DNA of 64,000 nucleotides from Squalus acanthias (lineage: Eukaryota): contig CM059432.1 of assembly GCA_030390025.1 (NCBI GenBank), positions 55,554,001 through 55,618,000 on the forward strand. Reading direction: 5' to 3'. The position numbers were made by a program, and so were the translations under genes. The stretch's first letter is position 1. Each line of letters begins with the position of its first letter. The notes beneath the pieces are model-generated. The model was not told the DNA's origin, ran no database searches, and saw nothing but the letters and a program-made list of their open reading frames with translations. Below are positions 1 to 64,000 of the stretch, in pieces.

Positions 1-228
<228 letters not shown>

Positions 229-330
229 CTAAGCTTCACAAAGAAAAATGTTGTTTCCTTTCAGCCTTTACTGTGGAAAGGATTTTTTTCCCCATTAAAT
301 CCGTTAAGTCTCCAATTCCAGGTAAACATA

Positions 331-1746
331 GGGGGGAATTTTAACCCCAAAAAGTGGGTGGGTTGGGGTGGGTGATAGGTTAAAAGGTTAAAAATCTGTT
401 CCTGATCCCAACCCGCCCACTTCCAGTTTTAATGGAGGTGGGCGGAGGTGAGGGCAGCCAACCCACTCCCAGGAGGCGGGTTGGCATTTAAATATTATAA
501 TGAGGCTCCGTGCCTCATTTGAAAGCACCATTTTAAATTTAACTCTGGCTGGTCAGCTTTCGCAGGCCTCGGGGAAACCGTCAGCTAAAGTAAGTCGAGA
601 ACTGCTGGATCCACGAGGTAAGTGCCTTTCCACATACCTGCTGGATACAGCATTGCTGCCTCACCAGCCCCCCGCATTTGGACAGCACCCCCGCCGGCCC
701 TTCCGATCTCCCTCTGACCACCCCCCAACCACCAGGCCTCCGATCCCCCCTCCGGCCTTCCGCTCCCCCCTTAGACTCTGACCCCCCTCCAACCTCCAGC
801 CCCTGACCTCGCCTCCAACGATCCAGCCTCCGACCTCCCCTCCATCGATCCAGCCCTGACCTCCCCTCCATCGATCCAGCCCCCGACCTCCCCTCCATTG
901 ATCCAGCCCCCGACCTCCCCTCCATCGATCCAGCCCTGACCACCCCTCCAACGATCCAGCCCTGACCTCCCCTCCAACGATCCAGCCTCCGACCTCCCCT
1001 CCATCGATCCAGCCTTGACCTCCCCTCCATCGATCCAGCCTCCGACCTCCCCTCCAACGATCCAGCCCCCGACCTCCCCTCCATCGATCCAGCCCTGACC
1101 TCCCCTCCATCGATCCAGCCTCCGACCTCCCCTCCATTGATCCAGCCCCTGACCTCCCCATCATCGATTCAGCCCCGGATCTCCCCTCCATCGATCCAGC
1201 CCCCGACCTCCCCTCCATCGATCCAGCCTCCGACCTCCCCTCCATCGATCCAGCCCCCGACCTCCCCTCCATCGATCCAGCCCCCGACCTCCCCTCCATC
1301 GATCCAGCCCCCGACCTCCCCTCCATCGATCCAGCCCCCGACCTCCCCTCCATCGATCCAGCCCCCGACCTCCCCTCCATCGATCCAGCCTCCGACCTCC
1401 CCTCCATCGATCCAGCCCCCGACCTCCCCTCCATCGATCCAGCCCCCGACCTCCCCTCCATCGATCCAGCCCCTGACCTCGCCGACGATCTCCGGCCTTC
1501 CGACCCCCCGCCTCCCCGCCCAATCCCTCCCTCCCTCCTCTTGTGGCCTGGTGCCGCAGGCCTACCCGCCCAACAGCAGCCAGCCTCTCCATCTGGCTGA
1601 CTGCGGGCGGGAAACAGAGAATCAAAATGCTAATCAGGCCCTGCCATTAAATTCGGCAGGGCCTGAGGGAAACCCGTTCTCCCAGGTTTGCCGACCGCTT
1701 TCCAGTCCCCCCATTCCCTACCTGCCTCCAAAGTAAAATTCTGGCC
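331..1746. mobile_element. Non-autonomous PIF/Harbinger-like element containing a minisatellite
   Basis: Imperfect TIRs ggggggaatttt / aaaattctggcc with ATA on both flanks. Homologous in inverse orientation to 24516-25208. Confidence 0.65.
785..1490. repeat. 27-bp (26-27) minisatellite, about 25 copies, unit CCGACCTCCCCTCCATCGATCCAGCCC
   Basis: Directly visible tandem array; it explains the IQPPTSPPS / MEGRSGAGS repeat ORFs. Confidence 0.95.
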
Positions 1747-2011
1747 ATAGGAACAGCTGGGGATTTGTACATTTTTTTTAAAGTAGCTCCCTCAATAGCT
1801 TAGTTGGGTAACTGCACAGCCCCACGTCAAACTGATCTGTATCAAATAAGGAACTAGAACAGCGTAACTAGAGTCTGCCTGGGTGGAAAAGCTGGGTGGG
1901 GAGCTATTCCCTGCGGGTCCTGTTATTTCCAGGATTTTCATGTGAAATGACATGGGACGTAGAATATGGCCGTCCTTATATGGGCGGATGTATTGAAATG
2001 ATATAGGTAAA

Positions 2012-2749
2012 GGCCCAAAACTAGCTGTCAAAATAACAGTGAGGCAATTAGCGTTGCTGTTATTTATGCGCAAATGCCACAGCAAATTCAGGTGAGGGCA
2101 GATGCGCAGTTAAATGTGGAAATTGTAAAGCTGCTGTCCGAGATGTGGCGCTCCACCATTAGCCTCCTGAAAACGGCATCTCGCTGACTGTCTCCCCATT
2201 CAAATGCATTAAGCAGTTTGAAGTTCCTGTACTTGCACTGTAGATATAAACTAAACTTGCCACAGAAAGTTAAGTCATTTCAGTCTAAGTACCCTTTTAA
2301 CGACATGATAAGTGTTAATGACTGCCAATCAACCTCTCTGGCATTGAAAATTAACTATTACAAGTGTGGAGTCTTATTCCTTCAGATTTTAATTGTTGTT
2401 GATTTTTTTTACCTTTTCTTTCGGTCTCTTTTTTTTCTCTCTTAACCCAATTTTCTTTCCCTCTCTTTATTTCTCTCCTTGTACCTGATTTGACATTGAA
2501 TTCACCATTTCTAATTTACACTTCCTTCTCAATTCTTGCGCTGTTCATTTCACAATCCTTCAGTCTGATTGGTTAAGGAGATACACAGTTGCTTGCCCTG
2601 TTAACTCAGATCCCAGATGCCCTGTAGAGGGCACCGTGCCGTTTCCGTCTTGCACTTCCAGCGCAAAATATCATGGAGATTAAACGGGCAAGGCAAGTCT
2701 AACTCACGGCGAGCGTCGATCGTTGACCGGTTACAACAAATTCTGGGCC
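2012..2749. mobile_element. Putative Harbinger-type non-autonomous element
   Basis: Imperfect TIRs ggcccaaaact / aattctgggcc; no clean TSD. Confidence 0.45.
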
Positions 2750-3069
2750 GTACGAAGTCATACAAATGTCATCTGCACCACAGCAACATTGGGCGACACC
2801 ATTGATTCCTGGTGTATAGGGTTGTTATGGAGTTGGAAGATTGATTTAAAACTTAAAGGGCCACAGTGCCTTAGTCAAGGTGCGAGTTTTTAAACGCTCT
2901 GATTTTTTGCACTAACACCATTGCGGCCTTCCGTGCATGCGTGCGGTATACTGGAGCCGCACATGCACAGTGCCCAACGGTGCCACAGTTGTGGCCCGCA
3001 CCATGGGCCACGCTTTCCTTGACTCCGTGTGGAGAAGGTCAGGGGATCCGTTGGTGTCCAGTGTGGGGT

Positions 3070-4048
3070 GGAAGTGAGAGGATCGAAGGGGGAGAGAGAG
3101 GGAATCGGAGGGTGGAGAGATGAGATCGGAGGGGGGAGAGAGAGGAGATCGGAGGGAGAGAGGGGAGATCGGAGGGAAGGAGAGAGAGGAGATCAGAGGG
3201 GGAAGAGCAAGGAGATGAGGGTGGAGGTGAGAGAGGAGATTGGAGGGGGAGAGGGAGGAGATTGGAGGAGGGGAGAGAGAGGAGATGGGGGGAGAGAGAG
3301 GAGAACGGAGGGGGGAGAGAGAGGATAAAAGGAAGAGAGAGGATCAAAGGGGCGAGAGGATCATGGAGGGAGAGAGAGGATTGAAGGGGGTGTAGAGAGA
3401 GGATCGGAGGGGGAGAGCAGAGGCGTTTGGAGTGGGGAGAGGAGATCATGAACTCGGGGGGAAGAGGAGGTCAGGAACTCGGCGGGGGGGGGCGGGTAAA
3501 GAGCATGTAGAGCACAGTGGGGATGGGGGAAGAACGTGATCCAGGTCTAAGGGTTGGCGGGGGGGGGGGTTGAGAGTGAGAATGTGATCCAGATGGGAAG
3601 AGGGATCATGTTCTTCCAACCCCACCCCCATCCCCTTTACACCCGCACCACGTTCTCCCTCTCTTCCCCCTAGACCTGGATGATTTCTCGGAAAGCGCGG
3701 TATGTGTGTGGCAAGTGATATCATTGGACTGGACAAAATCTGGAAGTCATGACACTGTCACTATTCACTTCATACCCAATAAACCTGTTAACAATCCATG
3801 ACCCACACACAATGCTCCATCTATGGGGGAGGGGGTCGGGGGAGGGAAGGTCAAGAACTTGGGCAGGGGGAGAAGGTCAGGAACTCAGAGGGTGGGGACC
3901 TCCAGGAACTTGGGCAGGGGAAGTCAGGAATCTTGGTGGTGGGGGAGGTGGGGGTAGATCAGGAATTCGAGGTGGGGGGGGGGGAAGGTCAGGAACTTGG
4001 GCAGGGGGAGAAGGTCAGGAACTTGGACGGGGCAGAAGGTCAGGAATT
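3070..4048. repeat. GA-rich degenerate tandem repeats (GGAGATCGGAGGGGGAGAGA and GGGGGAGAAGGTCAGGAACTT units)
   Basis: Low-complexity purine repeats. The second unit resumes at about 9365-9450, after the LINE insertion. Confidence 0.75.
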
Positions 4049-5705
4049 GTTTTTTTTTTATTTGTTTATGGGATGTGGGCTTCGCTGGCAAAGCCAGCAT
4101 TTATTGCCCATCCCTAGTTGCCCTTGAGAAGGTGGTGGTGAACCGCCTTCTTGAACCGCTGCAGTCCATGTGGTGAAGGTACTCCCATAGTGCTGTTAGG
4201 GAGAGAGTTCCAGGATTTTGACCCAGCGACGATGAAGGATTGGCGATATACTTCTAAGTCAGGATGGTGTGTGACTTGGAGGGGAACTTGGAGGTGGTGC
4301 TGTTCCCATGCGCCTGCTGCCCTTGTTCTTCTAGGTGGTAGAGGTCGCGGGTTTGGAAGGTGCTGCCGAAGAAGCCTTGGCGAGTTGCTGCAGTGCATCT
4401 TGTAGATGGTACACACTGCAGCCAAGGTGCGCCGGTGGTGGAGGGAGTGAATGTTTAAGGTGGTGGATGGAGTGTTGTTGGAGCTGCACTCATCCAGGCA
4501 AGTGGAGCGTATTCCATCACACTCCTTACTTGTGCCTTGTAGATGGTGGAATGGCTTTGGGGAGTCAGGAGGTGAGACACTCGCCACAGAATACCCAGCC
4601 TCTGACCTGCTCTTGTTGCCACAGTATTTATGTGGCTGGTTCAGTTAAGTTTCTGATCAATGGTGATCCCCAGGATGTTGATGGTGGGGGATTCGGCGAT
4701 GGTAATGCCGTTGAATGTCAAGGGGAGGTGGTTAGACTCTCGCTTGTTCGAGATAGTCATTGCCTGGCACTTCTGTGGCGCGAATGTTACCTGCCACTTA
4801 TCAGCCCAAGCCTGAACATCATCCAGGTCTTGTTGCATGCGGGCATAGACTGCTTCATTATCTGAGGAGTTGTGAATGGCGCTGAACACTGTGCAGTTAT
4901 CAGTGAACATCCCCATTTCCGACCTTATGTTGGAGGGAAGGTCATTGATGAAGCAGCTGAAGATGGTTGGGCCTAGGACACTGCCCTGAGGAACTCCTGC
5001 AGCGATGGCCTGGGGCTGTGATGATTGACCTTCAACCACCACAACCATCTTCCTTTGTGCTAGGTATGACTCCAGCCAGTGGAGCGTTTTCCCCCCGATT
5101 CCCATTGACTTCAGTTTTACTAAGGCTCCTTGATGCCACACTCGGTCAAATGCTGCCTTGATGTCAAGGGCAGTCACTTTCACCTCACCTCTGGAATTCA
5201 GCTCCTTTGTCCATGTTTGGACCAAGGCTGTAATGAGGTCAGGAGCCGAGTGGTCTTGGCGGAACCCAAACTGGGCATCGGTGAGTAGGTTATTTGTGAG
5301 TAAGTGCCACTTGATAGCACTGTCGATGACACCTTCCATCACTTTGCTGATGATTGAGAGTAGACTGATGGGGCGGTAATTGGCCGGGTTGGATTTGTCC
5401 TGCTTTTTGTGGACAGGATATACCTGGGCAGTTTTCCACATTGTCGGATAGATGCCAGTGTTGTAGCTGTACTGGAACAGCTTGGCTAGAGGCGCGGTTA
5501 GTTCTGGAGCACAAGTCTTCAGCACGACAGCCGGGATGTTGTCGGGGCCCATAGTCTTTGTTGTATCCAGTGTGCTCAGCCATTTCTTGATATCACGTGG
5601 AGTGAATCGAATTGGCTGAAGACTGGCTTCTGTGATGGTGGGGACCTCAGGAGTAGGCCGATATGGAGCATCAACTTGGCACTTCTGGCTGAAGATGGTT
5701 GCAAA

Positions 5706-8700
5706 TATGATATGATTGGGATTACGGAAACATGGCTCCAGGGTGACCAAGGCTGGGAACTCAACATACAGGGGTATTCAATATTCAGGAAAGATAGGCA
5801 AAAAGGAAAAGGAGGTGGGGCAGCATTGCTGGTTAAAGAGGGGATTAACACAATTGTAAGGAAGGATATTAGCTCTGATGATGTGGAATCTGTATGGGTA
5901 GAACTGAGAATACCAAGGGGCTGAAAACGTTAGTGGGAGTGGTGTATAGACCCCCAAACAGTAATACGGAGGTTGGGGATGGCATTAAAAGGGAAATTAG
6001 AGAAGCATGCAATAAGAGCACAGCAGTTATCATGGGCGACTTTAATCTACATATAGATTGGACTAACCAAATTAGTAACAATACTGTGGAGGAGGAATTC
6101 CTGGAGTGTATATGTCGAGGAACCAACTAGAGATCAGGCCATCTTAGACTGGGTATTATGTAATGAGAAAGGATTAATTAGCAATCTTGTTGTGCGAGGC
6201 CCCTTGGGGAGGAGTGATCATGATATGATCGAATTCTTCATTAAGATGGAGAGTGAAGTACAGGAAACTTTTGTTTATCCGGCACCCAAATATCCGGAAT
6301 TCTCGCTTAACCGGCAAAAATCATCCTCCGAAAACTCCTCTCAAATAACCGGCAATGTTGCCGAGTCGCAGTCGAGTCTCCGCGAACGCTGAGTGCTCCG
6401 AAAACTCCTCTCAAATAACCGGCAATGTTGCCGATCCCGAGTCTGAGTCCGAGTCCGCGAACGCCGATTTAGTCAGTAGGGGTACTTTTCAAAAGTGCCA
6501 CTACTCGGCCTCCTGGCGCTGTCGGAAGTCCGAAACACTGCAGTAGCAGGAGTTGATTCTCCCGCGCTGCCTGGAGTCTCTTTGTTAAAAATAGCCTCGG
6601 TAGATATAACTCTCCGTTATCCGGTACTTTCGATAAACCGGCACCACGCCGGTCCCGTCGATGCCGGATAAACGAAAGTTTCCTGTAGTTGACTCAGAGA
6701 CTAGGGTCCTGAATTTAAATAAAGGAAACTACGATGGTATGAGGCGCGAGTTGGGTAGGATTGATTGGGGAATGTCACTCAAAGGGTTGACGGTGGAGGG
6801 GCAATGGCAAGCATTCAAAGATCGCATGAATGAACTACAGAATTTATTCATCCCAGTTTGGCATAAAAATAAAACAACAAAGGTGACTCAACCGTGGCTA
6901 ACAAAGGAAATTAGGGAGAGCATAAGATCCAAGGAAAGGACATATAAATTGGCCAGAAAAAGCAGAAAACCTGAGGATTGGGAGCAGTATAGGATTCAGC
7001 AAAGAAGGACAAAGGGATTAATTAAGAGGGGGAAAATAGAGTATGAGAGTAAGCTTGCGAGGAACATAAAAACTGACTGTAAAAGCTTTTATAGATATGT
7101 GAAGAGAAAAAGATTGGTGAAGTCAAGCGTAGGTCCCTTGCAGTCAGAATCAGGGCAAATTATAATGGGGAACAAAGAAATGGCAGACCAATTAAATACA
7201 TACTTTGGTTCTGTCTTCACAAAGGAGGACACAAATAACCTCCCAGAGATGTCGGGGAACATAGGGTCTAATGAGAAGGAGTAACTGAAAGAAATCAGTA
7301 TTTGTAGGGAAATAGTGTGAGGGAAATTGACGGGATTGAAGGCCGATAAATCCCCAGGGCCTGATGGCCGATAAATCCCCAGGGCCTGATAATCTACATC
7401 CTAGGGTACTTAAGGAAGTGGCCCTAGAAATAGTAGATGCATTGCTGGTCATCTTCCAAAATTCTATAGACTCTGGAACAGTACCCATGGATTGGAGGGT
7501 AGCTAATGTTACCCCACTATTCAAAAAAGGTGGTAGAGAGAAAACGGGGAATTATAGACCAGTAAGCCTGACATCGGTAGTGGGGAAAATGCTAGAGTCC
7601 ATTATAAAAGATGTAATAGCAGAGCACTTGGAAAACAGTGACAGGATCGGACAAAGTCAACATGGATTTACAAAAGGCAAATCGTGCTTAACTAATCCAC
7701 TGGAATTTTTTGAGGATGTAACTGGTAAAATGGATAAGGGAGAACCAGTGGATGTGGTGTATTTGGACTTTCAGAAGGCTTTCGATAAGGTCCCGCATAA
7801 GAGATTAGCGTGTAAAGTTAAGGCACATGGGATTGGGGGCAAGGTATTGACTTGGATAGAGAACTGGTTGGCAGACAGAAAGCAAAGAGTTGGAATAAAT
7901 GGGTCTTTTTCCGAGTGGCAGGCGGTGACTAGTGGGGTACCGCAGGGATCGGTCCTAGGACCCCAGCTATTCACAATATATATTAATGATCTGGACGATG
8001 GAATTGGATGTAATATCTCCAAGTTTGCAGACGACACAAAGCTGGGTGGGAGTGTGTGCCGTGAGGAGGATGCCAAGAAACTCCAGTATGATTTGGACAG
8101 GTTGGGGGATTGGGCAGAAGCATGGCAGATGCAATATAATGTGGATAAATGCGAGGTTATCCACTTTGGTGTCAAAAACAGGAAGGCAGATTATTATCTG
8201 AATGGCAATAGATTGGGAGAAGGGGAAGTGCAACGAGACCTGGGTGTCCTTGTGCACCAATCGCTGAAGGTAAGCATGCAGGTGCAGCAGGCGGTTAAGA
8301 AGGCAAATGGTATGTTGGCCTTCGTAGCGAAAGAGTTCGAGTACAGGAACAAGGATGTCTTGCTGCAGTTGTACAGGGCCTTGGTGAGACCACATCTTTA
8401 GTATTGTGTGCAGTTTTGGTCGCCTTATCTGAGGAAGGATGTTCTTGCCATGGAGGGAGTGCAGCGAAGATTTACCAGGCTGATACCTGGGATGGCAGGA
8501 ATGGCGTATGAGGAGAGATTGGGTCGATTGGGCTTATACTCACTGGAGTTTAGAAGAATGAGAGGGGATCTCATTGAAACTTATAAAATTCTAACAGGAC
8601 TAGACAGACTAGATGCAGGAAGGATGTTCCCGATGGCCGGGGAGTCCAGAACCAGGGGTCACAGTCTAAGGATAAGGGGTAAGCCATTTAGGACTGAGAT

Positions 8701-8960
8701 GAGGAGGAATTTCTTCACCCAGAGAGTGGTGAACCTGTGGAATTCTCTACCACAGAAGGCAGTAGAGGCCAATTCATTAAATATATTCAAGAAGGAGTTG
8801 ATATATTTCTTAAAACTAAAGGGATCAAGGGATATGGAGAGAAGGCAGGGACAGGGTACTGAATTTGGATGATCAGCCATGATCTCATTGAATGGCGGAG
8901 CAGGCTCGAGGGGCTGAATGGCCTACTCCTGCTCCTATCTTCTATGTTTCTATGTATGTT
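5706..8960 (+). mobile_element. 5'-truncated CR1 LINE ORF2 (endonuclease + RT, disrupted)
   Basis: APE motifs (GITETW, MGDFN, SDH) and RT motifs (YLDFQKAFDKVPH, GVPQGSVLGP, FADD); (TTCTATGT)n-type tail. The host LINE sequence gcaaa|acgc is split at the insertion. Confidence 0.95.
6261..6685. mobile_element. Tc1/mariner (Tigger/pogo-like) MITE
   Basis: 24-bp TIRs caggaaacttttgtttatccggca / tgccggataaacgaaagtttcctg (1 mismatch), TA TSD. Removing it restores CR1 frame ESEV|VDSETR. Confidence 0.9.
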
Positions 8961-9722
8961 AAACGCTTCAGCCTTGTCTTTTGCACTCACGTGCTGGGCT
9001 CCACCATCATTGAGGATGGGGATATTCATGGCGCCTCCTCCTCCCGTTAGTTGTTTAATGGTCCATCACCATTCATGACTAGATGTGGCAGGACTACAGA
9101 GCTTTGATCTGATCCGTTGATTGTGGGATCGCTTAGCCCTATCTATAGCATGCTGCTTCCGCTTTTTAACATGCATGTAGTCCTGTGTTGCAGCTTCCTC
9201 AGGTTGGAACCTCATTTTTAGGTACGCCTGGTGCTGCTCCTGGCATGCTCTTTTATACTCCTTATTGAACCAGGGTTGGTCTCCTGGCTTGATGGTAATG
9301 GTAGAGTGAGGGATATGCCGCGACATGAGGTTACACGATTGTGGTGGAATACAATTCTGCTATTGGGGAGAGAAAAGGTCAGAAACTCGGGGGGTGGGGG
9401 GACGGTTAGGAACTTGTTGGGGGGGGTGGGTGGGGGAGAGAAGGTCCTAAACCACGAGGGTGAGCCCTGTCTGTTCTCTGTGAGCTCTGTCTGGAGCCTG
9501 GCAGTCAGAATGAATGGCTCAAATTACACATTGCAAAGTACTTGATTACTTAGGCAGGCAGGATCTAATTACACATTCCAGATAAACTGCTGGGTGTGTC
9601 TTGTCCTCCAAGGGGAGCAATCAGAAATCTGGTGTTAAAAATAGACGCAACCTTTTTAAAGATATTTTTTTCCCCCAGCCCTGCAGGCCGCTGCCCACCC
9701 TGCAATGTAGCAGGCACTCTAG

Positions 9723-10616
9723 GGGGTAAAAATTCACTTGGTTGCGCCACCCGTTAGCGCCTTAAGAGGGCGCTAATGGGGCGCAAAGCCGCTAACGCCC
9801 GGCCGCAGCGATGTTTGCGCCGCTCGAGAAATTAACTTGAGATTGTGCGGCGGTGCTAAAACTTACCGCTGCGACCACCTGCGCGCGCAGATTGTGACGT
9901 CATTCCATGGTGCAACGCCCTTGGGGCGCCCCGTAGCGGAAATTGAGTGGCGCCCCCTGCCTTACCGCCTGGCGCTTCCAACGACCAGAAGACTGGAACG
10001 CTATCAATCGCTGTGGGGCTGGGGGGGGGCGCTATTTAAAGGGGGCCTCTTCCTGTCTTTTATTGTTGGTGGCATTTTTGAACTACGCATTCTGAGAGAG
10101 AGAGGGAGAGACTTCTGGAGAGATTCAACGTTGTGTGAAGGTGTTTTGGGTACTGAGCAGCACTTTGCAGGTTCATTTTGATTTGCCATTCCTTGTATCG
10201 ATTTAGCAGAGACCGTGGGAGCTGCACTCTGAGCTCTTTGCCTGGTGCTCTCCATTGTTCTTTCCATCACATTTGATGTGCAAGTCTCTCCAGGCCGAGA
10301 TTCAAGGCAGCAATGAACAGGATGTGGATGGAAAGCAAGATTAACCATCCCCTTTAAGAACTGGCCCGTGCCATTGTGTGTGTGTTCCATTGCTGACTGA
10401 CATTACATGAGCTTCGCCAGCGCTCCGAGTTAGCGCCTCACTGCTCAGCCTTTGCGCCTTAAGAGAGGTGTGCAGCGCCTGCTTTAGCGCTCCACTCACC
10501 TCCCGGGGCGGTAAAAGTGAAGTTTCCCGTCAGTGCCGATAATTAGCGCCAGGCGCTAATATTTGCGTCCGGACGATATTTGCGCCCCAAATGGGGCGCG
10601 ACCTAATTTCTACCCC
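9723..10616. mobile_element. Harbinger-type non-autonomous element (GC-rich family)
   Basis: TIRs ggggtaaaaatt / aatttctacccc, TAG TSD. Both termini are homologous to 50737-51509 in inverse orientation. Confidence 0.8.
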
Positions 10617-12167
10617 TAGGTCTCTCCCTAAACCCCCCAAGGCGAGCTTCCTAACAAAGGCAGGAGTCTTTCCTGTAATGTCAAAAAAATGAAAATTAGT
10701 TTGTGTTTCAGTTGAACATTAGTATAGTTACAACAGTAACTACACTTCAAAGGTACTTCATTGGCTGTAAAGTGCTTTGGGAGGTCGTAAAAGGCGTTAT
10801 CTAAATGCAAGTCTTTCTTTTATAACAAAGAAAATTATCATTTATAAATTACCATTTTCAACAAAAACCTCAAAGGAGTCTAAATTGGGTTTTGCTAAAT
10901 TAAAGGGACATCATCTTCATGAAAAAAATGTCGAGCCATTTTTTTTCAATTGTTTGATATGCACAATGATATGACTTAAATCTAGCTGAACAGCATCATC
11001 ACTCCAGTAGCATCAGATTCCAAGATGAAAACAGTGCCCCGTTCTCCCTCTTTTCCCACCCAGCCAAAAAATATGCTTTGGAAAAACTTTCTGCCCCTTA
11101 AATACTCAAGTTAATTTAATTATGCTAAAATCTAACACTTTTACAGATGTGGCAAATCTATATGTTTATTAAATTTCCACATCTATTTTCAAGAAAAACT
11201 CCATGACATCTAAAAGAAATGAACTTAGTGGGCTAACATCGAACTTCCATCCAATTGTTTTTACTTATTTTCTCCCCATCTGCCAAAGTCATAAAACTTA
11301 TCCAGCCAATCAGTTTTCAGGCCTCTGCCAATGACACTCTGTAATAGGGAACCAGGATTCACAAGGGCAGCCCAGGTCGATTAACTCTCAGATCTTCATT
11401 CTCTCCCAGAGGGGAGGTGTGCAACCTTCACACAACAAACAAAACCCAGAATTCACCACACAAGAACTCAGGTATATGGAGCAGTATATTGGAGCACCAG
11501 CAAGATGTACTACCACACTGACAAAATCTAATTTCATTATGTTCACTGCAAGATAATTTTCCATTAATGACAGATTATAACGTGCAATCGTTTTTTTATC
11601 TAAAAAGAATCTCACTAGCTACAATGTTACTCACACAATCCAGAATCATTCAGTAACTATACATAAGAATACAATCAAGTATTGTGTGGTAATTAAACAT
11701 GTGGTAAGTTTCCAATCTTTGTGAGTGAGGGGTCACCAGCATCCAAGTAGTTCCATTACTACTTACCAACATGAAGGCACTCAAATAGGTTGGTGGCAGC
11801 CTGAGAGAGGACATATCTATCATTAACATTCACAGAGAGCTATCAGCATTGAGGGAAATGCCAAGAGTGAAATATTACCAGTAAGGTTATCATCAGAAGT
11901 CCAGGTACTCCTACAGACATGTCCCTTTTGAATGTGGGGTGGGGCAAGCCAGCCATCAGAATTTAAAGGGCCATTTAAACAGGGCAGAATCCCTGCCCTA
12001 AATTTTAAACCAGTGAACACTGATTGACTGTGGCATCATCCCTTTTGTGAATGTTTACACAAATGCAAATGCAGAATGTTCAGAAAGGAAAAGAAACTTA
12101 AAGTTTTACTGATAAATGTGCTGTCACGCAACCAATAACTTACTGTCAGAAATAAGAGACTCCTCAC

Positions 12168-12344
12168 CTAAAAGTGCATTCTTTCCATTGTCATCTGGCA
12201 GGAATCGTTTATCTACTGCACAGATCAGAATGTGCTCAGGGAGATTTGGAGACTTGGCTCCTACCAGCACAAAGCCTGGTGGAATGTCAATTTGTTCTGT
12301 GGAGAGTGATACCAGACGCAGGTCTTTGCCAGCCTGGCAGAAAC
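12168..12344 (-). CDS. GREB1L: GREB1-like protein, coding exon 3 (177 nt, phase 1-1)
   Basis: tttag|GTTTC...TTAG|gtgagg. Translation (G)[59 protein letters not shown]; the [24 protein letters not shown] residues are GREB1L-type. Confidence 0.95.
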
Positions 12345-12504
12345 CTAAATCAAAGCAAGAACATTATTTTACTTTTTTGCAAAAAGATATGATGACTTGA
12401 ACAATGTTTCAAAATAACAGCAGTAAAATAAAATGAAACAAAGGTTGCTTAGCAAATGAAAATCAGACCTTACTTTAGAACAGTTATAGAATGTTATAGT
12501 TATT

Positions 12505-13243
12505 GGCCCCAAAATTAGTGCCGCTACGCGAGAGTACGCACTGTGTACTCTCGCGTATTCTGTCTCCAATTGCCGGTTTTCTGCATGCACTGCGCATGCG
12601 CTGAAAACCAGCACTTGGTGAATTCAAAAGGGGGCGGTTCCTAGGTGAACCGCGTGCACGCTACAGGCTGCGCGCACGCAGTGCACTTAGTGCTTTGAAC
12701 GCGCAGGTAAGCATGGAACATTTTAGACATAAAGAAAGGAGGAGTAAGACCCTCTTTTAACAAGGTAAGTAGTTAATTAAGTATTACTTTGAATTTTTTT
12801 TAACAGGTATATCTTTTTTAGAGACTTTAAAGACAGGTAAGTTTATTTTTATAACTTTTTTAAAGATTTTAAATTTTTTCAAAAATTTAATTTTTTGTTT
12901 TAAATGGTTAATTTATTTAACTATACTTATTTTATTAATGTGATGGTTTTTTTTTAATTTAATTGAGGTTTAGCTGTTCTTTTGGGGGGTATAGATTCAT
13001 AGCTTTCACAGCACTTATGTGAAAGCTATGAATGAAAGATGGTGTGCTGCCATTGGCTCTAAGTGAGTCACGTGATCCACAGCTCGCACGAATTAACTAC
13101 GCCTGTGGGATACGGAAGCACTGCACAGCTGCTGTCCAGAACATCAAGTTCGTGCGAGCTCGGACTGAAAAAGCCAGCGCGCAGTGAGAGATCGCGGGGA
13201 AGCCTTACCCTCGCACGAAGGCTCCCTCACGAATTTTTGGGCC
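12505..13243. mobile_element. Harbinger-type non-autonomous element
   Basis: TIRs ggccccaaaatt / aatttttgggcc, ATT TSD. Confidence 0.7.
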
Positions 13244-13302
13244 ATTGTATATGTAGGTTCAAGTAAGACGCTTTAAGACACAATTACCTTTGCAGAAATA
13301 TT

Positions 13303-13488
13303 GGGGTATAAATTTCACTTGGATGTAAACGCAAATCGGGCAATAGCGAATCAGCAGCCCATTTTGCACTCTACTCGATTTTCTTTTCCATTAGCTTCAA
13401 CGAAAAAGAAATTCGGGCAGAGTGTAAAACGGGTTGCCAATTCGCTATCACCTGCTTTGCGCTACCACCCAAGATAAATTTACACTCC
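13303..13488. mobile_element. 186-bp fold-back MITE (Harbinger-like)
   Basis: Whole element is an imperfect palindrome (ggggtataaattt...aaatttacactcc; atagcgaat/attcgctat; cccattttgcactct/agagtgtaaaacggg), ATT TSD. Confidence 0.7.
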
Positions 13489-14619
13489 ATTTTATTTTAT
13501 TTTTTATTATTAATAGTTTTGAGAATGCATGCAGTGAAATTCAATTTTGGAATTAACTTTTGTTGTTTCACTAACATTGTACTTTACCACTGTAACCAAA
13601 CCATGCCATCCTGCTGAGTTCCAGGACTCAGTACTTTTCTAAAGCATTTTTAATGCCCATTAATAACAGCTGTCTCCAGCAATTTAGTAATTTCTACATA
13701 ATGCACCAACATTGTCCAATTACACTCTTCCTCCTTTATTTGGTGAAAGAATAAACACCTTACTGAACCAAATGTTGGGAATAACAAGTCTTCATTCAAA
13801 AGTAACACAGGTCAGAATCCTAGCCTCTGCTGACATTCGCACACAAACTACAACCATCAAACATTCAGCTCAGTTACATCAGGGCCAGCAGCAAATAGAT
13901 TTTTTCTTTTCTCAAGCATATAAATTGGATGCTCAATTCAGAAAAAAGAGAAGCACAAGTTGTGACAAATATTTTTACAAGCCCAAGCCTTTTGAAAATG
14001 AACACCGAGTTCACTGCATTTACTCCCCTAAGACACATGTACCAATTACAGCTGAAGGAGAGCTAGTAAACAACCTGTTCCCAGTCTCAGTCTATCTTCA
14101 GCCAGCTATTTGGAGGAGGATACAAACTGTGATTTTACCTTCTCTTTCTAATGACCATGAGTGGAAGATCATAGAGTACAGAACTTAAATTTTAAGCTTA
14201 CATCTTCCAGTCCCATGGCTCAGTGAGATGGAATATTAGAGCACTGCGCCACTTTGTCATAGAGCTGAGACATTTGATTCCTATTGCAGATGAAGACTGC
14301 CAAATACTCAGATCAAAAACTTCAGTTACACTGATATGTAGATCAATGCCAATAAAGATTACTCAAGTATTAGCAAAATAATCTAAGGTGTCTTGTTCAT
14401 AATCACCCAAATAGGGTACTATGTTGATTGTCTATTATGAAGTAGCAACGCCCAATATTGGACAGATGCCAACAAAGTTGAAGTCACTTATTGCTTAGAT
14501 TCAATGAGTGAAGGTGGAGAAATCCTTTTGGAGCTGTTCCAAGATTGAAGTTGCACAGTTCCCAATTAAATATTGAAAACACAGCCACTACAATGAAAAA
14601 CTTTTAAGAGTTTAACACA

Positions 14620-17600
14620 TTTTTTATTCGTTCATGGGATGTGGGCATCGCTGGCAAGGCCAGCATTTATTGCCCATCCCTAATTGCCCTTGAGAAGATG
14701 GTGGTGAGCCATCTTCTTGAACCGCTGCAGTCCGTGAATTGAAGATACTCCCGTAGCACTGTTAGGGAGGGAGTTCCAGGATTTTGACCCAGCGACGATG
14801 AAGGAACGGCGATATACTTCCAAGTCAGGATGGTGTGTGACTTGGAGGGGAACTTGGAGGTGATGGTGTTCCCATCCGCCTGCTGCCCTTCTCCTTTTAG
14901 GTGCCCTCCTGAGCATCCCTGATTATAATCGCTCAACCATTGGTGGCCATGCCTTCTGTTGCCTAGGTCCTAAGCTCTGGAATTCCCTGCCTAAATCTGC
15001 CCACCTCACTACCTTTCTTTCTTCCTTTAAGATGCTCCTTAAAACCTACCTCTTTGACCAAGCTTTTGGTCACCTGCCTTAATTTCTCCTTATGTGGCTC
15101 GGTATCAAATTTTTTGTCTTATAATACTCCTGTGCAGTGCAATGGGACGTTTTACTACATTAAAGGTGCTATATAAATACAAGTTGTTTGTTGTTGTTGT
15201 TATAGGTCGCGGGTTTGGGAGGTGCTGTCGAAGAAGCCTTGGCGAGTTGCTGCAGTACATCTTGTAGACGGTGCACACTGCAGTCATGGTGCGCCGGTGG
15301 TGGAGGGAGTGAATGTTTCGATGGGGTGCCAATCAAGCAGGCTGCTTTGTCCTGGATGGTGTCGAGCTTCTTGAGTGTTGTTGGAGCTGCACTCATCCAG
15401 GCAAGTGGAGAGTATTCCATCACACTCCTGACTTGTGCCTGGTTTTGACCCAGCGACGATGAAGGACTTGTGACTTGTAGATGGTAGAAAGGCTTTGGGG
15501 TGTCAGGAGGTGAGACGCTCACCGCAAAATACCCAGCCACAGTACGCCGGTGATGCAGGGAGTGAATGTTTAAGGTGGTCGATGGGGTGCCAATCAAGCG
15601 GGCTGCTTTGTCCTGGATGGTGTCGAGCTTCTTGAGTGTTGTTGGAGCTGCACGCATCCAGGCAAGTTGAGAGTATTCCATCACACTCCTTACTTGTGCC
15701 TTGTAGATGGTGGAAAGGCTTTGGAGAGTCAGGAGGTGAGTCACTCGCCGCAGAATACATAGCCTCTGACCTGCTCTTGTAGCCACAGTATTTATGTGGC
15801 TGGTCCAGTTAAGTTTCTGGTCAATGGTGACCCCCCCAGGATATTGATGGTGGGGGATTCGGCGATGGTAATGCTGTTGAATGTCAAGGGGCAGTGGTTA
15901 GACTCTCACTTGTTGGAGATAGTCATTGCCTGCGCTTGTGTGGTGCGAATGTTACTTGCCACCTATCAGCCCAAGCATGAATGTCGTCCAGGTCTTGCTG
16001 CATGCGGGCATGGACTGCTTCATTACCTGAGGAGTTGCGAATGGAGCTGAACACTGTGCAGCCATCAGCGAACATCCCCACTTCTGACCTTATGATGGAG
16101 GGAAAGTCATTGATGAAGCACCTGAAGATGGTTGGGCCTTGGACACTGCCCTGAGGAACTCCAAGCGATGGCCTGGGGCTGAGATGATTGACCTCCAACA
16201 ACCACAACCATCTTCCTTCGTGCTAGGTATGACTCCAACCAGTGGAGCGTTTTCCCCCCCGATTCCCATTGACTTCAGTTTTACTAGGGCTCCTTGATGC
16301 CACACTCGGTCAAATGCTGCCTTGATGTCAAGGGCAGTCACTCTCACCTCACCTCTGGAATTCAGCTCTTTTGTCCATGTTTGGATCAAGGCTGTAATGA
16401 GGTCTGGAGCCGAGTGGTCCTGGTGGAACCCTAAACTGAGCATCGGTGAGCAGCTAATTGGTGAATAAGTGCTGTTTGATAGCACTATCGACGACACCTT
16501 CCATCACTTTGCTCACAATTGAGAGAAGACTGATGGTGCGGTAATTGGCCGGGTTTGATTCGTCCTGCTTTTTGTGGACAGGACATACCTGGGCAGTTTT
16601 CCACATTGTCAGGTAGATGCCAGTGCTGTAGCTGTACTGGAACAGCTTGGCTAGAGTTGCGGCTAGTTCTGGAGCACAAGTCTTCAGCACGCCAGCCGGG
16701 ATGTTGTCGGGGCCCACAGCCTTTGCTGTATCTAGTGCGCTCAGCCATTTCTTGATATCACGTGGAATGAATCGGATTGGCTGAAGACTGGTTTTTGAGA
16801 TGGTGGGGACCTCAGGAGGAGGCCGAGATGGATCATCCACTCGGCACTTCTGGCTGAAGATGGTTGCAAACGCATCAGTCTTGTCTTTTGCATTCGTGTG
16901 CTGGGCTCCGCCATCATTGAGGATGGGGATATTCATGGAACCTCCTCCTTCCATTAGTTGCTTAATTGGCCACCACCATTCATGACTGAATGTGGCAGGA
17001 CTGCAGAGCATTGATCTGATCCTTTGGTTGTGGGATCGCTTAGCCCTGTCTATAGCATGCTGCTTCCGCTTTTTAGTATGCATGTAGTCTGTGTTGCAGC
17101 TTCCCCAGGTTGGCACCTCATTTTTAGGTATGCCTGCTGCTGCTCCTGGTATGCTCTTCTGCACTCCTCATTGAACCAGGGTTGGTCCCCTGGCTTGATG
17201 GTAATGGTAGAGTGAGGGATATGCCCGGCCATGAGGTTACAGATTGTGGTGGAATACAATTCTGCTGCTGCTGATGGCCCACAGCACCTCATGGATGGCC
17301 AGTTTTGAGCTGCTAGATCTGTTCTAAATCTATCCCATTTAGTACGGTGGTAGTGCCACACAACACGATGGAGGGTGTCCTCAGTGTGAAGACGGGACTT
17401 CGTCTCCACAAGGACTGTGCAGTGGGCACTCCTAAAAGTACTGTCATGGACTGATGCATCTACAACAGGTAGATTGGTGAGGACGAGGTCAAGTAGGTTT
17501 TTCCCTCGTGTTGGTTCTCTCACCACCTGCCGCAGGCCCAGTCTCACAGCTATGTCCTTCAGGACTCGGCCAGCTCGGTCAGTAGTGGTGCTACCGAGCC

Positions 17601-18365
17601 ACTCTTGGTGATGGACATTGAAGTCAGCAGGAGGTTTCCTTTCCCATGCTTGACCTGCAGCCATGAGACTTCATGGGGTCCAGAGTCAATGTTGATGACT
17701 CCCAGCGCCACTCCCTCCCAACTGTATACCACTGTGCCGCTACTTCTGGTGGGTCTGTCCTGCCGGTGGGACAGGACATACCCAGGGATGATGATGGAGG
17801 AATCTGGGACACAGGCTGAAAGGTATGATTCTGTGAGTATAACTATGTCAGGCTGTTGCTTGACTAGTCTGTGGGACAGCTCTCCCAATTTTGGCGCAAG
17901 TCCCCAGATGTTAGTGAGGAGGACTTTGCAGGGTCGACTGGGTTGGGTGTGCCGTTGTCGTGTCCAAAGCTGGTGCCTAGGTCGATGCCGGGTGGTCCGT
18001 CCAGTTTTATTCTTATTATTGTTTTTCGTAGCGGTTTTTGTACAACTGAGTGGCTTGCTAGGCCATTTCAGTGGGCAGTTAAGAGTCAACCATATTGCTG
18101 TGGGTCTGGACTCACATATAGGCCAGACCAGGTAAGGACAGCAGATTTCCTTCCCTAAAGGGATATTAGTGAACCAGATGGATTTTTACGACAATCTGAT
18201 AGTTTGATGGTCACCATTATTGATACTAGCTTTTTATTCCAGATTTATTTAATTAACTGAATTTAAATTCCCCAGCTGCCATGGTGAAATCTGAACTCAC
18301 ATCTTTGGATCATTAGTCCAGGCCTCTAGATTACTAGTCCAGTAACATAACCACTCTGCTACTGC
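14620..18365 (-). mobile_element. Near full-length Zenon-like LINE with tRNA-like 5' head, frameshifted
   Basis: APE fragments (NIWGL..KLGEL, DIVILTESYL, DFNVHHQEWLGS) and RT fragments through the shared 3' tail. The 5' end carries an A box (tagcagagtgg) and an anticodon-like arm. Confidence 0.9.
14903..15203 (+). mobile_element. L2 LINE 3' fragment inserted in the Zenon-like LINE
   Basis: Matches the L2 3' end at 63780-64000 and ends in tatataaatacaagttg(ttg)n; interrupts host sequence taggtg|...|aggtcgcggg. Confidence 0.8.
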
Positions 18366-20631
18366 ACTATCACACAGGCACAACTGCTGACAAAATTATG
18401 GAAGGAACATCAACGGCCTACCCATAGGCATGGCTCAACCACATGTATTCACTCAATGTGCTCAAGCTAATTGTGATTTTTGACAAGAAATTTGGACAAA
18501 ACTATCTGTTTCAGTAGTTCTCGGAACTATTTTGGGCTGGGATCCGACAAAAATAATCTCAGCTTCTTATGCCCAAATAGCTAAGCTGGGGTAAATCTTC
18601 AAAAAATGTTTCCATCCTCCCTTCTGTTTTTCACTTCTGTTTCTCTTTTCTCTTCACAATTTTGAACTGCCTAATATCCTCCTGAAAATTGTATCTTGAT
18701 CTCCTCCTTCAGTTCTGTTTTTCTCTTTTTCCCCACACTTCTATGTTTTTCTCTCTCTCCTCCACTTTGGTTTCACACTATCTACCACACTCTTGTCTCT
18801 CTCTTCTCCACTTTGGTTTTTCACTATCCTCATTTAGGTCTTTGTTTCCAACTCACTTTGGTTTCTGTCACCTAATTCACTTTGGACTCTGTCCCTCTCT
18901 CGCCTTTCTTCTCTGCCTCTGTACTTTTCCTTTCCCTCTTGAACAATTTTCTTTTCACTTTACTTCCCACAGCACTGGAGTTGCCATATGGGAAGCACCA
19001 TGAGAAAAATGAGGGAATCAGAAGGGTCTTTGAATGTCAGGGAGCAAGACTTTTATTTTAAAAAGCAGAAGGAGTGGAGATGCTAAAGAAAAGCATGAGT
19101 GATGCAGACATAAAAACCAAGAAGAAAGGGAAGGAGAGACTTCAAAGGAAAAGCCGCAGGAGTGGGAGACTTAAGAAAAAAGTACCAAAGGGATTCCTGA
19201 AAAAAGCACAGGAGAGAAACAAGCCAGCGCCTGTGAAATGGTGGTTGGGACTGCCCTACTCATCCCAGGTGGCAGCAATACCAGTGCACCATTCACATAA
19301 CATTGGCAGTTTTACAGAAGGTCAACACAGGGAACACTGGAAAAATATCCAGATGTTTGACTTGATTGTAAGTGCCAAAGTGGGAAATGAGAATGAATGT
19401 GAATAAATAAATTCCCATATGTATTGACGTTGTCATATATGTAGCCACTGATGACAATCAAAGTAAGTTACAGATGTCACACCAGTTTGCTTGAGTACCA
19501 TAGTATATGTAACCCAAAGTGACCTAGTATCCTGCTGTAAATGCAAGACAAAGAGAACTAAGAGGTGGGTCAGAAAAGGACTTAGAATGATGCAGCTGGG
19601 AAAAAGTGATGATGGGCTACCATTATTCACACATATAACTGGCAATTACAGTGCATTCAATCAGTTCTCAAACATTTTCACAAGCAAGATGCGTTACATT
19701 TAGGCAAGCTATGCTTAAGGCGATAAAACTATGTGGCCGCCTAAAATACACAGCACAAAATATTCACTCAGTGTATATTTACTTTCTCCTTAAAGAAAAG
19801 AAGCTGCTTTCAACAGAAGGCAGAAAGCACAGATCAGTGGAGGGATTCAGCAAGCCAAACCTCTCACTCCCTTCAAAGATGTTATCACGAAGCTCATTAG
19901 GTAGGAAGCTGTACAGAAAGTGGGCGACACGCAGAGGAATACACTCCAGGTTTGTATAATTATTATGGCATGTGTTTCAGCAGGTGTAAAGCAGTGACTG
20001 CGTTACACTGCAAAATATGCCATGTACTGCACAGCAACAAGAGCATTCCAGACAATGCACTCTGCATCATGAGCCCTTTCTTCTTCGTTTTAAAGACATG
20101 CCACAATCCCAGGAGCAGCAAGATGAGCCATCTCAGCAAAAGCACTCAGTCGCATCAAGCACACACCAAACCAGAGACACACACTCTGCAGACATTTACT
20201 AATTTAGAAGTTATGAGTCAATTTTCACAGGTATGAAAGGAGCCGAGGTGGTGGCTAAAAATGGGGCTGGCGATTGTTCAGGAGATGCATATTATGACAC
20301 AGACCCAGCTGAATTAATTCATGGAGCCAGCTATGCAATCAAGGATATTTCAAGAACACAAATAAGAGTACAATGCAAACAGCTGGTATACAGCTAAGGG
20401 ATGTTGTGCCACAAGTTTCTCTGCTCTACAGACTACAACTATGCAGCATCAGTGGTATCTGCAGAGGAGATCTCGGGCACACTGGCAATAAGCACAGTTG
20501 CAGCACCTCTTATGAATGGTCCCACTATTGCTGTGGAGATGCTGAGGTCCATACTCCATGACGCAATAACGGTGGGTTTCAACGCACTTGGAGACAGATT
20601 CCAAACAATGCTGCCTCTAATTTTTTTTCAG

Positions 20632-20770
20632 TGTGCAATCCCTTTAAATTTACTGCAAGGCCACGCATGAGTGGTATCTTTTCCAGTGGCAGCAGCTGGT
20701 AGGCGGCCTGCACGGGACCTCCCAATTGGTGCGCGGCCACGCACCCGCACACCTTAAGGGGAACATTGAT
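20632..20770. mobile_element. Short MITE (about 130 bp, possibly hAT-type), copy 1
   Basis: Homologous to 30047-30162 (atccctttaaattt...ttccag(t/c)gg...gggacctc...ggggaacattg). Confidence 0.5.
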
Positions 20771-20779
20771 TCCAAAGAA

Positions 20780-21230
20780 CCGTAAGTGAGTGATTGAGAA
20801 CTCATGACAGTGCAATGTTCTGTGCGCAAGCAGAGCTGTGTTTAATGTAGTCACTCAAACTCCAGTGGGGCCACTTGGCTGGAAGCACAAGAGCAAGCAG
20901 ATAGCTCTGATGTTGCCCCCAATCTTTCCTTGCGGATGCCTCTGGACAAATGAGAGGAGATGCCTGCAAAAAAGTCGTGGAAAAGAACAGACTATTCTTG
21001 ACAAGCAAGTAGGATCATCCAGGTCTGGCACATGTTTCTGCTAGCTCCTTGTTATGCTCTTCATTCTGTAACATGACTTACTGCTGTTCATCTTACACAA
21101 TGTTACACAGGTGCTTCAATATTATTGTCACATGAGTGCAATCGATGACACCCTGTATCCTGGGAATAGCACAACTTTCGAAAAATCCTGTCAGCTTCTC
21201 CTGTTGCTGCTTCACGTTCCGCTTTTTAAA
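20780..21230 (-). pseudogene. Highly decayed Harbinger transposase fragment
   Basis: Motif IPRIQGVIDCTHV in ORF 21093-21398 matches the first DDE aspartate motif seen at 45040-45423. Confidence 0.55.
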
Positions 21231-21543
21231 AAATCTCCATTTTACATGTAAATGAAATACTGCAATTAGCCACATATATATTCTAACTTTTGGTTCTTCA
21301 AGTAAGTGTCTTGGCACTACTTCATAGATGTTTGAGTCTAGAAAATGGTCTTGATAGTGCAGTACAAACATCAACTTTGTTATAATGTTTCTATTCAAGT
21401 TTTAAAAGAGATTAGATGCATTTCCATGATACAAAGGATAAATCTAGGGAGGTTAGTCTACTTTTTAATCAGAACCAAGTCATCAGATATAATTCAGCTA
21501 GATCTGAATGCAAGGAATTTTTATAGTCTCTGACATAATCATA

Positions 21544-22409
21544 GGCCGGAATTTTGCCGGTGCTCAGGGGGCGGGTTTGGAGGCGGGACCTCCAGCAAAA
21601 TCGCAAAGATTGACAGCGGGCAGGAAACCCGCTGTCAACCCGCCTCCAATCAATCTTCCCAAGTGTCGGGTCCCCGATTTGCACATGGACCCGACACCTA
21701 GTGGCGGGAAGAGGATTATAACCACTTAACTGCCTGTTAAAGGTTGTTAACAGGCTCTTTTGCAATTTTGACACTTCTACTTCGGGCTTCCTGACGTCCG
21801 GACACCACGCCAGGTAAGTGTGGCGTGTTGTGAGTCTGCTGTAATGTTTCTGCATTGATGACAGCTGCAGAAGTGGTGTGAAGGATTCAATGGTGCACTG
21901 GTGAGTTTCAGAGGTAAGAAAATGTTGGGAAATTCATTTTTAATGCATTTAGACTTTTCTGTAGGTAACAAGTTTTGAATTGTATGTCTAGTCCCACCTC
22001 ATTGGGAGAACCTCTCTCACCAGTGACAGATCGCTTCTGTAACCTCACCTGCAGCTGCCATCTGTTCTAGCCTAAGGAGGGAGTCACTGGAGAGCCTGGG
22101 TACAAGAGCTCACCTTTGTACAGTGATTGTCAGTGTTTGCAGCACCTCAATGCTGTCAAACACTGAGAAATCAGCAGTCAAAAGAAAATTGCGCGTGGTC
22201 CCTTTAAGAAAACCGGCAGATGATGCGTCATCAAATGACGTCTTCTGACCGGTTTCATCATAATTGGTCGGCAAGCCCGCTATGCGGGCTTAACAAGGTC
22301 AATTGACGTAAAAATCACGTCTATGGGCCGGATGTAGTTGGGGGCAGGACTGGAACCCAGAAGCCACCTGAACCGCTCCTAAGCCGCATCGATCGAGAAA
22401 ATCGCGCCC
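21544..22409. mobile_element. Harbinger-type non-autonomous element
   Basis: Imperfect TIRs ggccggaatttt / aaaatcgcgccc with ATA flanks. Subterminal ggcggg/cccgcc motifs resemble those of the 43721-46295 Harbinger. Confidence 0.6.
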
Positions 22410-22411
22410 AT

Positions 22412-22895
22412 AGAGTCATAACAGCACAGAAGGATGCCATTTGGCCCATCGAGTCCGTGCCGGCTCTCTGCAGAGCAATCGAGTCAGTCTCATTCCCCCG
22501 CTCTATCCCCGTAGCCCTGCAAGTTTATTTCCCTCAAGTGCCTATCCAGTCTCCCCTTGAAAACATGAGTGTTTCTGCTTTCACCACTTCCGTCGGCAGC
22601 AAGTTCCAGGTCCTCACCACTCGCTGCATAAAAAAGTTTTTCCTCACATCTCCCCTGTATCTCTTACCCAAAACCTTAAATCTGTGTCCCCCAGTCCTTG
22701 TACCATCAACTAGTGGGAACAGCGTTTCCCCATCTAGCCTATCCAACCCCGTCATAATCTTCTACACCTCTATCAATCACCCCTCAACCTCCTTTGCTCT
22801 AATGAAAACAAATCCAGCTTCTCCAACCTGTCCTTGTAGCTAAGAATTCCCCATCCCCAGAATCATTCTGGTAAATCTCCTCTGCACCCTCTCAA
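22412..22895 (-). mobile_element. CR1 3' fragment
   Basis: GLDRLDGETLFPL..TRTGGH.FKV...RKNFFMQRVV..WN.LP is the CR1 ORF2 C-terminus. Confidence 0.85.
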
Positions 22896-24204
22896 GAGTA
22901 AAATTTGGTCAGAGTGTCTATTGACACCATTGTGTCAGCCAATGAATTGGAGGGTGGGACTTATAGCAGGACTCACAGCAAACAGTCTACTTTACAGCAA
23001 ACAAAGTCTATTTACTCAGCAAACAGAAAAGCAAACAATATTTATTTAAACAGCGCACGGTCTAGAGTATATTTAAAGAGAGTCTCTACAAACAACAGCA
23101 AACAGAACATCTCCCGATAAAAGCAGGATGATTTCTCCAGCAAAATGCAGTGAGTGGAGGATAGCTACATACAAATTATATACGTAAAATCAATCCCAGT
23201 CACTTACAGCAATGCGGTCTCCAGGCGTGACTGACAGGGGAATTACCCAATCATCTCCATTCTGGCCGGGAATCGTGGTGTCACTATAGGCAGTCAAGTT
23301 TGGCGAAGGGTTAGAACCATGCTTTCCTCAGCCAAAGCAAGAATTAATCTGAGACTTTCCCTGTTGGCCTCTCAAATCACCTTGGGAATCAAGAAAACTG
23401 CAAGAAACTTCCAGTAGAATAGTTGGACTTGTCTATGAGCAGTGGGACCCAGTCTCTCAGAGCAGAACTGGTACAATATGTTTTGAACCAAGGTAAACAG
23501 GTCAACTTCAGATGTTCTCCATTTCTCAAAGATCATGGAGACAACTCTGTTTTGAAGGGACCACTCGTTATACGATATTGCTGCTGAAATATGGCAAACT
23601 CTCAGATACTGTGTTTCTTACACCAGTGTCCCTTTCCTAAGGTATCCACGCATATGCTTCTGGAATGCATAACCAAAAGGTGCTTCATGGCACACTTACT
23701 AGAATGTTATCTATCATAGTTTCCCTGGCAACGTCGCTATACAGTTGAGGCAGCATTTGATCTGTTTCTATGGAATTCTGAACCAGCTGCTATGAAGTAT
23801 GTGACAGCAAACCAGTGATGCTTCTCCCTAATTGGGCCTTTGGGATGCACATGGCCTCCACCTGCCACCTCCTCATAGTGGCACAACTAAAATTAGGAAT
23901 TTAGCAGTGTGGGGCATCATGGACCATCACCCATGCACCACCACATTGTAGCACCATCCATTAGCGCAAAGCACATATGAGTCAATTCACACTACTGTCT
24001 CAAGGATTACATGTTTGAGCGATTACTGCACCAGCAGGTGGAGCATTAGAGGTCTCATGAACTGCTTCATGATTGGCATTCTGGAAAAGGCACCCCTCAT
24101 CAGTATCAACACTCATACATAACCCTTGAGCTGAGACCCTGCTGCTAGGTGTAAATCTAGGTCACTGATAGTTACTGCATTTCAGAAGACAAAGCTATAC
24201 GCAC

Positions 24205-24411
24205 CATCTGTAGTGCAGGATCCCTCTGGAGCATGTTTCTGCATGTACGCAATAGGTGGGCTGTTTGACTCAGACATTTCCTCTTCTTCCTCCTCCTCTT
24301 CATTATCCAATCCGTTACCAACTTGCATAGCTGGGAATCCAGAAGAGCTACTCTGTGTGTAACGATGGACTTCAATTTCTTTATCAAGTTCCTCTATCTT
24401 TGGTTTGACAT
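24205..24411 (-). CDS. GREB1L: GREB1-like protein, coding exon 2 (207 nt, phase 1-1)
   Basis: aaacag|ATGTC...GATG|gtgcgt. Translation [70 protein letters not shown] resembles GREB1L DVKPKVEDLDK...MSDSNSPPIPY...PEGSCTTDG. Confidence 0.93.
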
Positions 24412-24515
24412 CTGTTTCAAGAACAAATTTCAGGCATTATTTCAAACCAGCTCACATCTGCATCGCTTACATGACAGAAGGCTAGGGACATAATTAATGA
24501 GGACAAAAACATATA

Positions 24516-25208
24516 GGCCCCAATATTTACAGGGAGGCGGGGGTTGTGGCGGTTGGGAAACCTGGGAATGCAGGTAATATGGTGGTCCTGCTGAATTTCA
24601 CGGCAGGACCTCGTTTGAATTTTTTTTCTCCGTTTCCCATCTGGCAGCCAGCTGGCTGGCTATCAAGCGGGAAGGCCTGAGCTGGAAGGCCACAGCCAGG
24701 GAGCAGAGAGGAGGGAGAGGTCGCTTGGGGGTGGGGGGGGGGGGGGGGGGGGTGGTGGTGGTGGTGGAGGGGGAGAGATTGCGAGGGGAGGGAGATCACA
24801 GGTCAGCCTGGAGATCGGGGGGGGGGCTACAGATCGCGGGTCGGAAATCGCTGCAGGTTAGCTTGTTAGTCTGGGGGAAACACTCCTGCTCCTCCTAGCT
24901 CACAAGCAGTGCTGGAGAAGCATTTAACTGCTGGAGCCAGCCTTTCTCGCCTCCCTTCAGCTGCTGGGCTCTGGGAAACCCGGCTTGCGGTCGTTAAATG
25001 TAAAAGTTTTTTTAAATCTGAGGCATGCAGCCTCATTAACATATTTAAATTGCTGATCCGCCTCTCGAGAGTAGGTTACTCGCCCATTCCACCAACCCAC
25101 CTCCGTTAAAACCAGAAGTGTGCACGTTTGTGGCGGGCTGGGGTTGGGTTTCTGATTATTCAGAATCTAACCCCTCCCTCGCCCCTCCTGGGGGGTTAAA
25201 GTTGTTTC
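24516..25208. mobile_element. Harbinger-type non-autonomous element, same family as 331-1746 (inverted)
   Basis: Shared blocks such as cacttc(c/t)(a/g)gttttaa(t/c)ggaggtggg and aatgaggct; G-rich centre without the large expansion. Confidence 0.6.
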
Positions 25209-25532
25209 TAACAATGTTATATGACAGCTTGAAATATACACGGAGTTTTCATAACCCTTGTAAACTACAGCGCAACTAAACTTGGTAACTCGATTGGTCA
25301 TTACAATTTTAAGAATGGTTTCACGCATTTGCAACTGGAAAATCACACCAACATAAAGTAAGATTAAAATACCTCCAAACAATAGAAAATATTAAATATG
25401 CTGACAATATGTTTCAACCTTTACCAATTCGTGCAAACTCTTGTTGCAAGTTATACTTCATCTGGGTGTTTGTCCTTTTTTAAATGTTTTTTTCTTCTTG
25501 TGCCAATGTTCTCTCTTCCTCTTCTCATGAAG

Positions 25533-25755
25533 TGGTCATGATGCGGAGATGCCGGTGTTGGACTGGGGTGGACAAAAATGAGAAGTCGCACAACACCAGG
25601 TTATAGTCCAACAGTTTTATTTAAAATTACGAGCTTTCAGAGCTGCTGCCCCTTCGTCAGGTAGAGGTACTACCTGACGAAGGGGCAGCAGCTCCGAAAG
25701 CTCGTAATTTTAAATAAAACTGTTGGACTATAGCCTGGTGTTGTGCGACTTCTCA
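25533..25755. mobile_element. Penelope-like element remnant: inverted pseudo-LTR pair with tail
   Basis: 87-bp inverted arms 25578-25664 / 25670-25756 (2 mismatches). One-sided extension caccccagtccaacaccggcatctccgcatcat on the minus strand. 13-bp direct repeat tcttctcatgaag at 25520-25532 and 25756-25768. Confidence 0.8.
25671..25706 (+). ncRNA. Minimal type I hammerhead ribozyme motif (mirror copy on minus strand at 25628-25663)
   Basis: UAC-CUGACGA-A-GGGGC(AGCA)GCUCC-GAA-AGCU-C-GUA: core boxes, stem II, palindromic stem III and 3-bp stem I. Confidence 0.7.
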
Positions 25756-26639
25756 TCTTCTCATGAAGGCATTGACTCCTTGTCGTGGTATGGACCCACA
25801 GGTACCAGTCTCCCTTTATATCTCACCTAATTATCTATTTTTAATGCAAGGGCATTATATACAGCAATTGTCAACAGGCTATTCGACTGACGGAGGAAAC
25901 TGAGTTGAATCCCATCATGCATTTACAACTGGGGTCATTGAATAGTTGTCAAGAACATCGTATGCTGGCTGATGTTCCCCTCACTGATGAAGGGTAACTG
26001 GGACTAAACGTGGCACCCTGACCACTGCTCCAGCTGTGATCAGGTAACTCAGCACAAGTTGAACACGAGATCTTCCTGGTTCAATTCCCTCAGCTACTCA
26101 CTGCCTTAAACAGCTGGGTCATTGGGCGAGTCCCCTGATATAGTGACTTATACACCACTGTGCCCACAATACCAGATTTGAAAGTTTGCATTGGTAAGAA
26201 ATTATTTTAAGTAGGTCTTTATGTCATGAAAATTGATTGCTACTGGCAACGTCATCGAGTTACATCAAGAAAATTGAAATGCAACCTCCTCACACAAAGT
26301 CAGATATAAATATTAATTTTGGAAGGGAGCTTATATTCATTTTTTAATAATTTAATATCTTTTAACACATATAAAATCTCAATCTTAATACATGAAACTA
26401 GATATTATAGGTGAGATTTCCCTGGGTCTGCACCCAGCTGCACTGGATCACCTGGGGGCAGCGGATATTGAAAAATCAGACGGATAAGAGTGCTCAACCA
26501 TCAAGGAACTCGCCTGATTTTCCTTGCTTTTAAATTAATATATAAGCACTGTCATATCTAATCTCTGGAGGTGAATTCAAAGCTTCAACATTATCTCAAG
26601 TTTAATTAAAGTGTCAGATTAGCAAAGTTAGTAATAATG

Positions 26640-26875
26640 TTGTAAGTGTAAGCCCTTTTCCAGGACTTTGAGCACGTAATCTTAGCTGACACATCGGTGA
26701 CACTGAGCCAGTGCTGCTTTGTTGGAGGTTATGTATTTTGAATGAGATGTTAAACTGAAGCCTGTCTGTCTACTCAGGTGAAGAGAGATCCGATGGCTCA
26801 ATTCAAAGAAGAGCAGAGAGCTCTCCTGGTGCCTTAGCCAACACTGCCAAAACAAATTAACTGCTCATTTATCCA
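26640..26875 (+). mobile_element. Decayed Deu-domain SINE (SacSINE1-like)
   Basis: ggactttgagcac...gctgacac...gaatgagatgttaaactgaagcctgtctgtctactcaggtg...gaagagcag; homologous to 60690-61450. Confidence 0.65.
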
Positions 26876-26879
26876 AAAA

Positions 26880-29600
26880 CTTGGTCAAAAGGTGTGGGTT
26901 TTAAGGAGGGTCTTGTGGGGGAGAGGGAGGTGGAGAGGTTTAGGGAGGGAATTCAAGAGCGTAGGGCCTAGATGGCTGAAGGCAGGGCCGCCAATTGTAG
27001 GGCGGAGGGAGGGAGCGAGGGATACACAAAAGGTCAGATTTGGAGAAGCGGAGCGTTCTGAGGAACTGTACAGCTTAGGAACATAGGAACACAGGAGCAG
27101 GATTAGGCCACTGAGCCCCTCGAGCCTGTTCCGCCATTCAATGAGATTGTGGCTAATCTGTGACCTAACTCCATATACCCGCCTTTGACTCATATCCCTT
27201 AATACCTTTGGTTATAAAGGAGTTTACAGAGATAGGGGGGGGCAAAGCCATGAAGTCATTTAAATATGAGGTAGAAAATTTTAAATGTGCAGTGTTGGGG
27301 GATCGGGAGCCAATGTAGGTCAACAAGGACAGGAGTGATGGGTGAGCAGGATTTGATGCAGGATACCAAATGGCAGCAGAGATTTGGATGAGGTGAAGTT
27401 TACAGATCATGAGGATGGGAGGCCAGCTAGGAGAGCATCAGTCAAGTCTAGAGATGACAAAGGAATGCATGAAGCTTTCAGCAGCAGATGGGCTGAGTAA
27501 GTGGCAGAGGGGGGCAATGCCACAGAGGGGCAAGTAGGTGGTCTTTGTGATGGAGCGGATATGGGAACGGAAGCTCAGCTCAGGATCAAGTGGGATACCA
27601 AGGCTACTAACAGTCTGGTTCAACCTGAGACGGTGGCCAGCAACGGAGACGGAATCGATGTCAAGAGTATAGAATTTCTGGCGGGGGGATGAAGACGATG
27701 TTTAACTGGAGGATTTTGGCTTGGTAGTCAAGGGGTAGAGGAGGAAACAGCAGAGGCAGTTTAATGGATGGCCTCAACCTTAGTGACAAAGGTCCATGAG
27801 CTCCTCACAATTGTTATTAGAGGGGAGAATGGAGGGGGCAGTTTAGGGGGAATTGAGAGGAGAGTTGCTAGTACATAGGATTACATAGGATATACGTCAC
27901 AGAAACAGGCCATTCGGCCCAACCAGTCCATGCCGGCGTTTATGCTCCACTCGAGCCTCCTCCCGTCTTTCCTCATCTAAATCTATCAGCATAACCCTCT
28001 ATTTCCTTCTCCCTCACATGCTTGTCTAGCCTCCCCTTAAATGCATCTATACTTTTCGCTTCAAACACTCCCTGTGGTAGCGACTTCCATATTCTCACCA
28101 CTCTCTGGGTAAAGAAGTTTCTTCTGAATTCCCTATTGGATTTCTTGGTGACTATCTTTTATTGATGGCCTCTAGTTATGTTCTTCCCCACAAGTGGAAA
28201 CATTCTCTCTGTATCCACTCTATCAAAACCTTTCATAATTTTAAAGACCTCTATTAGGTCACCCCTCAGCCTTCTTTTTTTTTAAGAGAAAAGAGACCCA
28301 GCCTGTTCATCCTTTCTGATATGTAAACCCTCGCATTTCTGGTATCATCCTTGTAAATCTTAGTAGAGAAAAGAAGTCAGCAGTTAACTTTGCTCTCTAA
28401 GATGATCCTGGAGTAGTGAGCGGTTTGGCAGAGGAAAATGATGCCCTATAACACATGATGTGGTCCAGCTAGATCTGGTGATAGATGGCTAATACAGTTT
28501 CACACCAGATAAAGCCCACACCCTTTGGACGAAGGAGTGACAGTGGGAGCCATTCCAGGAGAACAACTAGGATGATAGAGATTAAAGGTTCTAATGAGGA
28601 CAAGGCATCAAAAGATGGAGGAGAGGAAGTGATTGAGCATATCGAGAACTGCAGAAGTATTATGGCAAATGGAGGGCCAAAGGCTAGGTAGTTTGCAGCT
28701 TGAAAGTGTAATTGTAAGTGATTTGATGAGGAAGAGTTTTTTCTGCGGCAGATGAAGAAAGAAGTCGGGTTGGAAGGGAGTAGGTGGTTGTAGAAGGTGA
28801 GGGATATAAGGAAGTGATACAAGGAACATGCCAAAAATCAGTGAAACAGTCAACGTATTGGGAGACTGGTCTGCAAATCAACATTTGCTGACAAAAGTTA
28901 GAACGGACCAGGCTACGCCAAACAAGCTTTACGAATCCTGTTGGAAATGGAATTGATTCTAGCTCATGCATACTGTAGGTGGAAATTCTCACAAGAATGG
29001 GAATCCCCACTTGCAGTAGGGGGCAACCACTTTTGGTTTCATTGGCAACAGTGCTCAGGATAGAGGGAAGAGAGGAAAGGGTGAAATGGATAGCAATATC
29101 AACAACAACAACTTGTATTTATATAGTAAAACGTTCCAGAAGTTCACAGGAGTGTTAAAAACAAAATTTGACACCGAGCTACATAAGGAGAAATTAGGGC
29201 AGGTGACCCAAAGCTTGGTCAAAGAGGTAGGTTTTAAGGAGTGTCTTAAAGGAGGAAAGAGAGGTAGAGAGGCAGAGAGGTTTAGGGAGGGAATTCCAGA
29301 GCTCAGGACCTAGGCAGTTGAAGCACGGCCACCAATGGTGGAGCAATTAAAATCAGGGATGCTCAAGAGGCCAGAATTAGAGGAGCACAGATATCTTGGG
29401 GGGTTGTGGGGCTGGAGGAGATTACAGAGATAGCAAGTGCCAAGGCCATGAAGGGATTTGAAAACAAGGATGAGAATTTTAAAATGTGGTCCAGCCAGAT
29501 CTGGTGATAGATGGATAAACCAGTTGCGCACTAGATAGGCTACACCCTTTGGACAAGGGAGTGACGATGGGAGCCATTCCAGGAGAACAACCAGAATAGC
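26880..29600 (-). mobile_element. Fragmented L2 LINE pieces with CR1 3'-tail insertions (about 27076-27215 and 27873-28360)
   Basis: Homologous to the L2 at 62750-64000 (LNQTVSSLGIPLDPELSF, FVISRLD, FKILILVFKSLHGL). CR1 tails with aggaacat / catag repeats interrupt it. Confidence 0.75.
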
Positions 29601-29795
29601 AGTAAAAGAGAGAAGGAAGAGAAGAAATGAATAGCAATGAAGGGGAAATGGACAGCAATGAAATGGAGAGGGATGGGGAAATGAAGTGGAGCAGGAAAGA
29701 AGAAGAAGCTGGAAGCAGTGCTTTTTGGGGAGGGAAAGGAGAAGCTGAGGGCAGCATTTTTGAGGTGAGGAAGGAAGAAAGTGCCAACATTAACA

Positions 29796-30670
29796 GTAAC
29801 ATTTGCGCCAGCCACTGACCATGTCCAACAAGAGAAAGTCTATCCAGCTCCCCTTGAGATTCAAAGGCATTACCAGCATCGAATCCCCCACCATCAACAT
29901 CCTGGGGGGGTCACCATTGACCAGAAACCTAACTTGACCAGCTACATAAATACTGTGGCTACAAGAACAGGTCAGAGGCTGGGTATTCTGCAGTGAGAGA
30001 CTCACCTCCTGACTCCACAAAGCTTTTCCACCATCTACAAGGCACAAATCCCTTTAAATTTGTGCAGCAGCCGTACATGCACCATATCTCTTCCAGCGGA
30101 AAAGCTGGTGAGTGGCCTGCGCGGGACCTCGCGATCGGCCGTGTGCCTTAGGGGGAACATTGGTCAGAAGTGTGATGGAATACTCTCCACTTGCCTGGAT
30201 GAGTGCAGCTCCAGCAACACCAGCTAGGACAAAGCAGCCTGCTTGATTGGCACCCCATCCACCACCTTAAACATTCATTCCCTCCACCACCGGCGCACCG
30301 TGTCTGCAGTGTGTACTATCTACAAGATGCACTACAGCAACTCGCCAAGGCTTCTTCAACAGGACCTCCCAAACCCACGATCTCTACCACCTAGAAGGAC
30401 AATGGAGCAGGCGCATGGGAACACCACCACCTTCAAATTCCCCTCCAAGTCACATACCATCCTGATTTGGAAATATATCACCGTTCCCTCATCGTTGCTG
30501 GGTCAAAATCCTGGAACTCCCTACATAACAGCACTGTGGGAGAACATTCACTACACGGACTACAGCGGTTCAAGGTGGCGGCTCCCCACCACTTTCTCAA
30601 GGGCAATTTGGGATGGGCAATAAATGTTGGCCTTGCCAGTGATGCCCACATCCCGTGAATGAATTTTTAA
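29796..30670 (+). mobile_element. Zenon-like LINE 3' fragment containing a short MITE at 30047-30162
   Basis: IGTPSTTLNIHSLHHRRTVSAVCTIYKMH and the family 3' tail. Host sequence aaggcacaa|gtcag is split by the MITE. Confidence 0.85.
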
Positions 30671-30819
30671 AAACTGGGAGGGAGAATGCCAACTTGAATT
30701 GAGGAGTAAGGAGCATTAGATTCAATGGGGAGGAAGAAGCATTCAGCTAGAATGGTTGGGGACAAGCAGCAATTTATGGGGAATGGAAGAAGGGGGAGAG
30801 AGTGCCATGTTGAATTGAG

Positions 30820-33800
30820 GATACCAAAAGTAGTGGGGAACCAAGGGGCTAGTAAGAGTGAGGAACTTAAAGTAATTAATATCAGCAGAGAAAAAGTACT
30901 TGAGAAACTAATGGGACTAAAAACCGACAAATCCCCTGGACCTGATGGCCTACATCCTAGGGTTCTAAAAGAGGTGGCTGAAGAGATAGTGGATGCATTG
31001 GTTTTGCTCTTCCAACATTCCCTAGATTCTAGAATGGTCCCAGCGGATTGGAAAGTAGCAAATGTAACTCCGCTAATCAAGAAAGGAGGGAGAGAGAAAA
31101 CAGGGAACTACAGGCCAGTTAGCCTGACATCAATTGTCGGGAAAATGCTGGAATCCATTATTAAGGAACTGGTAACACGACACTTAGAAAATCATAATAT
31201 GATTAGGCAGAGTCAACATGGTTTTATGAAAGGGAAATCGTGTTTAACAATTTATTAGAGTTTTTTGAGGATGTAACTAGCAGGATAGACAAAGGGGAAC
31301 CAGTGGATGTAGTATATTTGGATTTCCAAAAGGCTTTCGATAAGGTGCCACAAGCTATGCAAGATAAGGGCTCATGGGGTTGGGGGTAATATATTAGCAT
31401 GGGTAGAGGATTGGTTAACAGACAGAAAACAGAGAGTAGGGATAAGAACATAAGAACATAAGAAATAGGAGCAGGAGTAGGCCATTTGGCCCTTCGAGCC
31501 TGCTCCGCCATTCAATGAGATCATGGCTGATCTTCTGCCTCAACTCCATTCACCGGCCTTATCGCCATATCCCTTGATGCCCTTACTAGTCAGACATCTA
31601 TCGACTTCTGTTTTGAATATACCCAATGACTGAGCCTCCACAGCCCTCTGGGGTAGAGAATTCCAAAGATTCACCACCCTCTGTGTGAAAAATTTCTTCT
31701 CATCTCAGTCCTTAATGGCCTACCCTTTATCCTGAGGCTGTGGCCCCTGGTTCTAGACTCCTCAGCCAAGGGAAACATTCTCCCAGCACCACCCTATCAA
31801 TCCCTGTAATAATTTTGTATGCTTCAATGAGATCCCCTCTCATTCTTCTGAATTCAAGAGAATACAGGCATAGTTTACTCAATCTCTTCTCATACAACAG
31901 TCCCGCCATCCCAGGAATCAATCTTGTGAACCTTCGTTGCACTCCCTCTATGGCAAGTATATCCTTCCTTAGGTAAGGAGACCAAAATTGTACACAGTAC
32001 TCCAGGTGTGGTCTCACCAAGGCCCTATATAATTGGAGTAAGACTTCTTTACTCCTGTACTCAAATCCTCTTGTAATGAAGGCCAGCATACCATTTGCCT
32101 TCCTAATGGTTTGCTGCACCTGCACATTCACTTTCAGTGACTCATGTACAAGGATATCCAGGTCCCTTTGAGCATCTGCATTCCCCAATCTTTCACCATT
32201 TAGGAAATACTCTGCCTTTCTGTTTTTTCTACCAAAGTGGATAACTTCACATTTATCCACATTATATTCCATCTGCCATGTTCTCGCCCACTCACTGAGC
32301 CTGTCGAGATCCCCTTGAAGCCTCTTCACATCCTCTTCACAACTGACACTGCCACCTAGCTTTGTATCATCAGCAAATTTGGAAATGTTACATTTAGTCC
32401 CCTCATCCAAATCATTGATATAGATTGTGAATAGCTGGGGCCCAAGCACCGATCCTTGCGGTACCCCACTAGTCACAGCCTGCCATCCTGAAAAAGACCC
32501 GTTTATCCCTACTCTTTGTTTTCTGTCTGTTAACCAATTCTCAATCCATGCTAGTATATTTTAACCAGTTCCATGTGCCCTAATTTTGTTCACCAACCTC
32601 TTGTGTGGGACCTTAGCAAAGGCCTTCTGAAAATCCAAATACACCACATCTACCGGTTCCCCTTTGTCTACTCCACTAGTTACATCCTCAAAGAACTCCA
32701 ATGGGTTTGTTAAACAGGATTTCCCTTTCATAAATCCATGTTGACTCTGCCCAATCTTACTATTAGTTTCTAAGTGCCCAGTTATTGCATCCTTTATAAT
32801 AGATTCCAGCATTTTCCCAACTATTGATGTGAGGCTAACAGGTCTGTAGTTCCCCGTTTTCTCTCTCAATCCTTTTTTAAATAGCGGGGTTACATTTGCT
32901 ATCTTCCAATCTGCAGGAACCGCTCCAGAATCTATAGAATTTTGGAAGATGACAACCAATGCGCCCACTATCCCAATGGCCAGCTCTTTCAAAATCCTAG
33001 GATGTAGGTCATCCGGTCCTTGGAATTTATCGACTTTTAGTCCCATTAATTTTGCTAGTACTCTTTTTTTACTAATAATAATTTCTTTAAGTTCTTCATT
33101 CTCGCCACACCCTTGGTTTTCTCGTATTTCTGGGTGTTTTTTTGTGTCTTCCTCCGTGAAGACAGAAACAAAGTATTTATTTAATTTCTCTGCCATTTCC
33201 TCATTCCCCATTATAAATTCTCCCGTCTCTGACTGTAAAGGTCCTACATTTACCTTCACCAGTCTTTTCCTTTTCACATACCTATAGAAGCTTTTACAAT
33301 CCGTTTTGATATTTTTCGCTAGTTTGTGCTCATATTCCATTCTCCCTTTCTTTATCAATTTCTTGGTCCCCCTTTGCTGATTTCTAAAAAGATCCCAATC
33401 CTCAGGCTGACTGCTTTTTCTGGCAACTTTATAAGCTTCCTCCTTTGACTTAATATTAGCTTTAATTTCTTTTGTTAGCCATGGTTGGATCACTTTTCCT
33501 TTTGGGTTTTTATGCCCATGAAGAATATATGTTTGTTGCAAATTATGCATTATTTCCTTGAATGTTAGCCATTGTATGTCCACCTTCATACCTTTTAGTG
33601 TAGTCTCCCAATCTACCATAGCCAACTTGTCCCTCATACCCTTGTAGTTTCCTCTGTTTAGATTGAAGACCTTAGTTTCAGATTGGATTACATCACTCTC
33701 AAACTTAATGTAAAATTCAATCATATTATGGTCACTTGTCCCTAAAGACCCCTTTACCACAAGATTATTGATTAGCCCTTTCTCATTACACAGTACCAGA

Positions 33801-36025
33801 TCCAGAATAGCCTGTTCCCTGGTTCGTTCCTCCACATACTGATCCAGGAAACCATCTCGCATGCATTCCAAGAATTCGTCCTCCACACCATTAGTGGTAA
33901 TTTGATTTGCCCAGTCAATATGTCGATTAAAGTCCCCCATGATTACTGTATTGCCCTTGTTACATGCACTTCTAATTTCTTGATTGATACTGTGCCCTAC
34001 ATTACCACTACTGTTTGGTGGCCTATACACAACTCCCACCAATGTTTTCCGCCCTTTGCTGTTTCTTAGCTCCACCCAAACTGATTCCAGTTCTACATCA
34101 CAATCTGCCGAGCCAAGATCTTTTATCTCTACCGTACCGATCTCATCCCTTATTAACAGCGCTACGCCACCTCCTTTTCCTTTTTGTCTGTCCTTCCTAA
34201 ATGTTGAGTACCCTGGAACATTCAGTTCCCAGCTTTGGTTACCCTGCAACCATGTCTCTGTAATGGCAATTACATCATACCCATTTACTTCTATTAGTGC
34301 CATTAATTCATCCACCTTGTTGCGAATGCTACGTGCATTTAGATAAAGTACCTTCAACTTTGCCTGTTTACTATTTTTCTGCACTTTGACCCTCTTTACT
34401 GTTGGCCTTTGTTTCTGCTCCCTACTAGTTTTGCTGACTACTTTTCTAACTTGCAGTTCCAGCTTTGTTTCTCTCTGTTCTGGGCCCACACTTAGGTTCC
34501 CAACCCCCTGACAAACTAGTTTAAATCCTTCCCAACAGCACTAGCAAACACCCCTGCGAGGATATTGGTCCCGGTTCTGCCGAGGTGTAATCCGTCCAGC
34601 TTGTACAGGTCCCACCTTCCACAGAATCGGTCCCAATGCCTCAGGAATTTAAATCCCTCCCTCCTACACCATCTCTCCAGCCACACATTCATCTGGTCTA
34701 TTCTCCTATTTCTGCTCTCGCTAGCTCGTGGCACTGGGAGTAATCCTGAGATTACTACCTTTGAGGTCCTGCTTTTTAATTTATTTCCTAGCTCCCTATA
34801 TTCTGCTTGCAGGACCTCGTCCCTCTTTCTACCTATGTCGTTGGTACCGATATGGACCACGACCTCTGGTTGTTCACCCTCCCCCTTCAGAATGTCCTGC
34901 AGCCGCTCAGTGACATCCTTGACCCTGGCACCAGGGAGGCAACATACCATCCTGGAGTCACGTCTGTGGCCACAGAAATGTCGATCTGTTCCCCTTATAA
35001 ATGGGTAGTTTTCCTGTTGGCAGGCTGTAACGAGTGGGGTGCCACAAGGATCAGCGCTTGGACCTCAGCTATTTACAATCTATATTAATGACTTAGATGG
35101 AGGGACCGAGTGTAATATATCCAAGTTTGCTCATGATACAAAGCTAGGTGGGAAAGTAAGCTGTGAGGAGGACACAAAGTGCTTGCAAAGGAATATAGAC
35201 AGGTTAAGTGAGTGGGCAATAAGGTGGCAGATGGAATATAATGTGGAGAAATGTGAGGTTATTCACTTTGGTAGGAAGAATAGAAAAACAGAATATTTCT
35301 TAAAAGCTGAGAAACTATTAAATGTTGGTGTTCAGAGAGATTTGATGTCCTCGTGCAGGAAACACAGAAAGTTAGCATGCAGGTACAGCAAGCAATTGGG
35401 AAGGCAAATGGCATGTTGAACTTTATTGCAATGGGGTTGGAGTACTAGAGTAAGGAATCTTTACTAAAATTGTACAGGGCTTTGGTGAGACCACACCTGG
35501 AGTACTGTGCACAGTTTTGGTCTCCTTATCTGAGGAAGGATATACTTGCCTTAGAGGCGGTGCAACAAAGGTTCACTAGATTGATTCCTGGGATGAGAGG
35601 GTTGTCCTATGAGGAGAGATTGATTAAATTGGGCCTATACCCTCTGTAATTTAGAAGAATGAGAGGTAATCTCATTGAAACATAAGATTCTGAGGGGGAT
35701 TGACAGGGTAGATGCTGAGAGGTTGTTACCCCTGGCTGGAGAGTCTAGAACTAGGGGCATAGTCTCAGGATAAAGGATTGGCCACTTAAGACTGAGATGA
35801 GGAGGAATTTCTTCACTCAGAGGGTTGTTCTCTACCCCAAAGGGCTGTGGATGCTGAGTCATTGAGTATATTCAAGGCTGAGATAGATAGATTTTTGGAC
35901 TCTAGGGTAATCAAGGGATATGGGGATCAGATGGGAAAGTGGAGTTGAGGTTAAAGATCTTATTGAATGGCGGAGCAGGCTTGAGCGGTCGTATGGCCTA
36001 CTCCTGCTCCTAATTCTTATGTTAT
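30820..36025 (+). mobile_element. CR1 LINE RT region (pieces 30820-31445 and 34997-36025) split by an antisense CR1
   Basis: KSPGPDGLHPRVLKE...YRPVSLTS, then PQGSALGPQLF, FAHD. Host agggataa|atggg is interrupted with an ATAA duplication. Confidence 0.9.
31446..34996 (-). mobile_element. Young CR1 LINE: end of ORF1 (SGNH esterase) plus nearly intact ORF2
   Basis: ORF1 remnant 34516-34950 (CCLPGARV, VHIGTND, DGLHL). ORF2 34489-31727 has APE and RT (FADD), one in-frame TAA at 32563-32561 and a late frameshift. (TTCTTATG)n tail. Confidence 0.95.
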
Positions 36026-36421
36026 TAAAAGAAAGGGGGAGAAGAGTGTCTGATTGAATGGGAGTGGAAGAAGAGTACCAGGTTGATTTGAGGGTGGAGG
36101 AGAAAGTTAATACGGCTTATGAGGGTCAGAGGAAGAAAGAGTGTGTCTGGGAAAGGATGGAGAGTTGGTAAATATGACAGTCAGTTCGCTCACAGTACGG
36201 CATTCCATATTAAAGAGGAAAAAAATGCCTGACCATAGGACTGCTTACTGTATCTGGAAATTGAGAGGAGAAAAATATTTCAAAATATAACAAATGTTAA
36301 AATATATCGTGGGGGATGATTTCTTTTGTGTACTATTTGCAGTAAAGTTGCAAATGTCTTCTTTATACATCCCATGGGAGTGGAGGCAAGTTCTTCTGGT
36401 CACCACGTGTCAGAACATAAC

Positions 36422-39400
36422 GGGCTAAAAATTCGGGGTCTTTACACCACCCGTTACCCTCAAAAAATGACGAAAAGAGGGCGGCCACTGCTCTTTTCCC
36501 ATCTGGTGGTGGGTCCCACAGTGTCCGCCATTTTCCCAGGCCCGGCATCACTGTCGCTAAGATGCGTCGCCCAACAAAGTAAAATGAGGGAGCGGTGACG
36601 TCCCATGCTGAATTAACGTCACCAGGGCGAACTTGAACCTTTGCGCTGGTTCCTAAGCTCCAGTAATCCAGAGGCCTGGACTAATGATTCAAAGACATCA
36701 GTTCGAATCCCACCACAGCAGCTGGGGAATTTAAATTCAGTTAATTAAATAAATCTGTAATTAAAAGAAGCTCATATCAGTAATGGTGACGATGAAACTA
36801 TCGGATTGTCGTAAAAATCCATTTCGTTCACTAATGTCTTTTAGGGAAGGAAATCCGCCATCCTTACCTGGTCTGGCCTATATGTGACTCCAGACCCACA
36901 GCAATGTGGTTGACTCTTAACTGCCCTCTGAAATGGCCTAGCAAGCCACTCAGTTGTACCAACCCGCTACAAAAAACAATAATAAGAATAAACTCGGCAT
37001 CGACCTAGGCACCGGCTTCGGACACGGCAACGGCACATCCAGCACAGTCAACCCTGCAAAGTCCTCCTCACTAACATCTGGGGACTTGTGCCAAAATTGG
37101 GAGCGCTGTCCCACAGACATAGTCATACTCACAGAATCATACCTTTCAGCCAATGTCCCAGACTCCTCCATCACCATCCCTGGGTATGTCCTACCCAACC
37201 AGCAGGACAGACCCACCAGGGGTGGTGGCAGAGTGGTATACAGTCAGGAGGGAGTGGCCCTGGGAGTCTTCCACATTGACTCCAGACCCCATGAAGTCTC
37301 ATGGCTTCAGGTCAAGCATGGGCAAGGAAATCTCCTGCTGATTGCCACCTATCACCCTCCCTCAACTGATGAATCAGTACTCCTCCATGTTGAATGCCAC
37401 TTGGAAGAAGCACTCAGGATAGCAAGGGCACAGAACATACTCTGGGGGGGGGAATTCAATGTCCATCACCAAGAGTGGCTCGGTAGCACCAATACTGACC
37501 AAGCTTGCCGAGTCCTGAAGGGCATAGCTGCCAGACTGGTGCTGCGGCAAGTGGTGAGAGAACCAACAGGAGGGAAAAACCTACTTGACCTCGACCTCAC
37601 CAATCTACCTGTCGCAGATGCATCTGTCCAAGGCAGCATTGGTAGCAGTGACCACCGCACAGTTCTTGTGGAGACAAAGTCCTGTCTTCGCACTGAGGAC
37701 ACCTTCCATCGTGTTGTGCGATACTACCTCCGTGCTGAATGGAATAGATTCAGAACATATCTAGCAGCTCAAAACTGGGCATCTATGAGATGCTGTGGGC
37801 CATCAGCAGCAGCAGAATTGTATTCCATCACAATCTGTAACCTCATTGCCCGGCATAACCCTCACTCTACCATTACCATCAAGCCAGGGGACAAATCCTG
37901 GTTCAATGAGGAGTGCAGAAGAGCATGCCAGGAGCAGCACCAGGCATACCTAAAAATGAGGTGCCAACCTGGGGAAGCTGTAACACAGGACTACATGCAT
38001 GCTAAACATCAGAAGCAGCATGCTATAGACAGAGCTAAGCGATCCCACAAACAACAGATCAGATCAAAGCTCTGCAGTCCTGCCACATCCGATCGTAAAT
38101 ACTGGTGCACAATTAAACAACTAACGGGAGGAGGAGGTTCCATGAACGTCCCCATCGTCAATGATGGTGGAGCCCAGCACATGAATCCAAAAGAGAAGGC
38201 TGAAGCATTTGCAACCATCTTCAGCCAGAAGTGCCAAGTGGATGATCCATCTCGGCCTCTTCCTGAGGTCCCCACCATCACAGAAGCCAGTCTTCAGCCA
38301 ATTAGATTTACTCCACGTGATATCAAGAAACGGCTGAGCACACTAGATACAACAAAGACTATGGACCCCGACAACATCCCGGCTGTCGTGCTGAAGATTT
38401 GTGCTCCAGAACTAGCCGCACATCTAGCCAAGCTGTTCCAGTACAGCTACAACACTGGCATCTATCTGACAATGTGGAAAACTGCCCAGGTAGGTCCTGG
38501 CCTCAAAAAGCAGGACAAATCCAATCCGGCCAATTACCACCCCATCAGTCTAGTCTCAATCATCAGCAAAGTGATGGAAGGTGTCGTCGACAGTGCTATC
38601 AAGCGGCACTTACTCACCAATAACTAGCTCACCAATGCTCAGTTTGGGTTCTGCCAGGACAACTCGGCTCCAGACCTCATTACAGCCTTGATCCAAACAT
38701 GGACAAAAGAGCTGAATTCCAGAGGTGAGGTGAGAGTGACTGCCCTTGACATCAAGGCAACATTTGACCGAGTGTGGCATCAAGGAGCCCGAGTAAAATT
38801 GAAGTCAAAGGGGGAAAACTCTCCGCTGGCAAGAGTCATACCTAGCACAATGGAAGATGGTTGTGCTTGTTGGAGGTCAATCATCTCAGCTCCAGGACAT
38901 TGCTGCAGGAGTTCCTCAGGGCAGTGTTCTCGGCCCAACCATCTTCAGCTGTTTCAACAATGACCTTCCTTCCATCATAAGGTCAGAAGTGGAGATGTTC
39001 GCTAATGACTGCACAGTATTCAGTTCCTATTGCAACTCCTCCGATAATGAAGCAGTCCATGCCTGCATGCAGCAAAACCTGGACGACATTCAGGCTTGGG
39101 CTGATAAGTGGCAGGTAACATTCGCGCCACACAAGTGCAGGCAATGACTATCTCCAACAAGCTAGAGTCTAACCACCACCCCTTGATATTCAATGGCATT
39201 AAAATCGCCGAATCTCCCACCATCAACATCCTGGGGGTCACCATTGACCAGAAACATAACTGGACCAGCCACGTAAATAAAGTGGCTACAAGAGCAGGTC
39301 AGAGGCTGGGTATTTTGCTGCGGGAGTCTTACCTCCTGACTCCCCAAAGCCTTTCCACCATCTACAAGGCACAAGTCAGGAATGTGATGGAATACTCTCC

Positions 39401-41700
39401 ATTTGCCTGGATGAGTGTAGCTTCAGCAACACTCAAGAAGCTCAATATTATCCAGGACAAAGCAGCCCGCTTAATTGGCACCCCATCCATCACCTTAAAC
39501 ATTCATTCCCTCCACCACTGGCGTACTGTGGCTGCAGTGTGTACCATCTACAAGATGCACTGCAGCAACTTGCCAAGGCTTCTTCGACAGCACCTCCCAA
39601 ACCCGCAACCTCTACCACCTAGAAGGACAAGGGCAGCAGGCACATGGGAACACCACCACCTCCAAGTTCCCCTCCAAGACACACACCATCCTGACTTGGA
39701 AATATGTCGCCGATCCTTCATCTTCGCTGGGTCAAAGTCCTGGCACTCCCTCCCTATCAGCTCTATGGGTGTACCTTCACCGCACGGACTGCAGCGGTTC
39801 AAGGCGGCGGCTCACCACCACCTTCACAAGGGCAATTTGGGATGGGAAATAAATGCTGGCCATGCCAGCGATGCCCACATCTCAGGAATTAATTTTTAAA
39901 AAGCAGACTCAGAGGCGCTGTCAGCACCTGTTAAAGGGACACAGACAACTTTCAGGTAAGTTTACTTTTAAGCTTTTGGACTGGGTTTTACTGATTTTAC
40001 TGAAGTAGTGGCTTGCTGCAATAGATGTTAAAAATGTGTAGGGGAAGAAGACAGGAAAAAGCTGCAAATACTCAGCAGATCAGGTAACATCTGTGGAGAG
40101 AGAAACAGAGTTCACATCTCAGGTCAAGCTGCTGCCTGACCTGCTGAGGATTTCCTGCATTTAGGCTGTCATTTCAGATTTATAGCATCCGCTCACAGAG
40201 GGAAGAGGAAGACGCAGAAGAGGAAGAAGCCAGAGAGGAGGAATCAGAAGAGAAGGAAGCCAAAGAGCAGGAAACAGAAGAGGAGGAAATAGAAAAGGGG
40301 GGAGCAGAAGGAAGGATGCAACCCAGACAGACCCTTTCTGGCCGGGATATCCGGGGTAGAATCATCCGACTGCGGTACCAGTGACCACAACTCCAATTCC
40401 CCTTTCAACATTTGTCCCACACCTTACCTTCCCTCTGTTACTGACCATCACAGTGTCCTCTTGGCCACGATGCTGAAATAAAGCCACCACAAAGCAAGCT
40501 TTCCAATCCAACATCTATCCATCCAATATGACATCAAGAAATCAACTCAACACCCATATGCATTCTCTTCGTGAGTGTCTTGTGTGTGCCTTTGCCTATC
40601 CTACTGATGTCATGCAGTGCTACCCCAGTGCCTGCAGCATGGCTGGTGGAAGGCTGCTGACTTTCACTTCAAATGGCCTTGCTGGTTGACATTGAGGAGC
40701 TGGTGGCTGGGAGTGTCAAATCGAGTGACGGTGTTTCTTTTTCTTCTTCACTCTCCTCTTCCTCTTCTTGGCCAACCAAGGCTGCATTTCTTGGGTATGT
40801 GAAGTGAGGAAGGCACAAGGGTGGGGTTCTGGTGAGGGGAGGGCGGGAAAGCAAGAGGTGCATGCCAGAAGGAGGATAACGTATGAGGATACCAACATCT
40901 TGTATCCTTTCTGCCCCGCCGCTGGCCAATGGCTCAGCCATGCCCCTGCCAAGTATGGCCTGCACCGTCTCTTCCAAGGGGGTGAGGTGAGGCTCGGAAT
41001 GGGAGGTGTGCCTCGTGATTGGTACAGATTGTTGGCAGGTGAGTGATTGAGGGGGAGGGGAGTTGTGCATTGAGTAGTGTGTGAGGCTAGTGGTGCAGTT
41101 GGTAGGAGACAGCTTTTGAAGATGCATTCACTGACCATGACTAGTGGTCTAAGGTCATGAAGTTTCTTTGGGCATTGGAGCCTCGGTGATGTGGTCCCAC
41201 ATTGTTCTTTCTGGAGGGCCTCCTGGCCCCTGTGGGTAGAGGACCTGTCTTGCAGAGTTGACCCCCTGCACGAAGCTGGAGTGCTGCATGCGAGACACTG
41301 GGGCTCCTTCCCTGGCTTGCTGAGCCATTTGTGTTAGTGCTGAGGCAGTTTTCCCGTTTTTTGAGGTTCGGAAGGGAATTCAGCTTTAAGTGCTGAAGAC
41401 TGCCATTTGGGAATTATTTTTAATGTTAATTTTTTTTTAAAGGCATTTTTTCATTTAATTTTAATTTTTATTAGTTCTGAAGGCAATGCCCTTTTAATTA
41501 CGCACAATTCCTGGTGAACTCCAGAGGCTGTTAGAAGCTGGAACGCCAGTTCAGGACAGGAACTTCGACTTCCTTGGCTGCATTAACGCCATCAGGAGGG
41601 CCTTACACAGTAAGTTAGTGCTGGGCTGAAATTTTTGGCCTCCAGTGCGAATTTTTCCCTGGTAGCGCTTTGTCCATTTTCAGCGGCCGTTAACCCGAGT
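36422..41700 (-). mobile_element. Harbinger internal-deletion derivative with Myb/SANT-gene remnant, split by the LINE at 36660-39903
   Basis: TIR-like gggctaaaaatt at 36422. Segments on both sides of the LINE (36560-36655, 39905-41350) are homologous to inverted 48590-49620. Remnant peptides VQGVNSARQVLYPQG..MWDHITE..QCPKKLHDL and LTPLEETVQAILG. Confidence 0.6.
36660..39903 (+). mobile_element. Near full-length Zenon-like LINE (single APE-RT ORF, few lesions) with tRNA-like head
   Basis: 557-aa ORF 36954-38627 followed by RT pieces to 39899. B box gttcgaatcc at 36701. The 5' 300 bp match 18040-18340 in reverse complement. Confidence 0.92.
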
Positions 41701-41711
41701 TGCCAGAGACC

Positions 41712-41915
41712 TTTTCAGGTTGGCAGGCTGTAACTAGTGGGGTGCCACAAGGATCAGTGCTTGGGCCTCAGCTATTTACATAAGAACATAAATTAGGAGC
41801 AGAAGTAGGCCATACGGCCCCCCGAGCCTGCTGCGCCATTCAATAAGATCATGGCTGATCTTTGTCCTCAACACCACTTTCCCGCCCGATCCACATATCC
41901 CTTGATTCCCCGAGA
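41712..41915. mobile_element. Small CR1 fragments (RT piece on plus, 3' tail on minus)
   Basis: gtaactagtggggtgccacaaggatcagtgcttgggcctcagctatttac followed by cataagaacata tail. Confidence 0.7.
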
Positions 41916-44005
41916 GTTAGCGATACCAAAAACCCAGCTGGAAGAGTCCCTTGCTATTTCTCGCAATGCCATTTTTAAAAATGCTTTTAATTATTTTGCT
42001 AGAAATAAAAAACAGAGCTAACATAGTCTTCCTACTGTGTTTATAATGTTGCTAACATATTGACCAGAGGAAATCATTTCTCTTCATCTTTAACCGTTTC
42101 ATGAAATCAAGCCTATAATTGAAATGTAAGACTGAAGCTTTATGCTTTACTATAGCTTTAAATTACTGTGTCTCCACTCTGCAGCAATATAGTTTAGAAA
42201 GAATATCTTAAAATTTCTAGTAAATTTATACACATTTGACTCGATATTTCTGGCCTGTCGGAAATATGGCAAAGTAATAATTCCACCTACCCACGCGACT
42301 CCACCGGGTGGGGGCCTAATTTTATGTGCAGGATGGGTTTAAGGCGGGATTCCCATTCCTGACTGGCAATTCGTAATTGTAAGGGAGGGAAATACAGTTC
42401 AGCTGCAATAGGCAGAAATTATCGTCCTTGGCTGAGGAGCCCAGGGCTCCAGGTCTGAGGGATCCAGTCTTCAAAAGGAGCATGATTCAGGAGTGTAGAT
42501 CTCTTTTACAGATAACATTTTTTCCATCTGATTTCCTGGGCCTGTTTCGATCGCCTGAGGGGGTTGCAGATGAATTATCCAGAGTATAATTGTTTTTTTC
42601 TGGGTTTTTTGCCTCTACCAGGAGATTACATGGCTGTGAGGGTGGGGTGGAGGGCGGAGGGAAGAAGGAAGGAAGTGTTTAGTCATGATGCTCCAGCCAT
42701 CATAATTGTGAGGCAGGCTTGATGGACCAGCTAGTCTTTTCCTGCCCGTCAATCTCGTATGTTCGGAAGTGCAGACAATGAACAGAGTCTCCTCTCATGC
42801 GTTCGAGATGGTGGATAAATTGGATAAGTCCAGGAACTGCATCTGCAACATAATGCAGGAGATTATGTCAGCTCATGCAGAATACCCTGGAGAGTGTAGC
42901 AGTCCAGGCTTCTGCCGGAATAAGACTCCACAAGGAGGTTCTAAAGGTAGTCGTTGCTTCCGAGTGGCAGCTACAATTGCTTCCGTAGATTCCTTGCACA
43001 CCACCCTTCGGGGCAGCATAGCTAAGGGCTTTTAATTGGAACATTTATGATTGTTCTCATGCAGACCAATAGCCCAAATGAGCCTGTGCTCAGCACTAGA
43101 GGGCTTCAAGGAGTGGTCGCAGTTGTCGCTGTTTCTTATGATAGTGACAATGCAACTGCTTCATTCCAGGCCCCTCCAATGCCAGCACAGAAGGGAGCTT
43201 CTGGCGACATCACACAGGAAGCAGATCCTGAAAGGACACGGGTGCCACCTCAGTTCTCGAAGGCTCCAGTGGTACAGTCTCAGCCACCAACCTAACAACT
43301 TCCTGACAATGAGGTACCACCATGTAGGAATCAGAGGATAGGTATCAGAGTGTGAAAAGCGTTTTAGGCACATGCAGTACATACAAACGTACAGAAATGT
43401 CGGGCAGGAAAAGACCAGATGGTCCATCTAGCCTGTCCCAAATGATGCACAAGGCATCACGATTCAGACGCTTCCCATCCTCCATTGTGGGTACTATGGT
43501 AAGAAATTGTAGTAGGACATAATGAAGTGACAATCAGTAAATATGGAAACCTTTTGCAGATTGGTGTTGTTCGTGGATTACTTTTATATAGGGCTCTATT
43601 TCTCTTTTTATTTCACAGTAACAGTTTGTGAGAAAGAAACTTGAATTTATAAAGCACCTCTCATGGCCATCAGGATGTCCAAAGAGCTTTACAGCCAATG
43701 AAGTATTTTGAAGTGTCTATGGGGGCGATTTTCTCACTGGAGGCGAGATGAAGGCGGGTTTCAGTTTGGGTGGGTTTGAAACCCGCCTCCACTGACAGTT
43801 TTCAAAAAAATTTAGATTTTCCCATGATTGGCCACTTGATTTCAGAGGTGTGGGATGCCCTTAGTCAATTAGTGTTTTGGGACTGAAACCCGCCTCTGTT
43901 GACAGCACTTTTCCAGTCTGATTTTATGGCTTCTTGCTGCCTTGGCTCATTCCACAGCATTTCTGCCTATGCTGCACCACCTGCAACATATTTTGAGAAA
44001 CCACT

Positions 44006-44190
44006 ATGTCCAATTCCAAGGCAAGGGCCTCCCCGAGGCTCTCGGATGAGTTGCTGCAAATGTTGTTTGAGGGGGTGACAGCTAGCATGGAGGTGCTCTT
44101 CCACTCATCTGGGAGGAAGAGGCCTGCCAAAAAGAGACCTCTGTGGGTACAGCTGGCAAGGGATATAACCTCCAGATCTGTGTGCAGATT
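44006..44190 (+). pseudogene. Harbinger Myb/SANT-like DNA-binding protein N-terminus (remnant)
   Basis: MSNSKARASPRLSDELLQMLFEGVTASMEVLFHSSGRKRPAKKRPLWVQLARDITSRSV fits the R-x-P-R-F-S...L...V....VLF...W..(I/L)A..V pattern of Harbinger trihelix proteins. Confidence 0.7.
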
Positions 44191-44499
44191 GGGAGACTGT
44201 TTCTGTGTATTGATGAAATGCCATCCCTGTTGGAAAGCATTAAAATGACTTGAAGCCAAAATGTTGGCATTATGGCATCTGTTCTTTCGCCTTAGGCAGC
44301 GCCACATTGCGGGCTCCGCCACACTTGCGTTGTCAGGTTGGTGGCCTGAGTGAAAGGAGGCCAGAGAGTCATGTCCATTGTCAATGATGTCCTAGGATGG
44401 AGCCAAGGACATGTGCCAACTTGGGCAACCTATGCAAATCTGGCCAGGATAAGTTCATCCCTTGTATCCCGGGCAGCTATGTGCTCACATGCTGCCGCT

Positions 44500-45864
44500 G
44501 CTGCTGGTCAATACACCGGCGCTCTGACCTCCTCCTGCTGCTCCTCCTCCTCCTCCTGCTGCTCCTCCTCCTCCTCCTCCAGATCCTCCTCCTCCTCCTC
44601 AGCCTCCTCCTCAGCCTCCTCCTCCTCCTCCTCCTCAGCCTCCTCCTCCTCATCTGAGGAGGGCTGGAACTGAGCCGCTTGCTCATCAGGAAGCTGCAAG
44701 CCACGACGCTGTGCAATGTTGTGCAGTGTACAGCAGACCACGACCATTCTGGGGACCCTGTATGGTGTATACTGCAGGGCTCCACCTGATCGGTCAAGGC
44801 ATCGGAAGCGCATCTTCAACAACCCAATGGTTTGCTCTGATGGACCTGGTCGAAGTGTGGCTGGTGTTGTAGCGCTCTTCAGCCTCATTAGCTGGCCTCC
44901 TGATCGGCGTCATTAGCCACTTCTTCAGGAGCCATCCGTTAAGTTGGTTTGGTGGATTGAAAAGCGGAGGAACACTAGAGTGCCGCTGGATGAAAGAGTC
45001 ATGGCAACTACCACAGAACTTGGCGCAAACAAGCAAGAACTACTTCTTGTGGTTACACACCAGCTGTATGTTGAGGGAGTGGAAGCCCTTTCGGTTGACA
45101 AAGATAGCTGGGTTGTGATGGGGCGCCCTAAGGGCCACATGTGTGCAGTCTATGACGTCCTGCACCATTGGCATGCCTGCCATATTTGCAAATCCAACCG
45201 AACAGGCGCTTATACTTGCTTGATCCCTTGTGAACTGGATGTAATTGTGGGCCTTAGCAAAAAGGGCTTCGGTAACCTGCGTGATGCAACTGTGGGCGGC
45301 CAACTGGGAGATGCCGCTGATGTCTGCTGATGATCCCTGGAAGGATCCTGAGGCAAAGAAGTTGAGTGCAGTGGTGACTTTGACAGCCACTGGTGAGGGG
45401 TGTCCACCCATTTCTCTGGGCACCAGGTCTTGCTGCAGCAGGCCGCAGATCTCTCGGACAACCTATCGCGAAAGTCTCAGCTTCCTTTGGCACTGCTGCT
45501 CACTCATGTTGAGGTAGCTCATCCTTTGTCTGTAAACCTTCTGTCGGGGGTATCTCCTGCAGCTAGGTGCCTCGATGCACTGGTGCCTTCTGCCCTGTGC
45601 AGCATCAGGTGGCTGAGCAGGAGGTTGGGGCTCCTCCTGATGTTGCTGCTGAGCTGCCTGGGCAGGAGGTTGGGGCTCCTCCTGATGTTGCTCCTGAGCT
45701 GCCTGGTTCTGCTGCTGCCCTGGATGGACCTCATCCTCATCTGAGGTCCATGCAGAAAGAAAACGAATGGTTCCTATGCTACTGGCAGATGCCTCCTTTG
45801 GGGAAGCGCTCATTGCAAGTGGGGAGAGGGTCTTCCAAGGAGGTCCCACAGTTGATTGGTTCAA
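44500..45864 (-). pseudogene. HARBI1-like DDE transposase, disrupted
   Basis: [79 protein letters not shown]. Has a stop, frameshifts and loss of the GDxGY motif. Confidence 0.92.
44528..44652. repeat. (CCT)n-rich trinucleotide microsatellite encoding the acidic transposase tail
   Basis: Visible cct/ctg repeats. Confidence 0.9.
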
Positions 45865-47203
45865 GCTGCAGCACCTCTGACTTCGGAAGGCCTTCTAAAA
45901 GTGCTCAGAGACCTTTTAAAGCCAAGGTTTGGCACCTGCAAGTAATCCTTGATGCAATAAGCGATGTCTTGTTAGACCTGCAGCAGTGAGGAGGCCACCC
46001 ACGAGTCAACCCACCAGGTTTACCTGGCGTGGTTCAGGAGGTGTGTGGAGCACGGCGAAATCATCGAAAAATCACGAGGGCCTCTCAAAATAGGCTTAGA
46101 GAGGCCCTTAATGAGCATTTAATGATCACAAGTATCGCTATGGCCAGCTGGAGGCGGGACCGTTTCCCGACCTCCAAAACCGGCACCGGCAAAATTCCGC
46201 GTAGGCGGGTTGGGGGCGGGTTCCAAACCCGCGCTCATTGAATCTGATTTTCCCGCCTCCAAACCCGCCTCCTCTGACGGCAGAAAATCGCCCCCAGGGT
46301 TGTTTTGTAAACAAATGCAGCAGTAAATTTGCATTCATCAAGGTCCCACAAACAGCAATGAGATGGATGAGCAGGATAAATGTTGGCCAAAACACCAAGA
46401 AATCTCCTGCTCTTCAGCGAATAGTGTCATGGGATCCTTTACATCTGCCTGTGGGAGCAGACAGCCTCCTGCACCACCTCCTCCCTCTCTTAGGCACCCT
46501 CGTCATGCTGAGGGGATTTATGGCCTCCACCTTCTTCCTCTCCATCTTCTGCAGATCGAAGGCCCAATCCTTCCCTAACTATAATTCTTGACACACTTGC
46601 TGGGCTGTACTGGAAGGCTCCCCCCAACCTATCCAGGCAACAAAAGCACAACTTCAGAATACGAATGGTCTGTTCAATAAGATGCGTGTAGCACACACGG
46701 CTTCATTGAAACTGCTGTCACTATCAGTCCTCAGATGACGTAACGGTGTCATCAGCTGTGGTTAAATTCGGTAACCCTGGTCTCCAAGCAACCATCCTGC
46801 GCACATTGCTTTGGGTGAACAATGGTGGCAACTTTGATTGTCGGAGAACAAAAGAATCATGGCAGCTTCTAGGGTGGCAAGTATTCATATGTAAAACGAT
46901 GTGGCTGGCATCACTCAAAGGCTGCATATTCAAAGAATGATAATCCTTTCTGTTGATGAAATTCAGGGTGTGTTCAGACACATGGGTGCCATGAATGACA
47001 CCCTGGACTTGAGGAGTCCTGCCACTCGATAAAATTCAAGTGCCCTTTGACTCTGATTTAGTGGATCCATGAGGTAGAAATCTGAGGCCTACCTGAACAA
47101 AACATCCTTCACCTGTTTAATGCAGTGGTGCACTGCTGATTGACTTATTAACTTAGGTCACCCGAGGCTGTCTGGAAACATCCAGTGACATAAATATTTA
47201 GAG

Positions 47204-47434
47204 AAGTCGCACAACACCAGGTTATAGTCCAACAGATTTATTTAATTTTACAAGCTTTCGGAGCTATCGCTCCTTCGTCAGGTAAGTTAGCAATGAGAGA
47301 ATCTCCCAGAATTCACAATTTAAACCCAGACGCTCCGAAAGCTTGTAAAATTAAATAAATCTGTTGGACTATAACCTGGTGTTGTGCGACTTCTCATTTT
47401 TGTCCACCCCAGTCCAACGCCGGCATCTCCACAT
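47204..47434. mobile_element. Penelope-like inverted pseudo-LTR remnant, same family as 25533-25755
   Basis: 64-bp perfect inverted arms 47201-47264 / 47332-47395, tail caccccagtccaacgccggcatctccacat, and 15-bp direct repeat cataaatatttagag at 47189-47203 and 47435-47449. Confidence 0.85.
47248..47285 (-). ncRNA. Minimal type I hammerhead ribozyme motif
   Basis: UUAC-CUGACGA-A-GGAGC(GAUA)GCUCC-GAA-AGCU-U-GUAA. Confidence 0.7.
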
Positions 47435-48197
47435 CATAAATATTTAGAGCTGTTGTTACTTTTACAGCCACTGACAAGATTTTGCCCCAGTAGAAAGTGG
47501 CTGAAAATCCCTTGCTAACAGCTGGCATAACTCACTTACTGCATCCAGCGGAAACTGTAGCCTTCTTACAAACTGTGGGGAAAATCAATATATGACCTCC
47601 TTCATCTATAGACCCTCTGGCGTGGGTATCTATGGATCTCGTGTTCAGGATTCTATCTTCTGCTCCTCCATGTCTTCATCATCTTCTTCCTCAAAAGGAC
47701 AGGAACAATGGAATTCCAAGACAGAAATCCATTGCTTCTTAAAATTAACTTACCTTTTGAAATTCTATGCAGAATGTAACAACTACCTTAGTTTACAAGA
47801 GGCTCAGATGTTGTCAGTCAATTCCAGGATTTAACATCTTACAAGTGTCAACAACAGCCTCCAATATGCTTTCCAGCTTTGGACACACCATACTAGTCCC
47901 AACACTACCATTTTTATATTGGCAGGAACTTGGCGGAAACTAATAAAAATCCCAGGGAGAAGAAGGTCACGCCCCCTCCTACACTGACATATGGTGGGGC
48001 AGGCTCAGGGCAGGCGGCAATAACAGCCAGCAACTTTGCTGGCGAACACAAATTTTTCCCCCATAGGTAGTGAACTATGTGTTCTGTTTTTGAACTCAGG
48101 GCCAGCCAGATTGACCAAAATGGACTTTTCCAGCCTTGTACATTTCTATGTTCCTATGACTCCTCCATAACACTCCAAAAAATATAAAGTATTTGTA

Positions 48198-49776
48198 GGT
48201 CTGGAAATGGCTGCAACGCTAAGCGAGTGAAATTGGCCTGGGGGACATGGAGATAGGTGGCCCAGCGCTCACCTTCCGTGAAACGCCGTTCTGGTGGCGT
48301 TGCTGGAGGGATCCGGGACGAAGTTCCTGTCCAGGTCCGGCGTTGCAGCTTCCCACAGCCTCTGTGAGCGAAACTGTGGAGCGCGCAGGGAATTGTGGGC
48401 AATGAAGAGGTCTGAGAATTAAAGGGGCCATGCACACTGAAGCAATACAAAATAAAATGCAGTGAGTCAATACATTTTTCAGCCCTTTCTGCCTTTTAAA
48501 AAATATTCAACATTTAAAACAAGTTCCAAATGTGAATATTCAGCTGTTAAAGCTGAATTACCTTCCTAACTTCAACAAATGGGAAAACTGCCTCAGTACT
48601 AACACAAAAGAAGCTTCATGACCTCAGACCACTGGTCAAGGTCAGTGACTGCATCTTCAAAAGCCGTCTCCTACCAATTGCATGACTAGCCTTACACACT
48701 GCTCAATGCACAACGCCCAATCACTCAACTACCAACAATCTGCACCAGTGACAAGGCACATCTCCCATTCCTAGCCTCACCCCACCCCCTTGGAGGAGAC
48801 GGTTCAGGCCATTCTTGGCAGGGGCATGGTTGAGCCCTTGGCCAGCGGCGGGGCTGAAAGGATACAAGATGCTGGTATCCTCATACGTTATCCTCCTTCT
48901 GGCATGCACCTCTTGCTTTCCCGCCCTCCTGTTAGCACAACTCCACCGTTGTGCCTTCCTTATTTCATACACCTAAGAAATGCAGTTTGTCCAGCCAGTG
49001 GGTCAACAAGAAGAGGCAGTCTGCCCAGCCAGTGAGACCGCAGGCGGATGATTCCATCCCGGATATCCCAGCTACAAAGGGGCTGTCTGGGATGCATACT
49101 TCCGTCTGATTCCTCTTTTTCAGCTTCCTCCTCTTCTGCATCTTCCTCTTCTGCATCTTATCTTCCCTCTGCAAGCAGATGCTGTAAATGTCAAATGACA
49201 GCATAAAATGCTGGAAATACTCAGTTGGCCAGGCAGCATGTCGACCTGAGATGTGAACTCTCGCCACGGATGTTGCGTGACCTGCTGAGTATCACAGAAT
49301 GTTCTGTCTTCTCAAAGGCCTTCATTCACCATCCGTGCCCTTGCAAGCATCCAGCAGCACTACCTACACACTTTAAAAACTTTTCACATCTATTGCAACA
49401 AGCCACCACTTCAATAAAATCAAAAAAAAAACATTCCAAACCCTTAAAGTCAAACTTAGCTGAATGATGTGTGTGTCCCTTTAAGAGCTGCAGATATCGC
49501 CACTGTCAGCCTGCTACCTGGCGTGCTTAGGACCCAGCGCTGAATTCAGCACTTGGGTCGAAGTTCGCTTTGGTGATGTTAAGTCAGTGTTGCACGCCAA
49601 TTGACGTCACTATGCCACCATTTTTTTCCCCAGGGCGTTGCCAGTTACCGGCAGTGCAAAGGGAGGGAGGAATATGGCAGTCACCACGGGATCAGCCACC
49701 GAAAGAGCAGCGGCCACCATTTTATCGCCATTTCGTGGCACTACAGAGTGGCAGTAAGTTGATGAATTTCTAGCCC
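48198..49776 (+). mobile_element. Harbinger internal-deletion derivative (inverted relative of 36422-41700)
   Basis: TIR-like ggtctggaaat / atttctagccc. ORF 48790-49035 is nearly identical to part of ORF 40669-41127. Confidence 0.65.
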
Positions 49777-49779
49777 TCT

Positions 49780-50330
49780 ATTCCTACAATTGATTTTCTC
49801 ACCAATTCCCTCTTAGAATTATGGATATTATCAGCCCTGGGTAGTCCATTCCCAACATTGATCACGCACTGTCTGAAATAGTTATATCTGAACTTCCCAT
49901 TTACCTTCCCTCTTCTGAGTTTCATCCCATGCTCCCTTGGTATCTTTCTCAAGCCCATGGTAAACAATTTCTCAGGGTTCAAATTGTCAATACCCTTAAG
50001 GATCCCTGCTCAGTTCCCTCTTCTCTAGTTTAAACAAACAAAGTTTCTCCTTGAGGTTCAGGTACCTGATGCAAGGTATAAGATGAGTAACCCTTTGCTG
50101 CACCTTATATAATGTCATAATGTCATTCCTCTAATTTGGTGACCAGAACTGTACACAGTACTCTAGATGGGAACAAACCAATACATTGATATCACATCTA
50201 GTGAATTGTGTTCTATTCCACACACTATACAACCCAAGATCCTATCTGCCTTATTTATTGCTACCAAACACTGCAGTTGTCTTCAATGATCTTCCACCAA
50301 TAACACCAAATCTTTTTTCTGTGCTGTATC
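49780..50330 (-). mobile_element. Old CR1 3' fragment
   Basis: EYCVQFWSP (gaccagaactgtacacagtactc on plus) and PEKLF...REHGMKL...RQCVINVGNGLP. Confidence 0.65.
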
Positions 50331-50659
50331 CAGTAGACTAACACCACGGTACGCCCTGTCATCTGTCCATTCAAATGTACTATGTCAGAAGTGCCAATGG
50401 ATTTTTCCATATTAATTGTGTCCACACCTGGTTACACTTGCCCTGCCACCTTTTTAATAGGATTTTCCAATCGACGTGACAGTCTGTGCCACTGCAGTTG
50501 CACGCTCTGGCCACTGGGTGACACTGTGGAGCAGGTGTACACGATGGCGCCGTGTATTTTCCTGCTCTCGGCTCTGAATTGGCACCATTTTGGATTTTTA
50601 ATGTGTGAGATGAGAAACCAGGTGAGTTTGTTCATTTTTATTTGTATTTTAAAATTTTG

Positions 50660-52225
50660 AAATATGGGGAAGTGTGAGGTCATCCACTTGGGTCTGAGAA
50701 AGACAATTTTTAATATTTTCTTAGTTATGAGACTAAGGGGTAAAAATTGAGTCGCGCCCCATTTGGGGCGCTAACCTCGCCGGGGCGCTACTTTTAGCGC
50801 CCCGAAAAAATTAGCGGCCCCGCGCCGGAACTTCAGTGGTTGCGCCCCAAGAGGGAAGCGGGGCGCCACTGGAAGCACCCCGCATCCCTCTTGGGGCGCT
50901 GCGAGGGAATATCCTGGCGCTACGTGCCGCAGCGCCAGTCGCTGTGGCACGTCGCGCCGCGGTATTGCAGGCTTTCCTCCCCTTCTTAAAGGGGAGGGAC
51001 CCTGCGCAGCGCGAACCGGGGCCCAGCTGGGCCCCCAGGGATCGGGAGTGCCGGCAAAAGAGCCCGGCACTCAAGAGAAGTGCCGGGCTCTTGGAGCGCA
51101 GCCGGCACTTCACGGTGGGGGGGCTTCACGGGGGCCGGGGACAGCAACGGGGGCAGGTGCTGGCAGGCGGCCAGCAACAAAAATGGCCGCCTGCCACCTC
51201 CCCTTTAAATATCGCCGCCCTGGCCGCACGTACGCCTCCCTGAACCCGTCGGACATAGCGTCTGGCGGTAAATCAGGGGGCGCGACTGAAGATCGCGGCT
51301 GGAGCGCGAGCGGGGTGCTGCGCACGGCGATGACGTCATCGCCGGCGGCGCAGCGCCACAGGGCGCTACCGGCTGGCGCCGCCGCTAACCTCCCGCTGAA
51401 TTTTTCGGGAGGCGTGGGCGGCGCTGCGCCCAGGCGTTAGCTGCTTTACGCCCCATTAGCGCCCTCTTAAGGCGCTAACGGGAGGCGCAAGCAGCTGAAT
51501 TTTTCCCCCTAAGAGCTGTGTAGAAACAAAGGGATTTACTTGCCCATGTACACAAATCATTAAAAGCTAGTGCACAGGTACAAAAAGTAATCAGAAAGGT
51601 GAATGGAATGTTGGTCTTTACCTCAAGGGGATTGGAATACAAAAGTAAGGAAGTGATGCTTCAGTTGTACATAGCCTAGGTCAGACTCCACCTGAAGTAC
51701 TACGTTCAGTTTTGGGCACTGAATCTCAGCAAAGATATACTGACCTTGAAAGGGGTACAGCGCAGATTCAGCAAAATGATACAAGGATTAAGGGGATAAA
51801 TTATGAGGGCAGGTTACATAAACTTGGTTTGTATTCCCTTGAGTTTAGAAGGTTGAGGGGTGATCTAGTTGAGGTGTTTAAAATTATAAAGGAATTATAT
51901 AGGTAGATACAGAGAAACTATCTCCTCTGGTGGGGGAATCCAAAACAAGAGGGCATAATTTTAAAATTGGAACAAGGCTGTTTAGGAGTGAATCAGGAAG
52001 CACTTGTTCATACAAGGGTAATGGAAATCTGGAACTCTCTCACCCTAAAGGCGGTGGATGCTGGGTCAATTGATATTTTCAAGACTGAGTTCGATAGATT
52101 TTTGTTGGGAAAGGGTATCAAGGGATATGAAGCAAAAACGAGTAAAAGGAGTTGAGGTAAAGATCAACCATGGCCGAACTGAATGGCGGAATAGCTCGAG
52201 GGGCTGAATGGCCTACTCCTGTTCC
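50660..52225 (+). mobile_element. CR1 3' fragment split by a Harbinger MITE
   Basis: KCEVIH before the MITE; QRDL...YEGRLHKLGLYSLEFRRLRGDL and CR1 3' UTR after it. Confidence 0.85.
50737..51509. mobile_element. Young CpG-rich Harbinger-type non-autonomous element
   Basis: TIRs ggggtaaaaatt / aatttttccccc with a canonical TAA TSD; termini shared with 9723-10616. Confidence 0.85.
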
Positions 52226-52699
52226 AGTTATTGAATATTGCCTAAAATGTGTTCTTTTACTTGGGCTCTGATGTTTCCCATCTCCTACTGACCTCTGATG
52301 ATAGAGGAAGATTTCTCTTGATGGGGGTTTTCTTCCTCACCTTTGTAACTTTAATCTTTGCAAATTTTAATCACACAGCATATCACTCCCATTTTACCAG
52401 CACCACAACATACAGCCATCTTGCAGCTGCTGCTGACATGCTATCCCCGATCCCTGAACAAATTGGGAGAGGGGGCTTATGTCAGTGTAGGAGGGGGCAT
52501 GGCCGCCTTCTCCCAGGGATTTCCTTTAGTTCAGTGAATGCACAGATAGATAAGCATTATGCTGACAAATGGGTTGTCAAAGGCTGGCAAAGGCTATCTT
52601 GCAGGTGCCAGTGGCATCTGAATTCACCTGTCAAGTCTACAGGACGGACAGAACCTGAATAATACACTTGGTTTTGACATCCCTGTGCAGTGCCTCAGG

Positions 52700-53482
52700 A
52701 GATCATAGAATGGTTACAGCACAGGAGGCCATTCGGCCCGTCGAGCCCATGCCGGCTCTCTGCAAGAGCATTTCAGCTCGTCCCACTCCCCCGCCCTTTC
52801 CCTGTAGCCCTGTAATTTTTTTTCCCTTCAGGTACTTATCCAATTCCCTTTTGAAAGCCACGATTGAATCTGCCTCCACCAACCTTTCAGGCAGAGCATT
52901 CCAGATCCTAACCACTCGCTGCGTAAAAAAGTTTTTCCTCATGCCGCCTTTGGTTCTTCTGCCAATCACCTTAAATCTGTGTCCTCTGGTTCTCGACCCT
53001 TTTGCCAATCGGAACAGTTTCTCTCTATCTACTCTGTCTAGACCCCTCATGATTTTGAACACCTCTATCAAATCTCCTCCCAACTTTCTCTACTCTAAGG
53101 AGAGCAACCCCAGCTTCTCCAGTCTATCCACGTAACTGAAGTCCCTCATCCCTGGAACCTTTCTTGTAAATCTTTTCTGCACCCTCACTAAGGCCTTCAC
53201 ATCCTTCCTAAAGTGCGGTGTCCAGAATGGGACACAATACTCCAGTTGCGGCCGAACCAGTGTTTTATACAGGTTCATCATAACTTCCTTGTTTTTGTAC
53301 TCTATGCCTCTATTTATGAAGCCAAGGATTCCGTATGCTTTTTTAACTGATTTTTCAACCTGCCCTGCCACCTTCAATGATTTGTGCACATATACCCCCA
53401 GGTCTCTCTGTTCATGCACCCCCTTTAGGATTGTACCCTTTAGTTTATATTGCCTCTCCTCACTCTTCCTATCAAAATGGAA
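52700..53482 (-). mobile_element. CR1 3' fragment (different subfamily)
   Basis: QRDLGVYVHKSLKV...LYKTLVRPQLEYCV.FW.PH...RKNFFTQRVVRIWNALP. Confidence 0.9.
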
Positions 53483-54189
53483 CATCTCCTGCACTATCTT
53501 GATCAACCTTCTCTGTTACCTCATTCTAAATTCCAAGTCTGCCACATTGTTCCTAGAACCACCCTCTCCCATGCCCCAGGAACCCTGGGTGCCCCATGTC
53601 AGTGTTCCCAGATCCTGGGAGCACACCTCAAAATACTGCTGGATCTGGAGATCGCATCCCAGTACAGATAGATCCCAGGGCCACTCCCAATGTTGATAAC
53701 TTAGTGTCTCTGGTAATTATACCCCTGTTTTTATAAAACCTCCAGCTCACAGTGAACAATGTCACAGGACATCTACTAGTTTAATTTATTGTCCCAGTGT
53801 TGACCAGATAATTTACGCATGACTATGCGAGACGTGAAATACTCCATATCATACCAATCGATTATATCGCCAACAGGAAGAGTAGGTCAGCCAGGTTTAC
53901 TTGATGACTGAGTCAACATAATTATAATCAGCCCCATGTATATTTTGGCCAAATTAAATCAGCAAAGTTGTGAGGTACCACTCCTACAGATCTGAAATCT
54001 CTTTTTCTAAAACCTACTTAAATGGGAAAGAAATTCTAGGGGGTGTACTTTTTGTTCAAAGTACTCCCCACATTTGAAGGAAAAATAATACTGAGAAGAA
54101 TTTCAGTTGACATTTTTTACAGTATCAGTAAAACTTTTCTTCCTCTTTAAGCATGTATTAGAAATTTACCTATTTAGTTAGTTTTATGA

Positions 54190-54370
54190 TCATAGAATTA
54201 CATAGAATGTATAGCACAGAAATAGGCCTTTCAGCCCAACTGGTCCATGCCAGTGTTTATGCTCCACACGAGCCTCCTCCCACCCCTCTTCATCTAATCC
54301 TATCAGCACAGCCTTCTATTCCTTTCTCCCTCATATGTTTTTCTAGTTACCACTTAATGCATCTATGCTA
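54190..54370 (-). mobile_element. CR1 3' tail remnant
   Basis: Homologous to the tail at 27873-28050 (ccatgcc.g.gtttatgctccac.cgagcctcctccc). Confidence 0.65.
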
Positions 54371-57300
54371 TCAAATATGCCTGTCCAGATTTTACCAGGA
54401 AAGTGTTATCCAACGTCCAAATTGTCAAACTAATACAGGGGTTAATATTTTGACAGATTTCACCAGCATCATAAGTAACAAACACCCTGAATATAACCAC
54501 CTTAAATCTCAGCATTCAGGCAATATTTCTTGCCAGATGTTAATTTTGATAGGACAGGAGGCATGACTGAACAGATGAGCAAAGCTAGAAAGCTGTAACA
54601 TACTTGTCATCTGTTAGTGCCATCACTTTGAATCGATTTTAAAATGAGTGAAAATAAAGTAACAGTAAATAAAATGCTCGTTAATGACAGTTAAATGCCT
54701 ATGCTGACAAAATCATACAGAATCAGATAGGTAAGCAAAAAATGAGTCCTACCTTAGATTCAGGGGGAGGTAATTTGAAACAAGATTCAATGTATCAGCA
54801 CAGCTGGTACTTATCTACATGCAAAAAGTCTTGCACCTAGCACACAATTCGTCCATCATACTTCAGATGTCACACTCTTCTGTATGTAAATTTTACACTT
54901 GATTGGATCAAGTTTCATATTCATAAAACAGCAATGTATCACAACTTAACAAGTAGACATCATCCAATCGAACATGAGGAAAGCAGGTAGATAAGCCTCC
55001 AATGAGTAAATATTAAAGACATATGTCACAATGAATCAAGGATCAGTAATCAGCAACATTTATCGATAAAAGAAAGACAGCAAATCAATCAAATTGCTTG
55101 AAATTATTTTTGAATTTTTTTAGCCACCACTAACCAACCATTGCAAGTAAGGTTCATAACTTAAGAACAACATAAAAAATTACAAAATTTTACAAGAAAA
55201 TGATTAAACCTACCCACACAATAGCATTTTATATGTTTGGAAGGTCTATAACAAGCTTTCCGTTGTAGGCTTGTGAGAAGCCTGAGCCTTGAGTTCATGC
55301 AGATGCTCAGGTATATCATTGTTAGCTGAAAGGACTCAAGGTAGCAGGCTATAGCTTCCGACATGCATCTATTGTGCACAAGGTCTAAAAATTTAAGAGT
55401 CACAAGATTGGCATTTCACAGATTTGCTGTTGGTAAGCCCCACCTAATGCAATGGAAAATTACAGCTGATGAAAAAACCACTGGAGAAGGATTTGGGCAG
55501 GAATGGCTTGGGGGCAGTGATGGGGCAGGCAAGTCAGAGCAAGCCAAGAGTGACTCTGGCATCGCAGGGCAGCTGCAAAGATCTCCCGCTCGCCCGAATA
55601 TTTTTTGACTAACTTGCCTCATCAGTCATTTGCTTGTATGGCCCGAGTGTTCCTTGGTCTTCCTGCTCACTTGCCTAACCCAAGTACTTTCGGGCCTTCT
55701 ACTCATTTGCCTGGCTCGAGTACTTGACAACCACGCACCCACCCCCCCACCCCCCCAGCACACTCGTCCAGCTCAAGTTTTGCCCAGCCTGTCCACACTG
55801 GGTGTCTTGTGCTCTCTGATCAAGCTGCCCTGAATGCTTCCCAGTTTGCTCATTCACCTGCCCACCTATCTTAACTCATTAAACTCAGCAAAAGTGTTCC
55901 CAACCCCCCTGCTCATCTGCCTATCTTGAAATTCTTGCAGATATGCCTTCTCTCATGCCCTGGCCTGCCTGTTTGCTCACCTGGCTGGGCCAAGTGCTTC
56001 ACTGGCCACCTGCCTACATACGTCCCAACCCACATAAAGTCACCCATGCCGAATGATACCCTTATCGGCCATCTGTCCAAATGTTTCCAAGTCCACCAAG
56101 ACGTGAAAAAGGAGAAAGAGTGCAAGAAGTGAAGGAAGAAGGTAAAGCAGATTGAGAAGTAAAGGGGAGAAAAGGGAACAACAAGTTACAGGAAGTGTAG
56201 AAAGAGTAAGAATTGAAGGAACAGGGAGAGAGAAAATGAGAAGTGAAACTGAAGAACAAGAGTGAGCAAAAAGTGAAGGAGAAAAGAAACAGAAGTGTTG
56301 TAGAAGAGGGAAAGAGAGAATTAGATAAGGACAGAAGTGCAAGAGAAACTAACAGAAATAGAGGAAAGGAGAGTAGGAAGTAGAAGAGCAGAGAAAGAGA
56401 CATGCAGAAGGAAGAGAATGAAGGAAAGAGATGTTCTTGCAGACATACTAGTACCAGCATCCTTAGCTAGGGGGCCTAATTAATATTTAAATGTCGGGAT
56501 CCAATGGTGTTATTCGGGCTACTACGGATCGTGTGTGCAATGCCCAATGCCGGACTCACCAGTGAAAGCTGACGGCAGACAGGATCATGGCCAAAAGAGG
56601 CCCAGGTAAGTTAGATTTTTTTTTAAGTTTCCTTGTGGGCTAGGAGATGCAGGAGTGACGCAAGGAAACCTTGGGCGTCCCTGCCCCATGCTTTCCTTCC
56701 CTTCCCCCCGATCATGATCATCTCTGCCCCACCCCCACCCACCCCTGGACAATTTACCTCCTGTCAGGAACCGTTCCCTCAGGTCCCCGGCGGCTTTATC
56801 CTGCCGCCCGAAATCCTGTTCCCGCCTGCCGACCTCCTCATCATTTCTGCTAGGTTCAAGCATGAGCCAGCCTTTGTTCATTTTGATGAGGCTCGGGAGT
56901 TAAAATGGGGCAGGTCTGATACCAGCAGCGTCATGGGCGCTTCCCGCCTGCCCCGCCCCGCCCCAGCCCCTGCATACCGCACTCACGCCCCAAGCTAAAG
57001 TCGAGCTTTAGTCTCTTCTGTTGTATGTTTTCTGCACTACTTGTTTGCAGCTTCTGCTTCTTGCCACCCCACCCCCACTCTAGTGTGGTACCTAAATTGT
57101 GCTGCCAGTCAACCCTTGTGCCCTGTTCCTGGGGCTGGCCACCCATGGCCCTGGGCCAGTACTCAAGGTACTTGACTGCTTCCAGCCACAGTCTCCCCTC
57201 TCATATTTCAGTTTGTTGTCCTGAAGGAGTGCTCCCTGTTTGAAAGTGAGAGTCTATGATTTGCTATTAAGTATTCTGGGTTACATTTAAAATAGCAACA

Positions 57301-58589
57301 GTGTAGCAAGGCTGTGCTATGGAACAACAGCATGCCACTTCTCCCACGGTGATCTTCCTTTGCTATTAAAGGCTTTTACCAGAACCCAGTGTCCAATTTT
57401 TTCTCTTCTTTAGCAGGCTGCAGTCAGAGGTGAGAGATGTTGCTTTGGTGATCTGCAATTTGCTCAAGAAGATTTACCAAGGGCTTGAAATAGCACAGAA
57501 TCTCAATCATTCATTCACAAACTTCTTGATTCAGGAATGTAGCCAAAGCAGCAGCAGTGATGATTCACCACCAATAAATGGTATCACCACTACCAGTCAC
57601 AGCCAAATATTTTCCTTTTAAAAGCTACTGTAATTAACACAGAATCTGAAAATCTACAATGTAAGAGGTCCTGAAGATGCCGTTCCTCAGACAGTCCAAT
57701 ACAGTTTGCCTATCGGGCATCGACTACCACAAACATGCCATTTCTCCTGCAAGCTCATCTTTTGTTCAGCTTTTTGCAACTGAATTCAAAGTGGATTGCA
57801 TCTGAATTCAAAATGAATTTCATAGCTGAATGATCAAGATTCCATGCTCCCCAAATCCTTGATGAATGATCCTAAGTGAGGCACAGAGCATTGTAGCAAC
57901 AAACCTTACCTCTCTGACTGAAGCCTGCTAAAGAAGAAAGTAACTTGCTTGAATCATGAATATCAAGAGGACTGTAAAGATAGGCCATGTTGTCTTTTGT
58001 ATCAATATCAATGATTAGTGAGCATCCTAAATAAGATGGAAAGGAATTCAATCACAGTTTGGTTGATTACAGAGTTCTGACCATTTAAAGACATTCTAAA
58101 ATGTTACTTGAGGACAACTGGTCTCAATTGAGAATAACTGAGGTGGATATAAAAGATGCTGTAATGTCACAGCAGTCACTCATAGGTCTCCCTTTTTGAG
58201 TCAGGGGTCTGTACGTACAATGCATGGTGTTAAAGTAAAATTGAACATAGGCTGGATGCTCTATTCATTCAACCACATTCCCCCAACTTTCTGCCAAATC
58301 TCAGTTTGGCAGGATGCTTTATATATACACATATATAATTGTTACTTAAATGATCTATCATTAGGGCAAGTGATTTGGCACAGTACGACATTCCATGACA
58401 AATCCTACAAATGTCTACACTTACCGCATGTCGTGCAATTTGCTGAACAAGTATCACAATTTTGCATAATACGTCCCAGAAGAAGTGAAAATACCAGTTT
58501 CTGAGTGGATCACAGCGATAAAAAAATCACTTGCTACAACAAATCACTTTCCCCAATGACCACTGAAACCAAACAAAAGTTATCTTGAC

Positions 58590-58746
58590 CTTCAGGGGAT
58601 AGAGGTGGCTGATCCGATTCAAGGTAGAGCTGAGAGAAGATTGGTCGAGGAGAAATACTGTTGGAGCGAAGTGATGCTTCTATTGAATTGTGAAGAGCCT
58701 CTTCAAAGCGTGCAGATTTCAGTTGCCCAGCATATGAATTTCCCAT
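58590..58746 (-). CDS. GREB1L: GREB1-like protein, first coding exon (157 coding nt)
   Basis: Acceptor gttttcag|aca then ATG at 58746. Translation [52 protein letters not shown]. Donor G|gtcaag at 58589, phase 1, joins the 24411 exon in frame. Confidence 0.95.
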
Positions 58747-59694
58747 TGTCTGAAAACAAGACAAAGCAACACCAATAAGCAATGAATAAACTAAAGAGCT
58801 AATTATTGGTATTCTCAGTATCAATCCTGGGATATTTAGAACATCAGGCTCCAACAGAATGGCAGAATTATCTAAAAAAAACAGCATGCCCCAAAAAACT
58901 TTAAAAACATACAACTTATTTAATCCTTTTTCATATAGTAGACCAGTTAAAAAAAAAATGTTACACGGCTTTACTTTTCCAAGATGCCTTGCAGTAAATG
59001 TTAGCTATTTGGTCATGCAGAGCACGTGTGGATAACGAAACGTTGGCAGAGATTCACGAGGCATTTTGGTAAATCTGGAGAATTCGTAAACCAGATTTGG
59101 AAGTTTTATTTCAAGCTGTTAACCACAGCATTTCACGTGGTAGCTGTAGGGAATTCCCACGGGTTCTGCAAGATGGAGTAAATCATCTGCGTATGTTACT
59201 CCAGCACCAGTACCCACTTCAGAAGAGAGGAGAAAAAAGGAGAATATTGGGGGAAACCCTTTCCTACCTATCGTAATGCTCTTTCCACTATTTCTACTGA
59301 CATACCTTCTTAGTCTTGTTATCGTAATGAGACAAGACGCACTACAGCAGTGAGATTTGACAGCATTCTCATTACCAGTGATAGTGGACCGTTATCTACA
59401 TGAAGCCAGTCTGCATGGAGAAAGCAGATGGCTGGCTGTAAAGGTAAAACTATTTAACCCTAGTAAATGCCATCTAAGATTTAAGGGCCTAGAAATTCGG
59501 CCTCGCAGTGCCCGTTTTTTGGATGCTAAACAGCTTTCTATGCTCCCAATATGGCAGGCAGGAAGCACGCGCACATTCCTGGCTGGAAATGCGCCGCCCT
59601 CCAAATGGGATAAGGCACAAGCGCCAGCAGCAGCAGTGCACGTTACGAATATTGTAAATGTCGCCCCCCCCCCACGCCCCGCCCCACCCCCGGC

Positions 59695-60682
59695 AAGTGA
59701 TACCAGCCCAATCACCCATCACTGTCTCCGCCCCCCCTCACCCCTGGCCAGTGATACTAGCCCAATCGCCCATCGCTATCTCCGCCCCCCACCCCCCTCA
59801 CCCCCGGCCAGTGATACTAGCCCAATCGCCCATCGCTATCTCACCCCCAACCCCCGGCCAGTGATACTAGCCCAATCGCCCATCGCTATCTCACCCCCCA
59901 CCCCCAGCCAGTGATACTAGCCCAATCGCCCATCGCTATCTCACCCCCCACCCCCGGCCAGTGATACTAGTCCAATCGCCCATCGCTATCTCCCCCCCCC
60001 CTCCCCCAGCCAGTGATACTAGCCCAATCGCCCATCGCTATCTCCCCCGCCTCCCCCAGCCAGTGATACTAGCCCAATCGCCCATCGCTATCGCCCTCCC
60101 CCCTCCCCCAGCCAGTGATACTAGCCCAATCGCCCATCGCTATCTCTCCCGCCTCACTCCCGGCCAGTGATACTAGCCCAATCGCCCATCGCTATCTCCC
60201 CCCCCCTCCCCCAGCCAGTGATACTAGCCCAATCGCCCATCGCTATCTCCGCCCCCCCCCCTCACCCCCGGCCAGTGATACTAGCCCAATCGCCCATCGC
60301 TATCTCACCCCCCACCCCCGGCCAGTGATACTAGCCCAATCGCCCATCGCTGTCTCCCCCCCCCCCTCCCCCAGCCAGTGATACTAGCCCAATCGCCCAT
60401 CGCTATCTCCCTCCGCCCTCACCCCCGGCCAGTGATACTAGCCCAGTCGCCCATCGCTATCTCCCCCCCTCACCCTCGGCCAGTGATACTAGCCCAATCG
60501 CCCATCACTGTCTCCCCCCCACCACCTGGCCAGTGATACTAGCCCAGTCGCCCATCGCTATCTCCCCCCCTCACCCTCAGCCAGTGATACTAGCCCAATC
60601 GCCCATCACTGTCTCCCCCCCACCACCTGGCCAGTGATACTAGCCCAATCGCCCATCGCTGTCTCCCCCCCCACCACCCGGC
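59695..60682. repeat. Minisatellite of about 19 units: constant CCAGTGATACTAGCCCAATCGCCCATCGCTATCTC plus variable C-rich linker
   Basis: Directly visible. Lies downstream of a Harbinger-like terminus (taa|gggcctagaaatt at 59485). Confidence 0.95.
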
Positions 60683-60689
60683 CATGTCA

Positions 60690-61450
60690 GTGCCAGCTGT
60701 GGTTCAATTGGTAGCACACTCGCCTCTGAGTCAGAAGGTTGTGGGTTAAAGTCGCACTCCAGGGACTTGAGCACAAAATCTAGGCTGACGCTCCAGTGCA
60801 GTACTGAGGGAATGTTGCTCTGTCTTTCGGATGAGACATTAAACTGCCGCCCCGTTTGCCCCTCAGGTGGATGTAAAACAACAACAACTTGCATTTATAT
60901 AGCGCCATTAATGTAGTAAAACATGTAGTAGTCCCAAGGCGCCTCACAGCAGTGTTATCAAACAAAATTTCACACTGAGCTACATAAGGAGATATTAGAA
61001 TAGGTGACCAAAAGCTAGGCCAAAGAGGTAGATTTTTAGGAGCATCTTAAAGGAAGAAAGAGAGGTAGAGAGGCGGAGAGGTTTAGGCAGGGAATTCTAG
61101 AGCTTAGGGCCTAGGCAGCTGAAGGCACGGCCGCCAATGGTGGAGCGATTAAAATCAAGGATGTGCAAGAGGCCAGAATGGGGGGAGTGCAGAGGTCTCA
61201 GAGGGTTGTAGGGCTGAAGGAGGTTACAGAGATAGGGTGGGACAAGGCCATGGAGAGATCTGAACATGAGAATGAGAATTGCAAAATCGAGGCGTTGCTG
61301 GACCGGGAACCAATGTAGGTCAAAGATCGCAGGGGTGATGAGTGAATTAGGATACGGGCAGCAGATCCCAGGACACTATTTCAAGGAAGAGCAGGGGATT
61401 GCTTCCCGATGTCCTGGCCAATAATTATCCCTCAAATAACACCTAAAAAA
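60690..61450 (+). mobile_element. tRNA-derived Deu-domain SINE (SacSINE1-like) split by an antisense L2 3' fragment (60878-61362)
   Basis: Head tggttcaattggtagcac...gggttaaagtc; Deu-like gtctttcggatgagacattaaac...ctcaggtggatgtaaaa|...|agatcccaggacactatttc...gaagagcagggg. Confidence 0.75.
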
Positions 61451-62749
61451 ACCTTATATATTGCAACCAACAATGAGTCTGAGCTGAACTGGGTGCAAGG
61501 AATCACAGTCATTGCAAGTCTATCCAAACTTGGCAATAATAGTGAGGTACAGCACCAACCGATGGTCCCATTCCTAAACACTGTCCAGCTGGAAGTGTGT
61601 GCATGTGGATGTCAAATTACCTGTGATGACCCCCATTGTCAAACTGCCAGATGAAGAATGGCCACTCAGCAAGGCACCAGATGGCAACCAATTCCTGTGA
61701 AACCATACTCCAGCAAGTAATGGACACTTTCAAAAGAGAATGGGAGGGAAAAGTTCATTCTGTTTTACCACATTCTGTAGATGTTTCAAGGGAAGAATTT
61801 TTAATACCTTCTGTTTTAGAAATGTTTAATGTTACGCACTATACCATCCCACAACGTGTGGAAGAGGGTCGTGGGGTGAGGCGGGGGCGGATAAAAAACT
61901 TAAATATAAGGAACGCGTCCCAACCCACCATGCACGCACCCACCACCATTTTTAAGCCAGCGGATATTGGGGCATCCGAGTGTCCCGTCGTGGAGATGCG
62001 GGACACCTAATTAACATATTTTAATCGTGACAGCCAGGAAATCGGAGGGAAGTGGCTGCTCGGCTGTTAAAATCAGGCGGCTTGGACAGGTATGTGCGGG
62101 GCGGGGGGTGGTTGGGGGTTCTGCGCAGTCAGTAGTTTGGGAAGGGGTAGGAATCCAGTACAGGGAAGGCCTGCACTTACCTCGTAGGGCCCAGAAGAGC
62201 ACAGCGGTCCTATAAAGAAACAAAATAAACTCATCAGGAGAGGCCTCTTCTGCCGGTGACCAGCCTCCAGCCTAGTGGGAAAGCTGCAGGCCAATGTTAA
62301 AATGACAGTCGAGTCCTGATGATGTCATCAGGCCCCGATCTGCATATTTAAAGAAGGACCCTGCCAGCTTCAGGTGAGTGTCCTTGCCACCTGCAATTTA
62401 AAATTGCAGTTGACAGGATCGGGCCTGTAGTGGGAGCCTGGACTGACTTGAAAGTCAGAAAAGAAAATAGTGCCGGGTGGGAACCTTGGGCCAGTAAGTC
62501 AACTTGCCCGATTTTAAGCCCTCCTATGGACCGTTCCTGCCCAAAGGATGGGGTTTAAAAAGTCTCTCTCCCCTCATCCCCTCCATATTCCTGTACTTCT
62601 CACAGTAATGGCGGAACACGCAAGCTCTTTCTCTGTCATTTTGAACCACGTCCTAATGTTTATTGCAGCTACGGTGCAATATATATACGGTGCATGTATC
62701 TACGGTGCCAGCAATACTGATTTCGGCACAGCATCATTAGCTATGTAAG

Positions 62750-64000
62750 ACACGGCTGCCACAGCACTGAAACGGCCCTTATCAAAGTTACAAATGGCAT
62801 CCTATGTGACTGTGACAATGGTAAACTATCCCTCCTCGTTCTTCTCGACCTGTCTGCAGCCTTTGACACGGTTGACCACACCATCCTCCTCCAACACCTG
62901 TCTTCCGTCGTCCATCTGGGTGGGACTGCACTCGCCTGATTCCATTCTTATCTATCTAATCGTAGCCAGAGAATCACCTGCAACGGCTTCTCTTCCCGCT
63001 CCCGCATCGTTACCTCTGGAGACCCCCAAGGATCTTTCCTTGGCCCCCTCCTGTTTCTCATCTACATGCTGCCCCTCGGCGACATCATCAGAAAACACAG
63101 CATCAGTTTCCACATGTACACTGATGACACCTAGCTCTACCTCACCACGACCTGTCTCGACCCCTCCATCATCTCTAAATTGTCAGGCTGCTAGTCCAAC
63201 ATCCAGTACTTGATGAGGAGAAATTTTCTCCAAGTAAATATTGGAAAGACCAAAGCCATTTTCTTCGGTCCCTGCCACAAACTCCGTTCTCTAGCCACCG
63301 ACTCCATCCCTCTCCCTGGCAACTGTCTGAGGTTGAACCAGACCGTTCACAAGTTTGGTGTCATATTTGACCCTGAGATGAGCTTCTGCGTCATCACCAA
63401 GATCGCCTACTTCCACCTCCGTAACATCGCCGACTCTGCCCTACCTCAGCTCATCTGCTGCTGAAACCCTCATCCATGCCTTTGTTACCTCGAGACTTGA
63501 CTATTCCAACACTCTTCTGGCCGGCCTCCCATCTTCCACCACCTTAAACTTGAGCTCATCCAAAACTCTGCTGCCCGTTTCCTAATTCGCACCAAGTCCC
63601 GTTCACCCATCACCCCTGTGCTTGCTGACCTTCATTGGCTTCCGGTCCGGCAATGCCTCTATTTTAAAATTCTCATCTTTGTCTTCAAATCCCTCTGTGG
63701 CCTCACCCCTCCCTATCTCCGTAACCTCCTCCAGCCCTATAACCCTCCGATTTCACTGCACTCCTCCAATTCTGGCCTCTTGTATATTCACGATTTTAAT
63801 CGCTCCACCATTGGCGGCTGTGCTTTCAGCTGCACAGGCCCTAAAACTTGGAATTTCCTCCCTAAATCTCTCCACCTCTCCTCCTTTAAGATGGTCCTTA
63901 AAACTTACCTCTGTAACCAAGCTTTTGGTGATCTGTCCTAATATCTCCTTATGTGGCTTAGTATCAAATTTTGTTTGGTAACACTCCTGTGAAACACCTT
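62750..64000 (+). mobile_element. L2 LINE RT and 3' region, decayed
   Basis: HSTETALIKV, LLDLSAAFDTVDH, PQGS.LGPLLF, YTDDT, LADLHWLPV, FKILIFVFKSL. Confidence 0.9.

What the first reader, a model, noticed from the sequence alone, without database searches (positions are those of the whole stretch)
18040..18365. Protein-coding LINE whose 5' end is a tRNA-Thr(AGU)-like Pol III head
Seen (minus strand): gTAGCAGAGTGGttatgtta-CTGGA-CTAGTAA-TC(T/C)AG-...-gagttc. That is an A box, a 5-bp anticodon stem with the 7-nt loop CUAGUAA (anticodon AGU), an expanded variable region and a B box (intact GTTCGAATCC at 36701 in the other copy). In two independent insertions (here and 36660-36955) the same 300-bp head runs directly into the endonuclease ORF, with no room for an ORF1. 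Established: tRNA heads define SINEs, whereas LINEs normally use Pol II internal promoters. Inference: a SINE-LINE chimera amplified as one autonomous unit. I cannot tell whether it has already been described.
Basis: partly seen in the sequence, partly recalled or inferred. Interest (0 to 1): 0.72.

Follow-up and report, generated by a model that had tools for sequence, protein, structure and literature searches.

The report
Shark LINE with tRNA-type promoter head
An abundant shark and ray jumping gene that encodes its own copying enzyme starts with the tRNA-type promoter normally seen only on small non-coding repeats, and its 3.3-kb body avoids the stop signals of the tRNA-making polymerase, which suggests it may be a rare protein-coding element made by that polymerase.

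Summary
The feature is real. Both copies belong to the elasmobranch Zenon LINE family (CR1 group; Stuart et al. 2026, PMC13343379). Lack of ORF1 is a known trait of all Zenon elements, so it is not a surprise. The tRNA head is a family feature: 7 of 7 published shark and ray Zenon consensuses begin 5-10 nt before an A box, followed by an anticodon arm and B box. The paper never mentions tRNA. Corrections: copy 36661 lacks the A box; the head fits tRNA-Ser(AGA) better than Thr. New evidence for full-length Pol III transcription: 2,772 bp of ORF hold 0 sense-strand terminators (TTTT, TCTTT, TATTT) against 7.6 expected, while window CR1s and 58 of 58 related ORFs carry them. Contigs of two public runs show a ~390-nt head+tail derivative. 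The ORF has no in-frame AUG through the endonuclease. Best reading: a Pol III-transcribed autonomous LINE (0.55); no transcript was tested. Two earlier notes of this scan report the same headed family elsewhere in this genome; the terminator test and the Ser assignment do not appear in their summaries.

The parts
18276..18369 (-). tRNA-derived head of copy A (class II, Ser-like): A box 18361-18351, anticodon arm 18342-18326, enlarged variable-arm hairpin 18321-18305, T arm with decayed B box 18296-18288; 5' end about 18364-18369
   Evidence: start position from published consensuses
18067..18275 (-). Body / 5' UTR of copy A, conserved across sharks and rays; no Rfam match, no Meta-domain motif; contains several upstream ATGs
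18058..18066 (-). ATG-GCC-TAG minigene directly before the EN-RT frame (in frame in copy B; copy A has one extra base near 18040)
   Evidence: (table 4)
15204..18057 (-). Decayed endonuclease-reverse transcriptase ORF of copy A (frameshifts, a ~170-bp deletion in the endonuclease, a duplicated piece near 15534-15281)
14904..15203 (.). 300-bp insertion private to copy A (other copies join 14903 to 15204); recalled as L2/SINE-type tail pieces, not tested
   Evidence: table 5
14620..14903 (-). 3' end of copy A: last codons, stop TAG at 14682-14680, 3' UTR hairpin with AATAAA, short A tail; 14691-14620 is the part kept in the head+tail derivative
36661..36941 (+). Head of copy B, 5'-truncated inside the anticodon arm; exact B box 36701-36709; ATG-GCC-TAG at 36933-36941
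36942..39900 (+). EN-RT ORF remains and 3' end of copy B (561-aa open stretch 36942-38627 with Exo_endo_phos_2; ends in TTTTT then A run)
4054..9361 (-). Copy C, 5'-truncated, headless, in two pieces (9361-8961 and 5705-4054) split by a CR1 insertion; RVT_1 domain in 5777-4641
29809..30673 (+). Copy D, 5'-truncated, headless 3' fragment with tail

Best explanation
An elasmobranch Zenon LINE whose native 5' end is a tRNA-derived (most likely Ser-AGA, class II) type 2 internal promoter. TFIIIC binds the A and B boxes, Pol III starts a few bases upstream of the A box and runs through the whole ~3.3-kb element because the sense strand has been purged of T-run terminators; it stops at a T run at or beyond the 3' end and the RNA gains or carries an A tail. 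The uncapped RNA is translated into one EN-RT protein by a non-scanning or readthrough/re-initiation route at the ATG-GCC-TAG junction, and the protein copies its own RNA by target-primed reverse transcription via the 3' hairpin. The same enzyme mobilises a ~390-nt head+tail derivative. Shown: family identity, head at the 5' end, terminator depletion, head+tail joint, lack of in-frame AUG in the two window copies. Inferred: Pol III use, translation route, source tRNA, trans-mobilisation.
For: (1) 7 of 7 elasmobranch Zenon consensuses from 5 species start 5-10 nt before an A box of form TRGCNNAGTGG; 5 of the 7 hold an exact GTTCRAATCCC B box, while the spacer between the boxes differs in sequence and length. 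(2) Six B-box words hit only these rows among the first 400 letters of at least 910 vertebrate CR1-group consensus rows; the 2 hagfish and 1 coelacanth Zenon 5' ends show no such head by eye; lepidopteran Zenon-derived Persaeus has no tRNA or Pol III promoter; 0 of 58 related ORFs have an upstream A+B pair and ARAGORN finds 0 tRNAs in 57 loci. (3) Terminators: 0 TTTT in a 2,772-bp tile of the ORF vs 4.9 expected under uniform synonymous codons (P 0.0035) and 4.7 under CR1 codon use (P 0.004); with TCTTT and TATTT added, 0 vs 7.6 (0 of 1,500 simulations) while A4, C4 and G4 runs are not depleted. Window CR1 ORFs: 23 vs 29 expected (P 0.10). 58 of 58 related ORFs carry terminators, minimum 2.24 per kb, median 8.0, against 0-1.2 per kb in whole window copies; the nearest relative L001 (46% RT identity) has 7 TTTT. 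All 5 TTTT runs in the window copies are absent from the other copies at the same column. No TTTT in the first 400 nt of the 7 consensuses (by eye). (4) In a run guessed to be RNA the head bins are about 8-fold deeper than the neighbouring endonuclease bins, against about 1.1-fold in a DNA run of the same organism code. (5) 7-8 upstream ATGs in the head and no in-frame Met through the endonuclease (first Met at residue 282 of the copy B frame) fit poorly with cap-dependent scanning. (6) AATAAA about 40 nt before the end in 4 of 4 copies and TTTTT before the A run in 2 of 4 resemble the 3' ends of polyadenylated Pol III SINEs (PMC8466645 abstract).
Against: No transcript, cap, polymerase or ChIP data. 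Under the family's own codon use the TTTT deficit is not significant (expected 2.2, P 0.09), though that null already contains the T avoidance. The tile was taken from the longest open frames of 2-3 related copies, not independent samples; one site reads TATTTTG in 2 of 5 homologous instances (copy B and a duplicated piece of A), so a subfamily may carry one terminator. The full published consensuses could be read only to 400 letters. Related ORFs come from unknown hosts at 21-46% identity, and one has a TTTT-free stretch of 2,064 bp. Known Pol III retroelements are 0.1-1.3 kb and thought to be length-limited (PMC10886601). Depth is from contigs, unstranded, run type guessed, and is not a measure of expression. 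The leader frame is not uniform: by eye ATG-GCC-TAG is in frame with the endonuclease in 3 consensuses (CarCar, HypSab, ScyCan) and copy B, not in RhiTyp, SquAca-1 or copy A. AATAAA and a poly(A) tail also fit Pol II, and poly(A) is Zenon-wide.
Confidence: 0.55

Rival explanations
1. The head is an integral, conserved 5' end, but the coding RNA is made by Pol II (from the 200-nt body or with TFIIIC as a helper); the A/B boxes are kept because they drive the short head+tail SINE and exchange with the LINE, or act as an insulator/enhancer.
For: LINEs are normally Pol II units; AATAAA and poly(A) tail; a head+tail element exists and could supply the head-rich RNA signal; the body is strongly conserved across species; a capped RNA needs no unusual translation premise for the 5' end.
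Against: Does not explain the lack of TTTT, TCTTT and TATTT along the coding part, which the short element does not contain, nor the start of every consensus just before the A box, nor the many upstream ATGs.
Confidence: 0.3
2. The head is a dead passenger captured once by template switching or insertion into a SINE; terminator depletion is a by-product of C-rich codon bias or of selection against U-rich RNA signals.
For: Sense strand is C-rich and T-poor (C 0.28, T 0.21; Phe TTC 35 to TTT 10); deficit is weak under own codon use (P 0.09); no cloverleaf or acceptor stem is kept.
Against: 14 related ORFs with T at or below 24.5% still carry 1.5-5.3 TTTT per kb; box positions are invariant across sharks and a ray while the spacer changes; a 5' passenger should be lost by 5' truncation.
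Confidence: 0.1
3. A site-specific LINE that inserts at one position inside a resident SINE, so that head and tail are target DNA, not part of the element.
For: Head+tail molecules without the ORF exist (29 contigs in X3 and 8 in X15 over three neighbouring joints); target-specific LINEs are known (recalled).
Against: 5'-truncated copies C and D carry the tail but no head at their truncation points; the tail holds the last codons and stop of the ORF; the head end holds the start of the reading frame.
Confidence: 0.03
4. Two chance SINE-LINE juxtapositions or an assembly artefact.
For: Only 2 head copies in the window; no target-site duplication found for A or B.
Against: Identical junction in both copies, in at least 70 contigs of X3 and 15 of X15 that cross position 18040 (table 4), and in 7 published consensuses.
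Confidence: 0.01

Closest known systems
Elasmobranch Zenon LINEs (CarCar, HypSab, RhiTyp, ScyCan Zenon-1; SquAca Zenon-1/2/3; Stuart et al. 2026, PMC13343379; CR1-Zenon in the whale shark preprint 10.1101/443036)
   Same: Same head, body and leader sequence by eye over the first 400 nt (closest: SquAca_Zenon-1), ~3.3 kb, single EN-RT ORF, no ORF1, A tail.
   Different: Nothing structural. The papers do not mention the tRNA head ('tRNA' 0 times in text and supplement) or a head+tail derivative.
Lepidopteran Zenon and its SIDE Persaeus (PMC6740152)
   Same: Single-ORF Zenon plus a short internally deleted derivative made of 5' UTR with ORF start and ORF end with 3' UTR, the architecture of the joint seen here.
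   Different: Persaeus has no tRNA, 5S or 7SL homology and no Pol III promoter.
tRNA-derived SINEs (SINE2), incl. bipartite RTE/Vingi SINEs (PMC5786205), Zenon-tailed bivalve SINEs (PMC11481361), polyadenylated T+ SINEs (PMC8466645), shark HE1 and SacSINE1
   Same: tRNA head with A and B boxes, LINE-derived 3' end, in some AATAAA plus terminator plus A tail.
   Different: Non-coding and 0.1-0.7 kb; in those cases the partner LINE has no tRNA head. The known shark SINEs pair with HER1 or L2/CR1-4_DR-like LINEs.
TRIMp3 elements Cassandra, Helenus, Ajax (PMC10886601)
   Same: Retroelements outside SINEs that took a small-RNA-gene Pol III promoter.
   Different: Non-autonomous LTR elements of 0.3-1.3 kb that encode no protein.
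R2 non-LTR elements (recalled, no call)
   Same: Single-ORF LINE translated from an RNA not made by Pol II, without a conventional AUG start.
   Different: Pol I co-transcript released by a ribozyme; restriction-like endonuclease; rDNA-specific.

Membership tests
Zenon (CR1 group) LINE | Sequence belongs to the elasmobranch Zenon families | tested here: met
   First 400 nt of 7 consensuses match head, body and leader by eye; four 11-14-letter motifs hit 5-7 rows, all elasmobranch Zenon. No computed alignment to the consensuses.
Zenon (CR1 group) LINE | Single ORF with apurinic endonuclease and RT, no ORF1 | tested here: met
   Exo_endo_phos_2 E 7.5e-9 and RVT_1 E 5.4e-39; about 300 nt from 5' end to frame start
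Zenon (CR1 group) LINE | Poly(A) tail | tested here: met
   A runs of 5-9 at the end of 4 of 4 copies, 2 of them preceded by TTTTT; flanks heterogeneous beyond 14620
Zenon (CR1 group) LINE | RT falls in the Zenon clade against named references | tested here: inconclusive
   Tree of 56 RT regions separates it from the window's CR1 and groups it with 6 compact single-ORF relatives (support 0.95), but holds no named Zenon reference
tRNA-derived SINE (SINE2) | 5' A and B boxes in a tRNA-like head | tested here: met
   Rfam tRNA 17.9 bits, sub-threshold, on the decayed copy
tRNA-derived SINE (SINE2) | Short and non-coding | tested here: not met
   Copies A and B are 3.2-3.7 kb with EN-RT; met only by the ~390-nt head+tail derivative
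tRNA-derived SINE (SINE2) | Transcribed by Pol III | not testable with these tools
   Indirect only: terminator depletion
MetaSINE (tRNA-Thr head) | 66-bp Meta domain after the head | tested here: not met
   No likeness by eye to BivaMeta-SINE1; a 12-letter Meta motif has 6 window hits at 2 mismatches vs 6.15 by chance, none in either head. Only bivalve sequences were seen.
Functional tRNA gene | Cloverleaf with acceptor stem, called by ARAGORN/Rfam | tested here: not met
tRNA-Thr(AGU) origin | Anticodon arm and variable loop of Thr-AGT | tested here: not met
   Loop matches (7 of 7) but stem-loop core matches Thr at 9 of 15, Gln-CTG at 12, Ser-AGA at 14, by eye against human primers; long variable arm fits class II (recalled). 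Shark tRNAs were not available.

The most novel reading that the evidence does not exclude
An autonomous, protein-coding retrotransposon whose 3.3-kb mRNA is made by RNA polymerase III from a captured tRNA-Ser promoter, kept terminator-free by selection since before sharks and rays split, and translated without a cap or an in-frame AUG; its short derivative is at once a SINE and an internally deleted LINE, giving a direct route from LINE to SINE.
Probability: 0.5. Interest if true: 0.87.

Novelty: new variant of a known kind. Interest (0 to 1): 0.68.

Why it matters
The textbook split is LINE = Pol II and coding, SINE = Pol III and non-coding. A LINE that occupies a visible share of shark and ray genomes and appears to run on a tRNA promoter would break that split, show that a natural multi-kilobase Pol III RNA can be translated, and give a simple, testable model for how SINE-LINE partners arise. 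The head is short and the predictions are sharp (box mutants, amanitin, 5' end chemistry). If Pol III is not used, it remains an unannotated, ancient promoter capture in a poorly described vertebrate LINE lineage.

Tried and rejected
No genome is held for the window, so copy counts and 5' ends could not be tallied. Head motif scans of metagenome and viral contigs found 0 matches; a protein scan of viral contigs confirmed 0 of 78 candidates. In one search, run X24 laid 0 reads and X23 only 182, so the two raw-read runs are uninformative; loose ends at the 5' boundary were not among the rows shown. MetaSINE lead rejected. My first idea that the ATG-TGG at 36904 starts the ORF was dropped: it is in frame only in copy A, which has an extra base and reads ATA there. 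The idea that the variable region is a tandem duplicate of the anticodon arm (second copy 21 nt on, 3-4 mismatches) fits the window and SquAca but not the other consensuses, whose hairpin differs by two apparently compensatory pairs (by eye); left open. No target-site duplication for A or B; weak candidates for C (11 bp, 1 mismatch) and D (7 bp) not flush with the ends. Rfam on 19 related loci found no tRNA or ribozyme (3 sub-threshold hits). In one search the control 'CR1_d' was taken on the wrong strand and is disregarded; one search has it right. 17 of the 75 loci had no ORF of 350 aa and were left out of the terminator counts. Searches of the long-protein index gave only 3 hits.

Full report
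Setting. The window is repeat-rich vertebrate DNA; the family's named relatives are elasmobranch (a Heterodontus protein matches 82% over 13% of the query; consensuses). No genome was held. Four copies of one LINE family lie in the window: A (18363-14620, minus), B (36661-39900, plus), C (9361-8961 and 5705-4054, minus, split by a CR1) and D (29809-30673, plus). Only A and B reach the head.

Observation. Copy A shows an exact A box at 18361-18351, an anticodon arm with loop CTAGTAA, a second hairpin and a B box with 2 mismatches; copy B starts inside the anticodon arm, lacks the A box and has an exact B box at 36701. Head, endonuclease and middle ORF are each 90% identical between A and B, the tail 88%, as expected if they travelled together. 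On the window alone the tRNA likeness is weak: ARAGORN 0, Rfam tRNA 17.9 bits against a cut-off of 29, and A+B pairs arise 0.58 times per shuffled window.

Family. The ORF has Exo_endo_phos_2 and RVT_1 domains. Its nearest full-length relatives are compact 940-980-aa EN-RT proteins at 32-38% identity, one from the moth Loxostege, which pointed to Zenon. Stuart et al. 2026 (PMC13343379; I saw the abstract, passages, sections 13 and 43, and supplement rows cut at 400 letters) report Zenon in five elasmobranchs, coelacanth and hagfish, always without ORF1 and with a poly(A) tail. Their Supplementary Table 2 holds 10 Zenon consensuses. The 7 from sharks and a ray (3.2-3.3 kb for five, 2.9 and 3.1 kb for two) all begin with this head, 5-10 nt before an A box of the form TRGCNNAGTGG, and run through the same body into the same leader; the 2 hagfish and 1 coelacanth consensuses show no such head by eye. 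'tRNA' occurs 0 times in that paper's text and searchable supplement and 0 times in the whale shark preprint (passages; its supplements are closed). Six B-box words hit 5 rows, all elasmobranch Zenon, among the first 400 letters of at least 910 rows (two of the words were chosen after seeing the heads).

Head is lineage-specific. Lepidopteran Zenon's derivative Persaeus has no tRNA homology or Pol III promoter (PMC6740152, passages). Of 75 related loci from metagenomes, 58 have an ORF of 350 aa or more; none has an A+B pair upstream; ARAGORN found 0 tRNAs in the 57 loci given. Many of these contigs may not reach the 5' end, and ARAGORN also misses the shark head, so this is modest evidence. 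The nearest, L001 (46% RT identity), has 735 nt upstream without boxes and ends in TAA repeats.

Source tRNA. The loop reads AGU, but against human primers in PMC8220392 (passages) the 15-nt core TGGA-CTAGTAA-TCCA matches Ser-AGA at 14 positions, Gln-CTG at 12 and Thr-AGT at 9 (by eye; copy A itself has one further change). The Ser-AGA 5' fragment in PMC10878346 (passages) has an A box of the same short form, and a long variable arm is the mark of Ser/Leu tRNAs (recalled). I therefore read the head as Ser-like with an AGA-to-AGU change; this is not settled without shark tRNAs. It is not a MetaSINE (PMC4824008, parts 2-3 of 6 and supplement part 1 of 4).

Short derivative. Laying four runs on 14500-18600 gave joints from 14689, 14690 and 14691 to 18041, 18041 and 18044 in 7, 15 and 7 contigs of DNA run X3 and 2, 5 and 1 contigs of X15: a ~390-nt element of head plus the last ~70 nt. 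At least 70 contigs of X3 and 15 of X15 cross 18040 in the head-ORF form. The joint falls a few codons into the frame and three codons before the stop, the layout of Persaeus. Headless truncated copies C and D carry the tail, which rules out a LINE targeting a resident SINE. Summed depth in X3: flank 33, head bins 447,000 and 900,000, endonuclease bins 526,000-735,000, tail 7-8 million; so the family is very abundant and mostly 5'-truncated, though the tool warns these are not copy numbers. In X15 (RNA by guess) the head bins are 33,000 and 77,000 against 5,500-8,700 for the endonuclease. X23 (182 reads) and X24 (0) add nothing.

Test of Pol III read-through. Pol III stops at TTTT and, in some SINEs, at TCTTT or TATTT (PMC8466645, abstract). 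A full-length Pol III transcript needs a sense strand free of them. The copies hold 5 TTTT runs in about 9.5 kb, each absent from the other copies at that column; one site reads TATTTTG in 2 of 5 homologous instances. A 2,772-bp tile of the ORF (from B and C) holds 0 TTTT against 4.9 expected with uniform synonymous codons (P 0.0035), 4.7 with CR1 codon use (P 0.004) and 2.2 with its own use (P 0.09). With the weak terminators, 0 against 7.6 (0 of 1,500 simulations); A4 11 vs 14.7, C4 10 vs 7.7, G4 8 vs 8.5; window CR1 ORFs 23 vs 29 in 6,714 bp. Pooled open frames: 3 TTTT in 6,075 bp of Zenon vs 14 in 6,714 bp of CR1 (P 0.011; copies are not independent). All 58 related ORFs carry terminators (2.2 per kb at least, median 8.0; whole window copies 0-1.2), including 14 with equally low T content. 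The tile was chosen as the longest open frames, and the longest TTTT-free stretch in a relative is 2,064 bp against 2,474 in B. This is the main positive evidence, and it is indirect.

3' end and translation. All 4 tails have AATAAA about 40 nt from the end, a hairpin (same fold in 3 of 4) and an A run; 2 have TTTTT just before it, as in polyadenylated Pol III SINEs, though this also fits Pol II. The head has 8 (A) and 7 (B) ATGs upstream of the endonuclease. In B the frame is preceded by ATG-GCC-TAG and has no Met until residue 282; A's endonuclease frame has none before its deletion. By eye the same minigene is in frame in the CarCar, HypSab and ScyCan consensuses, off by one in RhiTyp and SquAca-1, and present in 6 of 7. 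Readthrough, re-initiation or internal entry are all possible; none was tested. The window copies are dead (frameshifts), and intact ORFs are rare in the published families (for example 0 of 2,313, 1 of 1,419 and 3 of 612).

Prior art. Searches found no description of an autonomous LINE with a tRNA head or of this shark head+tail element. Read as passages or parts: PMC5499810 (part 2 of 6), PMC5786205, PMC7245038 (part 2 of 4), PMC11481361, PMC3747384, PMC13295347, PMC10886601. The last states that non-LTR retrotransposons use Pol II and that Pol III elements are short. Repbase, Dfam, SINEBase, subscription papers and the Zenodo files could not be seen and may hold a prior annotation. A word search of this scan's notes, made after my reading was formed, returned two agreeing AI notes on other copies in this genome; they are not independent evidence.

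Verdict. A known LINE family with an apparently unremarked, conserved tRNA-derived 5' end: a new variant of a known kind. Pol III transcription of the whole element is my best explanation (0.55); Pol II transcription with a retained head is the main rival (0.30). Interest 0.68.

Noticed in passing
window 32561-35064 (minus): Near full-length CR1 with an upstream GDSL/SGNH esterase-type ORF1 (Lipase_GDSL_2, E 6e-13) and a 659-aa EN-RT open stretch; a second CR1 head is inserted or adjoins at 35009-35419.
   Followed up: partly
window 44508-45894 (minus): Decayed PIF/Harbinger-type transposase pieces (DDE_Tnp_4, E 1e-7 and 1e-4).
   Followed up: partly
window 58534-59004 (minus): Open frame containing [28 protein letters not shown], recalled as the start of GREB1-like proteins; no Pfam hit. 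If right, copies A-D may lie in its introns.
   Followed up: partly
window 13334-13457, 25622-25712, 47243-47353: Near-palindromic ~100-120-bp elements that give spurious microRNA hits in Rfam; probably MITE-like repeats.
   Followed up: no
window 581-1736 and 2912-3470: Degenerate G-rich tandem arrays (about 15-30-bp units) that give long low-complexity open frames.
   Followed up: no
window 14904-15203: Insertion inside copy A, partly homologous to 60877-61175, 29100-29373, 63792-63991 and 26873-27004; a second abundant repeat family, recalled as L2/SacSINE1-type tails.
   Followed up: partly
P0001 (Heterodontus francisci): A predicted 'storkhead-box protein 1-like' includes a stretch 82% identical to this LINE's ORF: exonisation or a gene-model error.
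   Followed up: no
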